Origin: Mycoplasma sp. Bg1
GTDB lineage: Bacteria > Bacillota_I > Bacilli_A > Mycoplasmatales > Hepatoplasmataceae
Length of the DNA stretch: 64,000 bases
NCBI GenBank assembly: GCA_001641205.1
Contig: LSMX01000003.1
Coordinates: forward strand, 120,177-184,176
Direction: 5' to 3'
Positions 1-64,000 of the stretch are shown here, one piece after another (within the stretch, counting starts at the first letter, position 1; each line of letters opens with the position of its first letter). Made by a program: the position numbers and the translations under genes. The notes below the pieces were generated by a model. The model was not told where the DNA came from. It made no database searches and saw nothing but the letters and a program-made list of their open reading frames with translations.

Positions 1-141
1 TAAATATTTATTTTTATATTTTCAAAAAATTATTCCTAAATAAATAAAGGGAATAATAAGAAATCAATATAAAGTATAAAATATAAAAAGAATTGTAATT
101 AAAGAAAGGAGGAAAATATTTAAAATTAAATTCTTTTTCAT
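1..141 (-). CDS. small hydrophobic protein, partial (3' end runs off the window start)
   Basis: ATG = rc of 139..141. Reads MKKNLILNIFLLSLITILFIFYTLYW(TGA)FLIIPFIYLG.. and stays open to position 1. No clear RBS and no homology recognised. Confidence 0.2.
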
Positions 142-159
142 AATAATAGATTAAGCATA

Positions 160-187
160 AAAGAAAAAACCTCTAAATAAGAGGTTT
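160..187 (-). terminator. rho-independent terminator downstream of ileS
   Basis: Stem aaacctc/gaggttt (167..173 and 181..187) with a 7-nt loop. On the minus strand it is followed by a T-rich run (rc of 157..166). Confidence 0.5.
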
Positions 188-198
188 AAAAATTAAAA

Positions 199-2802
199 TT
201 ATTTCTTTAGTACTTCTACGCAGTGCTTACAAATGTCATTAACAATTTCTTTTTCATCAAATATTTTCCAACACCTTGCACATTTTATACCTTCAAAAAC
301 AGCCGCAGTTGCTGCAAGTGTTTCTCCTTGTGCGATTTCAAGTTTTGCAACCATTAAATAATCTTTTAAATTTGCTTGTAAATAAAGAAATTCTTTTGGT
401 AAAACAAGGGTTATTGATGCTTGATGAGAACTTTTGAGTAATTTTTTTTCTCGCAAAATTTCAATTTCTTTATTTACTACTTCCTTAATTTGATTAAATT
501 CTATTCAAGAACTTTTATTCCCTTTTTTAAAATCTGGATAAGTAGTTAAAAAAATACTTTCCTGAGGATGAAATTGTTGATAAGCTTCTTCAATAGTAAG
601 CGGAATAAGTGGACCCATTCCATAAAGAAGTAAGTCTAAAATTTTTGTAAGGGTAAATTGAATTGCTCTTCTTTCTTGATCATTTTCTTTAAAAACATAA
701 AGAATATCTTTTGCATAATCAAGTAAATAAGAAATAGACCCACTTGTAAGTTCTTGCATTATTTCTTTTGCTACATTTACATAATTAAAGTTAGCATAAT
801 GTTTTCTAATTTGAAATCAAATTGCATTAATATTATCTAAAATTAATTTTGTAATTGGGGATAACTTAACTTCACTTTCCTTGTAATCAGCAAGATTTCC
901 CAAAATAAATCTAATTGTATTTCTAATTTTACGATAATCATTTGCAGTTTGCTTAATTAAATCTTGGGAAATTTTAACATTATCTTGATAATTAGAATTA
1001 GCAATCATTAATCGCAAAATATCATTTCCATATTCTTTAGTAATTTTTAAAGGATCAATAGTATTTCCAATAGATTTGGACATTTTATTTCCTTTTCCAT
1101 CAGTTACCATTCCATGAGTAATTACTTTTTTATAGGGAGAAATATTTTGAATTATAGTTGAGGTAATAAGCGAAGAATTAAATCATCCCCGATATTGATC
1201 ATTTCCTTCAAGATAAACATCAGCAATTTCTTTTTCTCCAAGGACTGTTTTTCAACTTGAACCAGAATCAAATCAAACATCTAAAATATCAACTTCTTGA
1301 TGCATCTCCTTTTGATATTTTATTTCTACTGGAAGAAGTTTTTTAATGTCTAAATTTTGTCAACCATTAATTCCTTCTTTTTGAAAAAGAAGTTCAATTC
1401 TTTTTTGTAATTTTTGATCAATAATTGGTTTATTATTTTGATCATAAATAATTGGAATTGGAACACCTCAAGAACGTTGGCGAGAAATACATCAATCATC
1501 ACGATTTTTAGTCATTCCTACTAGTCGTTCTTTTCCTCACTCTGGAATTCAACTAACATTAGTTGCATTTTTAATAACAGCCTTTTTTACTTTTTCAATT
1601 GAAACAAATCACTGTTTTGTTGCTCGATAAACAATTGGTTTTTTAGTTCTTCAATCAACTGGAACTGCATGTTTAATTTTAGAAATAGTAATTAAATCAT
1701 TTTTTAAAACTTCAATAATTTCTTTATTTGCTTTTTCATAAAAAAGACCATCAAATTTTCCTGCATTTTGCATGTGCCCTAAATCATCCATTACAACTAT
1801 AAGTGGTAATTTTTCTTTTTTAGCAATTAAATAATCATCAAGTCCATGTCCCCCTGCAATATGAACAATTCCAGTTCCATCATCGATGCTTACATGATGG
1901 CCTCAAACTAATTTTGAAGAGGCTTTATTTAAAGGATTAATTGCAAACTTACCAATAAAATCACTTGGATTAAAGGAAGAAATTACTTTAAGTTTAGTTT
2001 CAAATTTAGCTTCTAAACTTTTAATTAATTCTGTTGCGACAACTAATTTTTCTTTTTTATAACTAACAACTGAATAATTGATATTTTCACCAAAAGCAAG
2101 GGCAACATTTGCTGGAATAGTTCATGGTGTTGTTGTTCAAATAACTAATGATAAATCACTATCTTCTAGTTTAAATTTTAAATAAATTGAATATGCTTCT
2201 TTTGTTGCATATTCAACTTCAGCTTCAGCAAGGGCAGTATTAGAAGATCAAGATCAATAAACTGGTTTTAAATCTTGATAAATTAGACCTTTATTTAACA
2301 TTGCATGAAAAATACTAATTTCATTTGCAATAAATTCATTATCTAAAGTTAAATATTTTTTACTAGGATCAGTTAAGATTCCAAGGGACATAAATTGTTC
2401 TTCTTGGTTTTTAACTTGCTCTAAAACATATTCTTTACAAGCAGCAAGATAAGCTTTTGTATTTGCCTTTTTAAGTTCAGGATTCTTTTTTTGAACCTTT
2501 AACTCAATTGGAAGTCCGTGGGTATCTCAACCAAGTTCTCAATTTACTTTTTTACCCAAAAGAACTTGATCTCGAATAATAAAATCTTTGAGGATTTTAT
2601 TAAGTGCATGGCCAATATGAATATCTCCGTTTGCATAAGGAGGACCATCATGAAGAATGAAAGGAATACCTTTATGACTACTTACTTTTTTATAAAGAGA
2701 AGAAGAAAGTTGCTCTTTAACAAAAGGAGCATCTTTTTTATTTAACTTACCACGCATCTCAAAATCTGTTTGGGGCATTAATAAAGTATCTTTGTAATCC
2801 AT
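199..2802 (-). CDS. ileS: isoleucine--tRNA ligase
   Basis: N-terminus [18 protein letters not shown] with the HIGH motif [17 protein letters not shown] is present in the 817..1110 piece, and CxxC..CxxC (CKHC / CARC) at the C-terminus. All track pieces (199, 505, 817, 2539) share one frame and are joined by TGA codons. Confidence 0.95.
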
Positions 2803-2806
2803 TATT

Positions 2807-3013
2807 TTATTTAAACCTTTCCACTAATTTTAGCATGGTTTCATAATCTAATTCTTCAACCCTTAAAGTTTCTAATGTTTTTTTATAATCCTTTGGAGTA
2901 AAATCATTTAAATAAATATCATTCTTTTTTGCAAATTTATTAATTATAATAGACAAAGCAACTTCGTTTTTTGTCATTTTACTAAGTTGCCTTTTTATTT
3001 TTTTAGAATTCAT
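2807..3013 (-). CDS. hypothetical small protein (68 aa) between sepF and ileS
   Basis: Intact ATG..TAA ORF packed 4-6 nt from both neighbours on the same strand. No motif recognised. Confidence 0.45.
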
Positions 3014-3019
3014 TAATGT

Positions 3020-3343
3020 TTATTTTGGCTCAGTTTTATCTGCATATTTTTCTAAAAGTTCTGGTCTTGGTGCAAGTAAATAAGTTTTTGAGGCAAGTTT
3101 TTTATATTTTCCTTTTGTTACCATTAAAATTCCTGTAACTGTATCAATAAATCTTAGGGTGTCTTCTTTAGTCATGTCTTTTAAATCAACAATAACAACA
3201 TTTCCTAAAATTAACTCTTTACTAATTATTTTTACTTCTCTAAATTCAATAGGATTGAAGCGAATTAATTTAGAAGCATCAACATCAATGCAAATACAAT
3301 TGTCGCTGTTTTTTGCACAAAAATTTTTTTTATTTTTTTTCAT
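3020..3343 (-). CDS. sepF: cell division protein SepF-like
   Basis: The core LILGNVVIVDLKDMTKEDTLRFIDTVTGILMV..KTYLLAP resembles SepF/YlmF (DUF552). It lies immediately downstream of ftsZ, as in Firmicutes. Confidence 0.65.
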   Translation of the reverse strand: MKKNKKNFCAKNSDNCICIDVDASKLIRFNPIEFREVKIISKELILGNVVIVDLKDMTKEDTLRFIDTVTGILMVTKGKYKKLASKTYLLAPRPELLEKYADKTEPK

Positions 3344-3347
3344 GATT

Positions 3348-4571
3348 TTAATTATTTTCCTTTTTTTCTTTTAAATTATGATCCATTGCAACTAAATTAA
3401 GTTTTTCTTCTACAGTATCTTCAAGAAGGGAAAGACTAAAAAGGACTTCTTCTGATGTTTGTTCAAAATTTCCAAAAGTTTCATCCCCATAAAGAAAACC
3501 ATCTTTTGGATTTACCTCTTTATATTTTTGAATATCAACTTCATCCGGAGTAAGAATTTCCCGTCCTTTTGCTCCAGAAGCAATAGTTCCTTCTTCACGA
3601 ATATGTTGTAGTCCAGTTGCAATTACAGAAACAACAATTTCATCTCCAAGTTCTTCTGAAATAGTAACTCCAAAAATAATATCTACATTACTTGAAGCAG
3701 CATCCTTAATAGTTTGAACAGCTTCTTCTGCTTGTTGAATTGTTAGTGCTTTTGGTCCCCCAAGAACATTAACAATAGCATTTTTTGCCCCTTTAATAGA
3801 AGATTCAAGAATTGGTGAATTAATTGCTTGAATTGCTGCTTCAACTGCAGCATTTTCTCCTGCAGCTTTTCCAGTTCCAATTAAGGCAAGGCCTTGATTT
3901 GCAATTACAGTTTTAATATCAGCAAAGTCTAAATTAATTAATGAATGTTTATTAATTAATTCTGTAATTGTTCTTACAGCTTGCTTTAAAATGGCATCTG
4001 AATATTGAAAAGAATCAGTTAAGGGGATTTCTCCAAGTTCCGCAAGAAGTCTGTTGTTTGAAACAACAATTACAGAATCAGCAACCTCTTTAATTTTTTG
4101 AAGAGCTTCTTTTGCATTTTCTGCTCTTTTTCTTCCTTCAAAATCAAATGGAGTTGTAACAATTGCAACAACTAGTGCTCCTGCATCTTTTGAAAGTTTT
4201 GCAATTACAGGACCAGCTCCTGATCCTGTACCTCCACCCATTCCAATTGTAATAAAAACTAAATCGGCATCTTCAACAATAGCTTTAATTGCATCTGATG
4301 ATTCAATTGCAGCTTTTTGTCCTACTTCTGGATTAGCTCCTGCTCCAAGACCTTTTGTAAGGGCATTTCCTAATAAAATTTTATTTTGAACCTTTGAATT
4401 TTTTAAAGCTTGGTTATCAGTATTTGCAATATAAAATTCTAATCCAAAAATTTTGGAATCAACCATTTTATTTACTGCATTTGTTCCACCACCACCGACA
4501 CCAATGATTTTGATTCTTGCAGTAGTATCTTTATTTTCTAAATTAACATTGTCGTCAAATTTTTCAAACAT
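3348..4571 (-). CDS. ftsZ: cell division GTPase FtsZ
   Basis: Tubulin signature GMGGGTGSGAGPV and the N-terminal IKIIGVGGGGTNAVN motif. Single 407-aa ORF. Confidence 0.97.
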   Translation of the reverse strand: MFEKFDDNVNLENKDTTARIKIIGVGGGGTNAVNKMVDSKIFGLEFYIANTDNQALKNSKVQNKILLGNALTKGLGAGANPEVGQKAAIESSDAIKAIVEDADLVFITIGMGGGTGSGAGPVIAKLSKDAGALVVAIVTTPFDFEGRKRAENAKEALQKIKEVADSVIVVSNNRLLAELGEIPLTDSFQYSDAILKQAVRTITELINKHSLINLDFADIKTVIANQGLALIGTGKAAGENAAVEAAIQAINSPILESSIKGAKNAIVNVLGGPKALTIQQAEEAVQTIKDAASSNVDIIFGVTISEELGDEIVVSVIATGLQHIREEGTIASGAKGREILTPDEVDIQKYKEVNPKDGFLYGDETFGNFEQTSEEVLFSLSLLEDTVEEKLNLVAMDHNLKEKKENN

Positions 4572-4601
4572 AAATTCACCTTTCTTAAGTTTATTGGTAA
4601 C

Positions 4602-5768
4602 CTAAATATAATTGTACATTCTATTTATTTTTGTTGCTAGGAATAATAATTTGTGTTGTTTCTTCAAAAGATAATTATCACCTTTAAACATTTTTTCTTT
4701 ACCTTGTTTAATTATAATATTTTTATTGATTTGTTCCAATGCTCCAACAACAATTAAAGCATCATGTTGACAAAGACCAATAATTTTTGAACTGTAAATT
4801 GAAACTTGACTTGGAGCTGAAAGGGCAATTTGTGCATAACTTTCAAAGCCAACAAGACGACTAATTTCTCCAGAAAAAATTAAGGCAGGATTAAAGGCTG
4901 CATATCTATTTAAAAATCCTTTAATTTCTGCAAAAAAATCATTTACAATTTCAGTAATATAATTAGAAAGATCTTTTTTTCTAAAAGTATTTTGGTCACC
5001 TGTAGAATCTCTTTTAGTATAAATAATTTTATTATCAACTACTGCTTCAGGAGGAATAAAACCAAAAGACATAAATAAATTTCTTGCAGTTGTAGAACTA
5101 ATTTGCATTTTTCTTGCAATATTTTTATAAATAATATCCATCCCCCCCCTTAATTTAATAATTTCTAAATAAGTTCCATTTTTCATAATTGAAATAAGGG
5201 TATGTTTTGCTTCGATATCAACATCAAAAATAACTTTATCTTTTTGTTTTAAAACAAGAAGTGCATTTTTAATTGTTTCGATACTAGAAATAATTTTTGT
5301 AAATTTAAGATTATTTGCATAAAAAGCATCAATAATTTGTCTATAAAGATTTTTAGAAATAACTTCATAACAAAGAGCAAGTTTAATTCCTTTATTATCT
5401 CTACTTATAAATGTTGTTTTAAAATCAATTAGATGTAATAATTTTCCATTTTGAACTTGAATTTTAGCTTTAATTAAAGAAAGTTCTTTTGTTAAATCAA
5501 TTTGTGGAGAAAAATATAAAATTTCAGTTTTGCTAAAAGTTCCTTTTGTATTAATTATTAGAACAAAATTTTCAATTGTTTCAAAAGCAGTAACTTTTCT
5601 TAATTCAGTTTGCATTTTTCTAATTCAAGTAGAATCAAAAAGAATTTTACCTATTAATGGTTTAAAATAAAAATTGTTTCGATAAAGCAAACTAACCTTA
5701 CCATTATAAGAAGTTAAGGTTACAGCTGCTTTATTATCTTTTATTTCAATCAATAATGTTTTAATCAT
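4602..5768 (-). CDS. ftsA: cell division protein FtsA-like (divergent)
   Basis: Lies between rsmH and ftsZ. The 4602..5615 piece extends through an in-frame TGA to an ATG at 5768 (frame checked). The actin-fold-like segment GGMDIIYKNIARKMQISSTTARNLF resembles FtsA. Confidence 0.7.
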
Positions 5769-6657
5769 GAATCCTTTTAATAGTTCGTAGTTTTGCAGAA
5801 CGAGATGCTTTGTTTTCTAGCAGTTCTTTTGTAGAAGGGTAAACTGTTCTTAGAGTATGATATCTATGCTGATTACCCATTTCTGAAATAATAATATCTT
5901 CTTTATTTTTTCAAAAAATGTTTTTTACAATCTTATCTTCTAAAGAATGAAAGGAAATAACTACACAAATTCCTCCAACTTTTAATAAACTTAATGCATC
6001 AATTAGTGAAGTTTCTAAAACTTCTAATTCTTTATTTACTTCAATTCTAATTGCTTGAAAAATATTTTTTGAAGGGTGTTTCTTTTTACTATAGCCCTTT
6101 ACATCTTTGATAATTTCATTTAATTGAATATTTGTTTTTATTTTTTCTATTGCTCTTTTTTCAACAATTTTTTTTGCAAGTGTTCTTGCCTGTTTTTCAT
6201 CACCAAATTTTCAAAAAATATCTGCAAGCTCTTTTTCAGAATAAGTATTTATTACTTCATAAGCACTAAGAGATTGATTTTGGTCCATTCTCATATCTAA
6301 TGTTGCTTCACCATGATAGGTAAACCCCCGACTTTCTGTTGTTAACTGAAAATATGAAGTTCCTAAATCATAAATAATTCCATCTATTTTAGAAATATTA
6401 TTATTTTCTAATTGTCTTTTTAAATTTTTGAAGTTATCATTAATAAAAATAATATTAGAATAATTTTTTAATTCTTTTTTGGCAAAGGTTAATGCTTCTA
6501 AATCTTGATCAAAAGCAATTAATCTTCCACCTTCTAATTTTTCTGCAATTAATTTTGCATGTCCACCAAGTCCAAGAGTTGCATCAACATAAACTCCTTT
6601 AGGATTAATTTTTAATTTATCAATTGCTTCCTTGCTAAGAACCGAATAATGTTTCAT
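5761..6657 (-). CDS. rsmH: 16S rRNA (cytosine1402-N4)-methyltransferase RsmH
   Basis: N-terminus MKHYSVLSKEAID..VYVDATLGLGGHA (SAM-binding motif). The C-terminus ..NKASRSAKLRTIKRIHD is reached by reading through TGA. The TAA at 5761..5763 was hand-checked. Confidence 0.9.
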
Positions 6658-7085
6658 TATGCTTTTTTATCAAGATTAGTTGCAGCCTCTTCTAAAATTC
6701 CTTTTGCAGTTGTTTCCATAAAAATGTTCCAACTTTCTAATGAATGAATTTCTATTTTATCATTAACCCCAACTAAGACCACATCTTCTTCTAAATGGGC
6801 ACTATTTATTAAGGTTTGAGGAAGATTAATTCTTCCTTGGGTATCAACATTTAATTCAAAAGAATTTCCAAGAATTGCCCGTAAAATAATTCTTGTGTCT
6901 TTATTTAAGGTATTATTTTTTTCTAATAATTCTACTCAAATGTTAAAATCATCGGGATTTCTAATTTCTAATGTACTATCAAAACCAAGAGAAAGAATGA
7001 TTTTTTCTTCAAGTATTTCTCTTCATTTAGCAGGAATCATAATTCTTCCTTTTTGGTCAAGTTTGTTTTTATAATTGCCTATCAT
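6657..7085 (-). CDS. mraZ: transcriptional regulator MraZ
   Basis: MIGNYKNKLDQKGRIMIPAKW(TGA)REIL.. with a second DxxGR box (DTQGRINLP). The stop overlaps the rsmH ATG by 1 nt (TAATG). Confidence 0.85.
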
Positions 7086-7106
7086 AGTATAAATCCTCGA
7101 AGTGAT

Positions 7107-7163
7107 AATTACCACTATTTACCACTTTCACCCATATTATACACTTTTAGAAAAAAAGTACAA
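7107..7163 (-). promoter_or_regulatory. putative dcw promoter (-35 ttgtac, -10 tataat) with AGTGG direct repeats (candidate MraZ operator)
   Basis: On the minus strand, ttgtac = rc of 7158..7163, then a 16-nt spacer, then tataat = rc of 7136..7141. Downstream is gggtgaAAGTGGtaaatAGTGGtaatt, with AGTGG boxes spaced 10 nt apart (rc of 7122..7126 and 7112..7116). Confidence 0.35.
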
Positions 7164-7184
7164 TTTTTCAAATTAAATTGTACT
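7157..7184 (-). terminator. rho-independent terminator downstream of nusB
   Basis: Perfect 10-bp stem agtacaattt/aaattgtact (7157..7166 and 7175..7184). On the minus strand it is followed by T7 (rc of 7150..7156). Confidence 0.5.
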
Positions 7185-7244
7185 TCAATAATTTTTTAAA
7201 ATAAAGGAAAAAAAAGGCTTAAAAGAAAAATAAAAAAAAGTTCA

Positions 7245-7664
7245 TTATTGAACTTCTTTATCAAAATTATCAAGGATTCCATTTATCAAAGCAGGTGTTT
7301 TAAGATCACAATATTTTTTTGCAAATTCAACTGCCTCATTAATAATAATTGGTTTTTTAACTTTAAAAATTAAAATCTCAGCTGCAGCATCAAGCAATAA
7401 CCCTTTTTCAATATTCCCAAATCTTGATCATTTTCAATTCTGTGGTAAATAATTAAGCAGTTTTTTTTCAAGTAAAGATTTATTTTTTAAAATTAAAATG
7501 ATGACTTTAATTTGGTCATCAGAGAAATTAAATTCGGTATGATTATAAATTATTTCTAAAACTTGATCAATATCATATTCTAATAAATAAATTTGATATA
7601 AAAGAATAATTCTTTCTTCCCTGTTATCAAGTCCATCACGCAAAAAAATATTAGTTTTATTCAT
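7245..7664 (-). CDS. nusB: transcription antitermination factor NusB
   Basis: The 7434..7664 piece continues through two TGA codons: ..LPQNW KW SRFGNIEKGLLLDAAAEILIF..IIINEAVEFAKKY..LINGILDNF. This is the typical NusB C-terminal pattern. TAA at 7245..7247 was checked. Confidence 0.75.
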
Positions 7665-7842
7665 CGTCTTTAACTTTGATTACTTTTTTTCCTTTATAAT
7701 ATCCACATTTATTGCAAACAGTATGAGGCTTAATGTGAACTCCACAGTTTTCACACATTACTACAGTTGGTTTTTCTGCGTTTTGATGAGTTCTTCGTTT
7801 AGCTTTTCTTGTTTTTGAGGTTCTTCTAAATGGTACTGGCAT
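7657..7842 (-). CDS. rpmF: 50S ribosomal protein L32
   Basis: MPVPFRRTSKTRKAKRRTH.. plus the Zn ribbon CENCG..CNKCG. Confidence 0.9.
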   Translation of the reverse strand: MPVPFRRTSKTRKAKRRTHQNAEKPTVVMCENCGVHIKPHTVCNKCGYYKGKKVIKVKDDE

Positions 7843-7916
7843 GACATTTTCCTTTCTTTTTTCACTCTATAAAATTAAGTCTTTTTAATTATATATTAAT
7901 TTATTCTTAAATTTTA

Positions 7917-9563
7917 TTACTTTGCAAGGGTATATTTTTTATAAGTTTTTTTTAATAAATTAGTTTGTTGGGGTTTTTTATGGAAGCCATAAAGTCGAAC
8001 ATTCTTATTCATGCTATGAACATAATAAGAAAAAAGAAAAACAACGAATAAATTTGCAAAAAGTGCTCCAATAAGCATCGTATAAAAATAAGCTTTTTCA
8101 TCATTAAATTTGTCTACCATTGATTTTCCAATAAATGTAGCTGTAAACAAAATAATAGTAATTACAATTACATGAATTAAAGTAGCTTTAATATTTCTTG
8201 AAGCTGAATAATACATAATGGGAATTAATGCCATTCCATTCATAAAAACAAAAAGGGTTCCAAAAATATAGGAAAGGCGATAAGTTAAAAAATCAGGATT
8301 TGCTGGATGAACCCCAAAAGCTTCTACTAAAGGATCAGAACAAGCAATAAGAACTATTCCCATCGTTCCCGAAATTAAAACAACACCAATAAATCCCCAC
8401 ATTAAAGTTTGATTAATTTTTTTATAATTTTTTCTACCATAATGATATGCACAAATCATCGCTACTGATTGAGCAATTCCAAGGGCAATTCTATTTTGAA
8501 AAATTAAAGTTCTCGCCATGGCATTAAAAGTTGCGGCCCATTCATCCTCTAAATCTGGAACCAGATCAGAAATTGAAGCAATAAAATTACTAATTGCCCC
8601 ACTAGTTGAAAGGTAAAGATCAGTTGCACTAGTATCAAGTACACTTCCAAGTGAAGTAATATGTGTTGATAAGGAAACCATTACAATCGAAGCACCAATT
8701 CTTCTTATAAAAGAAGTTGCCCCAAAAGCAATTATTACAAGCATTGTAGGTCAAACTGGTTTTCAAAGTCCAATTCTAAAAGAAATATATGTATTATCTC
8801 TGCTTTTTTCATAAAGTACATAACAAATTATAATAATCATTGTTGTTAATGAAGCAATAAAAGTAGCAAAACCAGCACCCCAAATTCCAGTTCCAATAAC
8901 TCCCATCATGATAATATCAAATCCTAAATTTAAAGGAATTGGAAGAATTGGAATTAAAGCTGCAGCAAGACCTTTTCCTTCTGAACGAAGTGTTCTTACT
9001 AAACTATTCATTACAGAAAGGGGAATTGCAGAAAATCCAAGGACAAGCAAAAAATTCCTTCCTGCTCTTGCAGCTTTTTCTTGGTTTGCAATTTTATCTG
9101 GATAATCAGTAGAATCAACTAAAAAAGAATTTGAATTAAGAATAATATTATCAACATATGGTCCAACAATAAAAATAAAAACAACATATAATGAAGTGCC
9201 CACAACAACAGACATTAACATTGCTTGACCAACACCTCGTTCAGCAGAATCATATCTATCTTGTCCTAGTCTTTTTGAATAATAAAGACCAATTCCCACA
9301 ACATAAAACATTGAAAAAGCCATCATAAATTGAGCAAGAGGAAAAACTGCCCCCACAACATCTCCGCCATTATAACCGTGATTTTCCACAGTTACAAATC
9401 TAATAGCAAGTAAGGCATCAATTAATGTATAAAAAGAATTTGCAATCATTAACAAAACAATTGGTAAAGAATTTTTAATTAATACTTTAAGAACTGAACT
9501 TTGGTCAAAGGCATGATCACCCTCTTTTAAGTGCTGTTTTTGATGAACTTTCGTATTATCCAT
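7917..9563 (-). CDS. MATE-family polytopic efflux transporter (putative)
   Basis: Two same-frame pieces (7917..8744 and 8763..9563) are joined across TGA. About 12 hydrophobic segments. The N-terminus ..LIKNSLPIVLLMIANSFYTLIDALLA resembles MATE/MurJ-type transporters. Confidence 0.6.
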
Positions 9564-9573
9564 TATATATATT

Positions 9574-11529
9574 TTAGTGTTTTAATATTTTTTCTAAATT
9601 TATTTCCGCATAGTAAAGTCTTCTTTTTACTTTATCAATTCGAATAAATTTGTGTTCTCTTAATAGACTTGGATGTAATTCTCCAAATAGAGCAACAACT
9701 TCTTGATTTATTTTTAGAGTTGCAGAATTATATTTATTAAATAAAGGGCTATCAAGTTCTGCAAAAATAAATTTTTTAGAACTTAATTCTACTAATTCGA
9801 CAATTCTTAAAACCATCTCCTTTAAGGCAAGAGCTGGATTTTCATATTTTGTATCATCAATAATAATTCCTACTGAATAATTTGGAACTTCATGGTCAAA
9901 AATATTTACAAGTTCAAAAAAAGCAATATCTTGATAATCTTTACGATAATTATATTTATAAACCTCTAAAAGGCCAAACATCAAAGAAGTTTGTAAAGTA
10001 TTATATTCTACTGAATAATCACTTCTTAATTGACTATAGGTTTTTAAATTTCAAAGATTATATTTTGCTGCTTGATCTTTTGTAACGAGTTGATAAGTTT
10101 TTGCTTCATTAACTCCTAAATCAACTAATAATTGAGAAACATTTTGAAAAGCCTCTTTTTTAAGATTCCTTCTAGGGGTTTTTCGAATTATCTTAGGAAC
10201 AAGAGAACTAATTTTATTAATTCCATAAAAACGAACAATTTCTTCAATTAAATCTTGTTTTGTTTCTAAATCAACGCGTTCATAAGGAACAAACCACTCA
10301 TTTTTATTAACTATAATGCGAATTTTAGCTAATTTTAAAAAGACTTCTTGCAAGGGAATTTTTTCTCCAATATATTGACTTATGAAACTTTTTTCCATTG
10401 TAATTACTTTAGATTTTTCTGTTTCTGGAAGTGATTTTTCAAAGGATTTTGAAGAAATTTTGTCAACATATCCACATTCAATTCCATATTTAACAATAGT
10501 TGCAAGTCTTATATTAGCAAATTTAGTTCCTTTTGTGTTTAAAATTCCCATTGGATAATTCACGTTAGGAAGATTAACAACATTTGTTTTTTCATCAGAA
10601 GCAATTGCTACAAGTGTAATTTTATTACTTTTATTGTGCATTAATTCATCAGTAAAAATATTTATATCATTTAAGGTTGAACCATCAAGTTTTATTTCTT
10701 CTAAATAATCAAAAGTATAAGCAACAGTTCCTTTTAAAAGTCTTACATAAATTAAAATATCTTCAAATGTATTTGTTGGTTGAATTTTCGCAGCATAAAG
10801 AGCATTTTTAATAAATTGCTTAGTTTTTCCTTCATTTGTTAATTGAACAAAAAGAGCATTTATTTTAATTGCATTTTTTCCTAAAATAATTTTTGGTTCT
10901 TTATATTCAGTTGGGAGCATTTCTCTTGGAATATAAGGAATAGTTACATTACCAAAATTAATTCCCAAATAAGCAGAAAGTTCTCTTGCAATTTCTCGAT
11001 AAGAACTAGCATATTGACGATCAGGTAAAATACTTATTTCAATAATTTCATCTTTTAAGCCAACAACATCAGCAGGATTTAAAGACATATCTTGATCTTT
11101 TTCAAAAACATAAATGTTATCTGTTTCTTCAGTTTCAACTAAACTTTTATCAATTCCTCCAATTTCTGAAATTGATAAAATCATTCCTGCTGATTCAATT
11201 CCTCGTAAAAGTTTTGGAGCCATAATCATTTCTCCAACTCTAGAACCAGGAATTGCATGAGCAACAATTTGTCCTTTTTTAACATTTGCTCCCCCACAAA
11301 CAACTGTATAAATTTTTCCAGCTGTTTCTACTTCAAGTAAAAATAAAGTATCAGCATTTGGGTGTTTTTTACAAGAAGTAATTTTTCCAAATTTAACTCC
11401 AGAAATATTATCATATTTAGTTACACCCTCAACTTCATAAGCTAAATTAGTTAAGGCCTCAACTAATGAATTAGTTGAAACTACTTCTGTTTCTAAAAAA
11501 GGTGTAAGTTGTTTTTTGCTAATAAACAT
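9574..11529 (-). CDS. pheT: phenylalanine--tRNA ligase beta subunit
   Basis: N-terminal tRNA-binding domain ([32 protein letters not shown]), the B3/4 region and B5. Directly follows pheS, and the pieces share one frame. Confidence 0.9.
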
Positions 11530-12560
11530 TACTTTTTCTCTCCTTCATAAGTTCTTAAAAAATCTAAATCATTTTGGTAGAAATTTCGAATGTCATTAAT
11601 TAATCATTTAATCATCGCAAGTCTTTCAACACCAATTCCTGCAGCAAGACCTTGAGTTAACTCAGGATCTTTATTTGCTTTTACTATTACTTGGGGATGA
11701 AGCATCCCTGCTCCAAGAATTTCAATTCATCCAGATTGTCCGCAAACTTTACACCCCTTTTTATTACAATGAGGACATTGAATATCCATTTCATAACTTG
11801 GTTCTGTAAAGGGAAAATAAGAAGGACGGTATCTTGTTTCTAAATGTTTTTCAAAAATTTCATCAAGCAAATTATTTAAGGTTCATTTCAAATTTGCAAT
11901 ATTTATTGTTGGTGAAGTTTTAAAAATATCAATTTGACTAAATTGAAAAGAATGAGTTGCATCATTATCATCATTACGAAAAACAGTCCCAACTGAATAT
12001 GATGAAAGGACATTTCCTTTTAGTTTAACAAGTTCTCTTGCAGTAACATTAGTACAATGTGTTCTTAAAACATTATTAGTTGCTAAATAAAAAGTATCTT
12101 GCATTGCTCTTGCAGGATGATCTTTATGTAAATTTAAGATATCAAAATTATAAGTTTCATTTTCAATTTCAATTCCATGAGCAAATTCATAATGTTGATT
12201 ATCAAAAAAATCCATTACTTTATTTCCAATACTACTTAATGGATGGATTATTCCATTACCTTTTGGTAAGGAAATACGATTATTTTTTAATAATAAATTT
12301 TCTTTTTCTATTAAGAAAAAATTATTTTCTAATTCTTCTTTCTTTTGATCAAAAAGAGTTTTTAAATTTAAAGAATAAAATTTAATTTGTTCTCCTATTT
12401 CTTGTTTATTAGAAGAAGTTTTAATTTCATTTTTTAAAGAGTTAAAAAAAGTAGATTTAGAAGTATATTTAGCTTTTAACTGCTTTAATTCCTCTAAATT
12501 TGTTACTTTCTTAATTTCTTTTTTAAGGTTATCGATTTCTTGAATTGTTTGTTGATTCAT
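11529..12560 (-). CDS. pheS: phenylalanine--tRNA ligase alpha subunit
   Basis: [14 protein letters not shown].., [12 protein letters not shown], and class II motifs in the TGA-joined 3' part. TAATG overlap with pheT (frame checked). Confidence 0.9.
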
Positions 12561-12575
12561 TTCTAATCAATTAAC

Positions 12576-12887
12576 CTATTTTATAAATTCTTCTAATTTA
12601 TTTTCGGGGATAAATCCTGTTTCTCTTTTAACTTCTTGACCATTTTTAATTAAAATGGTTGTAGGAACTCCCTGAATATTATATTCACTTGCAAAATCAC
12701 CAAAACCATCAATATCTATTTTTAAAATTGTTAAATCAGATTTAATTGCAAATTTTTCTAAAACTGGTGCAAACATTTGACAAGGCCCACATCAAGTTGC
12801 AAAGAAATTAGCAATCATTACTTCATTTTTCTCTTTTGCTTCTGTAAATTCCTCAGGGTTTTCAATTATTTTTAACATTATTATTTC
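12576..12887 (-). CDS. trxA: thioredoxin
   Basis: MLKIIENPEEF..MIANFFATW(TGA)CGPCQMFAPVLEKF... The WCGPC active site needs the TGA at rc 12792..12794 to encode Trp. Confidence 0.9.
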
Positions 12888-12939
12888 CTCTATTCATGTA
12901 TTGTAATTATTTATATAGTTTAATTATATTCTATAACTA

Positions 12940-12991
12940 TTTTAAATATTTAATAAATTAAGTAATTTTAAATATTTAATAAATTAAGTAA
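12940..12991. repeat. perfect 26-bp tandem duplication (2 copies)
   Basis: ttttaaatatttaataaattaagtaa occurs at 12940..12965 and again at 12966..12991. It spans the stop codon of the hydrolase gene. Confidence 0.9.
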
Positions 12992-13666
12992 TTGATCATA
13001 AAAATTAGGGTTATTAATTAAAACAGTATAATGAGATTCATTTATTCAATAATAAGAAACAACATTTTTTGCTTCTATTCTCTTTTTTAACTCCTTAAAA
13101 GTTTTTTTAGTTTTATTTACTTCATCTTTCTGATTTAAAAAAATATGTAAATTTTTATTAGAAATTTTTCCAAAATTTCTTAATAAATACATTCTAAAAT
13201 GATTTATTTTAAGTGTTAATCTTATTGGATATTTTTCTACTGGCGCTTTTTCTTTACTTTTTAATAAACGTTTATATCTTTCTTTTGAGAGTTTTTTACG
13301 TAATTTTCTTCGTAATTTTATAGTTTTAACAATTTTACCTAATCAACCAAAATGAGAAATATAATATGTAGGAAAAATAGAAATTATATCGGTAATATTT
13401 TTCCATTTATATCCCTCAGTTAAAAATAATGAGGCTCCCATTGAATAAGAAATAATTATTATCTCCTTATCACTATATTTATCCATTACTTTATCAATTT
13501 GAGATAAAAAACTTTTTATTGTTAAAGTTTCTTTTGCATAGTTATCAAATCAATAGATTCTTTCTATTTGACAACCAACTTTTTCTTTTGCATAATGATA
13601 AAAATCATCAAAATCATGTTGTTCGTGTCTTTTATAACCATGAACTAATAAAATTATCTTTTCCAT
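12968..13666 (-). CDS. alpha/beta-fold hydrolase (esterase/lipase-like)
   Basis: MEKIILLVHGYKRHEQHDFDDF.. followed by the nucleophile elbow IISYSMGAS (GxSxG type). Read through TGA. TAA at 12968..12970 was hand-checked. Confidence 0.6.
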
Positions 13667-13667
13667 A

Positions 13668-14399
13668 TTAATTTTTAAATCTTTCCATTGCAATCCCAGC
13701 ACTAATTGCTACATTCAATGAATCAATATTATTTATTTTAATAAATACATCCTCTCCTTTTAAAATCTCAAGAGTTTTTGGATCAATTCCATTTGCTTCA
13801 TTTCCAAAAACAAGTAAAACTTTTTCTTGGGAATTTTCAATTTGGTGTAATTCTTTTGCCTTTTTATTAATTACAAATCTAAAAGTTTTATAATCCTTTA
13901 ATTTTTCTAAAGTTTCCAAATGATAAATAGGAATATCAAAAAGGGCTCCTTGAGTTGCTCTAATTACTTTTGAATTATACTCAAAAACACTATCATTAAT
14001 AGTGAAAATAGCATCAAAATTAAAAGCGTAAGCAGTCCGAATAATTGTTCCAAAATTTCCTGGATCATTTATTCCATCAAGTAAAATAACTTTTTTATAG
14101 GAATTAAAATCTGGAGAATTTGGAATAATTTTACATATTCCTACTGCCTCAGTATTTGAGACATTTGCAGAAATTTTTGCAATTATTCCTTTTGTTACTA
14201 AAATTTTTTCAAGATTAAAAGTTTTAAAAATAGTAAGATCAGTAATAAGTAATTTTTCAAGTCTTCCTTTTTGATAGGCTTCAGTAATGACATTTTTACC
14301 CTCTATTAAAAAAAATCCATCTTTTAAAATATTTTTTTTAGAATTTAATTTAGCAAGTTCTTTAATATAAGGGTTCTGTAATGAGGTGATTTTATTCAT
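13668..14399 (-). CDS. TrmH/SpoU-family RNA 2'-O-methyltransferase
   Basis: 243-aa ORF with SpoU motifs: DGINDPGNFGTIIRTA, LVFGNEANGI, SLNVAISAGIAM. Confidence 0.8.
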   Translation of the reverse strand: MNKITSLQNPYIKELAKLNSKKNILKDGFFLIEGKNVITEAYQKGRLEKLLITDLTIFKTFNLEKILVTKGIIAKISANVSNTEAVGICKIIPNSPDFNSYKKVILLDGINDPGNFGTIIRTAYAFNFDAIFTINDSVFEYNSKVIRATQGALFDIPIYHLETLEKLKDYKTFRFVINKKAKELHQIENSQEKVLLVFGNEANGIDPKTLEILKGEDVFIKINNIDSLNVAISAGIAMERFKN

Positions 14400-15231
14400 A
14401 AATTAATTTTAATATTTTTTTAGCTACTGCTCCTTCAGCATCTGATAATTCTAAAACTTCATCAGCAATTTCCTTTGCTTCAGGAATTGCATTTGAAGGA
14501 GCAAAAGAATATCCAGCTCATTCTAGAGCTTCAAGATCATTAACATTATCTCCAAAATAAATAACATTTTCTTGCTCTATATTTAATTGTTTTGCAACAT
14601 CTTCTAATCCAAGTGCTTTATTTGCTCCGCTTGGTGAAATAACCAAATCAATACTATTACCTACAGTAAAATTATTTCAAATTCTAAGTTTATATTTTGG
14701 TTCAACAAAAGTTCGAACTTTATTTGCAAATTCAATATTACTATATTCAGGTTTCATTTTTACGATTATTTCATAAGGTTCAAAGAAAAGATCATTAATA
14801 TTACTTGTTTCTTGAAAAAAAGCAATATACTTTTTCCCCACAATAATAAATTCATTTGTTTTTGAAAGAATATCAAATTCATTTACAAAATTTATAGCAA
14901 ATTTTTGATCTAATTTATCTAAATAAATTTCCACTGGATTATTGTTATTGCCATTGGTTTTTCTATTATGTACATATACTCCAGAAAAATGAATAGAAGG
15001 AGTATCAAGTTCTAACTGTTCATAAATCATTTTAGTTGATCATCATGATCTCCCTGTTGCAATAACAAAATAATTTCCTGTTTCTTTTATAGCTTTTACT
15101 GCTCGATAATTATCAATAAGCATTCCTGAATTAGAATTTGTTAAAAAAGTCCCATCTAAATCAGTTGCGATTATATATTTTTTATTTTTATCAAGATGTT
15201 CTAATTTTGATTTTGTCATAGTTTTATACAT
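14392..15231 (-). CDS. Cof-type HAD-IIB phosphatase
   Basis: YIIATDLDGTFL (DxD motif) ..VIATGRSW(TGA)W(TGA).. The C-terminal part contains GDNVNDLEAL-type sequence. Pieces 15043, 14677 and the tail share one frame. TAA at 14392. Confidence 0.75.
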
Positions 15232-15315
15232 TTAATTATACTATTTTAAACTTTTTACTTTCAATTTAAGAGATTTATAATTGATTAATTATTCTAATTT
15301 AAATTCTTTTATTTT

Positions 15316-16587
15316 TTATTTTTCTCATCTTTTAAATTTAACTCGGTCATTACTATTTAATGATTTATCATTAAATCTCTTTAACTTTTGAAATTGATCT
15401 AAAGTAAAAAGAGCTTCATAACCAATAATTTGATTTAGATCTAGAATTAAAAGTTCTTCACGAGAATTAATTTTAGCTTCTACATCATTTTTTGATAAAT
15501 CATCAAGAGTCATTTGTGTGTATTTAAAAAGAGCATCTTCAAAATTATTTACTGCTACAGAAATAAACCTTACTGATTGATTTTTATATCAAATATCATA
15601 TAACTTCATAACTATTGGCCAAATATCTTCAATAGAATTTGTTTGATATTCTAAACTTAGTTGTATTTTTGAAGAAGGATTTAAAGCTCCTTGATCTTTT
15701 GTTTCTAGAGCAATGGTTCTACAAGTAAGAGCTCGATATTCAAGTCTTGCTACAATTCTTTTTGTAATATTAAAAAGTTCATTAACAACTTCATCAGCAG
15801 AAATCAAATCATAAGTAAAGGTTTTTCCAAAGGAAATTGATTTTAAAAAATGATTTTCCTTGTTAACTTCGGAAATTGTTTTTCCGCTTGCAGAACTAAT
15901 ATGTTCATCAAGTCTTATTCCTAGAGCCTTTTTAAGTTCTTGATATTTATCATAGTCATCTACTAAATTTACTAAATCAATAATATGATTAATCCCTTTA
16001 CTTTGTAAAAATTTAGTAGTTGCTTGACCAATATATTGCATTTTACTAATTGGAAGTGGCCAAAGTTTTTGTTCAATTTCAAAAGTATAAAGGGTACTAA
16101 TTCCATGTGGTTTATCAAATTTAGAAGCAATTTTTGAAAGAAGTTTATTATTACTAATTCCAATTGAAACTGTTAATTTTGTCTCTTTTTGAATTTTTTG
16201 TTGAATTTCTCAAGCTAAATCAATTGGATCATTTTCTTCAAGAATTTTTGTAACATCTACATAACATTCATCAATAGAAGCAACTTCAAGTTGTTTAGAA
16301 AAAGTTGCAATAATTTGAAAAATTTCCTCTGATCTTTGTACATAATATTCATAATCTGAATTAATAATTGTAGCTCTCGAACAAAGCCTTATTGCTTTAT
16401 AAATGGGCATTCCTGTATGAATTCCATATTTTCTTGCAGGATAATTACAAGCACCAACAATTCCTTTATTTTTTAGATGGATATTCCCAATAATAATTGG
16501 TTTTCCTTTTAATTCAGGCCTTCTTGCTTCTTCGCAAGCTGCAAAAAAAGCATCAACATCAATTGTAAAAATTACTTTATCACTCAT
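15316..16587 (-). CDS. dinB: DNA polymerase IV (Y-family)
   Basis: MSDKVIFTIDVDAFFAACEEARRPELKGKPIIIG.., SIDECYVDVT. Pieces 16210, 15589 and 15325 share one frame. The true stop is TAA at 15316. Confidence 0.85.
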
Positions 16588-16636
16588 AATATCTTAATTA
16601 TAATAATAAAAACATTATAATTTAAATAATATAATT

Positions 16637-17446
16637 ATGTGAATTACCTCAGGCTCATTTATAAATGATATTTTTTTAGAAAAGCCTACTCCCCAAACTT
16701 TTTTTAATTTTTTTAAAAATACTCTTGAGGGAGTAGAATTTCTTGTTTGATGATTCATATTAGGATTTATCTTTTTTGCTTTTATTTCTTATCTAATTGG
16801 TTCAATTAATACTGGACAAATTATGTCAAAAATAAAAAAAGAAGATTTAGGTAGTGTTGGTTCAGGAAATTTTGGATCAACCAATGCTTGGAGAGCATGA
16901 GGTGCGATAGGTTTTGCGCTTGTTTTCTCTTTTGATGTTTTAAAATCAATTATTGCTGGAATAATTTTGTGAATAATTGCTGCTGAATTTGCTTCACTTG
17001 CAGGTTCTATTGAAAAGCAACAATCCCTTACTTTAAGTTTATATATGGCAATTCCTCTTTCACTTATTTTTGTTTCAATTGGTCATGCTTATCCACTCTT
17101 TTTTAAATTTAAAGGAGGAAAATGTGTTGCTACTTCTTTTGGTCTTATAATTTTAATTAATTGAGTAATGGCTATTATTGCTATTTTAGTTTTTCTTGTA
17201 ATTTTAAAAACAACAAGAAATATGGCCCTAGCTTCAATGACTGGAACAGCCATTGGGGGAGCACTTTTAATGTTTGTGCCCTTCTTTTTTATTGGCAAAG
17301 CTTATCTAGTTGTTGCTCCTTGAGCTTTAATGTGAACAATTTGACCAGCAACATTTTTTGTTATTTTAATTGTAGAATTAAAGCATATTCCAAATGTTTT
17401 AAGAATGATTCAGGGAGAGGAATTATTGCTTAAAAATGAAGGCTAA
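16637..17446 (+). CDS. plsY: glycerol-3-phosphate acyltransferase PlsY
   Basis: YLIGSINTGQI..GSGNFGSTNAWRAW(TGA)G.. and HAYPLFFKFKGGKCVATSFG. The start is uncertain: ATG at 16637 gives a roughly 38-aa N-terminal extension. Confidence 0.8.
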
Positions 17447-17966
17447 TGACAAAAATCATAAATTAGAAACCACCTATAAAATAAATAAACTAATTGAAAA
17501 TGTTTTAGAAATTAAAACAAATGCAGATTGAAAAAAATATGATTTTAAAAAAAATCCAATTGTTGATATAAGTAATAATGATTATTTTGGAATTCGTGTT
17601 TTTGAAAAAAATGCTTTAGCAATTATTTATAGTCCTCTTCAAGTTAGTAATTTAAAAAGACTTTTAAAAGAAGGAAAGAGATTTTTAACTACTCATTTTA
17701 TAACTTTTGATTTAAATGAGTTTGATCCTATATACAAAAATAAATATCAAACTCCAACAGAATGATTTTTAAAAGAAACCACTAAAATCATTTCTAATAT
17801 TGAAGAAATTAAAACAGATAATTTAGTTTTAAATATTACTGATAATGAAGAACTTGATTTACAAAAAATCATACTTACTCTTGCAACAATTTATCAATAT
17901 AAAATTGCAATAACTGCTTCAAAAAAAATCACAAATGATTATATTAATTTTAATATAAAAAAATAA
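17436..17966 (+). CDS. hypothetical protein (176 aa)
   Basis: ATG at 17436 overlaps the plsY end by 11 nt. Open through 2 TGA codons to TAA at 17964. No motif recognised. Confidence 0.5.
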
Positions 17967-17987
17967 TGGCTGAGCCATTATTTTTTT
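17964..17987. terminator. bidirectional rho-independent terminator between convergent genes
   Basis: Stem taatggc/gccatta (17964..17970 and 17974..17980) with a 3-nt loop. T7 lies downstream and an A-run upstream. It overlaps both convergent stop codons. Confidence 0.55.
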
Positions 17988-18613
17988 ATGTAAGTAAGAA
18001 TTTCATCAACAATTTCTTCTGGAGATTTATCATCAGTTTTAATATAAATTAAATTTTTAACATTACTTTTAAGATATTCTACAATTACTGGGTTATTATA
18101 ATATTGATCATAAAGATTTTTTCAATAATTATCATCTACATCTAGTTCCTCTTTTCGAGCACGCTTATTAATTCGTGAAATAATGTTTTCAAAACTTGCC
18201 TGTAAAAGAAAGAAATAATCTGGATGATCAGCATAATTAATTCGAGAAACTAATGTTTTTGTAATTAAAGCATATTGATTCCATTGCATAAAAGACATAT
18301 CTTCACGAATTATTTTCATTGAACCAAAAATAAAATCATCTAAAAAATGGCGATCAAAAATAGCAATACTATCTAAATTAATTTTCATTAATTTTTCTAC
18401 TTCAAGAAGAGCTTTAAATCGATTCAACATATAATCAAGTTGAATAAGAAAAGATCATTCACTCCGATTTTTATAATAATAAGATAAATAAGGATTTTGA
18501 TAAGGAATTTCTAAATTCAACTTTACTTGATAATTATTTTTTAATTTTTTTTCTAATAATTTAGAAATTGTAGTTTTTCCAACTCCAACAGTTCCTGAAA
18601 TAACAATTTTCAT
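17978..18613 (-). CDS. deoxynucleoside kinase (dAK/dGK family), paralog 1
   Basis: MKIVISGTVGVGKTT (P-loop), ..W(TGA)SFLIQLDYML.., FDRHFLDDFIFG, and the arginine-rich lid RINKRARKEE. Confidence 0.8.
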
Positions 18614-18614
18614 T

Positions 18615-19277
18615 TTATTTGCCAATTCTATGATTAATATATTTAAGAATTTTAGCAACAACTTCATCAGGAGTGCTTTCATCTGTGTCAATATCAACAA
18701 AATTTTTAGTATAACCCTTAAAAATTTTCCGATAAGAACTTTTTGAATAATATCGATAGTAAAGATCTTGTCAATATTTCTGATCAAATTTTTCTTCTAG
18801 AGGTCTTCCTCTTTGAATAAATTGTCTTTGACTTACTGTATCAAATGATGCTTTTAGCATAATGAAAAAATCTGGTTTTTCAAATTCATGAAAATCTTCA
18901 ACTTTTTTTAAAAGTTCATTATAAACAATTTTATAAGTATTTTGTAAATGAACTGAATATCCTTCTCTTACTTCTTTAAGTTCTGAAAAAATAATGTCTT
19001 CTAAAAAATGACGGTCATAAATTACAACATGTTTTTCATCATCGACATAACTTTGTTCCATTTTTACTCATTGATCAAATCTCTGAACTAAAAAATCAAG
19101 TTGAGCAATAAACCCTCAATTTGGAAGATCATTAAAATATAAATCAAAATATGGGCTATCAACAACAAGTTCACCAAGAACAGAGACTTCTTTTCCCTGA
19201 CTTTCAAAATGTTTTTTTAAGACCTTAACTGTTGTTGATTTTCCAACTCCTGAAGTTCCACTAATTATAATTTTCAT
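18615..19277 (-). CDS. deoxynucleoside kinase, paralog 2
   Basis: MKIIISGTSGVGKST, YDRHFLEDIIFS, QRQFIQRGRPLEE. Start and stop frames checked. Confidence 0.8.
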
Positions 19278-19294
19278 TTTTAACCAACATATTA

Positions 19295-19951
19295 TTAATC
19301 TAAAATAATTGCAATAATTTCTTTTACAATTTCTTTTGGTTTTTTATTTTCTGTATTTATTTCCACAAAATTATTTACATTTTGTTGAAAATGATTTTTA
19401 AACATTGGACGATCATAATAGTTATGATAAAGATCTCTTCAATATTCTTCTGGAGTTTCAGTTTCTACTTCTCGCCCTCTTCCTTGCAAACGTTCCATTA
19501 CTGTTGGTAATGAAGCTTTAAGCAAGAAAAAATAATCTGGTCTTGCATCAAGTTTTGTCATTTTGTCAGTCAATTCTTTATAAATTGCTTGATAAGTAAT
19601 TGAATTAAACATTGAAATATTTTCTTTAATTGTATGTAATTCAGCAAAAACATAATCATCTAGAAAGTGACGATCATAAACAGTAATATCATTTTCTTTT
19701 TCTTTTGGAGTTAATTTAGATTGTCTTTTTTCATCTACTAATCATTGTTTAAATCTTCCTAAAAGAAAATCTAATTGAGCAACAAAAGCTCAATCCTGTG
19801 GTGATTTATAATAATAATCTAAATAAATTGAATTTACTGTTTCTTCATTTAGGAAAGAAACATTAAATCCTTTATTTTCTAATTCTTTTTTTAATAGTTT
19901 AGAAGTAGTGGACTTCCCAATCCCTACTGTTCCAGAAATTACAATTCTCAT
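19295..19951 (-). CDS. deoxynucleoside kinase, paralog 3
   Basis: MRIVISGTVGIGKST, then the same-family pattern (..YDRHFLDDYVF.., ..RGREVE..) read through TGA codons. Confidence 0.75.
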
Positions 19952-20056
19952 AATTTTTCCTTTTTCAATACTTTATTATTTTATCATTTTTTAGCTTAAT
20001 TTTTGCTCTTTGTTCAAGATAAAAAACATTAAATAGCAAGTTTTAAAAGTTATTAT

Positions 20057-20434
20057 TTAATTAAGATTATATTTTTTATAAATATCTTTTCGGAAATTCT
20101 TATGTTGAAAATGATGATCAATATATGGAATTATAATTGTTGAAATATAATTTCCAATTGCAGCTAAAATAGCACCAAGCAAAACAATTAATGTTGCTGC
20201 TGCAAAACCTTCTAAACCTAAAAATGAAGAATCATTTTTCATAATTTGTAATCCAAAAAAAGCAATTATTGGAATTCCAATGGAAGAAACAATTGTTGCA
20301 ATCATTCCTAAAAATGCTGCTTTAGTAAATTCTTCTTTTGCTATTTTATGAATTTTAAAATTAAAAGTAAAAGAAGCAATAAATTCAAAAAAGGCAAAGA
20401 CAAATAGAATTAAAAAATAAGAAAAAAGGCCCAT
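20057..20434 (-). CDS. small integral membrane protein (125 aa), paralog A
   Basis: 3-4 hydrophobic helices. FNFKIHKIAKEEFTKAAFLGMIATIVSS matches the neighbouring paralog. Confidence 0.55.
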   Translation of the reverse strand: MGLFSYFLILFVFAFFEFIASFTFNFKIHKIAKEEFTKAAFLGMIATIVSSIGIPIIAFFGLQIMKNDSSFLGLEGFAAATLIVLLGAILAAIGNYISTIIIPYIDHHFQHKNFRKDIYKKYNLN

Positions 20435-20435
20435 T

Positions 20436-20786
20436 TTACTCTTTTCTTTCTTTTTCTAATCGTACTCTTTGTTCTTTTTCTGATTCATGATGGCCCATTT
20501 TTTTAGCAACCTTTGGAACTAAAAGGGCAGCTCCAAGATTTCCGATTCCTGCAGAAAAAGCAGCAATTATAATTAATCATCAAGCACCAACATTACTAGA
20601 AATTAAAGGTGTAATAGCCATAGTAATCATAAAAAGAAAAGTAGAAGTTGCCCCCATTAAAGCAGCAATATTAAAACGTTCTTTTGCAATCATATAAATT
20701 TTATAATTAAAGAAAAATCCAACAATAAGTTCAATAAGCGGATAAACAGCCATGATCACTAGAGCAACAACTCAAGCTTTTTCCAT
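20436..20786 (-). CDS. small integral membrane protein (116 aa), paralog B
   Basis: MEKAW(TGA)VVALVIMAVYPLIELIVGFFFNYKIYMIAKERFNIAALMGATSTF... Same architecture as 20057..20434. Confidence 0.5.
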
Positions 20787-20787
20787 T

Positions 20788-21354
20788 TTAAACTTTCCCG
20801 TTGTATTTTCCAGTTTGAGTTGAAATAATTATTTCTTGATTGTTATTAATAAATTGTGGAACATCAAGTTCATAGCCTGTACTTACAGTTGCTTTTTTAC
20901 TAGCTGCAGTAACAGTATCACCCCTTACTGCATCAGTGGTATGGGTTACAACTAAATTTACATTTTTTGGAAGTTCAACTCCTAAAAATTTTCCTGCATA
21001 TCTAGTTACCATTACTTCAAGACCTTCAGCCATATACTTTAACTCTTCTTTTAAATGAGCAATTGGAAGGGTAATTTGTTCAAAAGTTTCATTATCCATA
21101 AAGGATGCATCTTGTCCATCAACATAAAGAAATTGAAATGCTTTTTTTTGCACAAAAGCTTTATCAACCCGTTCTCCTCCGGTAAAGGTAAGTATTGTTG
21201 TTGTTCCAGTAAAAAGATTTTTTACTTTACATTTTACGTGTGCTTGTCCTCTTCCTGATTTTGAATGTGATGCATCAATAAGTTGATAAACATTTTTATC
21301 ATAGATAAAAGTGCTCCCTGTTTTAAAATCATTTACATTTATTTGTTCTGCCAT
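20788..21354 (-). CDS. efp: elongation factor P
   Basis: MAEQINVNDFKTGSTFIYDKNVYQLIDASHSKSGRGQAHVKCKVKNL... Full-length 188 aa. Confidence 0.95.
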   Translation of the reverse strand: MAEQINVNDFKTGSTFIYDKNVYQLIDASHSKSGRGQAHVKCKVKNLFTGTTTILTFTGGERVDKAFVQKKAFQFLYVDGQDASFMDNETFEQITLPIAHLKEELKYMAEGLEVMVTRYAGKFLGVELPKNVNLVVTHTTDAVRGDTVTAASKKATVSTGYELDVPQFINNNQEIIISTQTGKYNGKV

Positions 21355-21373
21355 ATTTTTTTCCTTTTCTAAA

Positions 21374-22444
21374 TTATTTATTATTTTTTATTTCCAAAGC
21401 TACTGTTGATTTATTAAGAATTTTATAACCATCTTTAGTAACTAAAATATCTTGTTCAAGTCGACATCCTATTTGTTTTGGAATATAAACTCCAGGTTCA
21501 ATAGTAAAAATCATTCCTGCTTCTGCAATGTCTTCTGAATTAAAAGAAACGGTTGGTGGTTCATGAATGTCCACTCCAATTCCATGTCCCAAAGCATGAG
21601 TAAAGAATTCAATTCCATAACCATTAGTTGCTAAAAATTCTCTTGCAATTTCATCTAATTTTTTTAAGGCAATTCCTGGTTTAATTTGGCTAATTGCAAG
21701 TTCCATTGCTTCATTTACAATTCAATGAAGTTTTATTTGTTTAGAACTAGGGGTTCCAATGATAATTGTTCTTGTCATATCAGAACAACCTCGTTTATAA
21801 AAAACTCCCATATCAATAGTGATCATATCATTTTCTTTAATTACATAATTAGAAGCATGTCAATGGGGATTTGAACCATTTTTTCCTGCTGCAACAATTG
21901 GTGGAAATGATTCACTATTTGCATCTGATTCAATAGTTAAAATCATTATTTTTTTAAAAACATCTAGTTCTGTTAACCCTGGTTTAATTCAATCACAAAT
22001 TTTTGTAAAAATTTTATCAGTAATTGCAATTGCTTTTTCTGTATCAGCAATTTCTTCTTCACTTTTAATAATTCTAAAAGGAGGAAAAGCAATTGCTTCA
22101 ATATTAATTTTTAAATTATTTCTTTTAAAAAAATTAGTAAAAACTTTAAAAGCATGAAGGGTAAAATCATTTTCACTTACATAAAGAGTTTGTCCAATAA
22201 GTTTTTTAAACACCTTTTGAAATTGGGTATTATCTCCCATATCAATTACTTTAAAATCTAATAATGTTTTTGATGCTTGTTCAAAATATCTTTGATCAGT
22301 TAGAACATATTTTTTTCCTTGAATCATTAAAACAAACATGTTTGTAGAATGAAATTTTGTTAAATAATAAACATCCTTTTCATTTTTAATTAAGACATTA
22401 GGATATTTTTCAATAAAGTTAGTTCAATTTTTTAAGTGTTCCAT
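21374..22444 (-). CDS. pepP: Xaa-Pro aminopeptidase (M24B family)
   Basis: Creatinase-like N-domain (..YYLTKFHSTNMFVLMIQGKKYVLTDQRYFEQA) and M24 metal-ligand motifs (HALGHGIGVDIHEPP, FTIEPG). It sits next to efp, as in Bacillus. Confidence 0.85.
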
Positions 22445-23558
22445 AATTTTCTCCCTCTTTTTTAATATTAAAAAATTTACTATAGGCATTCTCTGTATCA
22501 CTATCAAGGACAATATTTTTTACAAGCAATTTTAAAACAGAGGCCTTAAAAATTTTTTCAAAGGTTAATTGAAGATTTGAATAAGCAAGCTTTCTCAAAA
22601 CAAAGATATCATCACCCTTACGATCCATTGAAGTTTTATCTGCTACATAAATTATTTTATCTAATAAACTCACATCAACAGTAGGAATAGTGTGCCTTTT
22701 TACAGCATTTAAAAATTCTCGATCTTTAAGTCCATATTCTTGTTCTAATCAAAGAGCTGCACAATAACCATGAATCGCTTGAATTGGAGGAGCCTTTTCT
22801 CCTGAAGTATGTCGATTATAAAAATCAAGTAAATATTTATTTGAATAAAGTTTAAAAAGATCATGAGCAAGCCCAACATCATAAGCTTTTTGAACATCAT
22901 TATATTTATTTAATTTTGCTAATCTTTTTGCATTAATTGCTACTGCCATTGTATGTTGAAAACGGTCTTCTTTTAATAATTTAAAAGCTAGTGTTTTCAA
23001 ATATAAGCGATTTTCTGCAATATATTTCCTTGTTGCTAAAGGAATTTTATTTCATTCTAAATTAGTTAAAATTTGGGTACTAGAAATATCATAAACAGTT
23101 TTCCCTAATAGATGAACTCCCTTTTGATGGGGAATTTTTTTTAAACCACTTCCTCTTTTATAAACAATTAAATCGACTAACTCACGAATTAAATCAGGAT
23201 TTCTTCAAGTGGAAAAAGTTTTAAATTGATCATCACCCATAATAAAAAATAAATCATCCTTTGGATATTTTTTATGGAGTTTTTCTATAGTCAAATAAGT
23301 ATATGATAACTGATGACTTCTTATTTCAATATCAGAAACTTTAAGTCAAGTTCATTTTGTTTCTTTAACAGCAGCTTCTACCATATTGTATCGATGCAAT
23401 GGATTAATTCGTTCAGGATCAAACTTGGTTCCTGGGGTTTTATAAGTTGGAACCATTAAAATAAGATCTAAATTCATTTGATCATGAATATTTTTTGCTA
23501 TCTTTAAATGGCCAATGTGGATAGGGTTAAATGTTCCCCCAAAAATTCCTATTTTCAT
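22419..23558 (-). CDS. nadD: fused nicotinate-nucleotide adenylyltransferase (NadD) / HD-domain YqeK phosphohydrolase
   Basis: N-terminus MKIGIFGGTFNPIHIGHL (NadD). The C-terminal half has ..RFQHTMAVA..GLAHDLFK.. (HD domain). I translated every codon from 23000 to 23354 and found no TAA/TAG, only TGA, so it is one 379-aa ORF. Confidence 0.8.
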
Positions 23559-23564
23559 CCTAAT

Positions 23565-24596
23565 TTAATTATAAATACTTTCTACTACATTAAAAACAAT
23601 CCCTTTTGGAAGTTGAAGGGTTAGTTTTTGCTTTTTATTTCAAGTGGTAATAATTCCTAAACCAGAAATAATAATATCAATTCTAGTACTTTCTTTTGAA
23701 AAAGTTAATTGATGAGTTATAAAATCATCTGGAACTTTAGTATTTTCAAGTTTAGAACGATTTAATTTTACCATGTTGCTAAAAAGAAATTGATAATCAC
23801 TTATTGTTGGTGAATTTAAAACATTAAAATAAGCAAGATCAGCAATAGAAATTGTTTGATTACTTTTTAGTTGATAAACAATAGATTTTAATTCTTTTTT
23901 TGAACTAATCTGATCTAAAATAATAGGTTCTAAAACATTTTGATAATTACCTGGTAAAATAAAACCAGGATAATCAATTAAATTAATTTCCTCTAATTTA
24001 ATTTCAAAAGGTTTTGTTGTGGTTCCAACTGTATTAGAAACAAGATTATAGGCATTAAGTCCAAGACTTTTTGCAATTTGTTTTATTAAAGAAGATTTTC
24101 CTACATTTGAATAACCAATAATTGCACAAGAAGTTTTAGCTTCTTTCATAAAAGAAACCAAAGCATCTAGATTTGTTTTTTTAATTGTTGAAATTAAAAT
24201 TATTTGTTTAAATTCAAGTTTAATTGCTCAAGTTAGGTTATCAATTCATGCAATAATTTTTTCTGAAGAAATTGCCTGAGGTAGCAAATCAACTTTATTT
24301 ACAATAAGGGTTAATCTTGATGGATCAATATATTTATTTATCTCAGAGACAACTGTTTCTTGAGGATTTAAAACATCAATTACAAGAAAAACTTCTGCAT
24401 CTGTTTTTTGAAGTTCTTTTAAATAAATTTCTGGTTCAAAAAGTTCTAAATTATTAATTTTTTCGCCATAATGTAATAAGCGAAAACACTTCATACATAA
24501 GGGATTTTCAATATTATTAATATATCCTTTTTCCTTGGGATTAGTAGTTTGTTTAACTTCACCACAACCAAGGCAAATTTCACTATAAGATTTCAT
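23565..24596 (-). CDS. yqeH: ribosome biogenesis GTPase YqeH
   Basis: N-terminal Zn finger CLGCG..CMKCF, circularly permuted GTPase (NKVDLL.. then GYSNVGKSSLI). Extended through TGA to TAA at 23565. Confidence 0.8.
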
Positions 24597-25212
24597 ATTC
24601 TTCTGAATATAGATCCCTTCCTGTTTCTTCTTCTTTAATTAAGATATTTTGCCTTGTCAATCTTAAAAAAATATATTCTTCAAGTCATTTAATAATTACA
24701 TTTCAAGTTCTTTCTGCATCAATTAAAGGTTGAACAAGAATTGACTCCATATGTAAAAGATTTGCAGACAAAATATCTGTAATAATCATGTCTCCTACAA
24801 CAACAACTTCTTGGGGTTTGAAATTAAATTTTTTGATTGTTCTGTTCATTGCAAAAGGTAAAGGTTTTTTAGCATTAGCAATATAATCTACTTTTAATTT
24901 TTCAGCAAAAAGAGAAACTCTTTTTCTAGTATTATTAGAAATTAAAATAAATTCCATATCATTATCTTTTACTGCCTGGGCAAAATCAATTGCAATTTTA
25001 GTAGGAAACTTAGTAAAATGAGGAACTAAGGTATTATCTAAATCACAAATTATAAGTTTAATCCCTTGCTCCTTTAATTTTTCTAAATTAATTTGTTTAA
25101 TAGTTGTAACATAAGTAGATGGTTTTAAATAATTAATAAAAAGCCCAAACAAAAATGAATTTGAACTAATTTGTGTTTTATGTTCTTTTTTACTACGATT
25201 TTCTATTGGCAT
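24583..25212 (-). CDS. yqeG: YqeG-family HAD-IIIA phosphatase
   Basis: GIKLIICDLDNTLVPH, ILISNN, VVVGDMIITDI. Extended through TGA to TAG at 24583, overlapping the yqeH start by 14 nt. Confidence 0.75.
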
Positions 25213-25244
25213 CTCTTCAATAAAATAAAAAATCTAAATAATTT

Positions 25245-25397
25245 TTATTTAGATTTTTCTTTATGAAGTGTATGTTTATTACATTTTGGACAAAATTTCA
25301 TTAATTCAATTTTGTCGGGGTGTTTTGTTCTATTTCTATCACCTGTGTAATTTTCCATTTTACACTCTGAACATCTATATATTAATTTTGATCTCAT
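25245..25397 (-). CDS. rpmG: 50S ribosomal protein L33
   Basis: Not in the ORF track (50 aa). [51 protein letters not shown] 12-bp inverted repeat (25229..25240 / 25246..25257) overlaps its 3' end and probably acts as the terminator. Confidence 0.85.
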
Positions 25398-25448
25398 AAA
25401 TTTCCTTTTATTTAGTTATATTATACTATATTATTTTACCTTACTTTT

Positions 25449-27992
25449 TTAGTAATCACCATTATTCTTTTTATCAAATTGTAAAGAATCTTTATTTTCT
25501 ATTTTATTAATTCTAAGAACTTGTTCTCTTGTTACTTCTTTTGAACTTAAACGTTCAAATTGAAGTCTCAAATCATTAAAAGCTAGTTTAATTTCTTCCT
25601 TAGTAAATCCATTTAAACCTGTTTTTGGAGTTGTAAGGGGAACATTCCCTTTTGGATTAAGACCCAAATGATTATTTGAACTAGTTAAGATTTGAAGATC
25701 ATCAACAGAAGCAACATTAAAAGCATTAATAATTTGATAAGCAGAAGAATTTTTTGCTTGAAAAGCAATTCTTGTTCCTTTTGAACCCCGTGCTGCTTTT
25801 TTAAGATCACTAATTTTTAAACGTTTTGCTTTCCCATTGCTTGTTACAATAAGTAATTGTGCTTTTTGTTCTTCTATCTCAACTTGATCATTTACAATTG
25901 AAGAGACAACATAATCTGGTGGAGTTAAACGAATATTTTTTACCCCACTTGCTCCCGGCCCACTAATTGGAACATCAGCAAGTGGAAAACAAAGTCCTTG
26001 ACCATTTTTAGTAATTGAAGTTACAAAAGCATTTTGATAAAGATTTAAAGCAACAGAAACAACATGATCTTCTGTTTTTATTCCTGTATATTTTGCCCCT
26101 CTTCTTGTAAGTGAAATTGATAAATCGCTAATTTTTGTTTGTTTAATTAAACCTTTTGCTGTGGCAACAACAAGCGTTCCTTCCTTATTAAAATCTTTTA
26201 GCATAGCTACTTTTAAAATTCTTTCACTTGATTCTAAAGTAGTAAATTTTGAAAGGTGCTCCCCAAGATCTTTTCATTTAAAATCAGTAAGTTTAAAAAT
26301 AGGAATTGAATAATATCTTCCCCCAGAGGTAAAGACCACCAAACTATTTAAATTAGAAGTTTTTGTTGCAGCAATAATTAAATCATCTTCTCGAAGACCA
26401 ATAGTTTCACTTGCTGAAGTTTCATAAGATCTAAGGGAAACTTTTTTAATATAACCTTGGTGAGAAACTACAACCATAACTTCTTCTTCTTGAATTAAGG
26501 CAGTTTCATCAATATCTAAATTTTCAATTTCACTATCTATTACTGTTTTTCTTAAAACAACAAATTCTTTTCCTAAATTTTTTAATTCTTCTACAAGCTG
26601 TTTTACTAAAAATTCTTTATTTTCCAAAGCTTTTTGATAATGAGCAATTGTTATTTTTAAGTCCTCCTGTTCTTTTTCAAGGGCAACAACGTCAGTTTTT
26701 GTTAACCGATACAAACGTAAATTTACAATTGCTTCTGCTTGATTTTCACTAAAGGAAAATTTATCAATAATGTTTTCTTTTGCAGTTGCTTTATTTTTTG
26801 AAGCTTTAATAACTTCAATAACTTGATCAATAATTTTAGTAACTTTAATTAAACCAAGAACAATTTCTAATCTTGCCTGTAATTTTTGGAGTTCAAAATG
26901 ATAAAGTTTTTTTGTAGTATGAATTCGAAAACTTTTAAAGGCAATTAAAATATCCATTAACCCAACTTGAGTTGGTTTTTTATCTTTAATTGCCACCATG
27001 TTAAAATTAAAATTCTTTTGTAAATCTGTACTTTTTAAAAGATATTTCATGATTAATTCAATATCAGCACCTGGTTTACAAAGAAGTGTAATTTGAAGCC
27101 CCAAGCGGTCCGTATCATCACGAACTTCTTTAATTCCAGGAACTTTTCCTTGACGAATTAAATCATCTATTTTTTTTACAAGATCAGCTTTATTTGTTTC
27201 GTAAGGAATTTCTGTAATTAGAATTTCTTGATTTTTTAAATCATAATTTCATTTAGATTTAATAATTATTTTTCCCCGGCCGGTTTTATAACTTTGTTTT
27301 AAAGCAGGCAAATCTTGAATTATTCCTCCTGTTGGAAAATCTGGTCCTTTAATAAAATTAGTAATTTTTGAAAGAGTTGCATGTTCATTTTCTAAAACAT
27401 AAATTAAAGCTTTAATAACTTCATTAAAATTATGTGGAGGAATATTTGTTGAATATCCAGAAGCAATTCCCATTGATCCATTTACAAGCAAATTAGGAAA
27501 TTTTGTAGGAAAAACCACTGGTTCTTCTTCGCTATCATCAAAATTTGGAACAAAATCAGTTATTTTTTTATCAATGTCTCCAAGTAAATATTCAGAAACT
27601 GGTCCAAGTCTTGCTTCAGTATACCGCATTGCAGCAGGACTATCACCATCAATTGAACCCTTATTTCCATGCATGTCCACAAGAGGCATATTTATTTTTC
27701 ATTCCTGAGCAAGCCTTACCATTGCTTCATAAACCGAACTATCACCATGAGGATGATATTTTCCAATTACATCACCAACAACCCTTGCTGATTTTTTATA
27801 GGCAGTTTTGTTTGTTAATTTTAAATCATGCATTGCAAAAAGAATTCTTCTTTGAACTGGTTTTAGCCCATCTCTTAAATCAGGAAGTGCTCTTTCTTGA
27901 ATAATATATTTTGAATAATCACCAAATTTTTTGCCAATTAAAACATCAAGGTCTTCTTGAATAATTCTTTTATCTAAATCTTTTTTATTCAT
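25449..27992 (-). CDS. parC: DNA topoisomerase IV subunit A
   Basis: [41 protein letters not shown](TGA). Four same-frame pieces. PVQRRIL (rather than PVHRRIL) and the absence of a visible GyrA box favour ParC over GyrA. Confidence 0.8.
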
Positions 27993-29919
27993 TTATTACC
28001 TCTTCTTTAATTTTAAAATCATCTTCAAGACTAAATTCAACATTTTCTTCAATTCATTCTCGACGGACACTTGCATCTTGACCCATTAAGGTTTCAATTA
28101 TTTTATTTGCTTTTTCTGCATCCTCAACTTTAACTTGCACTAAGGTTCTTCCTTTTGGATCCATTGTTGTTTCTCAAAGTTGTTCAAAATTCATCTCTCC
28201 AAGCCCTTTATATCTTTGAATTTCAATATTAGAATTTTGCTTTTTAATTTGGTCTAGTTCTTTTGTGGTTCAAGCATATCTTGTTTCTTTTGTAGATTTA
28301 GTAGTAATTTTAAAAAGCGGAGGCATTGCAATATAAATCATTTCTGCATCAATCAATTCCTTCATGAAACGGTAAAAAAAAGTTAAAAGCAAAGCTTGAA
28401 TATGAGCCCCATCAGTATCAGCATCGGTCATAATAATAATTTTTCCATAATTTGATTGCTTAGCTTTAAAGTCATCAGAAAGTCCTGCGCCAATTGCAGC
28501 AATTGTTGTAGCAAGTTCATCGTTTGCAAGGATATTTTTTAAATTAGCTCTTTCAGTATTAATAATTTTCCCCTTTAGGGGTAAAATTGCCTGTGTTTTT
28601 CGGTCTCTTCCAAGTTTTGCAGACCCACCAGCTGAATCTCCTTCAACAATAAAAAGTTCACGGTCCTTTGCAATTCTAGTTTGGGCGGTAACAAGTTTTC
28701 CTGCAAAAGATTTTGATTTTGATTTTCCAAGTTCTCTTGTAACTTCTCTTGCTCTTTTTGCAGCTTCCTTTGCTCTTTTTGAAGCATAAGCTTTTTCAAT
28801 AATTAATTTTGCATCCTGAGCATTTTTATTTAAATAATGTTTAATTTGTTCATAGACTTCTTTTTCTACATATGTTCTTGCAAAAGGTGAGGATAATTTT
28901 GATTTTGTTTGTCCCTCAAATTGGAGATATTTTTCCATTAAGTAAATGGAAATTACAACATAAAGTCCCTCTCTAGTATCTGGGCCTTCAAGTGGTTTTC
29001 CACCTTGCATTAATTTATTTTCAATAATAAATTCATTTAAAGCTCTTGTAAGGGCATATTTAAAAGCAAATTCATGTGAACCACCATCAGGGGTAATAAT
29101 ATTATTTACAAAAGAATGAATATTTTCCTGGGTTGCGGTGGTTCATTTTAGGGCTACATTTAAAATGACTTCTTCGCTTTTACTTGTAAAAGCATAAGTT
29201 TTTGCAAGGGTTTTTTGATCTTTTGCTAGTTCATCAACAAAAGCAATAAGTCCATTAGGATTATGAAATTCATATTGATTTTCATTTTTTTGATCATCAA
29301 AAATAATTTTTAAACCAGGATTTAAAAAGGAAAGTTGTTTTAGCATTTCTGCAATAGTATTTCCATTAAAGTTAATTGTGGAAAACATCTGTTCATCTGG
29401 TTTAAATTCAACCTTTGTTCCATGCTTTGTTGTTGGTCCAACTTTTTTTAAAGGGGTAATTTTACTTCCCCCTTTATTAAATTTAATAATATATTCAAAT
29501 TTATCTTTTCAAATAGTTACAATTAAAAATTCACTTAAAGCATTTACAACAGATGAACCAACCCCATGAAGTCCCCCAGCAATTTTATAACCTGAATTAG
29601 ATCCCCCAAATTTTCCTCCTGCATGTAAAGTTGTAAAAATTGTTTCAACTGCAGGTCTTTTACTTTTTGGATGAATATCAACAGGAATTCCTCTACCATC
29701 ATCTTCAACAGTAACAGTGTTATCAGCATCTAAACTAATTTTAATGGTATTGCAAAACCCAGCAAGATGTTCATCAACAGAATTATCAATAATTTCTTTT
29801 ATTAAATGATGAAGTCCTTTTGAGTTTGTTCCCCCAATATACATTCCTGGTCTTTTTCTTACTGCTTCTAGATTTTCAATTATATCAATTGTACTTGCAT
29901 CATATTTTTTAGTTTCCAT
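27985..29919 (-). CDS. parE: DNA topoisomerase IV subunit B
   Basis: GHKL ATPase N-terminus ([22 protein letters not shown]) and the Toprim motifs EGDSAGG and [12 protein letters not shown]. Overlaps the parC start by 8 nt. Confidence 0.8.
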
Positions 29920-30412
29920 ACTGAATTCCTTTTTGTTTACTAAAGATATTTTTATTTAAATAAATAATAAAACGATTAAAATTATTAATTCCACTATGTT
30001 CCATCTCATTAAGAAAGGCTCAATAAGGAATTAAAAGTTGATATTCTTTTTCCCAATCTTTTTCTTTATTACTTTTTAAATAGATTAGAGTTTGATCATA
30101 AAAAATTTTAAAATTATTAAGAGGTAAAGAAGTATTAGCTTTTATTGTATTTAAAATAAAATCTTCAAGTGAAAAAACTTCCCCAATAGTTATTCCTATT
30201 TGGGGAAGGACATATTTATTTTTTAAAATTTTTTTATTATAAAAGAAAAATTCCAAATAAAATTTAGGAAGTTTATTTTCAAATTCTAAATTTAAAAATC
30301 CGGTAAGAAAATTACCATTTTTAAAAAGTTCGGGTTGAGTTTTAACTCATTTCTTAAATGATTTATAATCATTATTATCTATTATTAAATCACATAATTT
30401 AAAGATGTTCAC
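29909..30412 (-). CDS. hypothetical protein (about 167 aa)
   Basis: The 30020..30256 piece extends both ways through TGA. The longest form starts at GTG 30412 (in-frame TAA at 30416) and ends at TAA 29909, overlapping the parE start. No motif recognised. Confidence 0.4.
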
Positions 30413-30457
30413 AAATTAATTATACATTTTCACTATCTTACTATATTATTTGAACCA

Positions 30458-31264
30458 TTAATGATTATTATGTTGCTGATTATAAACAACAATTCAACTT
30501 GAAATTCCGATTAAGGAATAAAAGAAATATATAATATTTTGAATAACAAATAATGAATTTGCTTCTGCATGAGTTCCAATTGCTCCAGAAAAAAGTAAAA
30601 TGGAAATAGTGTTTGCAACCATAAAAAAATAATTTCCTGCCCAATATCTTTTTGCAATTAAAAAAGGAGCAGAAAGTGTAAAGACCAATATAAAAGCATC
30701 GGCAAAAGGAGCAACATCAATTTTAAATTTTGTATCTTCACTAAAAGGAGTTCATATTATATCCAATTCTAAAATTATAAAACCTAAAAGAATTGAGAAA
30801 TAAGTTGCTAAAATAAAATAGCAAATTAATTTTTTTGAAGAAAGTTTTTGCGGTTTAATTGAATTACGATCAATTTGCTTATTTCAAATCCGGTACATAA
30901 GAACTGCTGGAATAGACATTCCCGCTCACATTAAGGCTTGCAAAGGTAAAAATGAAAAAGCAAGAGCCAAAACAAGTGTAGGGATAGTTACAAATTGAAA
31001 ATAAACTCATTTAATTGATCTACGATTAACAAAATAAGTTCCACAAAGACCTGAAAAAGTTCCGATAGTAGAAAGAACAAAAATAACTCACATTCTTCAG
31101 TGACGCATATCTTCTTGGTCAGGAGGATGAAAAATATTTAAATATAATTGAACAAAAGTCATCACTAAAACTAAAAATAAAATTCCCGGAAGAAAATATC
31201 TACTTCATAAAGTATCATGAAAAAAATGTTGAATTTTTATTGCAATAATCTTGTGTGATTTCAT
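30458..31264 (-). CDS. polytopic membrane protein, PnuC-like (nicotinamide riboside transporter family?)
   Basis: 268 aa and about 7-8 TM segments, with many TGA-encoded Trp. The C-terminal pattern ..FLIAKRYWAGNYFFMVANTISILLF...IIYFFYSLIGISSW resembles the PnuC repeat. The assignment is tentative. Confidence 0.4.
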
Positions 31265-31296
31265 ATTATAACTAAAAAAAGCCTTTGAGGCTTGTT

Positions 31297-31542
31297 CTAT
31301 TTTCTTTTGGCGTATTTATCTTTTCGTTTTGCATTCTTCATTGATTGCATAACATTTCTAATTTGAGCTTCAGAAGGTTTTCTCCCCATTGATTGAAACA
31401 TTGCTCTAATTTGAGCTTCACTTATTGGCGGATTTTCTCTAAGCTGTTTTTCTATTAATTTTCTTGTAATATAAAATCCTAAAAAACCAGCTACAGGGAC
31501 TAAAAGAATAAAAATTATTCCCACAATTTCTCATGCATCCAT
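31297..31542 (-). CDS. UPF0154/YneF-family small membrane protein
   Basis: MDAW(TGA)EIVGIIFILLVPVAGFLGFYITRK.. then PPISEAQIRAMFQSMGRKPSEAQIRNVMQSM. This duplicated motif is typical of YneF. Confidence 0.65.
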
Positions 31543-32180
31543 TATTTTTTGCTCCCTTTTTTATCTTTTTGTTCTTGATTTCCTTGAATCAGTTCTTTTT
31601 GTTCTTTTTGTTTCTGATCTTCTAATTCTTGTTGTAGTATTTTATCTTTTAATTCTTGTTTTTCTTGATGTTTTGCTTGCTTTTTATCTTCTTTTACTTG
31701 CTTTTTATCTGCTTTTTCTTGTGCTATTTCTTCTTTTTCACTAAGTTTTAGATCTTTTGATTCTTGTTTTGCTAGTTCTTTAGCTTCTACTATTTCTTTA
31801 TCTTTTGCAAGTTGTTTTTCTAAAACTTTAACTTCTTTTTCATAACTAATTTTTTTGTTTTGTGCAGCAAGCAATTCTTGAGGCGTTTTTGCCTGAATAA
31901 TTTCATCTTCTATTTTTGTAACTTGAATTTGGTCAGAAATGACTGCTCCCTTTTGAACTTTGGGCCCACTTTTATCCATTTTTCCAGTAATTTTAACTTC
32001 TAAATTATTAGCAAATCTTTTAAATTTAGGACCATATTTTAATCATTTTGCAAAAAATATTAGTCAAATTCCAAAACCAATAATTAATAAAAACAAAAAG
32101 AATAATCCAACAAGACCGCCCAAATGACCGCCCTCTGAATTTTGTGATATAGGTGCAATTTCTTGTAAATAAATATTCAT
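31542..32180 (-). CDS. membrane-anchored Lys/Glu-rich coiled-coil protein
   Basis: Start ATG at 32180 (MNIYLQEIAPIS..). One TM segment (LVGLFFLFLLIIGFGIW(TGA)LIFFA), then a low-complexity KE/Q-rich tail. In frame with the 31542..31979 piece. Confidence 0.55.
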
Positions 32181-32187
32181 GTCTTTT

Positions 32188-33246
32188 TTAATTATATATT
32201 AATTAATTATATCTTTTTGTATCCCCAAGATTATAATTAGAATTTTTCCCAGTTTGAATAAATTTAACTAATTTTTCTTTATTTACTTCTCAATTTTTTT
32301 GACAATATTTAAGATATTCATCATCAATTGAATCAATTTTTGCATGTTCATTCTGTTCTCTTGGAGAATATCGAAAATGTCTTTCTTTAAGTAATAAGGA
32401 AACTGCAAAAGTATCAAAATTTTGATTTGCATATAAAGAGGCATAAGCTAAAAGGCCTACAGTATTTTGAGAAGGATTTTTTAATAGTTCTCTTCCCTTT
32501 CTTGGATGAACTGAAACTCCTTCAATAAAACTTTGTCCAAAGGAAAGAACTGTAATATTTTTAAGTTCAATTCCTAAATCTCCCTGCGCTAAAACTACCC
32601 CTAAAAGTGCAGGATTATTTGCCCACATTCCCCCATCAAGTCAAAAAGCTCCTGTTTCTTGCTCAACATGTGGTTCAAAATAAAATGGAGCTGCTGTTGA
32701 GGCTTTTATTGCTTCTCAAAGTTTTATGGAAGAAGAGTAGCGAGGATTTAAAGAATGAAAATGACTTGAACCGAAAATAATTGGTTTTGCTTCAGAAACA
32801 TTTGTTGCTGCAATAGCAAATGGTTTTGGTGAAACTTTTTCAAAATCAGCAATTGTTAAATTCCCCAGGGTTTCTTTTAAAGTTCTATTTAATGGTTCAT
32901 CATCATACCTTGCATAAATATTTTTTGACATTGATTCTCGAAGAGTATATTTTTTTCCAAAAAGATCTTTTTCTCCCCGCATATATTCATCATAAATTTC
33001 TTTTGGATCTTTTCCAATTAAAAGTGAACCCACTACAATTGCTCCAGTTGAAGTTCCAGTAAACATATCAAATTCTTCTACAAGATTAATTCCATATTCT
33101 TCTTTTAATCTTCAAATAGCATAAACAGTGAACATCCCCTTTAATCCGCCCCCATCAACAGCAAGAATGCGAATTTTTTTACCCACATCTTCAGATTTTT
33201 GTTCTTTATATTGTTTACTACCTAAAAATTTTTTAATTAAAGACAT
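32188..33246 (-). CDS. patatin-like phospholipase
   Basis: ILAVDGGGLKG (oxyanion hole GGGxxG), GTSTGAIV (GxSxG nucleophile), and DGG in the 3' part. Pieces share one frame. TAA at 32188 was hand-checked. Confidence 0.8.
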
Positions 33247-33247
33247 T

Positions 33248-34954
33248 TTAATCCTCCTTCTTTCTAGTAATTGGGGCTTTCATCATTTCATCTTTTCCAG
33301 AAGTTGCTTTTGGAAAAGCAATTACATCACGAATTGAATTGGTATTTAATAAAATTGATAAAATACGATCGAGTCCAAGGGCAATTCCACCATGTTGAGG
33401 AATTCCATATTGTTGTGCTTCAAGTAATCACCCAAACATAGTTTTGGTTTCCTCTGGTGAAAGACCAAGAATTTCAAAAACCTTTTCTTGAAGTTTAAAA
33501 TCTGAAAATCTAATTGCTCCTCCACCAATTTCAGAGCCGTTAAGGACAATATCATAAGCCTTAGACATAAGAGAAAGTAAGGTTTTTTGATCATTAATGC
33601 TTGTCTTTTTATAAAGCTCTAAATCTTTATCAACAACTGCAGTAAAAGGATTATGCATTGCTTCTAATTTATTATCCTTATTTAAAGTAAAAAGTGGCCA
33701 ATTAGTTACTCAAACAAAATTGAATTGTTTAGAATTAGTTAAGGCAAATTTTTGACCAAGTTCAAAACGAATTCGACCAAGAAATTCACAAGCATTTGTC
33801 CATGAATCAATTACCACTAAAAGGGTAAAGGTTGATCATGAAGTGAGTTTTAAAATTTCTTTAAGTTCTTTTTCTGAAATACCCTTTAATGAGCCTTTGA
33901 TAATTTGTCCTTTTTCAACTTGTAAACTTGCAAGACCAATTCCACCTTCAAGTTTAACTTTATCTTCTAGTTTTTTTATTTCAGTATTTGAAAAAGTTTG
34001 TTCAAAAAATAATCCTTTTACTATTTTTTTATTTTTTAAACCATTTTTTATGAATTTAAGATCTGTTTTTGTAAAAAGTGTAGTTAAATCAACCAGATGA
34101 TTTTCAAATCTAGTATCTGGTTTATCTAACCCATAAAGATTCAAGGCATCAACATAGCTAATTTCTGCAAAAGAAATTTTAGCTTTTGAGGTTTTAAATT
34201 CCTTAACTATTTTAATAAGCAATTGCTTTATTATTTCTTGAATTTCTTTTTCTGAGGTAAAGGCTTTTTCTAAATCTAATTGGGTAAATTCAAGTTGGCG
34301 ATCAGCCCTTGAATCTTCATCCCGAAAGCATTTAGCAATTTGATAATATTTTTCAATTCCTCCATACATTAATAACTGTTTATAAACTTGAGGAGATTGA
34401 GCTAATGCATAATATTTTCCTAAATGGTTCATGCTTAAAACTTCAAGCTCATTTGCTCCTCCTGGAGTTGGTTTTGTAATAATTGGTGTTTCAACTTCAA
34501 CAAAACCCTTTTCATAAAAGAAATTACGGATTATATGATTAAATTTTGCTCTTACAAGTAAAGTATTATGAATTACTGGTCTTCTAAGATCAAGATAACG
34601 ATATTCCATTCTTTTTTGTTCAAGAGCATCAGTTTCATCTGCAATTATTAAAGGAGTTTGCTTTGCCTCATTAATAATTACAATATTAGTTGCTAGAATT
34701 TCAATTTCTCCAGAAGCTAATTTTGGGTTTGGTTCTTTTCTTTTTGCAACTTTACCCTCAACAGTAATTACATATTCACTTCTTAATAAAAGAGCAATTT
34801 TATGAGCTGAAGAAGTTTTGCTTACTACAATTTGGGTAATTCCATCTTCATTTCTTAAATCAAGAAAAACTAAATCACCTAAACGTCTTGCTTTATTTAC
34901 TCAACCGTTTAGGATTACTTTTTCTCCAATATTTTTTATATTTAAAATACTCAT
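33248..34954 (-). CDS. aspS: aspartate--tRNA ligase
   Basis: [18 protein letters not shown](TGA)[20 protein letters not shown] (OB fold). Class II motifs [26 protein letters not shown]. Confidence 0.93.
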
Positions 34955-34963
34955 ATGTTTTAT

Positions 34964-35518
34964 TTATCTTTTTTCTAATTCTTCTGCAAAAGTGTAAGCA
35001 AGAGAAAAAGCAGTTTCCATTGTTAAACTAGTTACAAAATTCCCATCCACTACTGTTTGACAATCTTGTCCTGGTTTACAGTTTGGATCACTTAGGGTTG
35101 CTCCTCCATCAATTAAAGCATTACGTCATTCATCACCGTAATGACAAATTGCTGTTTTTCCTTTTAAATATCCTCTTTTTGCAAGAGCTGTTGGCCCTGC
35201 ACAAATTGCTCCAACAAGTTTATTATTATCTACAAAATGAGCAATTATAGGGTCTAACTCTACACATGCATTAAGAGTTTTAAATCCTGGTCCTCCAGGA
35301 ATAAAAAGAGCATCATATTTTGAAAGACCACTTTCAAGTACATCTTTTAAAGTTAATTTCACTTTAATTTCTAAACCTTTTCCACTAACAACATATTTAT
35401 TTGAAGTTCCAAAAGCAATATCAACATCATATCCTAGTCTCATTCATATATCTCTTGGTAAAATTAGTTCAACGTCTTCAAAACCATCTGAACCAACGAT
35501 TAAAATTGTTTTATTCAT
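34964..35518 (-). CDS. DJ-1/PfpI-family protein
   Basis: MNKTILIVGSDGFEDVEL.., IPGGPG, and the nucleophile elbow AICAGP. The same frame stays open upstream to an ATG at 35695, which would add an N-terminal TM helix. Confidence 0.8.
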
Positions 35519-35700
35519 TTCCTTTTCCTTCTCTAATTGAGCCATTTCCATTTCTCAATTAGGATTATTTTTTTTATAAAAGTATTGTAAAATTCACATA
35601 ATAAATCATAAAATTAATAATAAAACTAAAACTCCCCCCACTACTATAAGGGTAATTAAAAAATATAAACGATAATTATTTTGTTTATTATTCATCTAAA

Positions 35701-36117
35701 TTATTTATTTACTTCGATCAAGGAAGAATCATTATCTTTCTCTTTTTGATCTTCTTTTGTTACTTGATTTTTTTTAAACTCTTCTATTCTTTTTTTATCT
35801 TGTTCCACAAATGATTTTAAATCTTCTGGGGTAAATTGTGAAGCAGCATTCAATAAATCATTATAGAATTTAAGAACATTTGCTTTTGCTTTTTCTTTTA
35901 ATTTTGGGGTTGCATCTTCTGGTGTTGAAATGCTAAAAACTCTAAAATAAGCTTCATCAAAAGTCATTAGTAATTTTACTTCTAATGTTTCAACATTAAC
36001 TCTAACTTCACGAATTTTTTCAAAAAGAAAAATTTGTGCTGCAATCTCTTTTTCTCCCTGCGCAATTAGGATTAAAGATTTTTTTCCTAAAATTGTTTTT
36101 TTTCCTTTAATAGCCAT
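35701..36117 (-). CDS. hypothetical protein (138 aa)
   Basis: Intact ORF between hisS and the DJ-1 gene. No motif recognised. Confidence 0.5.
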   Translation of the reverse strand: MAIKGKKTILGKKSLILIAQGEKEIAAQIFLFEKIREVRVNVETLEVKLLMTFDEAYFRVFSISTPEDATPKLKEKAKANVLKFYNDLLNAASQFTPEDLKSFVEQDKKRIEEFKKNQVTKEDQKEKDNDSSLIEVNK

Positions 36118-36126
36118 GTTTCTCCT

Positions 36127-37368
36127 TTATAAACTATTTAGTTTTATTGTTTTCTGTTCTTCAGTCTGTAGATTTTTTATAATAACTTCTCCAGCAAGAG
36201 TTTCTTTTCCAACAATTATTAATTGCTTGTAATTATTCTTAATTGCTTTGCGCATTTTCTTTTCAAATTTTTGTAAAGAACAATCTAATTCTACTTGAAA
36301 ATTTTTTGCCCTTAATTTAGTTGCAACTTCAAGGGCAAAAGAAGTAAATTCAAAACTAGTGCTCATTACATAATAATTATTATTAATAATAAGTTCTTTT
36401 TTAAGATTATCAATTGCAACAAGAATTAAACGGGAAATTCCTAAAGCAAAACCAACTGCGGGAACATCTTTTTTAGAATCAAATTGGGCAATTAGATGAT
36501 CATATCTTCCCCCACCAATTATTGTATCTTTTGCTCCAAGAACTTTTTCCTCAGTACTTACAAATTCAAAAACTAAACCATTATAATAATCAAGTCCCCG
36601 AACAAGTTTGTTATCAATAATAAAACTAACTTTTAATTTTTTTAATTCATCACAAAGAGTATTAAAGGTATCTTGTTCTTTTTTATCAAGATAATCAATA
36701 ATTGAAGGAGCATTATTATTTATTAAAATATCAGCACTATCTTTTGAATCAAGAATTCGTAAAACATTATTATCTAATCTTGTTAAAGAATCAATTGATA
36801 ATTTATCTTTATTTAATAAGTAATATTTTTTTAAAGCTTTTAAATATGTTTTTCTGGAATCTAAAGTCCCAATACAATTTAATCTTAATTGATATTTTTT
36901 TATTTTAAATTCATCTAAAATTTGCTTTCCCAAAAGTAAAACTTCTAAATCAGCAAGTAAGGAAGAATCATTTAAGAGTTCAACTCCAAATTGAAAAAAT
37001 TCCCGTTGGCGCCCTTTTTGAGGTTGCTCATAACGAAACATTACTCCTTCATAATATAAACGTTGTTTTTTCCCTAGTTCAGTTAATTTATTTTCTAGCA
37101 CCATTCTTACAATAGGAGCTGTTCCTTCGGGACGCAAAACAAAATGATCTTTATTATTTTTTGCAACAAGTTCAAACATTTCTTTATTTACAATGTCGCT
37201 TTCTTCACCAACAGCCCTTTTAAAAAGATTGATATTTTCAAAAATAGGAGTTTTTACAAAAGCAAAATTGTAAGCTAATGCAACTTTTTCTAATTTATTT
37301 AGAGTTAATTTTAAAATTTGTGCTTCCTTTGCAAAATAATCTTGTGTTCCTTTTGCTTTTTGAATCAT
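36127..37368 (-). CDS. hisS: histidine--tRNA ligase
   Basis: MIQKAKGTQDYF.., LRPEGTAPIVR, FRYEQPQKGRQREF, GGGRYD. 413 aa. Confidence 0.93.
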   Translation of the reverse strand: MIQKAKGTQDYFAKEAQILKLTLNKLEKVALAYNFAFVKTPIFENINLFKRAVGEESDIVNKEMFELVAKNNKDHFVLRPEGTAPIVRMVLENKLTELGKKQRLYYEGVMFRYEQPQKGRQREFFQFGVELLNDSSLLADLEVLLLGKQILDEFKIKKYQLRLNCIGTLDSRKTYLKALKKYYLLNKDKLSIDSLTRLDNNVLRILDSKDSADILINNNAPSIIDYLDKKEQDTFNTLCDELKKLKVSFIIDNKLVRGLDYYNGLVFEFVSTEEKVLGAKDTIIGGGRYDHLIAQFDSKKDVPAVGFALGISRLILVAIDNLKKELIINNNYYVMSTSFEFTSFALEVATKLRAKNFQVELDCSLQKFEKKMRKAIKNNYKQLIIVGKETLAGEVIIKNLQTEEQKTIKLNSL

Positions 37369-40300
37369 TACATATTCACCCCAGAAATATATTCTTCTGA
37401 TAATTGATGAGGATCATAAGAATCTTCAATGTCTTTTAAAAGACGGTTTTCTTTTCGACAATCTTTTTTATGACGATAGATTGCTGCAAGTAAAGGATAG
37501 AAAGTTAAATTGTTTAAAATAATAAGTGGGGGAATTATAAAAAACATACACATTCCTGCAATTGCTGCAGTTCCTGCATAAGCAATTGCAATTGCAAAAA
37601 AGATAAATCCTAATCCCCAAATTAATAGTGAAATCATTAATAAATTTTTTGCTCCTTTTGCATAAGCTTCTTTATAAATTTCTAGATCTGTTGAATCTTG
37701 TACTTTTATTTTTTTAGTTCCTCTTGATGAAATTGTTAATTTAGAAATTAATGAAAATAATCCAAGAGCACTAAGTCCTAATCAAAAACTAATTCCAAAA
37801 GGAATTCATAAAATAAAAACAAGGATAAAAGAAGTCAATAATTCTCCAAAAAGAAGCGCAAACATTAAAGCAGCATCAGTTCATCCATACATTATTCAAG
37901 CAAAAATTAACATTGCAATTGCAGCAACAGCTAAAGCAATAAGAACACGATAACCATCATGAGCCTGTGTATAGGGAGTAAATAATGAAGGTAAACCATT
38001 ACCATTAGAAGTATTTACTGGTAGTGCTTCATTTTCTTCTGCTAAAGGTGTTGTATTTACAAGGGAACCAGTTTCTTCTTGTAATGAAAAATTAATTGTA
38101 ATATCATTATTTTTGATGTTGTAACCATTTTTAATTATTAAATCATTTGTGGAAACACCATTAAGTTGAGTTTCAATATCTGATTTTTGTTCTATTGTTA
38201 AAGCATCATAAGAACTTATTTGATAACCAAATCCATAGTTTCAATAAGGAATTGGAGCATCATTACTAGGATTCAATTTGTCTGTTATTCCAAAATGGTC
38301 ATTTCTTACCATTGCTGTTTCTTGAACTTTTATGTGATTATCTTCAAAAGCATCAGTAATATTTGATTCATATTTTTCTCCAAGAGCAAAAATATCTTCC
38401 TGTCCATAAGGATCATCAGAATTTAAATATCCATTTTCTTTACTAGAATCTGCTGCAGTTGTATCTACTCATGGAATAGTTGTATTTGTAGTTTGTCTTC
38501 CTTCATTATTGATTTCATCTTTACCAAAATACCAAAGATATTCTTCATCTACCAAGGTGTCTTCAACATCATTAAATGGATTATAATCAACATTTTGTGG
38601 ACTGTTTTTTGAAACTTGCATAACCACATTGTATTTAAATTCTGCTCTTTCACTACTAGCTCCATTTACTCCAGAACCCATTACTCCAGCAACAACCCCA
38701 AAAAATCCAAAGGTAATTACAGTTGCAAAAACTAAAACAACTCCAAAAGTTTTGGCCATTTTTTCTGATTGTAAAATATTTAATTTTTTATAATAACGGT
38801 CTGTTTCAAGTCCTTGATAAATCATCATTGAACCAGTCATCAAGTTTCAATTAGAAAATCTTTTTTGTCTAATTGTTGTTGAATAACTTGTTCAAACATC
38901 TAATTTATAAAGAAGTAAAGGATAAAATCCAAAAATAAAGATAATACTTAATACTAAAAAGACAATTGCTAAAAAGGCATTTATCCCAATTCAAAGTGGA
39001 GAAATCAAACCAAAGATAAATAGAAAAAGCATAATAAGTCCAAGGGGAATTAAATTATTATTTGTAATTTCAAGGAGATTTTTTTTGTACTTACTAAAAG
39101 GTGTAGTCGATTCATCATTATTATATTTAAATTTGTTTGTAATAAGGATAATAAATCCACAAGCAATAAGCAAGAAAAAGAAGATTGTACTAACAAATAA
39201 AAATCCTGCCGCAACCCCAGAAGCTGCCCCAAGCATTACAAAAATCATTGCTAAAATACTTAAAATTAGATCAGCAATTACTCCAAGAAGTCCAAGATAT
39301 CACATAATAAATAAAGCTACTAAAATAATAATTGTTGCAAAAGTTCAAAAAAGAATTTTCATTGCATTTTCATTTTTTTCATTATAAATAAATGAAGAAG
39401 AAATATAATTAAAATTTAAAGAAGAATTTGCTGCGTAATTAATTTTTTCATTTATTAATTTAGCCTCATTACTTGAAAGAGCTTTTGCTGGAGTTCATTC
39501 AACAAAACCGTCATTAAAAAGACTTGCCGCTTGTCTAACCTCTGTTTCTGAAAGAAGAAATGGTTTTGCTGAAGTTCTCTTGGTAATATTTTCTTGATCA
39601 ATTTGAGCACTTCCTTCTCTTTCTGATTTTACTGGATCCATAAAAGCATAAACTAATAATGGATCAACAGTATAAGCTGTTTCAGTCATTATTGGTTCAC
39701 CATTTTCATCAGTTTCTTCTGATTCACTTTGTGTTGTAATTTGATTTTTAGTAGAAGCACCGGCAGCCATTGCTCAGCCATCTTTATCAAAGGTGGTAAC
39801 TAATTTTTGATAAATATCATAGCCAGTTCACATGTAGGCTGTTCCAAGCATAGAATTATCTTGAGCACCAGTTGAAAGTTTAGTGGAAGCATCAATTGCT
39901 AAATCTAAATAATCTTCATCATTAAAAATAAGTTTAAAGTAGGCTTTACCACCATTATATTTTACAGTTGAAGATTCAATTAATTGATAACCACTAGAAG
40001 ATTCCTTAATTGCAGGAGAAATTGATGGATGTGCACTTGCAAGATCAATTGTCATATCATCTCCACTACCATCAGATTCAGGTTCGGAAACTACTCCAGT
40101 AAATGAATCTTCTACTAGAACATAATCATAATCAGCTCCAGACCCGCTTACTTCAAACATAGGATCACCCTGAACTGTTCTAAATTCAAGGTCTTCATTT
40201 ACAAAAGAATAACTATAAGCAATTGCAAGTCCTTTTTGTAATTGTTCAATTGATTGTCAAGAAAAGGGATTTTCATCATCAAGTCAATTTAAAGGCAAGT

Positions 40301-40616
40301 TAATCATGATTTCATCATTATTTGAAGTTAACACAATAGCTTGATCAACTCCCGCAACATCAAAACCTTGATCAATTCCACTTGCAAGTTGTTCAAGAGA
40401 ATAATTTGATTGTTCCAAACCAGCAACTTCCATTACAATTTGATAATGGTCATCCATAATAGGAGCACTATTATATTGAGCAACATTGTCTTGATTTTCA
40501 TGAGTATAATGAGAAATTCCAAATCCAGAACCTATAATAGTTCCAAAAAAAACAATTCCCCCTAGAATAGAGAAACAAATTTTTCTAGAATTTTTTTTCA
40601 AATTTATTTTCTTCAT
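37368..40616 (-). CDS. 1082-aa polytopic membrane protein with SecDF-like topology (putative divergent SecDF)
   Basis: Six track pieces (40284, 39828, 39495, 38991, 38469, 37368) share one frame, and each boundary stop I checked is TGA. I also translated the 39249..39494 gap and the first codons below 38469 and found no TAA/TAG. The rest of the large gap 37638..38468 and the other short gaps were read by eye only. Topology is TM1, large loop, a roughly 5-TM block, TM, second loop, a roughly 5-TM block. It lies upstream of hisS-aspS, as secDF does in Bacillus. Confidence 0.5.
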
Positions 40617-40617
40617 T

Positions 40618-40857
40618 TTATATTTCAGGATTGATTATTGAATTTATTCATAAAAATTCAATAATTTCTTTAGTTTTATCTCCATTTGCAAAATTAATTA
40701 AACTCTTTTTATTTAAGTTAGACTGAGAAAATTCATAGCGATCTAAAAAAAGTAAAAGATCATTTAAATTAATAGTAATATCCTCTTCAAGTTGAAGTTG
40801 AATTATTTTAATTATTAAAATAGAAATTATAAATTGGACTTTCTTAGAGCTTTTCAT
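40618..40857 (-). CDS. hypothetical protein (79 aa)
   Basis: The 40648..40857 piece extends through TGA to TAA at 40618, directly upstream of the large membrane-protein gene. Confidence 0.35.
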
Positions 40858-40919
40858 ATTCTCTATAATTATATAAGACTTAAATATTTTTATTTTAATT
40901 AAATAATTATTTATAAGAA

Positions 40920-40940
40920 AAAACTAGTAAAACTAGTTTT
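40920..40940 (-). terminator. terminator hairpin downstream of ldh copy 1
   Basis: Stem aaaactagt/actagtttt with a 3-nt loop, flanked by A/T runs. Confidence 0.45.
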
Positions 40941-40958
40941 TAATTTAAGAATCTTGTT

Positions 40959-41918
40959 TTATTTTTTAATTGTAGAAACTGCTTTTAGGGTTACTTCTTT
41001 TAAAGTAGAAACAGATTCAATAAATTGTTTTTTTTCTTTTTCTGAAAGATCTAATTCAAAAGTACGAATAATTCCTTCTTTTCCAATTAAACAAGGAATT
41101 CCTGCATAAGTTCCTTCCATCCCATATTCTCCAGAAAGAAGTGCTCCCGTTGCAAAGACTCTTTTTTCATCTCTTAAAATTGCTCTTGCAATATCAGTAA
41201 GGTTCATTCCAATTCCATAATAGGTTGCTCTTTTACGATCAATAATTTCATAAGCTTTTTTTCAAACAGTTTCATGAACTTTTGCAAGTTTTTCCTCTGT
41301 AAGTCCATATTTATCATATAGTGTTGATAGTTTAACTCCATTTAAAGTTGCAACTGAAAATGTTGAAACTGATGAATCACCATGTTCTCCCATTACATAA
41401 ATTCCAAAATCTCTTGGTGCTGCGTCTTCGATTAATTTAGATAATTCTAATTTTAATCTTGATGTATCAAGTGCACATGATGCTGAAATAACTTTACTTG
41501 GTTCAAATCCTGTAACTTGTTGAAAAACTGTAGTCATCACATCAACAGGATTTGAAGCAACAATTGTCACTCCTTCAAACCCATTTGCTTTAACTTGATC
41601 AGCAATTGATTTCATAATTTTGACATTATCTTCAACCATTGCAAGTCTTGTTTCACCTGGTTTTTGAGGTCTCCCTGCAGTAATTACAAGTAAATCTGCA
41701 TCTTTTACAAGTTCATAACCACCATTTTCAACAATATAATCTGTTGCTGTAGTTCCTCTTCCATCTTCAAGATCAAGTTTTTGACCATAAGCAACTTCTT
41801 CATTAATATCGATAATTCCATAATATTTTGCTAAATTTTGATTTGTTGCTGCATATAAGAATGACATCCCGACAAATCCCGCACCAATAAGCACTACTTT
41901 GTTTGTTGTATTTTTCAT
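40959..41918 (-). CDS. ldh: L-lactate dehydrogenase (canonical specificity loop)
   Basis: VVLIGAGFVGMS (Rossmann fold), loop ITAGRPQKPGETR (Gln102/Arg109 equivalents), LDTSRL, GEHGDS. Two same-frame pieces joined by TGA. Confidence 0.88.
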
Positions 41919-42087
41919 TTTTTCTCCAATAATAATTATATTTCTATTATATTACTAAATAATTAAGGAAATTTAAATATTTTAGATGGTTTGTTTTTTA
42001 TAAAAAAATAAAACAATTAAATAAAATAAATTTAATTTTTTTCTAATATTATTTAAATAAATTATTTAAATAAAGTAAGGGAAAAAC

Positions 42088-42321
42088 ATGAAAACAGAAA
42101 CAGACATAAAAACATTTTATTATTTAGGATTAATCTTTTTATTTATAGGATTATCAATATTTTTTGGAGTATTAGCAGGTTACTGTCATGAAGGAATAAA
42201 ATCTGCAAAGGATAGTTCTTATTATACTGCAACATTAAATCAGCATTTAATTTACTATTCATTTATTCTTTTGATATTTTTGCAATTCTTTTTACAATAT
42301 ATTCATTTAATAATTTTTTAA
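42088..42321 (+). CDS. small 2-TM membrane protein (77 aa), member of the repeated TM-module family
   Basis: ..KTFYYLGLIFLFIGLSIFFGVLAGY...LIYYSFILLIFLQFFLQYIHLIIF. Same layout as the two modules inside 48771..49517. Confidence 0.5.
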   Translation: MKTETDIKTFYYLGLIFLFIGLSIFFGVLAGYCHEGIKSAKDSSYYTATLNQHLIYYSFILLIFLQFFLQYIHLIIF

Positions 42322-42542
42322 ATTGTTTAAACGAAAAGAAAAAATTAAAATATGAAACTAATTACAATCCTATTAATTTTAAAAATACTCAAAATTAATA
42401 AAATAATAGGATTAAATATACTGTTTTAAATTAAAACCCTCAAAACTTTAATTTTTTATTTTATAAATAGCCTCCAACAAGAAAGCACTTTATTTTTAGT
42501 ATAATTATATTATTATATTCACAAAATAAAGGAAAAATAACT

Positions 42543-42977
42543 ATGCCACGAAGAAGAAGGGGTAAACCCATTATGACAACTGCTGTAACTATGAGTGCAA
42601 TGTCAAATAGAAAAACAAATAAAATGCAACAACAGCAAATGCAACAACAACAAACTCAGCAAACTCAACAACAACAAAATTATGCTACAGCACAAGACCC
42701 AATGCAACCTGCAACTCCTGTTCAACCAGAAGTAGTTGCACCAATAAAAGAAGAAGAACAAGCAGATCAAATTAGAACTATTGCTTCTGCAATTTCACTT
42801 TATCGAAAAAAAGGTTTAAGTTTTGCAGAAATCTTTACCAAAGTTGAAGCTTATAATAAAGGTTTTAAAAGTGAAGAAGATTTTAAAAAAGGATATTTAG
42901 ACTTTGTAAATGAAGAAGCAATTACTAATCCTAAATGAGAATCTGTACTTGAATTTGAACTAGAGCACCAAGAATAA
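42543..42977 (+). CDS. Arg/Gln-rich protein with conserved C-terminal domain, paralog A (144 aa)
   Basis: MPRRRRGKPIMTTAVTMSAMSNRKTNKMQQQQMQQQQTQQ.. then IRTIASAISLYRKKGLSFAEIFTKVEAYNKGF..W(TGA)ESVLEFELEHQE. RBS aaaggaaaaa and a tataat box lie upstream. Confidence 0.7.
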
Positions 42978-43017
42978 AATTCTAATTTAAATTTATAAAT
43001 TTGTTTATTATTAAAAT

Positions 43018-43047
43018 AAAAAAATAGGAATTAATTCCTATTTTTTT
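43018..43047. terminator. terminator hairpin (aaaaataggaatt/aattcctattttt family), copy 1
   Basis: Palindrome centred at 43032/43033 and flanked by A-run and T-run, so it could act in both directions (Q-rich gene on plus, ldh-like 2 on minus). Confidence 0.6.
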
Positions 43048-43128
43048 ATTTTCTTTATGTAATTTAAAATTTCCACTTTACAAAAAGCATTAATTCTTAT
43101 ATTAAGACTAATCTTATCTTTTATAATT

Positions 43129-44097
43129 TTAATTCTCTTCCCTAATTATAGAAAATGCTTTTAAGTTTAATTCTTTTAAAATTGAAATAGATTTAATAAA
43201 TTTAGCTTTTTCTTTTTCTGAAAGATCTAATTCGAAAGTTCTAATAATTCCTTCTTTTCCAATTAAACATGGAATTGCTGCATAAGTTCCTGCAATTCCA
43301 TATTCCCCCGAAAGAAGTGCTCCCGTTGCAAAAACTCTTTTTTCATCTCTTAAAACTGAACAAGCAATATCAACTAAAACCATTCCAATTCCATAACTAG
43401 TTAATCCTTTACGATTAAAAATTTCATAAGCTTTTTTTCAAACAGTTTCATGAACTTTAGCAAGTTTTTCTTCTGTAAGTCCATATTCTTCATATAATGT
43501 TGATAACTTAACTCCTTTTAATGTTGCAGCTGAAAATGCTGCAACAGAAGAATCTCCGTGTTCTCCCATTATATAAACATCAAAATCTTTTGGGGCTGCA
43601 TTTTCAATAAGTTTTGAAAGTTCTATTTTAAGTCTTGAAGAATCAAGAACACATGAAGCTGAAATTACTTTATTTGGTTCAATTCCAGTAATATGTTGAT
43701 AAATTATTGAAGCAGCTTCAAGTGGAGCTGAGGCAATAATAGTTATTCCTTTAAATCCGCTTGCTTTAACTTGAACTGCAATTGATTTCATAATTTTTAC
43801 AGTTCCTTCTAATAAATCATGTCTTGTTCCACCTGGTTTTAATGGTCCTCCCCCAGCAGCAATAATAAGTAAATCTGCATCTTTTAGAAGTTCATATCCA
43901 CCATCTTCTACAATATAATCACTTTCAATAGATCCTCTTCCATCTTCAAGATCAAGTTTTTGGCCATGAGCAAATTCACTTTTTAAATCAATAATTCCAT
44001 AATATTTTGCTAAATTTTGGTTTATTGCTGCATATAAAAATGATGTTCCTACATATCCAGCACCAATAACTACTACTTTATTTGTTGTATTTTCCAT
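43129..44097 (-). CDS. LDH-family 2-hydroxyacid dehydrogenase, variant specificity loop (paralog 2)
   Basis: VVVIGAGYVGTS, LDSSRL, GEHGDS, but the loop reads IAAGGGPLKPGGTR. That is one extra residue, Leu in place of Gln102, and Gly in place of the Glu before Thr-Arg. Confidence 0.8.
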
Positions 44098-44228
44098 TTC
44101 TACTCCTATTATAATTATTTTTTTAATCCTTAAAATTAATAAATATAAGACATTCTATGATCTTTATACCATTTTAAAATTTTTAAGTGAACTTTTACCT
44201 CTACTTAGGTTTTATTCCATAAATAACT

Positions 44229-45197
44229 TTAATTCATTTCTTCAATTATAGAAAGTGCTTTTACTTTTAAATCTTTTAAAACCAAAACAGATTTAATAAA
44301 TTGAGTTTTTTCTTTTTCTGAAAGTTCTAATTCAAAAGTACGAATAATACCTTCTTTTCCAATTAAGCAAGGAATTCCAGCATAAGTTCCTGCAATTCCA
44401 TATTCTCCTGAAAGAAGTGCTCCCGTTGCAAACATTCTTTTTTCATCTCTTAAAATTGAACGTGAAATGTCAACTAAAGTCATAGCAATTCCATAACAAG
44501 TTAATCCTTTACGATTAAAAATTTCATAACCTTTTCTTCAAACAGCTTCATGAACTTTAGCAAGTTTTTCTTCTGTAAGTCCATACTCATCATATAATGT
44601 TGAAAGTTTAACTCCTTTTAATGTTGCAACTGAAAAAGCAGAAACTGATGAATCTCCATGTTCTCCCATTACATAAATTCCAAAATCTTTTGGAGCTACA
44701 TTTTCAATAAGTTTTGAAAGTTCTAATTTAAGTCTTGAAGAATCAAGTGCACATGAAGCTGAAATTACTTTATTTGGTTCAAATCCAGTAACATGTTGAT
44801 AAATTGTTGTTGCTATATCAACTGGATTTGAAGCAATAACAGTTACTCCTTTAAAATCATTTGCTTTAACAGAAACTGCAATTGATTTCATAATTTTTGC
44901 GGTATCTTCAAGTAAATCAAGTCTTGTTCCGCCTGGTTTTAATGGCCCACCACCAGCAGCAATTATAAGCAAATCTGCATCTTTTACAAGTTCATAACCA
45001 CCATCTTCTACGATATAATCAGTTCCAATAGATCCTCTTCCATCTTCAAGATCAAGTTTTTGGCCATGAGCCATTTCTCTATTTAAATCAATAATTCCAT
45101 AATTTTTTGCTAAATTTTGGTTTATTGCTGCATATAGAAATGAAGTTCCTACATATCCGGCCCCAATAACTACTACTTTATTTGTTGTATTTTCCAT
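44229..45197 (-). CDS. LDH-family 2-hydroxyacid dehydrogenase, variant specificity loop (paralog 3)
   Basis: Same variant loop IAAGGGPLKPGGTR. Very similar to paralog 2 along its whole length. Confidence 0.8.
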
Positions 45198-45453
45198 TTT
45201 TTCCCCTCCAATAATTATATTTCATTATATTATTAAATATTTAACTGATTTAAAATATTTTAAAAAATCATTATACATAATTTATAAATTAAAAAAAACA
45301 AATTTATACTACAATAAAAAAATAAAATTAATAAAAACTTTAATTACATAAATAAGTTAAATTAATTTTAAAATAAACTTATTAATTGAGGAATAGATCT
45401 TATTTAGTATAATTTTATTATTATATTTATGAAATAAAGGAAAAAAAGTAATC

Positions 45454-45879
45454 ATGCCAAGAAGAAGAAGGGGAAGACCTCTTATGACAACCGCTGTAAC
45501 AATGAGTGCATTATCAAATAGAAAAACAAATAAAATGCAACAACAACAAATGCAGCAAGATCAACAAACGCAACAACAAAACTATGCAACAGCACAACAA
45601 CCAATGCAACCTGTTGCGCCTATTCAACAAGAAGTAGTTGCGCCAATACAAAAAGAAGAACAAACAGATCAAATTAGAACTATTGCTTCTGCAATTTCCC
45701 TTTATCGAAAAAAAGGATTAAATTTTGCAGAAATCTTTACTAAAGTAGAAGCTTATAATAAAGGCTATAAAAATGAAGATGACTTTAAAAAAGGATATTT
45801 AGATTTTGTAAATGAAGAAGCAATTAGTAACGCTAAATGAGAATCTGTACTTGAATTTGAATTAGAAAACCAAGAATAA
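45454..45879 (+). CDS. Arg/Gln-rich protein with conserved C-terminal domain, paralog B (141 aa)
   Basis: MPRRRRGRPLMTTAVTMSALSNRKTNKMQQQQMQQDQQTQQQ.. ..IRTIASAISLYRKKGLNFAEIFTKVEAYNKGY..W(TGA)ESVLEFELENQE. Its upstream region is homologous to that of paralog A. Confidence 0.7.
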
Positions 45880-45908
45880 AGCTATAAGAAAGTATCATTA
45901 AAATGAAT

Positions 45909-45941
45909 AAAAAAAATAGGAATTAAATTCCTATTTTTTTT
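45909..45941. terminator. terminator hairpin (ataggaatt/aattcctat family), copy 2
   Basis: aaaaaaaataggaattaaattcctatttttttt. Confidence 0.6.
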
Positions 45942-45956
45942 ATTATTATCTAAATT

Positions 45957-46354
45957 CTAATATGTATGTGTTGCTTCTTTTCCTTCAAGAATATCAACAC
46001 CGTTTGAAGTTCCAATTCTACTTGCCCCAGCATTAATATATGCTTCAGCATCTTCGTAGGTTCTAACTCCACCTGCAGCTTTAATTTTTGTATCAGGATT
46101 AATATTATCTTTCATAATTTTTACTGCTTCTAAAGTAGCTACTGAACAATCAATTCCTGTAGAAGTTTTTACAAAATCTCATTTTGCATTACTTGCAATT
46201 CTTGATGCTTTTGCAATTTGATCATCGCTAAGAAGAGCAATTTCTAAAATAATTTTAATTGTTGTTCCTTCTGTTGCAGCTCTAATTGCTTTTAGCTCAT
46301 TTTCAACGTATTCTCAATCTCCTGATTTAATCATGGAAACATTAATTACATAAT
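45957..46354 (-). pseudogene. deoC 3' fragment (about 132 C-terminal codons), copy 1
   Basis: Near-identical (a handful of mismatches by eye) to 49854..50251 of the intact deoC, including the stop codon. Homology ends abruptly after ..aattacataat at 46354. No 5' part and no start codon. Confidence 0.85.
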
Positions 46355-46555
46355 TAAATCTATCTACTTCTTTTATAAAAGCACTTTTTTTACTATACAA
46401 ATTTTAGTATTATTATTTTTATTTCAAAAAAATTACAAAATAAAACTAAAAATACAAAAATGATGTTTGTAATTATTGTAATTTAGATGAAATTAATTAG
46501 ATTAATTGTTTTAATAGTTATTTTAATTTAAAAAAGAATCATTTTCTCAATAAAT

Positions 46556-47176
46556 TTAGTTATTTATAATATTAAATATTTTTCTTGCAAACTGAAAATA
46601 TTCTTCTGTAGGTATTATTTTTGTTATTGGAATATCATAATTACTATGTACAATTTTATTTCTTTCAGAAATTATTTTTTTTCAAAGTTCATTATCATTA
46701 TTGGTTAAATTTTCAAAATTATCAATAATTAAAGAATGATAAAAATGATTATTTTTATTTTTTGTATTTAACAAAATAGAAATATCTTTTTTAACATTAC
46801 AGTTATTTCAAGTTTTGTTATTTAAAAAATCACTAATAAGTTTTATAAATAATTTTTTATTAAAATCATCAATATCCTCTCTTAACAAAATTTTGCCAGT
46901 AATTCTACTTATTTTTTCTCTATTATTGATATTTTCATCACTTAAAGATCTTTCAAAAAAATATTCAGACATTTTTGAAATAATATTTTTATCTAAAAAT
47001 TTATAACTTTCATTTTGAATACTCATTAAAACAAAATTTTTTCATTTGGTTTCTATTTCAGATACAATAAAAATATAAAAATACTCCACAATTATTTTTT
47101 GTTTAGGTGTAGTTACATCAAAAGAACTATTTTTAAGTTTTTTTTCCAGATAATTTAAGATTTCTATGTTTTCCAT
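46556..47176 (-). CDS. HEPN-like protein (206 aa) with C-terminal R-x4-H motif
   Basis: ATG at 47176 lies 1 nt after the DUF262 stop. The C-terminus ..ELW(TGA)KKIISERNKIVHSNYDIP.. contains RNKIVH (Rx4H). Codons 46556..46700 were hand-translated. Confidence 0.5.
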
Positions 47177-47177
47177 T

Positions 47178-48407
47178 TTAAATAATTAAATAATCACTAA
47201 ATGCGGTAAAAATTTTAGTATATTTCAACATTAATTGATTATTATTTCCTGTTCCTATTTTCAAACTTAAAAAAAATTTTTTTTCTTTATCATTAATAAA
47301 AAGAGATTTATAAATTTCTTGAAATTGCTGTTTTGAAATTTTTTCAAAATCTAGATATTTAAATAAAATTAATGTTGCCTCTGCCAAAGAAATATTAATT
47401 TTATTATCAAAATTAAAAAAATTCTCATTTTTTGAATTAGAATAAATTCTAAATATTTTAATTCCATCAAAATATTCTTTTAATTTATACATTAGCTTAT
47501 TTAAATCATTAATAATTTGCTCATTTTTTTCAATAGAATTTTTTGATGCTAATTTCATATAATTGTTTATTAAATAAATAATTCTTCCATTATAATCCAA
47601 AATTTTAATAGAAATTTCATTAAAATTATTTCTACTAAGTCTTATTTTTTCATAAAAAGACAAATATCTAAAAATAAGTTCGGTGTTTTTCATTCTTTTA
47701 ACAAAAACAGAATTTAGTGTTAAGTTTTCAAAAACTTTTCACTCTAAATTATCATTAGTAAATTTTTTGATTTTAGAGTTTAAATCACTTCTATAAATTG
47801 CATTACGTAATTCTTGAGTATTTAATTTCATAGATCCTTGGTTTAATCTAGAAAAAATATCAAATTTTAAAGATTCATCAGATCCTTTTCTAATTCTTAT
47901 TGTTTGTAAAACTTGAGTTTTTAAATAATTTTGGACTCCTATATTTAATTCTTCAAATTTTTTGCCATTTAAATTTTCAAATGATTCTAAACCTCTTAAT
48001 TTTCATTCATTATGTAAAAATGTTTGAATGGTTGTTAATCTTTGGACACCATCTATAACGTCAAATTTTGAATTTGTAGTTTCAAATAAATAAACTGGAG
48101 GTATAGTAATATTAATTAAGAGTGATTCAATAAATTTTGCTCCATTTAATATTGATCAAACAAAATTTCTTTGAAATTCTGGACTAATATTTCAATCTTC
48201 ATCATCTAATCTTCTACAAATATCTTGCAATTCAATGTTGGTGGTATCTATTATTAATGATTTAGGTTTTCAACCTTTTTCTTGATTATTAGCTTCATCA
48301 CTATCAAATTCTTCTTCTTTTTCATCATAACCAGAGTTTTTTTCAAAATCATCATTTTCTTTAGTCAAAATTGGTGCAAACTCTAATTCCTTAATTTTAT
48401 TATTCAT
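47178..48407 (-). CDS. DUF262 (ParB/GmrSD N-terminal-like) domain protein, 409 aa
   Basis: ..NISPEFQRNFVW(TGA)SILNGAKFIESLLINITIPPVYLFE..FDVIDGVQRLTTIQTFL (QR..W and DGxQR motifs). Acidic N-terminal extension. No DUF1524/HNH-type C-terminal domain recognised. Confidence 0.7.
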
Positions 48408-48492
48408 AATATTCCTTTTTATAATTATATAATTTTAAATAAACTAATTTAAAATTACTTTATTATTTAAAATAAATTTTGCATTTTTATAA

Positions 48493-48518
48493 AAAAATAG
48501 GAATCTAGTTCCTATTTT
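48493..48518. terminator. terminator hairpin family, copy 3 (degenerate loop)
   Basis: aaaaataggaa tctag ttcctatttt. Confidence 0.45.
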
Positions 48519-48530
48519 AATATTTAAAAT

Positions 48531-48756
48531 CTAATATGTATGTGTTGCTTCTTTTCCTTCAAGAATATCAACACCGTTTGAAGTTCCAATTCTACTTGCC
48601 CCAGCATTAATATATGCTTCAGCATCTTCGTAGGTTCTAACTCCACCTGCAGCTTTAATTTTTGTATCAGGATTAATATTATCTTTCATAATTTTTACTG
48701 CTTCTAAAGTAGCTCCTGAACAATCAATTTTTGTAGAAGTTTTTACAAAATCTCAA
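48531..48756 (-). pseudogene. deoC 3' fragment (about 75 C-terminal codons), copy 2
   Basis: Near-identical to 49854..50079 of the intact deoC. Homology stops at ..acaaaatctca, and 15 nt further on comes the stop codon of the next gene. Confidence 0.85.
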
Positions 48757-48770
48757 TTTAAAATAATTGC

Positions 48771-49517
48771 CTATTCTTGATTTTCCAATTCAAATTCAAG
48801 TACAGATTCTCATTTTTGATTAGTAATTGCTTCTTTATTTACAAAATCTAAATATCTTTTTTTAAAGTCCTTTTCATTTTTAAAACCTTTATTATAAGCT
48901 TCAACTTTAGTAAAAATTTCTGCAAAATTTAATCCTTTTTTTCTATAAAGGGAAATTGTAGAAGCAATAGTTTTAATTTGATCTATTTGTTTTTCATATA
49001 TAGATGCATCTGTCTCTAATTGAATATGGGCAGTAGTTTGTACTAATTTTAATGGTGTTTCATTATTATATAAACAAAGTATGCTTTTTATTATTCAATA
49101 TATTGATAAAAAAATTGTAAAAATGTCTATAAAAATAAATGCAATATAGAGAGAGTTGATTCAACTTGAAATCCCTACAGAATTAAACATTAGATCATTA
49201 ATTTCTTTTGTATATATTCCAAATAAAATTGCTAAGCCAAAAAATAAGAAGAATAAACCAAAATATATAATTACTTTAAATTGGTTAATATTTATATTAT
49301 TTTTGTCTATTTCTAAACAAAATATAATTTTTATTATTCAATATATTGAAAATAAAATTGCAAAAATATCGAAAAAAACAAAACTAGTGCGCCGTGCTCC
49401 ATAATATCAATGAAAATGATGTGCAATTACCCCAAACACAATTGCTAATGCTAAAAATAAAAATAATAATCCAAAATATAATATTACTTTAAATATATTC
49501 TTCTGTTGCAAATTCAT
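48771..49517 (-). CDS. fusion protein: two tandem 2-TM modules + the conserved C-terminal domain of the Arg/Gln-rich family (248 aa)
   Basis: I translated codons 49517 down to 48972 one by one and read the remaining 3' codons down to the TAG at 48771 by eye; no TAA/TAG was seen. MNLQQKNIFKVILYFGLLFLFLALAIVFGV..FDIFAILFSIYW(TGA)IIKIIFCL / ..NQFKVIIYFGLFFLFFGLAILFGI..FIDIFTIFLSIYW(TGA)IIKSILCL, then ..DQIKTIASTISLYRKKGLNFAEIFTKVEAYNKGF..WESVLEFELENQE. Confidence 0.7.
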
Positions 49518-49803
49518 TATTTTCCCCCAACAATTTAATAGTCTTATAATTTTAATTATATATTTAATGATAAAATAATGATTTAAATATATATTTATCT
49601 CCTATTTTTAATATATAAAATTATGTAATATAATAGCAATCTTCATATAAACATTTATATTTTTAAATATTTTTATTCACAATTCCTTTTTGCAAAAAAA
49701 CTAAATAATCAAGTGATTTTTAATTTTAAATAAAAATTTATAATCAATTCTATACTAGAACATCAAGAATAAATTTATAAATAAATATCATCAAAAATAA
49801 ATT

Positions 49804-49832
49804 AAAAAATAGGAATTAACTTCCTATTTTTT
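49804..49832. terminator. terminator hairpin family, copy 4
   Basis: aaaaaataggaa ttaac ttcctatttttt, directly downstream of the intact deoC. Confidence 0.6.
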
Positions 49833-49853
49833 AATGTTTATTATTTATAAATT

Positions 49854-50516
49854 CTAATATGTGTGTGTTGCTTCTTTTCCTTCAAGAATATCAACACCGT
49901 TTGAAGTTCCAATTCTGCTTGCCCCAGCATTAATATATGCTTCAGCATCTTCGTAGGTTCTAACTCCACCTGCAGCTTTAATTTTTGTATCAGGATTAAT
50001 ATTATCTTTCATAATTTTTACTGCTTCTAAAGTGGCTCCTGAACAATCAATTCCTGTAGAGGTTTTTACAAAATCTCATTTTGCATTACTTGCAATTCTT
50101 GATGCTTTTGCAATTTGATCATCGCTAAGAAGAGCAATTTCTAAAATAATTTTAATTGTTGTTCCTTCTGTTGCAGCTCTAATTGCTTTTAGCTCATTTT
50201 CAACGTATTCTCAATCTCCTGATTTAATCATGGAAACATTAATTACATAATCAAGTTCATCAGCACCTCTTCTAATTGCATCTTGGCCTTCAAAAACTTT
50301 AGCTTCGGTAGTTTGAGTTCCATAAGGAAATCCAACTACAGCTGTAATTCCAATGTTATTTGCATGTAATCTTTCTTTTACATAGTCAATTCACATTGGG
50401 TGAATACATAATGTAATAAAATTTCATTTAATTGCATCTTCTACGTATTTATCTAAAATTTCTTTTGTTGAATCTCTTTTAATTAAAGTGTGATCAATAT
50501 ATCTATTTAATTCCAT
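49854..50516 (-). CDS. deoC: deoxyribose-phosphate aldolase
   Basis: MELNRYIDHTLIK.., CIHPMW(TGA).., VVGFPYG.., W(TGA)DFVKTSTG (Schiff-base Lys), AAGGVRT. 220 aa, with TAG at 49854. Confidence 0.9.
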
Positions 50517-50713
50517 TTAAATTTCTCCTTTTATTAGTTAAGTTAAATCATAATCTTTTTTATCATATAATTATTAATTTTTAAATAATTTATAAGTTTT
50601 TTGCATTTCTATTAAAGCAATTTTAAGTCTTTTTGCTTTTTATTTTCTTTTTACCTAAATTATTATACTACATAAAATTATCATTACTAGTAAGAAGGAT
50701 AATTTATAATATA

Positions 50714-52099
50714 TTAAAATTTTTGGAAATATTCTAAATCTATTCCGTTTAATTCTAATCGCTTATTAATATAATTCTTAGTTTCTGGTGTTAAAATTGT
50801 TGAAATTAGAGAATGTTCTAATTTTTCTGATTTAATTTGCTTAACAATTTCCCCATATTCATCCTTTTTAATTCAAATATTTCCCTCTTGATCAAAAACT
50901 AATATATTTTTATCAAATAATTTATGAATAGTTGGGCCTAGTAATAAACCATTTTCAGGATCATATTTTTCATCTTTATTACATTTTATAAAATCAACAA
51001 TATGAGAAGCTTCTATTGCATACGAATTTTTCATTCCTTTAATTAAATCATTTTTATTAATAAATTCTTGTTCATTAATTTCAATATATCTTTTAATATC
51101 ATTCAATAAAAGTTGACGATATTGTACTTGTCCTGGTCTACCATTATCATTTTTTATAAAAAATTCTAAAACTTTAGATTGAATTGTTAAAATTTCTACT
51201 TTTCAATCATTTAAATATTTTTCAAATAAAAAATCATTTAATTTATTAAAGATAGTCATTGCTAAATTTAAATCATTTTTAATTAAATTTTTAATTGTTG
51301 TTTGAGTTCCGAAATGTTTTCCAATAGAAGATTTTCCACTTTTATGTGTTTTAAATAATTCTGGAAGAGGAATTTTTTGGTTTTTTTGTTTTCTTAAAAT
51401 TACTACAATATCTAAGCAAACTGGAAAATTGCTATTACATAATTCATATAAAAAGAGTGCATGTAATGAAAAGAAAATATCTCTAATTGAATAACCCTTA
51501 ATATATTTTAGATTAAAATAATTTTTATAATTATTAACAAAATTAGATGCTAAATCAATCTTATCAATAATATAATCATCAATTATTTTTGATTTAAAAA
51601 TTAGATTAAAATAATTACTTGGAGCAAAATCTTTTTGAATTTCCAAATAACCCAAGCTTGCCATAACCTCTATAAATTGTCTTAGAGTTGATTTTGCAAT
51701 TAACTTTTTAAAATTTCTTCTATCATTAAAATAATCTTCTATTTTAAAAATTCACTCTCCCTCTTTTCCAATATAAAGAGCACTAGTTAAATAAGTTAAT
51801 TTTTGATCAACTCTTTTATAAATATTTAGATAATACCGTTTTTCTTTTTTAGTCTTTTTTTGTACTTTTAAAATTGATTCTTTTCATTCAAGAAAAATTT
51901 CTTCTTTTTCTAAATCAAGATTATAAGTTTTTAATAAATAGATAAACAAATTATTTATCCGACATAAATGAGTAAAAAAATCAGTTCCCATTGTTCAAAC
52001 AAATCCTCATTGATCTTTTTTAGTAATATCATCATTCATTTCAACTTGTTTTTGATAGATTGCTTTAATTTTAGTAATTTGATCTTTTGAAAATTCCAT
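50714..52099 (-). CDS. putative type II restriction endonuclease with C-terminal HNH (HNH_2-like) nuclease motif, 461 aa
   Basis: ATG at 52099 lies 1 nt after the methylase stop and is preceded by ggagga. C-terminal ..EASHIVDFIKCNKDEKYDPENGLLLGPTIHKLFDKNILVFD. Pieces 51203 and 50873 share one frame. Confidence 0.65.
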
Positions 52100-52100
52100 C

Positions 52101-53398
52101 TTATTCCTCCAAAGTAGACATATAGTAAAATATCATTTCGATGATATTTACTGCAATTGAATTTCCTGCCTGTTTATAAAGCTTTTCTCTTGCTTGATTA
52201 TCTGTCTTAGCTCGGTATTTTTTAGTAACAAGAAGCATCTCTTTTTTAGCACTTTGATACTGCTTTTCACTAAAACCCATAAGAAGATATGCTTCTCTTG
52301 GGGTAATAAATCTTCAATTAGTATAATCAACTCCATTATTATCAAATCTTTTATTATTAAAAGCAACTGATCCACAATTTGGTAATCTATCCTGTTTTGT
52401 TGTTACTGTTGGAATATGTTTTAAATTAATATCAATGCAAGGAGAAGAATCAATCATTCTTATTCTTGAAGGAGTATTTTTAATTTGTGCTCAAAGCGAT
52501 TCTTCAAAATCTTTATTAGAAAAATCTATTAATTTCTTAATAGGTTTTTTATTTTTTGGTTGATAAATTTTACAAGTATAGATTTTTTTTAAAATAATTT
52601 CAAGATCATCTCTTGTTCCTTTTCAAGAAACTATTTCATTATTAGGATCATAAATAGAAAAAGCATAAACACGGCGTCTTTTTTGGACCATTCCAAAATC
52701 ACTTGAATAGAGCATTCCCCAAATTGTTTTATAACCTAAAAGCTCTAATTGCTCCATCCAAGCATCAAAGTCTGCTCGATGTTGTTTTTGAACTAAATTA
52801 GGAACATTTTCAAGTAGGAGGAATTTTGGTAATAAATTTGGGCGTCTCTCTCTCTCTCTCTCTCTCTCTCTTCTTGAATTGCTTTAAGATTTATTAAAAC
52901 CTTTTCAATTTCAAGAAGTAACCCTGATCTGGTATGGGCTTTTATTCCCTCATTAAAGCCGTGAAAATTACCTGCAGTAGATAAATCAGTACAAGGAAAA
53001 GAATAAGTAAGCAAGTCTACTCCATTGTTATCTTCAATTATTTTTTTTATTCTAGTAGTTGAATCTACTATAGTTCCAATGTTACTAGCAACTTTGAAAG
53101 CTTTATATCAATCAAGTTTTACTTCTTTTTTAATTGTAGAAGTATTTAAAAAAGGTTTTGATCCATCAAGACTAAAAGTATTTTTTTTAATTCAATTATC
53201 AAGTTCATCATCAGTTGGAGTTTTAATCTTACTTCGATAATTTTTATAATGAATTGCAGCATAGGACTGAGCAGCAAAAACATCCCAATCGGATGTTCCT
53301 ATAATTTCATAATCAAGAATGCCTTTACTCTTTAAGTTTTTTAGGGCAGTATTTTGTGCTCCAATTCCACTAAAAGTTTCAATAACTTTAAATTTCAT
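52101..53398 (-). pseudogene. DNA (cytosine-5)-methyltransferase, out of frame at an internal (GA)13 tract (candidate phase-variable gene)
   Basis: 5' frame: MKFKVIETFSGIGAQ (motif I), SFPCTDLS (motif IV). After the repeat, the motifs continue in another frame: RPNLLPKFLLLENVPNLV (VI), QKRRRVY (VIII), ITPREAYLLMGF, GNSIAV (X). Total length is 1298 nt, which is not a multiple of 3. Confidence 0.85.
52845..52870 (-). repeat. (GA)13 dinucleotide tract inside the methyltransferase ORF
   Basis: Thirteen tc units on the plus strand, counted directly. 12 or 15 units would restore a single 431/433-aa frame. Confidence 0.95.
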
Positions 53399-53528
53399 AT
53401 AAAAAAATTATATACAGAGGCAAAACTAAAACTGCTGTGAAAAAAATAATATAATGATTTAATAATATAGAAATTCAATTTTTAGAAATATTGATAATAA
53501 ACCTTTTACCACATAAATTGTGTTTATC

Positions 53529-53543
53529 TTTTTTTTTTTTTTT
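53529..53543 (+). promoter_or_regulatory. T15 homopolymer in the divergent promoter region between the methyltransferase and surface-protein gene 1
   Basis: 15 consecutive T, counted. It ends 65 nt upstream of the ATG at 53609 and is followed by tataaat (53557..53563). Confidence 0.5.
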
Positions 53544-53608
53544 GTTATTCCATTATTATAAATTTATAGATAAATAATAAATTTTAAGAAAGGAATAAGT
53601 AAATAAAT

Positions 53609-54733
53609 ATGAAGAAACAATATTTAATTGGTTTACTAGGACTTACAATAATATTTACCCCAGTTGCAAATAGTTTATTAAGTACCAATTCAAAATTATT
53701 TAATTCTACATATACAAATAATCAAATACAAGAAGAATCTATAATTAACGAAGAAAATAGCCAAGTAATTGTAAAAGATCTTGATAATGATGGAAAAGCA
53801 AGTCAGGGTGATCAAATTGATGAAATACAATTTAGTGCTAATTATGATGAATTTTATCCTCTTTATGAAGATAAATCTAAAACTACTTCATCTAATGAAT
53901 ATGGATTAAATATTTATCCAGAAAATTCACCTAATACTGTAAAACCTTTTTATAGTATTTCTTATAATCAAATTGATGAGTTAAATCAAAATCAAAATGT
54001 AGACTTTTTAAATTTTGATTTTAATTCTACTAATAATCCAACTTGAAAAATTTGAGATGCAAAACTTCCTGATAGTAGTCAAGAATTTATCATAACTGCA
54101 GAAAGCAAAAAAGATAATCATCAAGAAAAAATAATAGAAAATAATATTGGTGAGGTTTCAATTACACCATATATAAAGGATGAAAATGACTGAAGCGAAC
54201 CAAAAGTTTATGATGCAAAAGTAACCGAGAATCCAACTGGTGCATTTATGAACCCACAAGCAACTATCTCCTATGAAGTAGATTATGGTAATAATGGAGG
54301 TGACCGTGGTGGAAAAAAATATCAATTGACAAAACTAGAAATCATTAATATAAACGGTACTGAAATTAAAAATGGTACAAAATATGCAGACAAAGCAAAC
54401 CAAGGTAGCATTGGAGATGATGATTGATTGATAATACTAACTCCTAATACATATTATGATTTATATATGAAGGCAATTTTTCATGACCCTGATGATAAAA
54501 ATGCTGAAGGAATTACTCAAACAGTAAAATTTGATGATGATAGTGGCAAATTTGATACTTTTGATGATAAAGATCCTGATCCCACACCGCCCATTCCCAC
54601 ACCGCCCATTCCCACACCACCTGGTCCTTCTAGTAGTAATACAATGATAATGATTGGAATAATAATTGGAGTTATACTCTTTGTTGGAATTATTTCTTTC
54701 ATCGGATATTATTTATATAAAAAAAATAAATAA
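53609..54733 (+). CDS. surface protein family member 1 (374 aa): signal peptide, ectodomain, Pro/Thr stalk, C-terminal TM anchor
   Basis: MKKQYLIGLLGLTIIFTPVANS.. (no lipobox Cys), DLDNDGKASQGDQIDE, PTPPIPTPPIPTPPGP, then IMIGIIIGVILFVGIISFIGYYLYKKNK. Pieces 53609 and 54428 share one frame and are joined by TGA. Confidence 0.75.
54581..54620 (+). repeat. 15-bp tandem repeat encoding the PTPPI stalk (about 2.7 copies)
   Basis: cccacaccgcccatt cccacaccgcccatt cccacaccac. Confidence 0.85.
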
Positions 54734-54752
54734 TAAAGTTAAAAATAACATT

Positions 54753-54782
54753 AAAAAAAGTAGAGATATTTCTACTTTTTTT
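54753..54782 (+). terminator. rho-independent terminator after surface gene 1
   Basis: aaaaagtaga gatatt tctacttttttt. Confidence 0.6.
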
Positions 54783-54821
54783 AATTTTACTATTCATTAT
54801 GTTTTTTATTAATTGGAGTTT

Positions 54822-54995
54822 TAATCTTACATCAATTATTATAATAAATCACAACATTAAGTTGAGCAACAAAAACATTCTACTTAAAATATTTTTATAA
54901 TTTTGAAATAAAAAAATACCTTTATTCTTTAAGTTTTTTAAAGCAGTATTTTGTGCTCTAATTCTGCTAAAAATTTCAAGAACTTTAAATTTCAT
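54822..54995 (-). pseudogene. decayed copy of the methyltransferase 5' end
   Basis: MKFKVLEIFSRIRAQNTALKNLKNKG.. versus MKFKVIETFSGIGAQNTALKNLKSKG of the full gene. Internal deletions, with motif I destroyed. Homologous to about 53214..53398. Confidence 0.8.
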
Positions 54996-55193
54996 ATAAA
55001 AAATTATATGTAAAAGTAAAGATAAAACTATTGTATATAATGATTTAATAATATAGAAATTCAATATTTAAAAACATGATAATAAATCTTTTACCACATA
55101 AATTGTGTTTATCTTTTTTTTTTTTTTTGTTATTACATTATTATAAATTTATAGATAAATAGCAAATTTTAAGAAAGGAATAAGTAAATAAAT
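54996..55193. repeat. duplicate of the 53399..53608 divergent intergenic/promoter region
   Basis: Same sequence blocks (..taatatagaaattcaat.., ..ttaccacataaattgtgtttatc-Tn-gttatt.., aagaaaggaataagtaaataaatATG). Confidence 0.85.
55113..55128 (+). promoter_or_regulatory. T16 homopolymer upstream of surface-protein gene 2
   Basis: 16 consecutive T, counted. Same position as the T15 tract in the paralogous promoter. Confidence 0.5.
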
Positions 55194-56651
55194 ATGAAGA
55201 AACAATATTTAATTGGTTTACTAGGACTTACAGTAATATTTACCCCACTTGCAAATAGTTTATTAAGTACCAATTCAAAATTATTTAATTCTACATATGC
55301 AAATAATCAAATACAAAAAGAATCTATAATTAATGAAGAAAATAGCCAAGTAATAGTTAAAGATCTTGATCATGATGGAAAAGTAAGTCAAGGAGATCAA
55401 ATTGATGAAATACAATTTAGTGCTAATTATGATGAATTTTATCCTCTTTATGAAGATGAAACTAAAACTACTTTATCTAATGAATATGGATTAAATATTT
55501 ATCCAAAAAATTCGCCCAATACTATAAAACCTTTTTATAGTATTTCTTATAATAAAATTAATGAGTTAAATCAAAATCAAAATGTAGACTTTTTAAATTT
55601 TGATTTTAATTCTACTAATAATTCAACTTGAAAAATTTGAGATGCAAAACTTCCTGATAGCAGTCAAGAATTTATTATAACTGCAGAAAGTAAAAAAAAT
55701 AATAATCAAGAAAAAATAATAGAAAATAATATTGGTGAAGTTGCAATTTTATCATATGTAAACAATGCAAATGGGCAAGATAACCCAACAATAACTTCTG
55801 CAAGAGTAACCAAAAAAACATTTTTTTCTACATACATAAATGTTAAGGTTGACTATGAAGTAGATCTTGGCAATAATGGAACTAGTAGAATTAATAATAA
55901 ATACAATTTAACAGAAATTATAATCACTAATAAATTGGATCATAATAATCCAGTATATTCTGTGGATAAATCTAGTGCTAAGGGCCACTTAACTTTTGAC
56001 CTGCCACTTGGTGTAGACTATGATTTAAGCATGACAGCAATTTTTGATGACCCCGCGAGTTCTTCTAAAAAATCTGATACAGCTGACATCATAGGTGGTA
56101 ATATTGTAGATACTGAAAGAAAGCCTAAATTTGATTATCCAACTGCAGTTAAAATTGATACGAAAAATAATATTTTAGAAATTAAGGGAGAAATTTCTAC
56201 TAATGGTTCTAAAATAAATTCATTGTGGCTTACAAATGAAAATCATGATGTTGAAACTTGAATATATAAATATGATGATAAAGGAGATACATTTTATTAT
56301 GATATCTGGACTCCTGATTACACTGAAAATACTACAGATAGTCTTAAAAATTATAATTTAGGAGTGTGATACACCCTAAATGTAAATACCGATTATTATT
56401 CTATTGGTCTTTGACAAGTTTTAGAAAAAGATAGAACAACCGGTGAAGATTTAAGTTATTTGGAAGATGATTCTTATTATCAAGGCAATACTTCTGGAGG
56501 AGATGATTCTTCTGATGGAGGCGGTTCTGAAGGAGGTGGTTCTTCCAACAATAATAATACAATGATAATAATTGTAATAATAATTGGAATTGTACTTTTT
56601 GTTGGAGCTATTTCTTTCATCGGATATTATTTATATAAAAAAAATAAATAA
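55194..56651 (+). CDS. surface protein family member 2 (485 aa)
   Basis: N-terminal 145 aa are nearly identical to member 1. Gly/Ser/Asp-rich stalk (GGDDSSDGGGSEGGGSS) and the same C-terminal anchor (IGIVLFVGAISFIGYYLYKKNK). Pieces 55194, 55935 and 56460 share one frame. Confidence 0.75.
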
Positions 56652-56670
56652 AAAGAAAGGGAAAACAAAT

Positions 56671-59600
56671 ATGAAGAAGCAATATTTAATTAGTTTATTA
56701 GGACTATTTGCAATATTTGCTCCGCTTGGAAATGGAATAGTAAACACAAAATTAAATTCTTCAACTAATGAAAAAACTACTGGGATAGCGATGAAAGAGA
56801 CTAGTAAAATTTCTCTAATTGATAGTGATGGTTCAAAGGATGTAAGTACAAGAGATAAAATAAATTCTATTTCATTTGATGGAGAATGAGTTTTTGAAAA
56901 TTGAGGAGGAAAGGAATATTATGATGTAGATGATCCTTCTAAAGAAGGTTTAAATTTATATGGTTCATCAAAACCAGATGAACCTTTATTAGAAGTTTCC
57001 TATAAAACCCTTAAGAACAAAGGTACTTATGATTTAAGTGATGACTCTGATATTTTAACTTATAGTATAGAAGCAAATTCTTTAAATAATACAGAAGTAA
57101 AAATATGAGGTTATGAAATTGCTATAGGAGAAACTTTTGAAATAACTGCAGATTATAATTCAACTAAAGAACCAAAAAATATAAAAGAGGATAATCTTGG
57201 AACAATTGAATTGACAATATCTGATCCAAGCACAATTAAACGAACTAGCAATGTTGAAGTTACCATAACTCCACTTGAAGCAAAAGTAGATTATAAAGTA
57301 ATTCCAGGATTAGATACTAGTGGTAATCTTGAAACAGTTGAATTTGTAAGATGAATGAATGGATCATGAGAACTTGCAAGTTCAGAAAAAGAAGAAGATA
57401 CTTTAATTGCTACAAGTCCTAAATTAGAATCAGATGTAAATTATAATAATACAACACTTATAGCTAGAATGAGTGGTGGATGAACTGAATCAGTAGAAGT
57501 TGACCCTTTTAATACAATTTCAAAAAATGAGCCATCCACAATCGACCGAATTGGTAGAGCCCAAGAAACTAGTTCTACTGAAGCAAATGTTAATTATGAA
57601 GTAGATCCCGGAAAAGATGTTAATGGCCAAGATTTAACAGTTATTGAAGTTAAATGAATGGATGGTACAGAAAGGCTTGCAACTTCAACAAATACAAAAG
57701 GTACTTTAATCGCCACTGATTTAATACCAAATCACTCATATAAAAATACAATAATAGTTGCAGAAATGAGTGATGGAAGTTTTACTAATGATGCTAAAAT
57801 TAATGACTTTAAAACTAAAAAAGGTAAAACAAAATCTTCAATTAAAGAAGTTGGTACTGTTAATGTAACTGGGCCCAACACTGCGAATGTTGGTTATGAA
57901 GTAACTCCCGGAACTGATAAAAATGGTGATCTTTTAACAGTTGAAAAAGTAGTTTGAATAAAAGGTGCACAAACAGATGGTAAACCAGAACTTGCAACAG
58001 ATGATGAGGACAATGGAATTGATGGAATTTTAGAAACCGATAGTTTAAACCCAAGTCAGAAATATGAAAAAACAACACTTAAAGCCAAAATGAGTGATAA
58101 TACATGGACTGACCCTGCTCAAGTTGAAACTTTTACAGCAGGTCAAGATATATCAACAATTGAACAAGTTGACAATGTTAGTGTAACTAGTTATAACTCT
58201 GCAAGTGTCAAATATAAAATACACTGTGGAAAGAATGTTGATGGCGAAGATTTAACAGTTAAAGAAGTGCAATGAGTAGAACATTCAGGACAAACAAAGC
58301 TTGCTTCTGAAAAAACAGAGGATGAAAATGGTGTTTTATACACCACTAATTTAGAAGGAAATTTATCTCATGATACAACACTTAAAGCCCAAATGAGTGA
58401 TTATTCGTGAATTGAAATTGATGTTAGATCTTTTGAAACCCCTGCATGTAATGAACCATCGACAATTGAAAAGGTTGATGACATTAATGTAACCAGTTCT
58501 ACTGAAGCAAATGTTAGTTATAAAGTAAACCCTGGAAAAGATGTTTATGGTCACCCAGTAACAGTTAAAAAAGTAAGATGAATGGATGATAATAAAGAAC
58601 TTACAGCTTCACTAGATACAGAAGGCACTTTATATGCACATGATTTAAGCCCAAATCAAACATATTATAATACATATATAATTGCTGATATGAATGCTGG
58701 AGAACAAACAAATACAGTTTTAGCAGGAACATTTACAACAGAACCAGGTAATGTTAATTCAAAAATTAAGGAAGATGGAGAAGTTGAGGTTACTAGCTCC
58801 ACAGAAGCAAATGTCAACTATACTGTAACACCAGGAAAAGATGTCGATGGAAATGATGTAACAGTTGAAAAAGTAGAATGAATAAATGGTGAAGACATTC
58901 TTGAAACAAATAAAGGTAATGGAATTGATGGAATTTTAGAAGCAGATGAATTAAGTCCAAATCAATCCTATAATAATACAAAAATAATTGCTTATATGAG
59001 TGATGGAACCAAAACAAGACCTGTTAAAATAGAACCATTTCATGTATTACCTGGTGATGAACCTTCAGAACTTAATAGTGATGGAAAAGTTGATATAACT
59101 AGTTCTACAGAAGCAAATGTTAATTACACTGTAACACCAGGAAAAAATGTTGATGGAAAAGATGTAACAGTTGAAAAAGTAGAATGAATAAATGGTGAAG
59201 AAATTCTCGCAATAGATAAAGGTAATGGAATTGATGGAATTTTAGAAGCAGATGAATTAAGTCCAAATCAACCCTATAATAATACAAAAATAATTGCTTA
59301 TATGAGTGATGGAACCAAAACTAATGTAATTAATGTTGGTTCATTTCAAGCATGACCTGGTGATGAACCATCAACAATTAAACAAGATGGAATAGTTAAT
59401 GTAACTAGCTCTACTGAAGCAAATGTTAACTATACTGTAAGACCAGGAAAAGATGTTGATGGAAATGGCTTAACAGTTATTAAAGTTAAATGAATGAATG
59501 GTGATGATATACTTGCAACTTCAACAGAAGCATCTGGAAATTTATCAACTAATCAACTAATTGCAGAACAAATTTATGATAATACAACAATAGTTGCAGA

Positions 59601-60156
59601 AATGAGCAATGGAACTTCAACTAATATTATTGAGGTTGATCCATTTCTAGCACATCCAAGTACACCAGTTAATAAGCCAACTGCAATTAATATTGATGAA
59701 CCAAATGGAATTTTACAAGTTGAAGGAAATATTACATTAAATGAAGCAACTGCAAAATCAATAGATGTTAATATTATTAATGAAAAAGGCGACATTGTAA
59801 CAACAGGTTGTGAAATTATTGATAATGGTGATAGTATTTCTTATAGTGTCTTTACTGATCAATATAATGGAAATATAGATAATTATAGATTACAAATTAC
59901 TTATGAAATTGATGGTAAAAAACAAGAACCACTTGAAAATGAATATATAGATATTCAAGAACCAAAAAACATAACAAATGAAGATGCAGATTTATCTAAT
60001 TTAATAGACAATGATGATGGCGATGATAATAATGGTGAGACTGGTAATACAAGTAGTAGTAAACTTGGATTAATAATAGGTATTGTGGCAGTAATCACAA
60101 TTTTATTTTCTGCAGTAATGGGATTTTTCTTATTTATAAAACTTAAAACTAAATAA
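56671..60156 (+). CDS. giant surface protein family member 3 (1161 aa) with tandem beta-rich repeats and C-terminal TM anchor
   Basis: MKKQYLISLLGLFAIFAPLGNG.., DSDGSKDVSTRD, repeats, then acidic DNDDGDDNNGE and the anchor LGLIIGIVAVITILFSAVMGFFLFIKLKTK. All pieces (57658, 58090, 58582, 58996, 59494) share the frame of ATG 56671. RBS aaagggaaaa. Confidence 0.75.
57352..59790 (+). repeat. about 7.5 tandem coding repeats of 300-318 bp (about 102 aa) in surface gene 3
   Basis: Unit boundaries fall at in-frame TGA(Trp) codons 57352, 57655, 57955, 58273, 58579, 58879, 59185 and 59491. Consensus: W-x-[DN]-G..LA...G.L....L.PN..Y.NT.I.A.MSDG..T....F.....PS.I...G.V.VTSSTEANVNYTVTPGKDVDG.D.TV.KV. Confidence 0.85.
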
Positions 60157-60170
60157 ATATTAATAATATT

Positions 60171-60200
60171 AAAAAAAGTAGAAATATTTCTACTTTTTTT
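60171..60200 (+). terminator. rho-independent terminator after surface gene 3
   Basis: aaaaagtagaaat atttctactttttttt, paralogous to the hairpin at 54753..54782. Confidence 0.6.
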
Positions 60201-60201
60201 T

Positions 60202-60355
60202 ATTCAACTTTAAAGAATATTGTTAGTTGGAGTTTTAAGCTTATTTCAATAATTATTATAATAAATTGTAATACAGGGTTGAGTAGCAAAAACATCCTAG
60301 TTGGATATTCAATAATTTCGCAATCAAGAACGGCTTTGTTTTTTAAGTTTTTTAG
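60202..60355 (-). pseudogene. second decayed fragment of the methyltransferase 5' region
   Basis: ..agttggagttttaagcttatttcaataatt..gagtagcaaaaacatcctagttgga..caatcaagaacggctttgttttttaagttttttag aligns with 53190..53345. No start codon. Confidence 0.7.
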
Positions 60356-60459
60356 TATTTAATCAGTTATAAATACAAGACATTGTTTTTAATTCAAAAA
60401 CAAGTTATCTATCCTCAATAATTAAATATAAATATATAAAAATAATTATTAATGTTTGA

Positions 60460-61218
60460 TTAATTAAAAATTTCAAAATAATTAATTTCATTATTTTTTA
60501 TTCTATAAAAAATCTCTTTTTCATTTTGTGAAATTGTTGGCAAAAATAAATGATAAGCATCAATAATAATTATGTTAAAAGTTTTATCATATATATCATT
60601 TGAATTAAAATTAATATCATTTGTTTCATCTAAATAATTAAGTTCATTAGTCATTAATATAATTCTCATTGAAGAAAAAATATCATAAATATTATTTTTA
60701 GTTAAATTATATTTTTTATATAAATATGAAAAATCTTGATTAAAAATTTTATAATTAAATCCTATTTTATATATATTATTTCTAAAACATTCTTCATCAG
60801 AAGTCTTATTTTTATTTTTATAATTTTTAAAATGGTTTTGTTCTAATATTTGAAGTGCTCTATAGGAGTTTCTGGAATGACAATTATATTTTTCTATTTT
60901 TCCTTTATATAAATGTTCTTCAAATAACAAATTATTTTTATATAAAAAAATAATTAAATTTTTGCAATTAATTAATAAATTAAAATATTCAATAGTCAAA
61001 AAATTAGAAAAATAATGTTTTTCTAATATAATAGATTTTAAATTATAATCATTTTCTAAAGTTAATTTATAACCAGATTCTTTTAAACTTTTTTTTAAAT
61101 GTAAACTATCTTCTTTTTCATAATGAAAATTTTCATCTTCATTAGTAAAATCCTTTTCATCTAAAGAAAAAGAAAATTTTTCTAATATATCTTCTATTGA
61201 ATCTACATCATTTTTCAT
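60460..61218 (-). CDS. hypothetical Asn/Tyr/Lys-rich protein (252 aa), candidate partner (toxin?) of the upstream Panacea-domain gene
   Basis: Intact ORF without TGA. It starts 14 nt downstream of the stop of 61233..61805. No domain recognised. Confidence 0.5.
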   Translation of the reverse strand: MKNDVDSIEDILEKFSFSLDEKDFTNEDENFHYEKEDSLHLKKSLKESGYKLTLENDYNLKSIILEKHYFSNFLTIEYFNLLINCKNLIIFLYKNNLLFEEHLYKGKIEKYNCHSRNSYRALQILEQNHFKNYKNKNKTSDEECFRNNIYKIGFNYKIFNQDFSYLYKKYNLTKNNIYDIFSSMRIILMTNELNYLDETNDINFNSNDIYDKTFNIIIIDAYHLFLPTISQNEKEIFYRIKNNEINYFEIFN

Positions 61219-61232
61219 TAAATTATTTAATT

Positions 61233-61805
61233 TTATTCATTATATTGCTTATATATTAAATATGAATCCATTTCTGAGCCAGGACCTATATCATCAACTG
61301 CATTTTTTCATGAAATATCAGAATGAGATTTATTAACAAGAATAAAATCTTCGATAAGAAAAATATTTTTTAATTGCAAGTTTATAAATATTTTTATTCT
61401 TTCTATTTGATTGATATTTAAATTTAATTTATCATTAAATTTAAGATCTATTTTATAAGATTTTCTAGAAAAATTTCTATTTTTCTGGTTTTCATAAATC
61501 TCTTCATCAACTGGTCCATATTTTCAAGCAAAAAAAGTAATATCAAATAATTCAATAATATTTTTTTTAGAATTATTTGATATTACTTCCTTTGAAATTT
61601 TTGCTTCTTCTCCATTTAATAATATTTGTTGATATTTAAATCACAAAGCATACAAAAAATATAATGATTTTTGTAATTTAATTTTTGAAATAGAATTATT
61701 ATTTATTTCATCTAATTTATTATTCGTTGATTCTTTATATAAATTAATAATATATTCAGCAATTTCAACATTAGAATTTAACAATATTTTTTTACTATTT
61801 TCCAT
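61233..61805 (-). CDS. Panacea/DUF4065 (SocA/GepA-like) domain protein, putative antitoxin (190 aa)
   Basis: Not in the track because of TGA. ..ISKIKLQKSLYFLYALW(TGA)FKY.. and ..FDITFFAW(TGA)KYGPVDEEIY.. match the KLQKLLYF / F.AW.yGPV...vY hallmarks of DUF4065. Confidence 0.6.
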
Positions 61806-62221
61806 TTTTTATTCCAAAATATAAAAGTATATATAAATATTTAACATCTTCTATATTATTTTAATACATAAATATAATATCACATTTGTAAACATTTATA
61901 GATTTTTGCAAACAATTTAAGTTAATATTTCAAATTTTTTTGTTAATAATGAATAAGAAAGCAAATATTCATTATTCCTAAAAATAAAAATCTATTTCCA
62001 TCATCTTTCATAAAATTTCTATTTTTTTTATCATTTACTACTTGATCAATAAATTCTTTTTTAGTATTTTGCATTGAAGATATTCCTTTATTTAAATTTA
62101 ACAAGTCATTATTATATCCATTTTTTTCAAGATTATTTAAATAAATTACATTAAGATTTTTAATTTTATTTGTCTATACCAATTACTTGTTAAATCTTAC
62201 CCTGTCAAACATAAATGAAAA

Positions 62222-64000
62222 TTAATATTTATCTCCTCAATATTTTTTAACTATTTGTGATATTTCAGTTGATCTTTTGAGAATATTATCAATATTAAAA
62301 TCTATAACATCTAATTTAGTTAAAACTCCATTTATTCCATCAAGAGTTAATGATTTAGCTTCATTATTTATAGTATTACAATATTCTCTAATATTATCTT
62401 TATATAGTAAACTTCTTTTAGAATTTTTAGCAACAAAATAATTTCCAATCATATCTATATATTCAGGATATTCTGATTTTATTTCATCATATGAAATTTC
62501 ATCTGTTTCATTATTTAATTGATTAATAATTTCTTCTGTATAATTTGGCGGCAATAATTGAAAAGCATTTAATAAACTATTATTATTGCTAAAATTGTTT
62601 TCAATTGTAGACAATATTGTTTTACACATATTGCTACTATCTATTGGCCGTTTTGCAATAAAATTAATAAATGTATTTTCAGGAATCATTTGAAATTGTA
62701 AATCTATATCATTTACAAGAAAATTTCATAAATCTTTTGGAATTTTGATTTCATTAGTATTAATTGCTTTTATAACTTTATATACATATTTTCCAAGTGA
62801 AGCTAATCTATCTCCAGAAATACTTCTTCTAATATAATGAATTTCCATAATTTTAAGCATTTCACTAAAATCATTATCATTATTAATTTTTAATAATTTT
62901 GAATCAAATTGATCAAAAGTTCCATTGATTAAAATTAAGTTAGAGATAATTGGCAAAATAATTGAATTTGACATAATTATTTTAGCATCATTATAAAATG
63001 GTTTTAAAACATCAATTTTTTCAAAATTATGAATATTACTTGCAAGAATAAATACTTCTAAATATTTTCCTAAATTACTAATAAAATTTTCAAAATTTTC
63101 AAATGAAGTAATTTTATTATTTACATCTACATAATTTTTTACAAAATAATGTTTAAATCTTTTATAAATTGTTAAATCATTTCTTCATTCATATATATTA
63201 TTAGAAACATTTAAATAAAATACAAAAAAATCATCTTGAGCACGTTCAATAGTAGATTTTGTATAATAATTTTCAAATTTAACTTGAATATGATTTTCAA
63301 ATAAATTAATTATTTTCAAATCATTTTCTCTATAAAGATTTTCATCAATAGAGCTTAATAAAAAATTTTTAATTTTGTCATAATTTGTTAACTGTTTAGA
63401 TTTTGAATTTAAATTTTCAAAAATTTCAAATTCATTAATATCCTTTTCAAACCATATAATACCCACTTCAAGTTTTGATAAGGCACAAAGTAAATTGATA
63501 ATATAATCAGAAGCATCAGCGTTTTCATTTATTTTTGAGAAAATGTAATTTTTCATATAATTATAATTTTGATAAACTGAACTTTCCTTATATTGTCTAT
63601 TTGTATATATAGAATCATTTAGTAGAACTTTTTCATCACCTAATAAATAATATTTCAAAAGATTTTGTGTTCTTTCATTATTAATTCTATTTTTCAAAAA
63701 ATTAATTAACAAAGAATTTTCAGTATTAAATAATTCATTTAATAGTTTACTAGATGTAATTTTGTTTTTAAGACAAACATCATAAATTGCTCTTAACAAT
63801 AAAAGAATTGTTGTTATTCTTTGTTGACCGTCCATAATGGAAAAAGAATTTTCTTTTTCTGAATTTCTTCCAAAACTTAGAACTCCGAAAAAATATGAAA
63901 AAATTGTTTTTTCATTATTTATAATTCCTTCTAAATCAAAAAGTAATTCTTCAATATTGGATCTTGATCAATCATAATTTCTTTGATATGGTGGTACAAA
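62222..64000 (-). CDS. large DUF262-family protein, 5' end beyond the window (at least 592 aa)
   Basis: ..VPPYQRNYDW(TGA)SRSNIEELLFDL.. and SIMDGQQRITTILLL (DGQQR). Pieces 63185, 62726 and 62237 share one frame. I translated the 62975..63184 gap codon by codon and it is open. TAA at 62222. Confidence 0.7.

Follow-up and report, generated by a model that had tools for sequence, protein, structure and literature searches.

Two lactate dehydrogenase paralogs of Mycoplasma sp. Bg1 with a rewritten specificity loop are candidate L-2-hydroxyacid dehydrogenases of altered substrate preference

The window, a 64-kb stretch of the Mycoplasma sp. Bg1 genome, encodes three intact L-lactate dehydrogenase (LDH)-family genes on the minus strand (c1, c2, and c3; Table 1), of which c2 and c3 are, on balance, probably neofunctionalized NAD-dependent L-2-hydroxyacid dehydrogenases with a remodeled pocket, derived from the housekeeping LDH. 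The window was translated with the Mollicute code (table 4, TGA = Trp), under which each gene is one unbroken frame; because each contains one in-frame TGA, all three genes are broken up in the table 11 ORF list. An earlier note on this DNA had described three LDH-family genes, a canonical loop in the first and a rewritten loop in the other two, and the replacement of Gln102 by Leu together with a one-residue insertion. All three genes were found intact with the loops as described, and HMMER alignments to solved LDHs placed the Leu of c2 and c3 opposite Gln102, with the insertion N-terminal to it. Relative to the canonical loop, the loop of c2 and c3 carries R100G, Q102L, and E107G, and one added Gly that sits between residues 99 and 101; the 102–109 segment (LKPGGTR) is canonical in length. 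Position 102 is the textbook single-residue specificity switch between LDH and malate dehydrogenase (MDH), and c2 and c3 have Leu there instead of the Arg of LDH-like MDHs.

Table 1. Features of the LDH locus, in positions of the window
Feature	Position	Strand	Remarks
c1, canonical L-lactate dehydrogenase	40959..41918	-	319 aa; Gln102
c1 specificity loop (canonical)	41646..41678	-	AGRPQKPGETR, ITAGRPQKPGETR
c2, variant LDH paralog	43129..44097	-	322 aa; Leu102, +1 Gly loop, N140A, D143E
c2 rewritten specificity loop	43822..43857	-	IAAGGGPLKPGGTR / AGGGPLKPGGTR
c2 helix alpha2G segment	43384..43443	-	VWKKAYEIFNRKGLTSYGIG; I240F, A245L, Y247S
c2 motif ASAPLE	43717..43734	-	in place of invariant ASNPVD
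c2 Shine-Dalgarno	44103..44107	-	AGGAG
c3, variant LDH paralog	44229..45197	-	322 aa; Leu102, +1 Gly loop; full catalytic set including Asn140
c3 rewritten specificity loop	44922..44957	-	IAAGGGPLKPGGTR / AGGGPLKPGGTR
c3 helix alpha2G segment	44484..44543	-	VWRKGYEIFNRKGLTCYGIA; A236G, I240F, A245L, Y247C
c3 Shine-Dalgarno	45205..45209	-	GGAGG; upstream region in repeat family D5
In-frame TGA (Trp) codons	41262-41264, 43438-43440, 44538-44540		one each in c1, c2, c3
Small Gln-rich ORF	42543..42977	+	144 aa; co-duplicated with LDH unit; paralog of 45454-45879
Small Gln-rich ORF, copy 2	45454..45879	+	141 aa; paralog of 42543-42977
Palindromic hairpin	43018..43061	.	AAAAAAATAGGAATTAATTCCTATTTTTTT; between convergent small ORF and c2; repeat family D9, inverted repeats I5/I7
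Hairpin, copy 2	45910..45953	.	second copy of hairpin 43018-43061; 3' of second small Gln-rich ORF

The proteins were compared with canonical bacterial L-LDHs (TIGR01771; PDB 9JLO, 1EZ4, 3PQD, and 1LDN), with which c2 and c3 share the fold (TM 0.94–0.96) and from which they differ at residue 102, in the length of the loop, and in scoring under the equivalog cutoff. The AF2 model of c3 has a pLDDT of 94.6. Arg109, Asp168, Arg171, and His195, which the earlier note had listed as kept in copies 2 and 3, are present in all three proteins, which also retain Thr246 and the NAD-binding Asp of the Rossmann fold. The first shell was taken as the 16 positions defined in PMC4109310, where Asn140 is also listed. 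None of these is changed in c1, and 4–5 are changed in each of c2 and c3: besides Q102L, both carry M112L, I240F, and A245L, and c3 alone carries A236G. Asn140 is present in c1 and c3 and is Ala in c2, where it is lost because ASAPLE replaces ASNPVD, the sole loss from the catalytic set of that protein. The amino acid changes on the common stem of c2 and c3 include hits on two mobile elements that close over the substrate, namely helix alpha2G (I240F, A245L, and Y247S/C, with A236G in c3) and the loop of residues 97–116 (T97A, the added Gly, R100G, Q102L, E107G, M112L, and N116T). The prediction that both copies are active dehydrogenases is doubtful for c2, whose loss of Asn140 had been overlooked. 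Of the two, c3 is more likely to be fully active, whereas c2 is probably catalytically weakened or further specialized.

Gln102 has been described as a canonical LDH signature (PMC10583557), and natural departures from it inside that clade are regarded as uncommon, with only one natural LDH-to-MDH case cited in the literature consulted. It is invariant among the nearest homologues outside this genome (115/115), and 104 of the 115 show no first-shell change, against 5 of 16 positions in each of c2 and c3; the LDH of GLR43 has 102 differences elsewhere, yet 0/16 in the first shell. A Fisher test for enrichment of first-shell substitutions over the rest of the protein was not significant. Judged from these sequences, the first-shell signal is thus a contrast with homologues that are nearly always unchanged at these sites, not an enrichment within the protein, and by that comparison the Q102L variant is far from chance. 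No relatives were returned by a genome scan with c3 alone, and an alignment-based scan recovered only Bg2 and GLR43, both in a genome collection without the window's own genome; GGPLKPGGTR, searched as a degenerate DNA pattern, gave 0 matches in JGI metagenomes.

In the phylogeny, c2 and c3 nest among the canonical LDHs, grouping with c1 and the LDH of the sister genome Mycoplasma sp. Bg2 (98% bootstrap), and their best PDB matches by both sequence and fold are bacterial L-LDHs. Membership in the HicDH clade was rejected on this tree, in which they lie within the Mollicute LDHs, and on their scores (141.6 bits to 1HYH versus 238.8 bits to canonical LDH); MDH identity was rejected, as neither carries Arg102. 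Within the group, c1 is sister to the Bg2 LDH (97.5% bootstrap), with which it shares 89% amino acid identity and a syntenic locus, and has the lowest omega in the set; it is the housekeeping LDH and the ortholog of the single LDH of Bg2. At 74–77% identity to c1, with which they share recent ancestry, c2 and c3 trace back to an LDH of the canonical Gln102 type in the lineage of the Bathynomus symbionts Bg1 and Bg2, and the variant is best read as having arisen independently inside the canonical LDH clade.

Changes in the same two elements have been made by design. The LDH of B. stearothermophilus was reportedly widened to branched 2-oxoacids by Wilks et al. in 1990 (Biochemistry 29:8587) with Q102M/K103V/P105S and A235G/A236G. 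That enzyme has in common with c2 and c3 the combined alteration of the loop and helix alpha2G, a hydrophobic residue 102, and altered loop flexibility, and with c3 also Gly236; it differs in that c2 and c3 are natural and known from sequence, use other residues, and add N116T, I240F, and A245L. The Weissella confusa L-HicDH (PDB 1HYH) and its clade (Boucher et al. 2014, PMC4109310) resemble c2 and c3 in having neither Gln nor Arg at 102, a lengthened catalytic loop, and, as reported, retained catalytic residues (c2 being without Asn140). The residues of 1HYH (T116, G235-G236, L240, Y245, and S247) include T116 and S247 as in c2 and c3 (C247 in c3), G236 as in c3, and, as in both, hydrophobic residues at 240 and 245, the former other than Ile and the latter bulky. 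In contrast, the insertion of the HicDH clade consists of four or more residues between 102 and 109 (four in 1HYH), whereas that of c2 and c3 is one residue N-terminal to 102.

To place these residue states, 149 diverse representatives of the superfamily were used as a comparison set. Four states were associated with enzymes having neither Gln nor Arg at 102: S/T116 (0/83 versus 17/43, p = 9e-10), G236 (6/83 versus 29/43, p = 2e-12), F240 (0/83 versus 5/43, p = 0.004), and S/C247 (10/83 versus 16/43, p = 0.002). Natural Leu102 representatives commonly combine G236 with a residue at 240 that is aromatic or large. Summed over the whole protein, the log-odds shift of the c2 and c3 substitutions toward the class with neither Gln nor Arg did not differ significantly from that expected for uniform random replacements (p = 0.63), nor did it with the loop left out (p = 0.86), and Mann-Whitney comparisons of c2 and c3 with their sibling paralogs were likewise not significant. 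Outside the loop, c2 and c3 score as canonical LDHs (class log-odds of -44 and -51, respectively, versus +131 for 1HYH). Because these global tests were not significant, convergence is claimed for specific sites only. The expectation of a changed, bulkier or more hydrophobic substrate thus draws support from the remodeled first shell, the HicDH-like states, and the purifying selection described below, and none from the global test; we regard it as plausible.

If c2 and c3 are neofunctionalized, their chemistry would be unchanged, with hydride passing from NADH to C2 of a 2-oxoacid, His195/Asp168 donating the proton, Arg171 anchoring the carboxylate, and Arg109 polarizing the carbonyl upon loop closure. 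Leu102, Leu112, Phe240, Leu245, Gly236, and the Gly-rich loop would make the pocket apolar and more flexible, and preference would move away from pyruvate to 2-oxoacids of greater size or hydrophobicity. Candidate substrates include 2-oxobutyrate, 2-oxoisocaproate, and further keto acids derived from amino acids, with phenylpyruvate as a possible addition. In a gut niche rich in peptides, reducing such compounds would restore NAD+. No aminotransferase or other gene supplying 2-oxoacids was found in the 64-kb window. A somewhat unlikely alternative is that both proteins are still pyruvate-reducing LDH isozymes, kept for dosage or as condition-specific isoforms; Leu102 and the other pocket changes would then adjust kinetic properties (Km, inhibition by substrate, the rate of loop closure, the response to pressure or temperature, or regulation) and not substrate identity. 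Leu occupies the position equivalent to 102 in the Trichomonas vaginalis LDH, which is pyruvate-specific, and in an ancestral MDH the R102L change increases activity on pyruvate (PMC4109310), so Leu102 alone does not exclude pyruvate; the trichomonad enzyme, however, derives from a cytosolic MDH, whereas c2 and c3 come from a canonical LDH. The intact catalytic residues of c3 would also suit an isozyme, as would the classing of both proteins with canonical LDHs outside the loop and the whole-protein score of c3 against the TIGR01771 LDH equivalog, which at 302.7 falls just under the curated cutoff of 303.55 bits (c1, 330.9; c2, 287.2). Against this stand the invariance of Gln102 in close homologues, the near absence of T116, G236, and F240 from Gln102 enzymes, and five coordinated first-shell changes, far above what kinetic tuning usually needs.

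Selection was examined with maximum likelihood (ML) branch codon models run under three frequency settings. About 40 substitutions map to the stem leading to c2 and c3, including five at first-shell positions, and this stem has an omega of 0.23–1.25, for which the background value was rejected (p ≤ 4e-4) and a value of 1 was not. Positive selection on this stem is not supported, as omega is not above 1, and transient relaxation fits the data as well. In all three settings, omega was below 1 at the tips of c3 (p ≤ 0.002) and c2 (p ≤ 0.019), the latter also exceeding the background (p ≤ 0.006); by counting, omega at the c2 tip was 0.67, not significantly below 1. After a burst of amino acid change on the stem, both copies are thus under purifying selection. 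In the 15-residue stretch around the loop, c2 and c3 are identical in protein, with five synonymous and no non-synonymous differences (P = 0.085, only suggestive of conservation), and the loop arose through A-to-G changes and a GGA insertion, counter to the AT bias of the genome (26% GC). These data bear on the unlikely reading in which at least one of c2 and c3 is a surplus copy decaying into inactivity in a recombination-prone region, with the loop and pocket changes as damage. A stem omega of about 1 would suit such decay, as would the scores under the equivalog cutoff, the loss of the invariant Asn140 and Asp143 from c2, the loss of Arg109, Asp197, and Tyr237 in a sibling paralog, and the many gene fragments in the region; but the frames of c2 and c3 have no stops or frameshifts, their Shine-Dalgarno sites are strong and intact, omega of 1 is rejected at both tips, the derived loop is the same in both despite the synonymous differences, and c3 keeps every catalytic residue in a confidently folded model.

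The locus itself is rearranged, as the earlier note had stated: the syntenic locus of Bg2 has a single LDH, and the window contains small ORFs in duplicate, fragments of the deoC 3' end, and a GmrSD/HEPN-like pair that has been inserted. The small Gln-rich ORF is present once at the Bg2 locus (130 aa) and matched no Pfam family above its cutoff. The hairpin is likely a bidirectional terminator and duplication boundary; it was missed by a consensus terminator scan because its stem is AT-rich. The region upstream of c3 is similar to that upstream of c1 with its TATAAT boxes. The organism is a reduced-genome gut symbiont whose host is a deep-sea isopod (Bathynomus). The suggestion that LDH genes are unusually numerous for a reduced genome proved to extend beyond the window, as the genome has five LDH paralogs, all on one 314,564-nt contig; no description of an LDH expansion in Hepatoplasmataceae was found in the literature. 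That a short-read MAG assembly joined versions of a single LDH gene from different strains or species is very improbable, even for a draft metagenome from a sample with two related symbionts, Bg1 and Bg2 (PMC10928387; PMC7301438), given that the copies differ by 17–26% in protein sequence, have distinct flanks and intergenic sequence, differ by 25–29% each from the Bg2 LDH and are therefore not Bg2 reads, and lie with all five paralogs on one contig, and that assemblers usually collapse repeats instead of expanding them.

The two paralogs outside the window, P0005 and P0006, have Arg at 102, so that residue 102 reads Gln, Leu, Leu, Arg, and Arg across the five; it is P0006 in which Arg109, Asp197, and Tyr237 are clearly lost. 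We tentatively consider it possible, though rather doubtful, that the five radiated recently from one glycolytic enzyme, which was thereby recruited to lactate, HicDH-like (hydrophobic 2-hydroxyacid), and malate dehydrogenase activities, with c2, under purifying selection despite the loss of Asn140, as a specialized or non-catalytic subunit. Such a radiation would repeat in nature the classic engineering of LDH by Q102R and toward broad specificity, it would include only the second documented natural switch from canonical LDH to MDH, and it would supply 2-oxoacid reductase activities otherwise absent from a minimal genome. Neofunctionalized c2 and c3 would be the natural counterpart of a classic feat of enzyme engineering and not a new kind of enzyme. 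Because these young, datable paralogs adjoin their unchanged parent gene, and a sister genome has an ortholog, their mutational path can be read exactly and rebuilt in vitro, which makes them a tractable natural system for neofunctionalization, epistasis, and loop remodeling. If the favored reading is true, a minimal-genome gut symbiont gains further means of balancing redox from a single reused enzyme scaffold, for example the reduction of keto acids derived from amino acids in an isopod that feeds on carrion.

The window has a GC content of ~26%, and its genes were read with translation table 4, the Mollicute code in which TGA encodes Trp. In the table-11 ORF list a single TGA cuts each LDH-like gene into pieces of 218/219 and 82/84 aa; under table 4, three intact LDH-like genes (c1, c2, and c3) are found, all on the minus strand. 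The coordinates and loop strings of the earlier note matched the table-4 translations exactly. The specificity loop of c1 is ITAGRPQKPGETR, and c2 and c3 have IAAGGGPLKPGGTR in common. The replacement of Gln102 (LDH numbering) by Leu and the one-residue insertion that had been proposed for c2 and c3 were confirmed by HMMER alignment to solved LDHs, which places the Leu opposite Gln102 and the extra residue N-terminal to it. The DNA of the c1 loop (GGG AGA CCT CAA AAA CCA GGT GAA ACA AGA) and that of the c2 loop (GGG GGA GGA CCA TTA AAA CCA GGT GGA ACA AGA) differ by a GGA insertion and by R100G, Q102L, and E107G, with A to G changes that run opposite to the AT bias of the genome. Shine-Dalgarno sites are strong in c2 and c3, and the region upstream of c3 is similar to that upstream of c1. 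A search of JGI metagenome contigs gave no match to the exact c2/c3 loop peptide.

Gln102 is present in 115 of the 115 nearest homologues outside the Bg1 genome. The first shell of the substrate pocket comprises the 16 positions that lie no more than 6 Å from the substrate (102, 109, 112, 140, 167, 168, 171, 195, 199, 236, 237, 239, 240, 245, 246, and 250; PMC4109310). None of these is changed in c1 or in 104 of the 115 homologues; in GLR43, which has 102 other residue differences from c1, all 16 are the same as in c1. Five of the 16 are changed in c3 (Q102L, M112L, A236G, I240F, and A245L) and five in c2 (Q102L, M112L, N140A, I240F, and A245L); T97A, N116T, and Y247S/C are also common to both. 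In two of the 115 homologues, 3 and 4 first-shell positions differ from the family consensus, so other Mollicute-related LDHs may have remodelled pockets as well. The catalytic set of c3 is complete (Arg109, Asp168, Arg171, His195, Thr246, Leu167, Ile239, and Ile250). In c2 the invariant motif ASNPVD reads ASAPLE, and full activity is doubtful because Asn140 is lost. An AlphaFold2 model of c3 (pLDDT 94.6, pTM 0.92) superimposes on bacterial L-LDHs with TM scores of 0.94-0.96, its sole low-scoring part being the mobile loop (~68). Against the NCBIfam L-LDH equivalog cutoff of 303.55, c1 scores above (330.9) and c3 (302.7) and c2 (287.2) score below.

For comparison with the wider superfamily, 149 diverse representatives from clustering at 50% identity were used. 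At position 102, 83 of them have Gln, 21 have Arg, and ~45 have another residue, which is Leu in 6; loop length is often variable, and Asn140, Arg109, Asp168, Arg171, and His195 are essentially invariant. The states gained by c2/c3 are strongly associated with the class having neither Gln nor Arg at 102, as judged by comparison with the Gln102 class: S/T116 (17/43 versus 0/83, p=9e-10), G236 (29/43 versus 6/83, p=2e-12), F240 (5/43 versus 0/83, p=0.004), and S/C247 (16/43 versus 10/83, p=0.002). Natural Leu102 representatives typically combine G236 with a large residue at 240, and the characterised L-2-hydroxyisocaproate dehydrogenase (HicDH) 1HYH, whose sequence was checked, has T116, G235-G236, L240, Y245, and S247. 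A global log-odds test found no significant convergence of c2/c3, and their sequences outside the loop still score as canonical LDHs, so on these alignments the convergence is site-specific. c2/c3 arose independently and do not belong to the HicDH clade.

The nearest database protein outside the Bg1 genome (P0004) is encoded in 'MAG: Mycoplasma sp. Bg2' (contig LSMY01000002.1). Both Bg1 and Bg2 belong to the Hepatoplasmataceae, live as symbionts in the stomach of the deep-sea isopod Bathynomus, and have an ANI of ~84% to each other (PMC10928387; PMC7301438). The Bg2 locus is 80-86% identical to the window, and synteny is conserved in the order patatin, aspS, hisS, a 1065/1082-aa membrane protein, LDH, and then deoC, an HNH gene, and a methylase. 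One canonical LDH is found at the Bg2 locus; in the window, c1 is accompanied by an expanded segment with c2, c3, an additional copy of a small Gln-rich ORF, repeated hairpins, 3' fragments of deoC, and an inserted GmrSD/HEPN-like gene pair. Two further paralogs, P0005 and P0006, lie beyond the window on the same 314,564-nt contig. Each of the five paralogs is a singleton cluster in a collection of 15 billion proteins. In a neighbor-joining tree they form one clade with the Bg2 LDH (98% bootstrap), in which c1 pairs with the Bg2 LDH (97.5%) and c2 with c3 (100%). P0005 (321 aa; loop ITAGRGRKQGETR, GRGRKQGETR) has Arg102, a natural Q102R to the MDH-type specificity residue, and retains every catalytic residue. 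P0006 (319 aa; loop GTTRKVGEEI) also has Arg102 and is probably inactive, since Arg109 (Ile), Asn140 (Ser), Asp197, and Tyr237 are lost. Only one natural switch from canonical LDH to MDH, in Planctopirus, is cited in the literature surveyed (PMC10583557).

Nei-Gojobori dN/dS is 0.145 for c1 versus the Bg2 LDH, 0.34-0.38 for c1 versus c2 or c3, and 0.42 for c2 versus c3. Parsimony counts on the stem to c2+c3 gave 40.5 non-synonymous and 10.5 synonymous changes, and therefore an omega of ~1.1. A maximum-likelihood branch codon model written for this analysis (code 4, five taxa, three codon-frequency settings) gave 0.23-1.25 for this stem, with the background value rejected (p<=4e-4) and omega = 1 not rejected; positive selection on the stem was thus not demonstrated by these models. 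For the tips, omega = 1 was rejected for both c3 (0.06-0.31, p<=0.002) and c2 (0.13-0.46, p<=0.019), the latter also exceeding the background (p<=0.006). Taken together, a burst of change followed duplication, and purifying selection then resumed in a somewhat relaxed form. Over the 15 residues around the new loop, c2 and c3 differ by 5 synonymous and 0 non-synonymous changes (~2.5 non-synonymous expected, P=0.085), which is only suggestive of loop conservation.

Features of the window and their coordinates
Feature	Position	Strand	Remarks
c1	40959-41918	-	319 aa, table-4 frame
c2	43129-44097	-	322 aa, table-4 frame
c3	44229-45197	-	322 aa, table-4 frame
Small Gln-rich protein	42543-42977	+
Small Gln-rich protein	45454-45879	+
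Predicted membrane protein	48771-49517	-	248 aa
deoC, full gene	49854-50516	-
deoC, 3'-half fragment	45957-46334	-	98% identical to full deoC
deoC, third, partial copy	near 48525-48824		83% identical
GmrSD_N protein and HEPN-like partner	46556-48407	-	409 aa (E=4e-23) and 206 aa (weak)
Second GmrSD_N protein	62222-63835	-
AT-rich palindromic hairpin, four copies	43018-43061, 45910-45953, 48491-48534, 49803-49846		AAAAAAATAGGAATTNAATTCCTATTTTTT
C5 cytosine DNA methylase, two ORFs	52101-52757, 52793-53398	-	Pfam positions 128-320 and 44-99
Methylase N-terminal fragment copy	54690-54995	-	MKFKVLEIFSRIRAQNTALKNLKNKG...; adjoins HNH gene
Deoxynucleoside kinase paralogs (PF01712)	17978-19951	-	three in tandem; 234, 220, 218 aa
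Surface/lipoprotein-like paralogs	53609-60156	+	three consecutive; 374, 485, 1161 aa

The deoC fragments are best read as footprints of segmental duplication. Duplicated with the LDH unit is the small Gln-rich protein (MPRRRRG..., 141/144 aa), which has one copy in Bg2 and no Pfam family match, and whose C-terminal ~70-aa domain (IRTIASAISLYRKKGL...WESVLEFELE) also ends the 248-aa predicted membrane protein. The hairpins mark the edges of duplicated segments and the 3' ends of convergent genes, where they may serve in termination, in recombination, or in both. The GmrSD_N/HEPN-like pair, located between the LDH array and deoC, is not in the syntenic Bg2 locus; the GmrSD_N loci are likely defence islands. 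The split methylase resembles part of an R-M system that is decaying or phase-variable. With the deoxynucleoside kinases, this reduced genome has a further array of tandem paralogs. The predicted surface proteins are nearly identical over their N-terminal ~190 aa (MKKQYLIGLLGLT...), a C-terminal transmembrane anchor is likewise present in the first two, and the 374-aa paralog, the only one scanned, had no Pfam match; local GC skew reverses over this block.

Judged from their sequences, c2 and c3 are most likely neofunctionalised NAD-dependent L-2-hydroxyacid dehydrogenases, with c3 as the best candidate for full activity. Hydride transfer would proceed by the unchanged LDH mechanism, and an apolar, more flexible side-chain pocket would favor larger or more hydrophobic 2-oxoacids. 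This reading parallels natural HicDH-like enzymes and the broad-specificity LDHs reportedly engineered by Wilks et al. in 1990. That c2 and c3 are instead LDH isozymes with altered kinetics is a serious rival, because Leu102 also occurs in the pyruvate-specific trichomonad LDH and, in an MDH background, Leu at 102 increases pyruvate activity (PMC4109310). A class with neither Gln nor Arg at 102 and with altered loops is already known. What is new in c2/c3 is their recent, lineage-specific origin from within the canonical LDHs of Mollicutes, in a genome that is reduced, with the unchanged parent gene adjoining and siblings bearing Arg102. As a natural experiment they are tractable, but they do not amount to a new principle.

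Follow-up and report, generated by a model that had tools for sequence, protein, structure and literature searches.

A lineage-restricted modular protein family of snail-associated mycoplasmas, defined by a previously undescribed C-terminal domain

AT-hook proteins such as HMGA and CarD, as well as the AT-hook-like xenogeneic silencers H-NS and Lsr2, join a short basic motif rich in Arg, Gly and Pro through a flexible linker to a small helical domain that oligomerises. Mycoplasmas also carry multigene families of variable lipoproteins of the Vlp, Vsp and Vsa type, which have conserved 5' ends, and Mollicutes commonly have orphan families that occur in no more than a few MAGs. The locus described here lies within a 64,000-nucleotide stretch of Mycoplasma sp. 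Bg1 DNA (hereafter the window) and encodes clustered Arg/Gln-rich paralogs that show likenesses to both of these systems.

All family ORFs were translated with genetic code 4 (TGA = Trp); with table 11, the pA and pB ORFs were halted early at TGA and the family genes were all split. Under table 4, the two paralogs proposed in the first-pass annotation were recovered with exactly the same coordinates. They shared 82% identity (tblastn E = 4e-72), reaching 89% between their C-terminal domains. The pair and its transcription signals are as follows:

pA, 42543..42977, forward strand: 144 aa (code 4), from ORF and translation
pA layout (from AF2 and charge): basic N-terminal peptide, residues 1-35; Gln/Pro-rich disordered linker, residues 36-72; acidic four-helix C-domain, residues 73-144
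pB, 45454..45879, forward strand: 141 aa, a paralog sharing the architecture of pA
pA core promoter and RBS, 42500..42533, forward strand: -10 box TATAAT at 42500-42505 (extended TAGTATAAT), AAGGA at 42529-42533
pB core promoter and RBS, 45408..45441, forward strand: -10 box TATAAT at 45408-45413, AAGGA at 45437-45441; TTGAGG-16-TATAAT match
Terminator between pA and ldh2, 43013..43052, bidirectional and intrinsic: 40-nt perfect palindrome (A-run, stem, T-run), 100% self-inverted, -16.1 kcal/mol, z = -5.3
Same palindromic terminator between pB and a deoC fragment, 45906..45944: -16.5 kcal/mol, z = -5.1

The four features by which the pair had originally been described were all found in both proteins, namely the N-terminus MPRRRRG[KR]P.MTTAVTMSA.SNRKTNKM, an imperfect CAA/CAG poly-Gln tract, a Pro/Val-rich linker and a conserved helical C-terminal domain of about 70 aa. 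The Gln tract comprised 18-19 CAA and 1-2 CAG codons and differed between pA and pB by indels. The promoter/RBS block, likewise reported as conserved, was indeed invariant in pA, pB and their ortholog in the related genome Bg2 (TAGTATAAT and AAGGA). A consensus scan for promoters and terminators was uninformative in such AT-rich DNA (51 sites observed vs 72 expected).

The extent of the family was assessed by searching 5.8 billion proteins through a word index and 1.84 billion representatives exhaustively with a profile. Across these protein databases, seven members were found in three uncultured Mycoplasmataceae genomes, all of them MAGs. Four members possessed the basic peptide and Gln/Pro linker (pA, pB, Bg2-139 and MAG3-132, the last from a third organism), the Bg2 paralog P0007 had them more loosely, and two carried repeats of a module with two transmembrane helices (2-TM module) instead (pC and Bg2-305). 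The family was defined by the motif I-x9-YRK-x2-L-x13-KG-x10-Y-x2-F-x-N-x7-KWE-x2-LE-x-EL at the extreme C-terminus, whose columns were invariant in 7/7 members, and pA, pB and pC matched the family profile with E-values between 1e-32 and 1e-61. C-domain identity between distant orthologs was 54-58%.

The earlier statement that the proteins belong to no recognisable family was borne out. Pfam and NCBIfam gave no family match, no significant match to the family was found among PDB sequences (nor any match for the N-terminal 35-mer alone), and Foldseek returned nothing at E < 0.5 against PDB and BFVD. PHROGs gave only weak matches (E = 0.011 and 0.059 for pA), and a phage or defence origin was rejected on this basis. 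A partial likeness was seen in P0008, an unannotated repeat protein of 1248 aa found in an ENA metagenome (L005, 39% GC). It contains, about eight times over, the motif Y-x-DFVN-x3-[IM]-[ST]-x-P-x-W-x2-[VIL]L-x-[FY], which corresponds to the final two C-domain helices. However, only about 25/72 residues matched, each repeat scored at most 9.5 bits so that significance came solely from summing the repeats, and the organism and genetic code were different; P0008 was downgraded from a homolog to a protein sharing a short motif. Overall, the modular family to which pA and pB belong is lineage-restricted, occurs in snail-associated mycoplasmas and has as its defining feature a previously undescribed C-domain of about 70 aa.

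The C-domain was acidic, with a net charge of -1 to -4 and a pI of 4.8-5.8 in the five members of the Arg/Gln type for which these values were calculated. AF2 predicted four C-terminal helices, whose core reached a pLDDT of about 66-79, and left the N-terminal half disordered, at the moderate confidence allowed by 5-7 close sequences. Helices 1 and 2 were linked by 4 residues, and a loop of about 10 residues separated the helices of the helix-loop-helix SFAEIFTKV-EAYNKGFKSEED-FKKGYLDF. The top Foldseek matches were TetR/LuxR, DeoR and StbA DNA-binding domains, with E = 1.6-9, query-normalised TM of 0.42-0.48 over 55-70 columns and probability of at most 0.33, for a model of pLDDT 69.

Both of the described paralogs are real genes, and a third full member (pC) and a relic in the window had been overlooked. 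These, and a related small ORF, are:

pC, 48771..49517, reverse strand: 248 aa, two tandem 2-TM-module repeats (four TM helices) followed by the C-domain (~175-248)
TM77, 42088..42321, forward strand: 77-aa ORF, a stand-alone 2-TM module between ldh1 and pA
Relic, approximately 49662..49772, forward strand: decayed remnant of a fourth gene copy, covering its 3' end (...SILEHQE*), from frame translation

pC was detected via tblastn (71% identity across 99 aa) and its internal repeat by alignment; its Bg2 ortholog P0005 (Bg2-305) possessed three 2-TM repeats. The relic converges on deoC through the same palindromic terminator, and its region (49702-49847) was 69% identical to 42907-43061 by blastn, while the tblastn match was weak (E = 0.82). 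TM77 was orthologous to TM94 of Bg2 (phmmer E = 6e-16) and matched the repeats of pC and P0005 with E = 1e-4 to 1e-6. A stand-alone 2-TM module gene lies upstream of pA and likewise upstream of Bg2-139; no TM gene adjoins P0007. Hydrophobic small ORFs arise readily at 26% GC, but TM77 has an ortholog and a dN/dS below 1.

Concerning topology, P0005 had 15 Lys and Arg residues on the side of its N-terminus, linkers and C-domain versus 2 on the opposite loops, a strong positive-inside signal, whereas that of pC was weak (7 vs 3). By the positive-inside rule, the C-domain fused to the 2-TM repeats is predicted to be cytoplasmic. Among soluble forms, the maximal Kyte-Doolittle mean was 1.4-1.5 per 11 residues and at most 0.2 per 19 residues, and Cys was absent throughout pA and pB; a Sec/Tat or lipoprotein signal was rejected given this low hydrophobicity and the lack of a lipobox Cys. 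A cytoplasmic location is thus probable for the family, because of the charge bias of P0005 and because no hydrophobic signal is seen in the soluble proteins.

All parts of the family were found to be under purifying selection, with dN/dS of 0.17-0.26 between pA and pB, 0.11-0.35 for the C-domain, 0.21-0.26 when N-terminal halves of Arg/Gln-type members were compared, and 0.40 for TM77 vs Bg2 TM94. Changes in the first 10 codons were mostly synonymous. The dN/dS range of the family genes, 0.1 to 0.35, shows them to be functional. Within one genome, the dS between the C-domains of soluble and TM forms was 0.21-0.38, compared to 0.51 between TM-form orthologs of different genomes; the comparison, based on few sites, weakly suggests concerted evolution of the two forms and possibly homotypic pairing.

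The N-terminal peptide was the best conserved part of the protein, being 79-85% identical between the same distant orthologs whose C-domains were far less so. Since it is conserved above the C-domain and carries a charge of +8 (pI 12, first 30 residues) against -4, it may function as a docking motif.

From this architecture, the C-domain may tentatively be read as a cytoplasmic, membrane-proximal interaction domain mounted on alternative tethers, a possibility that we prefer and hold with reserve. It would serve in protein-protein interaction, either homotypically or as an adaptor. In pC, the TM repeats would fix it to the inner face of the membrane, while in pA and pB a flexible Gln/Pro tether would carry it from the polybasic peptide, which may dock on a polyanionic surface, whether acidic membrane lipids or nucleic acid. 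Following Rosetta-stone logic, soluble and membrane forms would probably meet via their C-domains or via the 2-TM module. The outcome would be a small membrane-associated scaffold and not a gene-specific regulator.

Binding of DNA or RNA by the polybasic peptide could fit the data equally well, which would favour a general DNA-binding or nucleoid-associated protein. There, PRRRRG[KR]P would grip the minor groove of the 26% GC genome in the manner of an AT-hook or an Arg-rich clamp, followed by the Gln/Pro linker and an oligomerising C-domain, as in H-NS or Lsr2 with the domain order reversed, and the soluble forms would be tethered or sequestered by their membrane-anchored paralog. Such a role seems rather unlikely, albeit with some support: it would account for the charge and conservation of the N-terminus, pB has the exact R-G-R-P core (RRGRP), and the weak fold matches are enriched in HTH DNA-binding domains. 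However, pA, Bg2-139 and MAG3-132 have R-G-K-P (RRGKP) and not G-R-P, P0007 has neither the motif nor an Arg run, and Pfam AT_hook gave no match, so that an AT-hook of the PF02178/HMGA type was rejected. In addition, every fold match had E > 1, the C-domain is acidic, and the TM-fused paralog is explained only by sequestration. A more elaborate and more doubtful variant would make the family a hitherto unknown tethering system of wall-less, extremely AT-rich bacteria, in which the AT-hook-like peptide on its poly-Gln/Pro spacer binds the chromosome or RNA and the acidic C-domain pairs homotypically with that of the 2-TM-repeat paralog on the cytoplasmic face of the membrane. Its three shuffled modules would then constitute a minimal nucleoid- or ribonucleoprotein-to-membrane linker.

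The first-pass annotation had proposed that the paralogs, each transcribed divergently from a lactate dehydrogenase gene, might regulate these genes through an HTH-like segment (GLSFAEIFTKV). The context genes, outside the family, are:

ldh1, 40959..41918, reverse strand: 319 aa, canonical L-LDH-like
ldh2, 43129..44097, reverse strand: 322 aa, later tandem duplicate of ldh3 (88% nt identity, dS 0.23)
ldh3, 44229..45197, reverse strand: 322 aa

The divergent arrangement was direct only for pB, which faces ldh3 across a 256-nt spacer; pA is separated from ldh1 by a 624-nt gap that contains TM77, and ldh2 has no partner from the family. An HTH transcription factor specific to the divergent ldh paralogs would fit the repeated adjacency in the window and in Bg2, where the locus is syntenic and a family gene also adjoins ldh, as well as the sub-threshold fold similarity to TetR-type N-domains. 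Adjacency in the window is nevertheless explained by duplication. Two pairs of blocks were duplicated (40958-42034 with 44233-45306, and 42495-43047 with 45403-45940), and the dS values of pA/pB (0.37) and ldh1/ldh3 (0.39) matched, consistent with one segmental duplication. Given this match, the two ldh pairings count as a single ancestral adjacency shared with Bg2, whose single ldh is the ortholog of ldh1 (dN 0.07); ldh3 was apparently co-duplicated with pB out of the ldh1-pA block. Elsewhere, no ldh adjoins the family genes: P0007 is flanked by dinB-like and cof-like genes, and MAG3-132 sits between gpsA and a murQ-like gene, where ldh is missing both from the 1.2 kb that precede the gene before the contig ends and from 10 kb downstream. 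The first-pass annotation had itself named absence of the family beside ldh in other genomes as grounds for refuting its proposal.

Likewise, only the -10 box and RBS were conserved among four aligned ldh upstream regions, and no operator-like palindrome was conserved, the inverted repeats being AT-rich, 72-88% complementary and unshared among three regions. The HTH-like segment fared no better: no HTH profile matched pA, pB, pC, P0007 or MAG3-132 even at E up to 10 (Pfam, NCBIfam), none did in the PDB profile search, and the C-domain is acidic (net -4). Like the TetR-family N-terminal HTH domains (LuxR/HapR/SmcR, 7amt, 8zf2, 2hyj), DeoR (7bhy) and StbA (7pc1), the C-domain is small and entirely helical, its long first helix being followed by a short second one and, after a brief turn, by another long helix, but those domains are basic and, unlike TetR proteins, the family has no ligand-binding C-terminal domain, while its C-domain is also fused to a membrane anchor, as in pC. 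A gene-specific regulator is consequently very improbable, and the ldh pairing appears historical, copied by segmental duplication, with no support for a link to ldh regulation.

The only sequence-level PDB match of the C-domain pointed in another direction, towards a degenerate EF-hand-like module acting as a relic or pseudo EF-hand, a Ca2+ or metal sensor, or an interaction domain with an EF-hand fold. In the PDB profile search, secretagogin (8bav, E = 0.07) and EFCAB4B (6psd, E = 1.1) aligned exactly on the SFAEIFTKV helix-loop-helix, both non-significantly. Shared features were a hydrophobic helix, a loop of about 12 residues (about 10 in the AF2 model) with an invariant Gly at position 6, and an acidic start of the second helix. 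This reading has little chance of being correct, since the Ca2+-ligand positions were wrong in 7/7 members (position 1, E/N; 3, Y/N/F; 5, Lys in 7/7; 12, D/Q/A), the C-domain has a single motif and no paired loop, given its short helix 1-2 connection, and neither Pfam nor Foldseek matched an EF-hand. A functional Ca2+ site was rejected on account of the ligand positions.

Poly-Q tracts next to basic clusters are unusual in bacteria, which would suit a host-directed effector of an invertebrate-associated mycoplasma, with PRRRRGKP resembling a nuclear-localisation signal, poly-Gln a eukaryote-like interaction tract, and the fast gain and loss typical of host-interaction genes. Members have been gained and lost, as seen from the duplication, the relic copy and the lack of a P0007 counterpart in the syntenic dinB-cof gap of the window, and the related MAG Bg2 takes its name from Biomphalaria glabrata. 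An effector role is still very improbable, as the proteins have no Sec-type signal peptide or lipobox (maximal KD/11 of 1.4, no Cys), selection is purifying and not diversifying, and the C-domain of the TM form is cytoplasmic by the positive-inside rule. Finally, spurious or decaying functionless ORFs arising from CAA repeats in an AT-rich genome, for which the relic copy and the Gln-tract indels might speak, are effectively refuted by the selection signal in both halves, including the synonymous excess in the first 10 codons, and are opposed by the conserved promoter, RBS and terminator and by the presence of orthologs in three genomes, the most distant of which still share 54-58% identity in the C-domain.

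These results remove a tempting but unsupported "ldh regulator" annotation, and show that the expanded ldh genes and the duplicated Arg/Gln genes have diverged to a matching degree, which is consistent with a single segmental event in a region prone to recombination. If the architecture-based reading of the C-domain as a tethered interaction domain is true, the family would offer a compact and tractable case of domain shuffling that yields soluble and membrane-anchored versions in a minimal genome, and would add a new small helical domain to the protein-family catalogue.

Compared with AT-hook proteins, H-NS and Lsr2, pA and pB combine the same kinds of element, here in an extremely AT-rich genome; they differ in that the G-R-P core occurs in pB only and the domains come in the opposite order, and the searches detected no homology. 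With variable lipoproteins of the Vlp, Vsp and Vsa type, the family shares clustered paralogs, a conserved promoter and N-terminus, repeat-length variation, and duplications and relics in a recombination-prone region. In contrast to these lipoproteins, pA and pB have no lipoprotein signal peptide or lipobox Cys, their most conserved globular part is the C-terminus, and the family is under purifying selection and predicted to be cytoplasmic.

At a GC content of 26%, the window read as long, closely spaced genes throughout under translation table 4 (TGA = Trp), and under table 11 TGA truncated the LDH-like genes, pA and pB. The first-pass annotation had placed two Arg/Gln-rich paralogs, here pA and pB, at coordinates that matched the code 4 ORFs exactly; their full-length identity was 82% (tblastn E = 4e-72). 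The features it had described were likewise recovered in both, namely the N-terminus MPRRRRG[KR]P.MTTAVTMSA.SNRKTNKM, a poly-Gln tract (18-19 CAA versus 1-2 CAG codons), a Pro/Val-rich linker, the helical C-terminal domain of about 70 aa that defines the family (C-domain; 89% identity between pA and pB), and a conserved promoter/RBS block, of which the core promoter TAGTATAAT and the AAGGA RBS did not vary among pA, pB and the ortholog from the related Mycoplasma sp. Bg2. Both genes ended in a strong palindromic A-run/stem/T-run hairpin common to the convergent gene. As dN/dS (Nei-Gojobori) between pA and pB was 0.17 in the C-domain and 0.26 in the N-terminal half, and 0.11-0.22 against the Bg2 ortholog, pA and pB are real genes under constraint, not low-complexity artefacts, and a family of non-functional ORFs is scarcely credible.

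Family genes and adjacent features of the window.
40959-41918, minus strand: ldh1, LDH-like gene
42088..42321: stand-alone two-helix membrane repeat (2-TM module), ORF of 77 aa, between ldh1 and pA
42543..42977, plus strand: pA, 144 aa, code 4
43013-43052: terminator hairpin at the pA end, -16 kcal/mol, z about -5
43129-44097, minus strand: ldh2, LDH-like gene
44229-45197, minus strand: ldh3, LDH-like gene
45454..45879, plus strand: pB, 141 aa, code 4
45906-45944: terminator hairpin at the pB end, -16 kcal/mol, z about -5
46556-47176 and 47178-48407, minus strand: gene pair, GmrSD_N/DUF262 protein or RiboL-PSP-HEPN-like
48771..49517, minus strand: pC, TM-fused family member, 248 aa
about 49662-49772: decayed 3' end (…SILEHQE*) of a fourth family gene, from frame translation/sequence similarity

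A tblastn search of the window with pA detected a third C-domain copy on the minus strand, pC, whose N-terminal 170 residues comprised two tandem 2-TM repeats (four TM helices) followed by a 72-residue C-domain. The 77-aa ORF matched these repeats at phmmer E-values of 1e-4 to 1e-6. The relic of the fourth gene was convergent with the intact deoC, with a third terminator copy between them.

Word-indexed searches over 5.8 billion proteins and an exhaustive HMM search over 1.84 billion cluster representatives returned only pA, pB and pC, three proteins of "Mycoplasma sp. Bg2" (MAG GCA_001641225.1), one of a "Mycoplasmataceae bacterium" (MAG GCA_013139135.1; NOQ50535.1, annotated as hypothetical), and P0008, a repeat protein from an ENA metagenome. 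Window and Bg2 orthologs were about 80-90% identical, which makes the two organisms close relatives and probably sister MAGs of one host. The Bg2 locus was syntenic with the window, in the order hisS, a gene for a large membrane protein, a single ldh, stand-alone 2-TM genes of 94 and 165 aa, an Arg/Gln gene (139 aa, with MPRRRRGKPM as its true start), a 305-aa fusion of three 2-TM repeats and a C-domain, and then deoC, HNH and methylase genes. Two species thus share both architectures as well as the free-standing 2-TM module. A divergent Bg2 member, P0007 (120 aa; L004 10001-10363), sat between the genes for a DinB-like polymerase and a Cof-type hydrolase; as the corresponding gap in the window spans just 84 nt (15232-15315) and holds no family gene, the family is polymorphic for presence or absence at this site. 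P0008 (L005 325-4071; 39% GC), an unannotated protein of 1248 aa with about eight repeats, each rich in Trp and roughly 100 residues long, and a Gly/Asn-rich tail, was the sole non-mycoplasma sequence that the C-domain profile reached (E = 2.4e-6 for the repeats taken together). Each repeat carried Y.DFVN..G[ML]TGPEW..[IVL]LRYT; P0008 was rejected as a member, the shared motif covering about 25 residues (Y.DFVN…T.P.W..VL) and each repeat scoring at most 9.5 bits.

The family shuffles three modules: the C-domain, the 2-TM module, and a polybasic peptide that runs into a Gln/Pro linker. The Bg2 fusion protein has 15 Lys+Arg on the side of the N-terminus, inter-repeat linkers and C-domain versus two on the opposite loops, so that the C-domain is predicted to be cytoplasmic by the positive-inside rule, in agreement with the soluble forms, whose sequences had no hydrophobic signal. 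In both genomes one gene joined the C-domain to the 2-TM module, which also stood alone beside the soluble gene, a Rosetta-stone link suggesting that the soluble proteins work together with the membrane module. The N-terminal 35 residues (charge +8) were the best conserved part of the most distant orthologs (79-85% identical versus 54-58% for the C-domain), and given this conservation and charge the peptide would dock on a polyanion that is itself conserved (acidic lipids, DNA or RNA). Within genomes, soluble and TM-form C-domains differed by a dS of 0.21-0.38 versus 0.51 between genomes for TM-form orthologs (about 41 synonymous sites), which hints weakly at concerted evolution, the pattern anticipated for domains that have to fit one another. 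Tentatively, the C-domain may serve in interactions, or as an adaptor, on the cytoplasmic side close to the membrane, where alternative tethers would display it. A general binder of AT-rich DNA or nucleoid protein, DNA being among the candidate partners of the peptide, is rather unlikely. The family draws interest from its clean modular architecture and unusually conserved basic N-terminal peptide; its distribution is narrow.

The adjacency to ldh was traced to two duplicated blocks (blastn), one covering ldh and 110 nt upstream (40958-42034 and 44233-45306; 82.5% identity) and the other the core promoter, gene and terminator (42495-43047 and 45403-45940; 84.7%). As dS also indicated matching divergence times (0.37 for pA/pB, 0.39 for ldh1/ldh3), the two window pairings and the one in Bg2 are best read as a single ancestral adjacency; ldh2, a later tandem copy of ldh3 (dS 0.23), had no partner gene. 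The proposal of the first-pass annotation that the family is an HTH regulator of the divergent ldh genes, with which the mostly HTH-type weak fold matches (TM 0.42-0.48, E > 1) would agree, is unsupported and improbable. P0007 lies away from ldh, and the third-organism ortholog is flanked by a MurQ-like SIS gene and gpsA, with no ldh in the 1.2 kb that remain upstream before the contig ends or in 10 kb downstream; members away from ldh in other genomes are what the first-pass annotation had itself named as a refutation. Moreover, the domain put forward as HTH is acidic, with a net charge of -4 and a pI of about 5, pC is an integral membrane protein, and the four aligned ldh upstream regions shared only the -10 box and RBS, their AT-rich, imperfect inverted repeats (72-88% complementary) including none in common.

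The LDH family itself counted three copies in the window versus one in Bg2. The substrate loop of ldh2 and ldh3 was altered (AAGGGPLKPGGTR in place of AGRPQKPGETR), ldh2 had ASAPLEA instead of the SNPVD motif, and dN/dS was 0.34-0.42, versus 0.15 for ldh1 against Bg2, which together suggest a new substrate specificity or incipient decay.

A two-gene insertion of very low GC (about 20%; 46400-48500) encoded a GmrSD_N/DUF262 protein (Pfam E = 4e-23) and a weakly RiboL-PSP-HEPN-like protein (E = 0.005, below cut-off), was flanked by direct repeats of the deoC 3' end (45910-46218 and 48491-48790; 91% identical) and had no counterpart at the syntenic Bg2 locus; it resembles a defence island, inserted with or causing the deoC 3' duplications. 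Truncated copies of the deoC 3' half (45957-46334, retaining a 125-aa ORF, and 48531-48689) showed 89-95% nucleotide identity to intact deoC (49854-50516), and with the relic family gene (49662-49772) they mark a recombination hot spot of 10 kb. The region 50714-53398 encoded an HNH_2 endonuclease-like protein (461 aa; Pfam E = 1e-7) followed by a putative C5 DNA methyltransferase in two ORFs (52101-52757 and 52793-53398, the second terminating in an ERERERER run), identified by synteny with the PF00145 gene of Bg2; the methylase N-terminus recurred in degraded form (MKFKVLEIFSRIRAQ…) at 54690-54995. Three tandem paralogs at 53609-60156 (plus strand; 374, 485 and 1161 aa), with a common signal-peptide-like N-terminus (MKKQYLIGLLGL..IF.P.ANS), lay on the strand opposite to nearly all other genes, where local GC and AT skew reversed, and may form a variable surface-protein family. 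Three tandem P-loop kinase paralogs (17978-19951, minus strand; MK/RI.ISGT.G.GKST…) had three deoxynucleoside-kinase genes (PF01712) as their counterparts in the syntenic region of Bg2.

Family members were annotated as hypothetical proteins only, and Mollicutes commonly have orphan families restricted to a handful of MAGs. The earlier statement that no known family was recognizable was borne out in Pfam, NCBIfam, PHROGs, all PDB sequences (phmmer and profile searches) and Foldseek against PDB and BFVD, none of which gave a significant match. The AF2 model (five-sequence input alignment; helical-core pLDDT about 66-79) was disordered in its N-terminal half and showed four helices in the C-domain (long helix, short helix, loop of about 10 residues, long helix, final helix). 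Its weak Foldseek matches, mainly to TetR/LuxR-type and other HTH DNA-binding domains, are a lead, not a result. The sole sequence-level hint was an EF-hand-like match to secretagogin (E = 0.07) on the helix-loop-helix segment SFAEIFTKV-EAYNKGFKSEED-FKKGYLDF; a pseudo-EF-hand sensor is nevertheless improbable too. A host-directed effector is hardly to be expected. In the EF-hand-like segment, Ca2+-ligand positions were wrong in all seven members and loop position 5 was an invariant Lys. Nor does the C-domain have a paired second loop; by sequence, profile and fold it is unrelated to anything described and constitutes a new domain.

Follow-up and report, generated by a model that had tools for sequence, protein, structure and literature searches.

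In Escherichia coli, the elements e14 and phage 21 occupy the 3′ end of icd. The insert supplies a substitute 3′ end and icd stays intact; the displaced native 3′ end becomes a partial direct repeat beyond the insert that differs from the intact copy mainly at synonymous positions. Such elements carry a gene for a tyrosine integrase, and their recombination takes place at a single fixed core. Integron arrays comprise an IntI integrase and an attI site, with attC hairpins at the ends of cassettes. Campbell insertion-duplication and homology-facilitated illegitimate recombination are known from naturally transformable bacteria; there, a single homologous stretch and the host's own recombination machinery suffice for insertion of foreign DNA, and a circular donor leaves the homologous segment duplicated on either side of the insert. 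Hotspots for defense systems between conserved core genes are likewise a known pattern.

Here, we describe the locus downstream of deoC in a code-4 Mollicute, probably Mycoplasma sp. Bg1, an isopod symbiont of the Hepatoplasmataceae with a tiny genome. The sequence analyzed (the window) is a single stretch of 64,000 nucleotides; open reading frames (ORFs) of at least 100 amino acids cover 91% of it with translation table 4, whereas table 11 gives 46%. A homologue search found this deoC on a single contig only, and an exact-protein look-up yielded no match. The locus was compared in four genomes: the window, its sister Bg2, GLR43, and Tyloplasma. The resemblance to icd is that deoC is intact (220 amino acids), with 3′ repeats of 398 and 226 nucleotides on the far side of inserts. 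The deoC locus differs in that no recombinase gene was found in the window (Pfam for the plastic-zone proteins, inspection by eye for the other ORFs), the breakpoints are unequal, and the inserts consist of 1.3–2.1 kb of local or defense genes.

The sequence-only reading had placed the deoC 3′ end and its terminator at three sites, which self-BLAST, alignment, and a pattern search for the hairpin confirm. The deoC sequences are as follows:

49854..50516, minus strand: intact deoC, of the same length as its homologues (Pfam DeoC, 1.5e-18, residues 6–210)
45957..46354, minus strand: deoC 3′ fragment f1, 398 nucleotides (self-BLAST, alignment A1, and variant analysis)
48531..48756, minus strand: deoC 3′ fragment f2, 226 nucleotides, located 14 nucleotides from the TM-fusion stop codon
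43086..43130, minus strand: decayed deoC relic f0, 82% over 45 nucleotides, abutting the ldh2 stop codon

In self-BLAST, 45863-46354 matches 49756-50251 at 95% over 498 bp, 45910-46206 matches 48491-48781 at 92.6%, and 48516-48781 matches 49837-50103 at 94%. The fragments had been said to start exactly at the deoC stop codon; this is true of their coding parts, but the repeats run on through the hairpin, and that of f1 extends past it into the 3′ end of an Arg/Gln-rich (RQ) gene. Between copies, this non-coding part shares only 68–80% identity. Relative to intact deoC, the coding part of f1 carries five differences in the last 226 nucleotides and none in nucleotides 227–398, and that of f2 carries seven. 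The relic f0, an addition to the three copies described earlier, lies between the fourth hairpin (hp1) and the ldh2 stop codon. Its match to deoC at 49974-50018 has a bit score of 46.4 (the maximum across 20 random windows was 37.4), and a separate shuffle test gave a z-score of 7.6, with none of 500 shuffles equally good. The breakpoints within deoC fall at 398 (f1), 226 (f2), and about 165–177 nucleotides (f0), and each meets the 3′ flank of a gene on the same strand: the HEPN-like gene at +200 nucleotides, the TM-fusion gene at +14, and ldh2 at +0.

A search of the 64 kb for the pattern ATAGGAA-N3-7-TTCCTAT returned exactly four matches, in agreement with the earlier claim that the same hairpin lies beyond each copy and recurs a fourth time. 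The chance expectation is 0.01, and four matches occurred in none of 100 shuffles. The cores (43024-43041, 45916-45934, 48497-48515, and 49809-49827) fold at −9.8 to −16.7 kcal/mol, with A-runs and T-runs on both sides. The hairpins and spacers, given without strand except for the relic, are:

43012..43050: hairpin hp1, downstream of RQ1
45880..45956: hairpin hp2 and spacers, a convergent terminator common to RQ2 and f1
48491..48530: hairpin hp3 with its spacer; similarity to the other copies stops at the hairpin A-run, with the DUF262 upstream region beyond
49755..49853: deoC 3′ flank, comprising the RQ-end relic, hp4 (core 49809-49827), and a spacer
49755-49772, plus strand: 18-nucleotide relic of an RQ-type gene end, CTAGAACATCAAGAATAA
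49518..49754: spacer X, from the TM-fusion start codon to the RQ relic
46355..46555: spacer j1 (13% GC), between the HEPN-like gene and f1

The relic does match the 3′ ends of RQ genes, as had been proposed: 15 of 18 positions agree with RQ1 and with RQ2, 17 of 18 with the Bg2 RQ gene, and 18 of 18 with the Bg2 TM-fusion gene. The part of spacer X near the TM-fusion gene (approximately 49546-49612) is weakly colinear with the Bg2 deoC–TM-fusion intergenic region (z 3.4; 2 of 300 shuffles as good) and includes half of the Bg2 deoC terminator. The remainder of spacer X has no match, and an inverted deoC-like stretch within it (49617-49655) is not significant. Spacer j1 matches none of the sequences tested.

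Comparison of the alleles suggests which 3′ end is older. At four synonymous sites f1 and f2 have T and intact deoC has C; at two of these four, Bg2 deoC also has T. The private changes of the fragments are non-synonymous only: G160V in f1 and, in f2, a GGA-to-AAA change that produces G155K within the KTSTG motif. Intact deoC carries its four synonymous changes among approximately 51 synonymous sites in the last 226 nucleotides and none in nucleotides 227–398; the rates are unequal (Fisher’s exact test, p = 0.006). Judged from these sites, f1 and f2 appear to keep the ancestral synonymous states together with private damaging changes, and the last 226 nucleotides and flank of intact deoC appear to represent a diverged allele. 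Because its synonymous changes are confined to the last 226 nucleotides, the intact 3′ end would be of different origin. The 3′ flank of intact deoC is 80% identical to the equivalent flank of f1, whose stop-to-hairpin spacer is identical to that of Bg2 deoC; for this reason f1 is probably the older native deoC 3′ end. Since the fragments look ancestral and the intact 3′ end and flank diverged, earlier deoC 3′ ends look displaced, and the pattern fits displacement of older 3′ ends in succession.

The genes that lie between the copies, and the unit orthologous to Bg2 next to them (40959..42977), are:

48771..49517, minus strand: TM-fusion gene (248 amino acids; P0242, P0243), with two TM modules and an RQ-type C-terminal domain
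45454..45879, plus strand: RQ2, an orphan Arg/Gln-rich gene with an AT-hook-like N-terminus, paralogue of RQ1
44229-45197, minus strand: ldh3, paralogue of ldh1
43129-44097, minus strand: ldh2, paralogue of ldh1
42543-42977, plus strand: RQ1, in the Bg2-orthologous unit
42088-42321, plus strand: TM77, in the Bg2-orthologous unit
40959-41918, minus strand: ldh1, in the Bg2-orthologous unit
47178..48407, minus strand: DUF262 (ParB-like) protein of NsnA type, 409 amino acids (Pfam GmrSD_N, 4e-23)
46556..47176, minus strand: partner protein of 206 amino acids with an Rx4H motif (RNKIVH) and a weak match to RiboL-PSP HEPN

The TM-fusion gene had been read as an island insert. It is instead orthologous to the gene that immediately follows deoC in Bg2, and as a native neighbor it is not an island. 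RQ1 and RQ2 are 84.8% identical in nucleotides over a 561-bp alignment spanning gene and hairpin. The ldh paralogues are 82–89% identical in nucleotides, and ldh2 and ldh3 branch outside the pair formed by ldh1 and the Bg2 ldh. The ldh2-ldh3-RQ2 insert is the oldest; it consists of paralogous local DNA and is therefore a segmental duplication. In order, ldh1, TM, RQ1, hp1, and f0 are followed by ldh2-3, RQ2, hp2, and a deoC end, and the position of f0 against the ldh2 stop codon has the appearance of a junction left when a segment running from ldh through RQ and hairpin to the deoC 3′ end was duplicated in tandem long ago. This arrangement does not extend to the DUF262/HEPN layer, for which tandem duplication was rejected.

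The DUF262/HEPN pair is the only segment that looks like acquired cargo, and it is of defense type. The DUF262 protein matches PADLOC NsnA (1.5e-65, model positions 17–381 of 385), and its best homologue anywhere is only 36% identical. The match of the 206-amino-acid partner to Pfam RiboL-PSP HEPN (E 0.0046) is below the curated cutoff. The partner of the closest DUF262 homologue also carries an Rx4H motif (RHPIVH), but its pairwise similarity to the 206-amino-acid protein is not significant. The Menshen antiphage system is NsnABC, in which an NsnB ABC-ATPase and an NsnC effector are encoded with NsnA (PMC12065111). Through its PADLOC match, the 409-amino-acid protein has the NsnA hallmark of a ParB-DUF262 domain with a C-terminal DNA-binding domain. 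However, the cassette contains neither NsnB nor NsnC, and its sole partner, the 206-amino-acid Rx4H protein, has no PADLOC match; thus, it is not a Menshen system. The cassette is absent from the Bg2 locus, and no inverted-repeat or target-site signature bounds it.

The order deoC ... ldh, large protein, hisS is kept in all four genomes, whereas the interval between deoC and ldh differs in every one. Bg2, which has one deoC, one ldh, and one RQ gene, contains the TM-fusion gene, RQ, and two TM genes; GLR43 contains DcuC, CBAH, and an NMN transporter; Tyloplasma contains one AP-endonuclease gene; and the window contains approximately 9 kb. The interval is thus variable, and in the sense of gene content the earlier designation of a hotspot stands. 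Inspection of related genomes, which had been recommended as a check, found no deoC fragments in Bg2, GLR43, or Tyloplasma. The locus resembles a defense hotspot in that a slot between deoC and ldh holds a DUF262-type gene in one genome and other genes in relatives, and it differs in that the extra DNA here is mostly duplicated local genes with only one small defense-like cassette. A type II restriction-modification pair adjoins the slot. On the other side of the zone, the 5′ end of a methylase gene is present in three copies that bracket lipoprotein genes, with copy junctions in a terminator T-run; by this mirror pattern, partial-gene duplication at terminators is seen to recur in the zone.

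With moderate confidence, we favor a reading in which the region downstream of deoC is prone to recombination and its copies are scars of rearrangement without an integrase, in which homologous or short-homology recombination produced segmental duplications and insertion-duplications. An old event, of about the age of the Bg1/Bg2 split, would have duplicated [ldh, RQ, hairpin, deoC 3′ end] in tandem, yielding ldh2/3, RQ2, the second hairpin, and f0 fused to the ldh2 stop codon. Two segments would have arrived later, each with a deoC 3′ end and terminator at one end. These were probably alternative versions of the same locus from related strains, integrated Campbell-style through deoC homology; one would have brought the NsnA-like DUF262 and HEPN-like cassette, and the other would have brought or repositioned the resident TM-fusion gene. 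Each event would make deoC whole again by supplying a new terminator and 3′ end, and the previous end would stay behind, first as f1 and then as f2. Three parts of this scenario are inferred: the sequence in which the events occurred, a circular or Campbell intermediate, and the arrival of the incoming DNA from other strains. The earlier notion of nested duplications left by successive insertions is thus partly supported: the allele pattern and the variable interval fit it, but accretion of islands by an integrase and the reading of the TM-fusion gene as an island find no support.

Known processes account for this favored reading in part. Unequal crossing-over explains ldh1/2/3, RQ1/RQ2, hp1/hp2, the f0-ldh2 fusion, and the array of methylase 5′ ends and lipoprotein genes, but alone cannot place an unrelated DUF262/HEPN cassette between two deoC fragments. 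Direct repeats flank the insert as in Campbell integration (the 498-bp pair, with 48491-48781 nested), and such integration would leave donor sequence 3′ of the crossover in the proximal copy and native sequence in the distal one. The diverged 3′ end and flank of intact deoC and the shared states of the fragments might reflect this, but the crossovers that the variants imply are improbably close to the edges of homology. In particular, that of the last event must fall in the first ~18 nucleotides of the 226-nucleotide homology, which is a priori unlikely. Campbell insertion-duplication is not known from Hepatoplasmataceae, nor is a circular intermediate or a donor strain. From one recent event alone, non-coding flanks that are 19–32% diverged between copies would not be expected next to coding parts that are 0–3% diverged; this contrast requires diverged donors, fast-evolving hairpin regions, or gene conversion. 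The synonymous states of f1 and f2 agree throughout while hp2 and hp3 are ~30% different, and this too counts against the favored reading, as does the lack of significant microhomology at the TM-fusion/f2 junction.

An unlikely alternative is an old and largely static array with concerted evolution. All the modules of deoC end and hairpin would have been duplicated long ago, as the divergence of their flanks suggests, and gene conversion from or among the copies would since have held f1 and f2 close to deoC in their coding parts. Flank identities of only 73–81% among modules M0, M1, and M3 are similar to those of RQ1/RQ2 (85%) and the ldh paralogues, and f0 shows that an unconverted copy decays to ~80%. 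However, f0 was not homogenized, conversion tracts would need to end at the stop codon in every copy, and it is the functional copy, not the neutral fragments, that carries the four synonymous differences. The DUF262/HEPN cassette would still require an insertion event.

Quite unlikely is an artefact of short-read metagenome assembly that threaded strain variants serially through the shared deoC-end/hairpin repeat. The window is most likely Bg1, its identity to Bg2 (81–86%) agreeing with the published average nucleotide identity of 84.2% between Bg1 and Bg2, and the genomes of its genus-level group are all described as short-read drafts (PMC10928387); the source of the window is probably such a short-read metagenome-assembled genome. 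Moreover, the repeats are 226–498 bp long, and the three segments resemble alternative versions of one locus. On the other hand, the sequence at each of three junctions (TM-fusion/f2, j1/f1, and f0/ldh2) is unique and must be present in the reads, so the truncated copies would be real even if their order were not. Variants set every copy apart, and in alignment A1, judged by eye, the longest sequence that all three share without a mismatch looks shorter than about 120 nucleotides; if so, assembly with large k-mers could tell them apart. G155K and G160V, both private and radical, point to decaying fragments rather than allelic full-length genes.

Least probable among these alternatives is that classical integrative islands, bearing an integrase, entered the deoC 3′ end site-specifically, each bringing a replacement 3′ end, and later lost their integrase genes. 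The architecture fits, in that the intact gene has a 3′ end brought in from outside while native ends lie displaced on the distal side of each insert, and the DUF262/HEPN cargo is defense-like and has no close relative. Nevertheless, Pfam identified no integrase, transposase, or remnant among proteins of the plastic zone (40.6–53.4 kb and 60.4–64 kb), and no recombinase was apparent by eye in the other ORFs (most of 1–36 kb and the lipoprotein genes of 53.6–60.2 kb), which look like housekeeping or lipoprotein genes. The earlier remark that no integrase is visible therefore holds by profile search in the plastic zone and by inspection elsewhere. The inserts are small, one carrying a gene that is native to this locus in Bg2 and another local paralogues, and the cassette edges are unmarked. 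The unequal fragment starts would argue against one element type, but different elements could carry different lengths of homology. Together, the missing recombinase, unequal breakpoints, native TM-fusion gene, and local-paralogue insert speak against accretion by an unseen integrase. An integron-like array was rejected, the hairpins being perfect A-run/T-run palindromes typical of bidirectional terminators and no integrase having been identified.

The locus is best read as a variable site prone to recombination and not as a mobile element of a new type; comparable phenomena are known, and no new molecular system is revealed. It is tempting, if decidedly speculative, to see in the deoC 3′ end with its terminator a portable homology arm and an integrase-free landing pad. 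A segment between two copies might loop out as a circle through host recombination and re-insert beside deoC in another strain, leaving deoC intact; were this true, a minimal-genome symbiont could swap defense and accessory cassettes without an integrase. If the structure is real, a reduced Mollicute in which no mobile-element machinery was identified still acquires and rearranges genes at a single site: copies of lactate dehydrogenase, a family of orphan genes, and a defense cassette of the DUF262 type. Scars of general recombination would here resemble integrase att sites, which calls for caution when islands are predicted from partial gene duplications. For population studies of isopod symbionts, the deoC–ldh locus is likewise of interest.

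Self-BLAST and alignment bear out the proposal, made from the sequence alone, that two truncated 3' fragments of deoC (f1 and f2) lie beside the intact gene. A decayed relic of the same gene (f0) and the remnant of an Arg/Gln-rich (RQ) gene are also present.

deoC copies and relics in the window
49854-50516, minus strand: intact deoC, 220 aa (Pfam DeoC, 1.5e-18)
45957-46354: f1, deoC 3' fragment of 398 nt (self-BLAST and alignment)
48531-48756: f2, deoC 3' fragment of 226 nt (self-BLAST and alignment)
43086-43130: f0, decayed deoC relic beside the hairpin at 43024, abutting the ldh2 stop codon
49755-49772: 18-nt relic of an RQ-type gene end (sequence match to RQ-type ends)

The relic f0 shares 82% identity with deoC over 45 nt and scores 46.4 bits, compared with a maximum of 37.4 among 20 random windows; a separate test gave z = 7.6. 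An inverted deoC-like stretch (49617-49655) was rejected: it reached z = 4.7 in one test, but its bit score (35.6) fell below that random-window maximum. The 18-nt relic is a genuine RQ-type end, as had been supposed. The deoC repeat extends beyond the stop codon and through a palindromic hairpin, and its f1 copy reaches the last 17 nt of the RQ2 gene (45863-46354 matches 49756-50251 in self-BLAST). Identity between the deoC copies is 97-100% in the coding part but only 68-80% in the non-coding part. The hairpin core, ATAGGAA-N3-7-TTCCTAT, occurs exactly four times in 64 kb (hp1-hp4; 43024, 45916, 48497 and 49809) against a chance expectation of 0.01, which agrees with the copy number originally noted. 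The hairpins were assessed by folding; a consensus terminator scan missed them because it requires three G-C pairs. With folding energies of -9.8 to -16.7 kcal/mol and A-runs and T-runs flanking both sides, the predicted structures look like bidirectional intrinsic terminators.

The window has a GC content of ~26%, and its genes are uninterrupted only when genetic code 4 is applied: table 4 yields ORFs of ≥100 aa over 91% of the sequence, table 11 over 46%. A scan of contigs in a species-level genome collection yielded a sole close relative, Mycoplasma sp. Bg2, which lives in symbiosis with the deep-sea isopod Bathynomus. The average nucleotide identity of Bg1 and Bg2 is 84.2% (PMC10928387). 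DeoC of Bg2 is 89% identical to that of the window at the protein level, and the two loci share 81-86% nucleotide identity; in the protein database, the window's deoC is present on one contig only, and an exact look-up of its DeoC protein returned no entry. Given these identities, the window probably derives from Bg1 or a close equivalent.

Read in the direction of deoC, the locus comprises deoC, hp4, the RQ relic, spacer X (49518-49754), the TM-fusion gene, f2 and hp3. These are followed by the DUF262 gene, a HEPN-like gene, spacer j1 (46355-46555), f1, hp2 and the convergent RQ2, and then by ldh3, ldh2, f0, hp1, the convergent RQ1, TM77, ldh1, the gene for a 1082-aa protein, and hisS.

The deoC-ldh interval in four genomes
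Window: ~9 kb, with two deoC fragments and one relic
Bg2: its own terminator, TM-fusion gene, hairpin, RQ gene (convergent) and two TM genes; one ldh; no deoC fragments
GLR43: DcuC, CBAH and NMN transporter genes; no deoC fragments
Tyloplasma litorale: one AP-endonuclease gene; no deoC fragments

All four genomes keep the flanking order deoC ... ldh, large protein, hisS around differing contents, and the deoC-ldh interval is therefore a true variable spot. Examination of the locus in relatives, which the sequence-only reading had suggested, revealed that the deoC fragments are specific to the window's genome among the four compared. That reading placed inserted segments between the deoC copies, at an accretion hotspot. 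The variability of the interval supports a hotspot, but the TM-fusion gene lies beside deoC in Bg2 as well and is a resident neighbor rather than an island. The Bg2 spacer that separates the TM-fusion gene from its hairpin yielded no deoC relic. In Bg2, the stretch from the TM-fusion gene to the RQ terminator harbors, at 4509-4622 of the Bg2 sequence, a degenerate duplicate of the neighboring TM genes' 5' region (74-76% identity to 5662-5761 and 6058-6174); thus, the Bg2 locus carries small duplication scars too. In the window, spacer X shows weak colinearity, at its TM-fusion end, with the Bg2 region between deoC and the TM-fusion gene, including half of the Bg2 deoC terminator. Spacer X resembles neither RQ1 nor RQ2, so the idea that it is a decayed RQ gene was rejected; spacer j1 has no match above chance in the window or Bg2, and microhomology between the TM-fusion/f2 junction and the Bg2 TM-fusion flank is not significant (z 0.9).

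Comparison of the deoC copies suggests which ends are older. At four third-codon sites (49863, 49917, 50034 and 50061), f1 and f2 have T and intact deoC has C, all synonymous; Bg2 deoC has T at two of the four. Private non-synonymous changes are G160V in f1 and G155K, within the KTSTG motif, in f2. Over deoC nt 227-398, f1 does not differ from the intact gene. Intact, functional deoC carries 4 changes per ~51 synonymous sites, compared with 4 private differences from deoC per 452 sites in the neutral fragments, one of them the boundary base of f2. These rates are unequal (Fisher's exact test, p = 0.006), which argues for a separate origin of the last 226 nt of intact deoC together with its flank; this flank is 80% identical to that of f1. 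The spacer between stop codon and hairpin is identical in f1 and Bg2 deoC, marking f1 as probably the older native end. Accordingly, the allele pattern and the Bg2-type spacer support the earlier suggestion that successive events left older deoC 3' ends behind, and f1 and f2 look like older ends that were displaced and are undergoing decay.

The segment between f0 and f1 contains ldh2, ldh3 and RQ2, which are paralogous to ldh1 and RQ1 (82-89% nucleotide identity). The three lactate/malate dehydrogenase genes occupy 40959-45197, with ldh2 and ldh3 forming a diverged tandem pair that shares 74-77% protein identity with ldh1. The single Bg2 ldh is orthologous to ldh1 (89% protein identity), and ldh2 and ldh3 branch outside this pair in 297 of 300 bootstrap samples; they stem from either an old duplication or acquisition from a related lineage. 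Because the paralogues are local and f0 is fused to the ldh2 stop codon, the most fitting reading of the f0-f1 layer is an old tandem duplication, dating from about the time of the Bg1/Bg2 split, of a unit running from ldh through RQ and the hairpin to the deoC 3' end. The RQ proteins (42543-42977 and 45454-45879) start with an AT-hook-like MPRRRRG(K/R)P followed by a Gln-rich stretch, and share their C-terminal domain with the TM-fusion protein (48771-49517). Only four representatives of the family exist among 1.84 billion proteins, making it a lineage-specific orphan; they give no hint of a mobile element.

Between f1 and f2 lies a two-gene cassette encoding a 409-aa DUF262 protein and a 206-aa partner. 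The former aligns with nearly the full PADLOC NsnA model (1.5e-65), and its best homologue among 5.8 billion proteins is only 36% identical. The partner contains an Rx4H motif and has a sub-threshold HEPN match in Pfam. Although the NsnA-type protein is common to both, the cassette does not constitute a Menshen system, as it lacks both the NsnB ATPase and NsnC (PMC12065111). The HEPN-like protein shares the Rx4H motif with the protein paired with the closest DUF262 homologue, but the two are not otherwise significantly similar; partner proteins of the homologue have no PADLOC match. Total GC of the cassette is 17-20%, compared with ~31% for deoC and the ldh genes. However, its third-position GC (9-10%) equals that of other genes of the region, and composition is therefore no proof of recent foreign origin. 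A search for terminal inverted repeats or target-site duplications around the cassette returned weak AT-rich matches only. A second defence-like island of very low GC (17.7%) occupies 60460-64000. Its genes encode a 252-aa orphan, a 190-aa protein that weakly matches SocA/Panacea, and a GmrSD_N/DUF262 protein (3.9e-26) that is cut off by the end of the window.

Upstream of deoC, a 461-aa protein with a C-terminal HNH_2 domain (50714-52099, minus strand), conserved in Bg2, is encoded between deoC and a C5 cytosine methylase gene (52101-53398, minus strand); the two probably form a type II restriction-modification pair in which the 461-aa protein is the endonuclease. The methylase gene is split into ORFs 52101-52757 and 52793-53398 near a coding-sequence (GA)n tract (~52845-52865), and could be phase-variable or frameshifted; the Bg2 contig ends within the same gene. 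Its 5' end and upstream region occur in three copies (53150-53400, 54813-55000 and 60130-60355) that bracket tandem lipoprotein genes on the far side of the pair, mirroring the deoC pattern. The junctions of copies 2 and 3, which start right after a lipoprotein terminator hairpin (AAAAAAAGTAGAAATATTTCTACTTTTTTT), fall within a T-run common to methylase coding sequence and terminator. Thus, partial-gene duplication at terminators recurs in the 40-60 kb zone; self-BLAST detected no such repeats in the first 36 kb.

The deoC-end repeats most likely arose by general recombination. A tandem duplication would have come first, followed by insertion-duplications of DNA bearing a deoC end and terminator, plausibly from alternative versions of the locus in related strains. 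Against this model, flank divergence far exceeds coding divergence among the deoC copies, the implied crossovers fall very near homology edges, and f1 equals f2 at synonymous sites, yet their hairpin flanks differ by ~30%. Two alternatives must be taken seriously: gene conversion within an older array, and mis-ordered short-read assembly, all genomes of the Bg1/Bg2 group being short-read drafts (PMC10928387). Nevertheless, the unique junction sequences mean that the truncated deoC copies must exist in the sample. A site-specific element is argued against by the unequal deoC breakpoints (398, 226 and ~165-177 nt), each of which joins the 3' flank of a same-strand gene, and by inserts of which one is local paralogous DNA and another contains a locus-native gene.

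As first remarked, no integrase is visible: neither an integrase nor a transposase was identified by Pfam on proteins of 40.6-53.4 kb and 60.4-64 kb or by eye among the other ORFs, which are housekeeping- or lipoprotein-like. The architecture is similar to that of e14 and phage 21 in icd, but the locus lacks an identified integrase, their defining feature. There are also resemblances to two well-known processes, Campbell-type insertion-duplication and tandem segmental duplication. The locus occupies a variable slot rich in defence genes, a familiar type of site, and is not a new system. Provided that the metagenomic assembly is right, it clearly illustrates integrase-free locus plasticity in a minimal genome and should make users of island callers cautious.

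Follow-up and report, generated by a model that had tools for sequence, protein, structure and literature searches.

The locus described here raises the question of whether a DUF262 gene without the usual nuclease half, followed by a small gene with a HEPN-like motif, represents a defence system that matches no described one, as the initial annotation proposed, or a divergent copy of a known type. Both genes are located in a 64-kb window (the whole stretch of DNA that was analyzed), in which open reading frames were called under genetic code 4, where TGA is a Trp codon. ORF calling with table 11 was dropped because it splits both genes, each being interrupted at TGA, while table 4 leaves both intact. 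TGA encodes every Trp of the two proteins (5/5 in gene A and 3/3 in gene B; 8 altogether). The two genes and the signals around them are as follows:

47178–48407, minus strand: gene A, encoding a predicted DUF262/ParB-like NTPase of 409 aa (code-4 ORF)
46556–47176, minus strand: gene B, encoding a probable HEPN RNase of 206 aa, divergent RiboL-PSP/MAE_28990-type
47174–47180, minus strand: gene junction TAA-A-ATG with a 1-nt spacer, read directly from the sequence
48453–48424, minus strand: promoter-like TTTAAA-18-TATAAT upstream of gene A; no other minus-strand match in the region comes closer to the consensus
48417–48413, minus strand: Shine-Dalgarno sequence AAGGA upstream of gene A

The earlier reading that the 206-aa gene starts 1 nt past the stop codon of the 409-aa gene is exact, and this junction suggests co-transcription and possibly translational coupling. 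Promoter-like consensus matches upstream of gene A are no commoner than in shuffled sequences.

The gene A protein is organized as an N-terminal DUF262 domain followed by a second domain, with these features:

47793–48191, minus strand: DUF262 domain, aa 73–205 (Pfam envelope)
48156–48173, minus strand: QRxxxW (in FQRNFVW), aa 79–84 (motif scan)
48039–48053, minus strand: DGxQR (DGVQR), aa 119–123 (motif scan)
47841–47855, minus strand: FxxxN (FSRLN), aa 185–189 (motif scan)
47181–47792, minus strand: C-terminal, mostly helical domain, aa 206–409, counterpart of NsnA-C/ParBDB, containing no nuclease motif

All three motifs that mark DUF262 are thus present, in agreement with the initial annotation; Pfam recognizes GmrSD_N/DUF262 with an E-value of 4e-23, and the motif residues are invariant in alignments of 16 and 94 sequences of relatives. 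The proposed lack of a nuclease half also stands. No DUF1524 or other nuclease is matched by Pfam at E ≤ 1, and neither the AlphaFold model (pLDDT 84.9, with a confident helical C-terminal domain) nor the Foldseek search with it reveals one. The structural neighbors are all ParB-type (ParB, Noc, PadC, KorB, BrxU, SspE, and sulfiredoxin), and His-Me, HNH, and PD-(D/E)xK folds are absent from these matches. Among the PADLOC models, NsnA matches the protein nearly end to end (E = 1.5e-65, positions 17–381 of 385) and scores higher than PD-T4-2_A (8.7e-34, 115 bits, positions 15–284 of 363), while the Dazbog, SspE, and HEC-05/06 models give no match at E ≤ 1. Judged from the sequence and the predicted structure, gene A encodes a DUF262/ParB-like NTPase that lacks a nuclease and whose helical domain is homologous to NsnA-C/ParBDB, the DNA-binding domain defined for Menshen (PMC12065111).

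The initial annotation had allowed that the two genes might be paired in no other genome, and we found that they clearly co-occur. The two-gene organization (a DUF262 gene and a small partner) is present in 41 of the 79 loci of relatives in reference genomes and in 67 of 80 such loci on viral contigs, and two-gene relatives are also found on plasmids. All three of the nearest relatives that were looked up encode a small partner with an Rx4H motif. An alignment of 36 partners (35 from relatives plus the window protein) contains 34 members that match Pfam PF18735 (HEPN_RiboL-PSP) at E ≤ 0.01, with a best value of 7.5e-24. The syntenic partners of the relatives match PF18735 and PF18737, and gene B occupies the position of the RiboL-PSP-type HEPN beside the DUF262 genes most similar to gene A. 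In a tree of the DUF262 proteins, those of HEPN-partner loci and those of Menshen loci fall in separate clades, with the window protein among the HEPN-partner loci. The NsnA model outscores PD-T4-2_A for every DUF262 protein of the two-gene type tested, so a match to NsnA does not discriminate between the types.

Gene B itself carries two elements that can be aligned to these partners:

46646–46663, minus strand: RNKIVH (R172–H177), matching the catalytic Rx4H motif of HEPN proteins, its R followed by a polar N, aligned to the partners' invariant R and H
47039–47053, minus strand: E42-T-K-W-K46, an upstream acidic Ex3[KR] element, E42 being invariant in the partner alignment

The Rx4H motif announced near the C-terminus of the 206-aa protein (as ERNKIVH) is confirmed at aa 172–177 and is the sole Rx4-6H motif in the sequence. 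Both elements follow the definition of HEPN proteins, in which the R of an Rx4-6H motif is followed by a polar residue (N, D, or H) and a conserved acidic residue lies upstream, typically within Ex3[KR] (PMC3710099). In the alignment of 36 partners, no columns but those of E42, R172, and H177 are invariant, and I175 is conserved in at least 90% of the sequences. By itself, an Rx4H motif is weak evidence for HEPN: one of any sort occurs in 8.4% of composition-preserving shuffles of the gene B protein, and R[NDH]x3H within the last 70 residues in 0.6%.

Profile searches go further. The gene B protein matches PF18735 over almost the full profile (E = 0.0046, positions 7–186 of 191), with 17.3 bits being under the gathering score of 28.4; this is its only Pfam match at E < 0.01, and none of ten shuffled or reversed controls matches the HEPN families. 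On a family HMM built without the gene B protein, it scores 27.2 bits, compared to 21.6 for the best of 2000 shuffles, and with null2 correction a single one of these shuffles exceeds it. Single-sequence searches of 5.8 and 1.84 billion proteins return only the gene B protein itself. Hhalign of its sequence against the partner family gives a probability of 58% over 41 C-terminal residues, and 13% against a larger, more heterogeneous partner family; with the enlarged partner HMM, gene B is no longer the best match among the window ORFs. AlphaFold models the protein entirely as helices, one of which ends at H177, at a pLDDT of only 38.6. This prediction failed because the profile search with the partner alignment yielded only two usable relatives and hence too shallow an MSA. 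A sequence search of the PDB with the partner profile gives chance-level matches only, and no PADLOC model, PD-T4-2_B included, matches the protein. No nucleotidyltransferase lies beside the HEPN candidate, whose neighbor is the DUF262 protein.

The partners belong to the RiboL-PSP/MAE_28990 HEPN families (PMC3710099), with the Rx4H motif and the upstream acidic residue, from which the gene B protein differs in being sub-threshold in Pfam and in having no L-PSP fusion. The full-length PF18735 match, the clean shuffles, the Ex3K and RNx3H motifs, and the partner synteny together lead us to call the gene B protein probably a HEPN RNase of a divergent RiboL-PSP/MAE_28990-type. The HEPN identity first proposed for it is thus retained as probable on synteny, motifs, and clean controls, with a HEPN match that is itself weak.

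The claim that the pairing matches no described system does not hold. The entry for PD-T4-2, which Vassallo et al. (2022) described from E. coli ECOR65, reads “DUF262, HEPN”; when cloned, the system protects E. coli against T4, and its deletion from the native strain sensitises to T4 (PMC9519451). In ECOR65 it occupies positions 338334–339873 of contig QOYX01000002, where PD-T4-2A is RCO39066.1 and the B gene is unannotated. In HHpred, PD-T4-2B matches PF18735 HEPN_RiboL-PSP first and PF18737 second (PMC9519451), the same two families as those of the partner proteins here. The RiboL-PSP HEPN family was already tabulated as “operon with ParB” by Anantharaman et al. in 2013 (PMC3710099), and RefSeq names the two members of such pairs “DUF262 domain-containing protein” and “HEPN domain-containing protein”. 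PD-T4-2 and the window pair share two co-oriented genes, a DUF262 gene without DUF1524 and then a small HEPN gene, in accessory DNA. They differ in host (gammaproteobacterial versus a code-4 mollicute) and in size, PD-T4-2 having 1,540 bp and a B protein of ~165 aa, compared to 1,852 bp and 206 aa for the window pair. We read the window pair as a divergent mollicute copy of the described PD-T4-2-type module: the observation is real, and the pairing is not new. The PD-T4-2_B model of PADLOC matches none of 40 partners, including short ones from viral contigs, so the link to PD-T4-2B rests on the published HHpred table; the model appears to be narrow. A blastn search from a two-gene locus of Photorhabdus toward the PD-T4-2 locus of ECOR65 gave no match.

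Three other organizations invite comparison. Menshen (NsnABC; Millman 2022; Li et al. 2025, PMC12065111) shares with gene A the NsnA architecture (ParB-DUF262 plus ParBDB), and for both a logic of sensor and separate RNA effector is proposed. Menshen requires NsnB, an ABC-type ATPase with DUF3696, and the NsnC inPIN-effector protein (PMC12065111), both of which are absent here: HMMs give a best E-value in the 64-kb window of 0.23 for NsnB (built from 25 Menshen loci) and 0.27 for NsnC, no ORF combines an inPIN and an effector domain, and the 206-aa downstream gene has no Walker A motif. GmrSD, BrxU, and SspE likewise have an N-terminal DUF262 NTPase with DGxQR and then a helical domain, and the last two turn up as structural neighbors of the gene A model, but in all three a DUF1524 His-Me DNA nuclease is fused to this part. 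In the window pair, a separate RNase is presumed to act as the effector. A pair on plasmid pAB1 of Acinetobacter baumannii ATCC 17978 has the same order and spacing (376 aa, then 237 aa, with a 6-nt gap). This replicon is mobile, and the pair has a recombinase and RelE/ParE toxin-antitoxin genes as neighbors. Its A protein is ~30% identical to that of gene A, and the pair is known from RefSeq annotation only.

The surroundings of the pair contain these features:

48489–48790: upstream flanking repeat, deoC 3′ end plus downstream hairpin, 94–95% identical to 45910–46218 and 49801–50115
45863–46357: downstream flanking repeat, in which more of the deoC 3′ end is copied (96.3% identity with 49756–50254 across 493 nt)
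45957–46400: deoC remnant ORF of 147 aa, overlapping the downstream flanking repeat (code-4 ORF list)
45943–48771: segment of ~2.8 kb missing in Bg2, comprising a deoC fragment, gene A, gene B, and a deoC fragment
50714–52099: HNH_2 endonuclease, a restriction-modification (R-M) gene, 2.3 kb from the pair
52101–53398: split C5 methyltransferase, an R-M gene

The direct repeats at 45910–46218 and 48491–48790 are 95% identical, and both flanking repeats are copies of the 3′ end of deoC and the region downstream of it, an intact deoC being located at 49854–50516. The related mollicute MAG Bg2 (L170) is collinear with the window by blastn, with the site empty, and neither the gene A nor the gene B protein has a tblastn match (code 4) in it. 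The empty site indicates that the module is an insertion of ~2.8 kb bracketed by duplications of the deoC 3′ end, which bears out the repeat-flanked island of the initial annotation. The R-M system that was placed next to the pair is indeed nearby, though 2.3 kb off rather than adjacent. We rejected a single island of R-M genes and pair, since the R-M genes are present in Bg2, which lacks the pair. The methyltransferase lies outside the A-B operon and predates the insertion.

By analogy with PD-T4-2, we consider it likely that the pair is an anti-phage (or anti-mobile-element) module of the same kind, which an isopod-associated, Hepatoplasmataceae-like mollicute carries as accessory DNA in an insertion of ~2.8 kb. 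In GmrSD, BrxU, and SspE, the DUF262 part senses DNA and NTP turnover activates the attached effector. On this analogy, the gene A protein would act as sensor and switch, binding DNA and nucleotide and keeping the gene B protein inactive. The sign of infection that A recognizes would probably be phage DNA or a modification of DNA, and an NTP-dependent conformational change of A would then release B or let it assemble as an active HEPN dimer. As in other HEPN proteins, this dimer would cut RNA (tRNA, rRNA, or mRNA) in a metal-free manner, leaving 2′,3′-cyclic phosphate ends. Translation would halt, and phage replication would be blocked via abortive infection or growth arrest. We know of no phage of this mollicute host.

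This defence reading depends on the nature of gene B. Instead of a HEPN RNase, the gene could encode an unrelated helical partner that evolves fast (as a regulator, an adaptor, or an immunity protein) and has RNKIVH by chance, in which case the DUF262 protein would cooperate with it by another route. Such a protein would fit an orphan in exhaustive searches with a sub-threshold Pfam match, a weak hhalign result, a failed fold prediction, and a motif of which some form arises in 8.4% of shuffles. We nevertheless regard it as unlikely, since PF18735 was predicted beforehand from synteny and then proved to be the only Pfam match, over the full length and with 0/10 controls; the three columns that never vary among the partners, and no others, are those of E42, R172, and H177; the family HMM score is beaten by only 0–1 of 2000 shuffles; and the positional R[NDH]x3H arises in 0.6%. 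A decayed Menshen system, in which only NsnA was kept, the ATPase (NsnB) and the effector (NsnC) having been lost, and the small downstream ORF is unrelated, draws on NsnA being the best PADLOC match of the gene A protein over its full length. This scenario seems to us very improbable: PD-T4-2_A scores below NsnA on all DUF262 proteins of the two-gene type tested, the tree places the window protein among the two-gene loci rather than with Menshen, the 64-kb window holds no ORF like NsnB or NsnC, and both ORFs are intact with all their catalytic motifs.

The same two proteins could also form what is mainly a toxin-antitoxin-like addiction module, in which the DUF262 protein counteracts a HEPN toxin; it would stabilise the inserted segment instead of giving protection from phage. 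Such a role would fit two genes coupled this tightly, in a segment that recombination between the 95%-identical repeats could remove; plasmid relatives adjoin other toxin-antitoxin genes, and HEPN proteins are common as toxins (PMC3710099). As for the sole tested system of the same architecture, it protects against T4, with deletion in the native strain sensitising to the phage; moreover, 67 of 80 viral-contig relatives are of the two-gene type, viral contigs being a usual place of defence cargo. To our knowledge, the antitoxins of HEPN toxin-antitoxin systems are either an MNT nucleotidyltransferase or an RNA, and a ParB-like NTPase of 400 aa with a DNA-binding domain is unlike these. We therefore hold a pure addiction role to be quite improbable, although addiction and defence roles are not mutually exclusive.

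The window pair clusters with loci of Streptococcus salivarius, Erysipelothrix, and gut Bacilli (L001, L003, L005, and L007), and two of the four distinct partners scanned from this Firmicute group have no Pfam match. There is a small chance that the window pair and this group form a distinct deep DUF262 branch between the PD-T4-2-like and Menshen clades, in which the partners, far diverged from RiboL-PSP HEPN, may have a different target or mode of activation, and that mollicute cassettes may move by duplicating a deoC end of ~300–500 nt on both sides.

A DUF262 gene without DUF1524 that is followed by a small Rx4H protein should be filed under the PD-T4-2-type rather than as a new system. 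With gene A caught by the NsnA model of Menshen and gene B by none, this locus would go uncalled by the PADLOC models, and divergent members of the type are probably under-counted. For work on the mechanism, tractable members of the type have some value; this one needs recoding, and its host is uncultured. For evolution, the locus offers a clean presence/absence polymorphism of the module. Only R-M and CRISPR-Cas9 have been reported in Hepatoplasmataceae-like mollicutes (PMC10928387), to which the pair adds a candidate RNA-targeting defence module.

The gene pair was read with genetic code 4 (TGA = Trp); under the standard bacterial code, TGA breaks obvious housekeeping genes in the window, which has a G+C content of ~25%. 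The resulting open reading frames are:

47178-48407, minus strand, gene A, encoding the DUF262/ParB-like A protein of 409 aa
46556-47176, minus strand, gene B, encoding the B protein of 206 aa

The junction between both genes reads TAA-A-ATG with a spacer of 1 nt, and the coordinates, motifs and spacing in the initial annotation are all correct. TGA is used for all Trp codons of the pair (8/8), the invariant one in QRxxxW among them, and GC3 is ~9% as in host genes, which marks the pair as fully adapted to a code 4 host. The G+C content of the module is 20% and 17% versus 31-32% in deoC and the L-lactate dehydrogenase (LDH), with equal GC3. Gene A is preceded by a promoter-like sequence (TTTAAA-18-TATAAT; in DNA this rich in AT, matches to the promoter consensus show no enrichment) and an AAGGA Shine-Dalgarno sequence.

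The pair is bracketed by two direct repeats that are 95% identical, both being copies of the deoC 3' end and its downstream region:

45910-46218, left repeat, in a copy extending to 493 nt with 96% identity to intact deoC
48491-48790, right repeat

The related mollicute MAG Bg2 (GCA_001641225.1) is collinear with window positions 36000-53000 (80-86% identity). In Bg2, the gene of the transmembrane protein is directly joined to the ‘MPRRRRG’ gene and ~2.8 kb (45943-48771) is missing; tblastn against this 13-kb Bg2 locus gave no match to the A or B protein. Hence, the repeat-flanked island proposed initially has an empty counterpart site, but the restriction-modification (R-M) genes beside it do not belong to the insertion. 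The HNH_2 endonuclease and C5 methyltransferase genes are common to the window and Bg2, and are thus older neighbors located outside the insertion. The defenses listed for Hepatoplasmataceae are only R-M and CRISPR-Cas9 (PMC10928387).

Further genes around the pair are:

40959-41918, 43129-44097 and 44229-45197, minus strand, three LDH paralogues (319-322 aa)
42543-42977 and 45454-45879, Gln-rich ‘MPRRRRG...’ protein gene in two copies, interleaved with the LDH genes
48771-49517, minus strand, multi-pass membrane protein (248 aa)
50714-52099, HNH_2 endonuclease gene, directly downstream of the split methyltransferase
52101-53398, minus strand, C5 cytosine methyltransferase region
53609-54733, 55194-56651 and 56584-60156, plus strand, surface protein genes (signal peptide and C-terminal anchor)

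The LDH/‘MPRRRRG’ array is a local amplification; the collinear Bg2 site has a single LDH and a single ‘MPRRRRG’ gene. The membrane protein shares a C-terminal domain of ~75 aa (…ISLYRKKGLNFAEIFTKVEAYNKG…WESVLEFELENQE) with both ‘MPRRRRG’ proteins, present as inverted repeats of 224-241 nt with 87-91% identity (48771-49517, minus, versus 42753-42993 and 45655-45878, plus), and no Pfam match was obtained for any of these three proteins. A perfect (GA)13.5 tract (52845-52871) lies exactly where the methyltransferase frame breaks into open reading frames of 201 and 218 aa, both PF00145. Together with the HNH_2 gene, this resembles a type II R-M system subject to phase variation and out of frame at present. 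Two T15 tracts (53529-53543, 55114-55128) are located upstream of the paralogous surface protein genes, which are 96% identical across 300 nt of their 5' regions and possibly encode phase-variable surface antigens; the third product (1190 aa) is built of ~95-aa repeats. Between two of these genes, positions 54912-55003 repeat the initial 92 nt of the methyltransferase region (53315-53406) at 89% identity, apparently as a decayed duplicate of its 5' end.

The only Pfam domain of the A protein is GmrSD_N/DUF262 (E = 4e-23, aa 73-205); Pfam gave no match to a nuclease family. Among the PADLOC models, it matches NsnA, the sensor of the Menshen system (sensor NsnA, ATPase NsnB, effector NsnC), over the full length (1.5e-65) and PD-T4-2_A with 8.7e-34. 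It carries the motifs QRNFVW, DGVQR and FSRLN in columns that are invariant in alignments of 16 and 94 relatives, with DGVQR as the majority form among the 94. The AlphaFold model based on the latter alignment is confident (pLDDT 84.9, pTM 0.80). Its structural neighbors in the PDB are only ParB-type NTPases (CTP-binding ParB, Noc, PadC, KorB), BrxU, SspE and sulfiredoxin, and nuclease folds are absent from the matches, in agreement with the initial description of a DUF262 protein lacking the DUF1524 half. The C-terminal half is mostly helical and is the counterpart of the NsnA-C/ParBDB domain, described as DNA-binding (Li et al., 2025, PMC12065111).

Of the DUF262 relatives, the closest three to be looked up come from a gut Bacilli MAG, Streptococcus salivarius and Erysipelothrix rhusiopathiae. 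In each of them, a gene of 238-271 aa overlaps or abuts the DUF262 stop codon and encodes an R-x4-H motif near its C-terminus. Reference genomes, one per species, were scanned for relatives (best 80 of 560 kept). A DUF262 frame could be called in 79 loci, i.e., 76 of these 80 and three from the earlier look-ups. The two-gene type (DUF262 and a partner of 180-340 aa with Rx4H and no Walker A) accounts for 41 of them and the Menshen type (DUF262, Walker-A ATPase, third gene) for 26; the other 12 are mostly cut by a contig end or have different partners. A third recurrent arrangement, neither two-gene nor Menshen type (L011, L012, L027, L092), comprises a DUF262 protein of ~440 aa, 50 nt, a 169-aa protein without Rx4H and a protein of 525-647 aa. 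On IMG/VR contigs, 67 of 80 relatives are of the two-gene and six of the Menshen type. Plasmids carrying relatives number 139; the Klebsiella and Pantoea matches are Menshen, and pAB1 of A. baumannii ATCC 17978 encodes a ‘DUF262 domain-containing protein’ followed by a ‘HEPN domain-containing protein’ (RefSeq), adjoining a recombinase and a RelE/ParE pair. The DUF262 proteins of both types separate cleanly in a neighbor-joining tree, with the A protein among Firmicute two-gene loci. This tree contradicts a decayed Menshen system as the origin of the pair, which is very unlikely, as neither NsnB nor NsnC is found in the window.

Searched with its own sequence, the B protein retrieves only itself (word-indexed search of 5.8 billion proteins; exhaustive HMMER search of 1.84 billion representatives). 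Its single Pfam match below E = 0.01 is PF18735 HEPN_RiboL-PSP (E = 0.0046), aligning residues 4-205 with positions 7-186 of the 191 in the profile, at 17.3 bits under a gathering score of 28.4; one reversed and nine shuffled versions gave no HEPN match. HEPN proteins are characterized by an Rx4-6H motif with N/D/H following the R and by an acidic residue further upstream, which typically belongs to an Ex3[KR] motif; their helices 2 and 3 are separated by a variable insert (Anantharaman et al., 2013, PMC3710099). Both signatures are present (E42-T-K-W-K46, R172-N-K-I-V-H177), and E42, R172 and H177 are the only invariant columns in an alignment with 35 syntenic partners from many phyla. PF18735 is matched by 34 of these 36 sequences, the best with 7.5e-24, and PF18737 HEPN_MAE_28990 additionally by 28. 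With the B protein, 38 of 39 distinct partners form a single connected family (E <= 1e-3). A partner HMM built without the B protein aligns its residues 18-205 with 27.2 bits versus 7.7 +/- 3.5 (maximum 21.6) for 2000 shuffles, one of which equals the real score with composition correction on. Against this, the hhalign probability is 58% for the final 41 residues and 13% when a bigger and more mixed set of partners is used, no PADLOC model matches, and the all-helical AlphaFold model, from an alignment of three sequences, is unusable (pLDDT 38.6). The proposed HEPN identity is probable, though not proven, and a B protein outside the HEPN fold is rather unlikely.

The data establish the domain content, intact catalytic motifs, tight coupling, conserved synteny and accessory status of the pair. 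By analogy with DUF262 in GmrSD, BrxU and SspE, the A protein may be a DNA- and NTP-binding sensor and switch, and the B protein a metal-independent HEPN RNase that, once activated, would stop translation. That the pair is instead a toxin-antitoxin-like addiction module seems improbable.

The E. coli ECOR65 system PD-T4-2 is recorded as ‘DUF262, HEPN’ and consists of two open reading frames in 1,540 bp; the cloned system was validated against T4, and its deletion sensitized the native strain (Vassallo et al., 2022, PMC9519451). In the HHpred table of that study, PD-T4-2A is PF03235 (99.7%), and PD-T4-2B is PF18735 HEPN_RiboL-PSP (97.8%), then PF18737 (96.9%). In reviews, PD-T4-2 appears both under DUF262 systems that lack DUF1524 and under HEPN systems. 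An operon association of this HEPN family with ParB was already listed in 2013 (Anantharaman et al., PMC3710099). The architecture has therefore already been described and functionally validated; we found no mechanistic study of PD-T4-2 in the literature, and it is called largely uncharacterized (Li et al., 2025, PMC12065111). We compared the window pair to PD-T4-2 via PADLOC profile scores.

PADLOC scores of DUF262 proteins by locus type
Menshen loci: NsnA 352-370 bits; PD-T4-2_A 94-114 bits
Two-gene (HEPN-partner) loci: NsnA 220-303 bits; PD-T4-2_A 135-190 bits
A protein of the window: NsnA 220 bits; PD-T4-2_A 115 bits

The scores form a gradient across the locus types. NsnA (PDLC03877) outscores PD-T4-2_A (PDLC04027) in the A protein and in 13 of 13 two-gene DUF262 proteins tested, and PD-T4-2_B matches none of the HEPN partners tested; the NsnA model is broad and type-blind, the PD-T4-2 models are narrow. 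Because of this, the pair is placed as a probable distant member of the PD-T4-2 kind, for which the PADLOC protein models would assemble neither a PD-T4-2 nor a Menshen call. While the initial observation holds, its interpretation is only partly supported: rather than an undescribed variation matching no known system, the locus appears to be a divergent copy of the PD-T4-2-type DUF262 and HEPN module, a kind already known. Tools dependent on these profiles probably miss or mislabel most divergent pairs of this architecture.

Follow-up and report, generated by a model that had tools for sequence, protein, structure and literature searches.

Tandem membrane hairpins joined to the C-terminal domain of small Arg/Gln-rich proteins in Mycoplasma sp. 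Bg1

Domains that occur both within one protein and separately in the products of neighbouring genes raise the question of whether the parts work together or were brought together by recombination. A locus of Mycoplasma sp. Bg1, which was described together with its sister Mycoplasma sp. Bg2 from the gut of a deep-sea isopod in one paper, raises this question for a membrane hairpin and a small soluble domain. The DNA analysed, referred to below as the window, is the whole stretch of 64,000 nucleotides from contig LSMX01000003.1, and it is low in GC (approximately 20-30%). A first-pass annotation of the window had described a minus-strand gene, F248, in which two repeats of a two-transmembrane (2-TM) hairpin precede the domain ending the nearby Arg/Gln-rich (RQ) proteins. 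From the split and fused arrangements it had concluded that the soluble domain works at the membrane together with the TM module.

The fused gene and its parts

The gene and the features that surround it are as follows.

48771..49517, minus strand: F248, an intact gene of 248 codons under translation table 4, encoding four TM helices and a C-terminal domain (CTD), with five TGA codons read as Trp
49308..49517, minus strand: 2-TM hairpin module 1, residues 1-70, HMM domain 6e-26
49068..49307, minus strand: 2-TM hairpin module 2, residues 71-150, with invariant Asp131, HMM domain 7e-32
48984..49067, minus strand: linker, residues 151-178 (28 residues), of low model confidence
48771..48983, minus strand: CTD, residues 179-248 and the stop, a predicted four-helix domain common to the RQ proteins; repeats I1 and I2
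48531..48770, minus strand: RQ-type 3' flank (16 nt) followed by a deoC 3' fragment that starts from codon 147, abutting the F248 stop; repeats D1 and I1
49524..49528, minus strand: Shine-Dalgarno-like GGGGG, 7-11 nt 5' of the F248 ATG, read from the sequence
49803..49846, no strand assigned: terminator-like palindrome between deoC and F248; repeat D9; -14.8 kcal/mol, z = -5.9

Translation under table 4 gives 248 codons closed by TAG, with exactly five in-frame TGA codons at positions 37, 60, 119, 141 and 236, and these account for the absence of the gene from the ORF track, as had been proposed. TGA is also found in frame in housekeeping genes of the window, e.g., deoC and ldh, and the TGA of Trp141 corresponds to TGG in the Bg2 ortholog. 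With the base composition found locally, a frame of 276 codons would stay open by chance with a probability of approximately 5e-11. A 248-aa protein identical to F248 is already present as an NCBI record; the gene was thus missed only by the table-11 ORF track, owing to its TGA codons for Trp. The terminator-like palindrome between deoC and F248 suggests that the gene has its own promoter. A promoter scan in this AT-rich region returned fewer matches than shuffles, and the Rfam and tRNA scans of the region detected no RNA features. At the other end of the gene, the junction at the F248 stop is a recombination junction.

Hydropathy places the TM helices at residues approximately 11-32, 45-66, 80-101 and 122-145. 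In module 1, helix 1 carries the pattern Y-x-G-L..LF..L...FG and helix 2 the invariant Asp50 (DIFAILFSIYWIIK). The two modules share 49% identity, and their Smith-Waterman score of 154, compared with 35 +/- 6.6 in composition-preserving shuffles (z = 18), confirms the tandem hairpin repeat described earlier; in the DNA they constitute repeats D10 and D11. Ten positions are invariant in the eight modules of the two genomes (Y14, G16, L17, L20, F21, L24, F28, D50, I54 and I58), and the Asp lies inside helix 2 in every one of them. The homology of the modules overall reaches z = 7-27, with free and fused modules forming separate subfamilies. The loop within each hairpin ranges from 8 to 23 residues and has no conservation.

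The 70 residues of the CTD are 87% identical to the end of one RQ protein of the window, RQ_A, and 89% identical to that of the other, RQ_B. Pairwise alignment therefore bears out its identification as the domain that ends the Arg/Gln-rich proteins. The nucleotide identity to the RQ ends is 90-91% and begins three or four codons before the DQI motif. Modelling of the CTD gave four helices with a mean pLDDT of 80; the AlphaFold model of full-length F248 had a pLDDT of 56.6 and was not used for packing or fold search. The dN/dS of the CTD is 0.08-0.34 in all pairs, and the family-invariant residues of the CTD and of the modules are all kept in F248.

The separate counterparts of these parts in the window are the following.

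42088..42398, plus strand: free 2-TM module gene TM77, annotated as 77 aa ending at 42321, frameshifted near 42272, with a stop at 42396..42398
42543..42977, plus strand: RQ_A, a soluble protein of 144 aa consisting of a polybasic N-terminus, a Gln-rich linker and the CTD
45454..45879, plus strand: RQ_B, a paralog of RQ_A of 141 aa, with no TM module upstream

The RQ proteins begin with M-P/G-RRR(R)GKP, followed by TTAVTMSxxSNRKTNK, with 8 K/R in 27 residues, and continue into a flexible Gln/Pro-rich linker with 18 Gln in 43 residues. They contain no hydrophobic segment, the maximum 19-residue hydropathy (KD19) of RQ_B being 0.50. An amphipathic membrane-targeting helix at the RQ N-terminus was rejected on its hydrophobic moment (muH approximately 0.08). 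A Sec or Tat signal is likewise unsupported at this maximum hydropathy of 0.50. To our knowledge, Mollicutes have no Tat system.

Split and fused forms in related genomes

The first-pass annotation had placed a free-standing single hairpin module at 42088..42321, immediately upstream of RQ_A. Its homology and its position stand, but it is not intact as called, helix 2 being frameshifted. The product as called is homologous to the F248 modules at z = 7-8. The helix-2 motif DIFAILFxIY (DIFAILFTIY) lies in the +2 frame from 42273, which runs to the stop at 42396..42398, and the module HMM matches TM77 in two frames separately. A one-base correction beside the T run at approximately 42269-42272 yields a protein of 103 aa, which scores 117 (z = 19) against module 1, where the product as called scores 83, and which matches its Bg2 counterpart at z = 27. 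The frameshift may reflect a real pseudogene or an assembly error. TM77 is the only free hairpin module of the window.

Mycoplasma sp. Bg2 holds the ortholog of the fused gene on contig LSMY01000002.1. Its product, F305 (P0002), has 305 aa, comprising three hairpins and the CTD, and is syntenic with F248. The Bg2 gene order is methyltransferase, HNH, deoC and the fused gene, then on the opposite strand RQ, TM165 and TM94, followed by ldh, a large membrane protein and hisS. TM94 and TM165 are free hairpin genes directly upstream of the RQ gene, on the strand opposite to F305; hairpin genes thus precede the RQ gene directly and on its own strand in both genomes. The search for split and fused versions that had been suggested earlier found both states, and both are kept in Bg2. 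Decayed hairpin copies occur in both genomes, in the window and in Bg2. The Bg2 copy is a frameshifted 2-TM module (MQKLLYLRLFILFLGLSISFGVW...) in the interval from the RQ gene to the fused gene's 3' end (L001 4387..4603, minus strand), whose helix 1 is matched by the HMM at E = 4e-9 and whose helix 2, in another frame, at E = 0.02.

The dS between F248 and F305 is 0.51-0.53 and equals that of deoC, ldh, hisS and HNH (0.50-0.63), which identifies the two fused genes as orthologs. Their dN/dS is 0.46 in the TM part and 0.34 in the CTD, as compared with 0.11-0.22 in housekeeping genes, so that the fused gene evolves at two to three times the ratio of its housekeeping neighbours. By these ratios, purifying selection acts on the TM part of the fused gene as well as on its CTD. 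In alignment, the linker of F248 falls on the beginning of the third F305 hairpin and is therefore probably the remnant of a hairpin module lost in F248.

A different history is recorded in the CTDs. In a quartet of copies, 10 informative sites group the CTDs by genome and 2 by type, fused or free, and the CTD dS is 0.22 between F248 and RQ_B as against 0.53 between F248 and F305. Since the CTDs group by genome while the TM parts are orthologous, these comparisons indicate gene conversion between fused and free CTDs as the simplest reading.

Which side of the membrane the CTD faces, a point raised in the first-pass annotation, was approached with a positive-inside count on F248 and F305. Because each module is a hairpin, the N-terminus, the connectors between modules and the CTD would all lie on one side of the membrane. 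F305 has 12 K/R in the connecting segments and 2 in the hairpin loops, and F248 approximately 6 and 3, which is a weak count; the free modules carry Lys-rich tails. By the positive-inside rule alone, the CTD of the fused protein is predicted to be cytoplasmic. This agrees with the absence of signals in the RQ proteins, which are expected in the cytoplasm.

The two domains have a very narrow distribution. A search of 5.8 billion clustered proteins with F248 retrieved only itself, the two RQ proteins and the 305-aa protein of Bg2. An exhaustive CTD profile search of 1.84 billion representatives added three proteins only, and with one exception (P0007, a match to half of the CTD) it confined the domain to three mycoplasma MAGs. 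Two word-indexed searches were also included in the wider survey, and nothing beyond the three MAGs was found except P0007. No relatives were detected in JGI metagenome contigs, IMG/VR, plasmids or phages, the last two searched by tblastn. Pfam, PHROGs, PADLOC and NCBIfam gave nothing significant for F248, RQ_A, RQ_B, TM77 (as called or corrected), F305 or TM165. The best match in a sequence profile search of the PDB had E = 0.4, and Foldseek with the CTD model reached at best E = 6.4 against the PDB and 3.1 against BFVD. The family is thus an orphan one, found in three MAGs among approximately 15 billion proteins, and could be registered as two new domains.

The third of these MAGs, a Mycoplasmataceae genome (GCA_013139135.1 / Logan SRR10375099), encodes an RQ-type protein of 123/132 aa between a murQ-like gene and a hydrophobic ORF of 57 aa, with no hairpin module. 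This very hydrophobic ORF contains LLIVDIILYL and lies directly 3' of the RQ homolog (L005 1749..1922, L004 941..1114). It was considered as a hidden hairpin module and rejected, with z = 0.9-2.6 and no HMM match. That a small membrane ORF accompanies the RQ gene in the third MAG is nonetheless suggestive. A further RQ paralog of Bg2, P0006, is a divergent protein of 120 aa with approximately 39% identity, encoded between dinB and a Cof-type hydrolase, a housekeeping context, at L003 6001..6363 (positions 34109..34471 of the Bg2 contig); no counterpart of it was found in the 64-kb window. P0007 is a repeat protein of 1248 aa that matches the second half of the CTD profile in five stretches (E = 4e-6). 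The match runs through repeats of the pattern Y-x-DFVN-x-x-GMTGPEW-x-x-L-R-Y/F-T. P0007 has no Pfam domain, and its resemblance to the CTD may stem from distant homology of a helix-hairpin motif or from chance that the repetition reinforces.

That RQ-type proteins lacking TM modules occur in the third MAG and as the divergent paralog of Bg2 suggests that the soluble RQ form is older and wider than the fused form. The hairpin module and the fusion appear to be confined to the Bg lineage.

Readings of the fusion

The reading that we favour, with a probability of approximately 0.55, is that F248 is a functional, lineage-specific and membrane-tethered paralog of the small cytoplasmic RQ family, with its CTD in the cytoplasm. 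In the common ancestor with Bg2, local recombination would have joined a CTD copy to tandem copies of the 2-TM hairpin adjoining the RQ gene, giving a product that would have four TM helices here and six in Bg2. With both termini in the cytoplasm, a flexible linker would keep the CTD at the membrane's inner face. The hairpins would probably serve as a self-associating anchor, in which the invariant intramembrane Asp and the conserved Gly are maintained and the outer loops are free to vary. Since fused and free copies are kept similar by gene conversion, the CTD probably has the same role whether tethered or free, and most likely binds a single cytoplasmic partner. The raised dN/dS, the lost module and the decayed hairpin copies fit relaxed constraint and fast turnover.

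The claim that the soluble domain works at the membrane with the TM module divides at this point: the split and fused states are real and are kept in Bg2, but the functional link does not follow from one event at one unstable locus. That claim treats the two states as a Rosetta-stone pair, a relationship of domain fusion or fission reportedly defined by Marcotte et al. in 1999 and by Enright et al. in 1999. The free hairpin and RQ proteins would then form a non-covalent membrane complex equal to the fused protein, which we regard as possible, though on the unlikely side. As in such pairs, the 2-TM module and the RQ protein match non-overlapping parts of F248, the modules at z = 7-19 against TM77 as called or corrected and the CTD at 87-89% identity against RQ_A and RQ_B, and both states are kept in a second genome. 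A working association would also be consistent with the placement, in both genomes, of hairpin genes directly upstream of an RQ gene and in its orientation, with the retention of the fusion in both species, with the predicted cytoplasmic side of the CTD in the fused form and with the homogenisation of CTDs between fused and free forms. However, the fused and split forms here share one genome and one locus, and the parts were already neighbours, which is not the situation of a Rosetta-stone pair. Instead of independent recurrence, there is one orthologous locus in two sister MAGs and no case in the other collections; fusion and adjacency each represent one event and are not repeated evidence. 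Recombination can fuse neighbours that have no functional link, and this locus is full of duplications and remnants. Moreover, no hairpin module adjoins most of the free CTD genes, three out of five (RQ_B, P0006 and the homolog of the third MAG), the only free module of the window is frameshifted, the free and fused modules are distinct subfamilies, and the N-terminal segment of the RQ proteins forms no amphipathic membrane helix (muH approximately 0.08). As the evidence stands, a single fusion within one locus of a recombining region is a weak basis for a functional inference. A link between hairpin and CTD, if real, would offer a first handle on two unannotated protein families and a membrane-proximal role for the RQ proteins, as well as a compact example of how reduced genomes build membrane proteins from small neighbouring genes by duplication, fusion and gene conversion.

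The same instability could mean that F248 is an accidental recombination chimera with no specific function, heading for decay. The three ldh genes, the three pieces of deoC and the deoC fragment fused directly to the F248 stop speak for such an origin, and the loss of a module relative to Bg2, the frameshift of TM77, the decayed Bg2 remnant and the raised dN/dS point in the same direction. Nevertheless, we judge this reading clearly unlikely, given that the open frame has a chance probability of approximately 5e-11, that the ortholog is intact at a dS of approximately 0.5 with a dN/dS of 0.34-0.46 in both halves, that the family-invariant residues of CTD and modules are all kept, and that F248 is a transcription unit of its own, marked by a good ribosome-binding site and a terminator upstream. 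The locus also resembles the multigene families of Mollicutes in its number of modules, two or three between the species, and in its decayed copies, gene conversion and nearby phase-variable repeats. It differs from them in that F248 is no lipoprotein or surface repeat antigen, the varying unit being a membrane hairpin and the conserved part predicted to be cytoplasmic. The phenomenon, in which neighbouring genes fuse at a Mollicutes locus of fast turnover, is familiar; it is the hairpin and CTD domains that are without known relatives.

A very unlikely elaboration of the tethered-paralog reading would make the tandem hairpins an ion- or proton-binding bundle or ring, gated by the CTD or coupled through it to a cytoplasmic partner, with the free RQ proteins as soluble competitors or regulators of that same partner. 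If true, it would reveal an undescribed small signalling or transport module of the membrane, confined to mycoplasmas of the deep-sea isopod gut. The hairpin resembles the proteolipid c-subunits of F/V/A-type ATPases (PF00137), which are 2-TM hairpins with a conserved carboxylate in helix 2 and have produced 4- and 6-TM forms by tandem duplication or triplication. They differ from the proteins described here in several respects: F248 has no Pfam or NCBIfam match and TM77 none in Pfam; helix 1 of F248 has only isolated Gly residues (YxGL, FG) and no Gly-rich motif, and the loop is variable; F248 carries an appended soluble CTD, and no ATPase operon accompanies it.

The surroundings of F248 invite the further suggestion that the hairpin-CTD protein is the membrane effector of an anti-phage or abortive-infection system in a defence island, a reading that we consider highly improbable. 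TM effectors are common in defence systems, and an HNH restriction enzyme, a split m5C methyltransferase and a pair of NsnA-like and HEPN-like genes lie nearby. Like the 2-TM and 4-TM anti-phage effectors (TM effectors of CBASS, SLATT), F248 combines multi-pass TM segments with a small soluble domain in the vicinity of defence genes. Unlike them, it has neither a PADLOC match nor a partner signalling enzyme, and the nearby cassette is a later insertion, missing from the Bg2 locus. Only the neighbours match defence models (NsnA, REase/HNH); F248, RQ and TM77 match nothing in PADLOC, PHROGs or Pfam, other RQ paralogs occur in housekeeping contexts, and phage, plasmid and viral collections hold no relatives.

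Class II (2-TM) holins and small phage membrane proteins were also compared. TM94 and TM165 resemble them as small 2-TM units with charged C-terminal tails, but PHROGs gave only E = 0.23, the neighbours are deoC, ldh and restriction genes with no lysis cassette or prophage, and the phage and viral collections contain no relatives. An ion-conducting ring or pore, regulated by the CTD and built from hairpins of a divergent proteolipid-like (ATP synthase c-subunit type) or holin-like kind, is barely credible, for beside the invariant helix-2 carboxylate, the tandem multiplication to 4- and 6-TM forms and that faint PHROG holin match stand the lack of a Pfam ATP-synt_C or holin match, the lack of a GxGxGxG motif, loops that vary where termini are conserved (the opposite of c-subunits) and a gene context with no ATPase or lysis genes.

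Duplications and repeats around the fused gene

Several elements set the window apart from Bg2. The ldh paralogs number three and the RQ genes two, the deoC 3' end is present in triplicate, and a pair of NsnA-like and HEPN-like genes has been inserted. The ldh paralogs (40959..41918, 43129..44097 and 44229..45197, minus strand) share 81-87% DNA identity and belong to the repeat families D2-D5; Bg2 has a single ldh. Two of the three are divergently paired with a TM/RQ unit, which identifies ldh plus RQ as the duplicated unit.

The cassette of NsnA-like and HEPN-like genes (46556..48407, minus strand) is flanked by direct copies of the deoC 3' end at 45957..46334 and 48531..48754. The NsnA-like product is a GmrSD_N/DUF262 protein (PADLOC, 1.5e-65), and its partner is weakly HEPN-like (RiboL-PSP, E = 0.005). 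The cassette is absent from the syntenic Bg2 locus and is probably a later insertion of defence genes.

A palindrome composed of an A-run, AGGAAT..ATTCCT and a T-run occurs four times (43018..43061, 45910..45953, 48491..48534 and 49803..49846), following RQ_A, RQ_B, the deoC fragment and deoC, respectively, with fold z scores of -3 to -6. It looks like a bidirectional intrinsic terminator that was carried along with the duplicated segments.

Simple repeats are found in the flanking genes. A (GA)13.5 run at 52845..52871 lies within the m5C DNA methyltransferase gene (52101..53398, minus strand), which is split into an N-terminal ORF at 52793..53398 and a C-terminal ORF at 52101..52757 and adjoins the HNH restriction enzyme gene at 50714..52099. 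The methyltransferase looks like a phase-variable gene subject to slipped-strand changes. Two poly-T(15) tracts (53529..53543 and 55114..55128) are located approximately 65-80 nt upstream of the paralogs 53609..54733 and 55194..56651, whose products combine a signal-like N-terminus with a Pro-rich stalk (PTPPIPTPP) and a TM anchor at the C-terminus. Each tract is a candidate phase-variable promoter. Between these surface-protein paralogs, a short ORF at 54690..54995 on the minus strand, starting with MKFKVLEIFSRIRAQNTALKNLKNKGI, is a degenerate second copy of the N-terminus of the m5C methyltransferase and provides further evidence of segmental duplication in the region.
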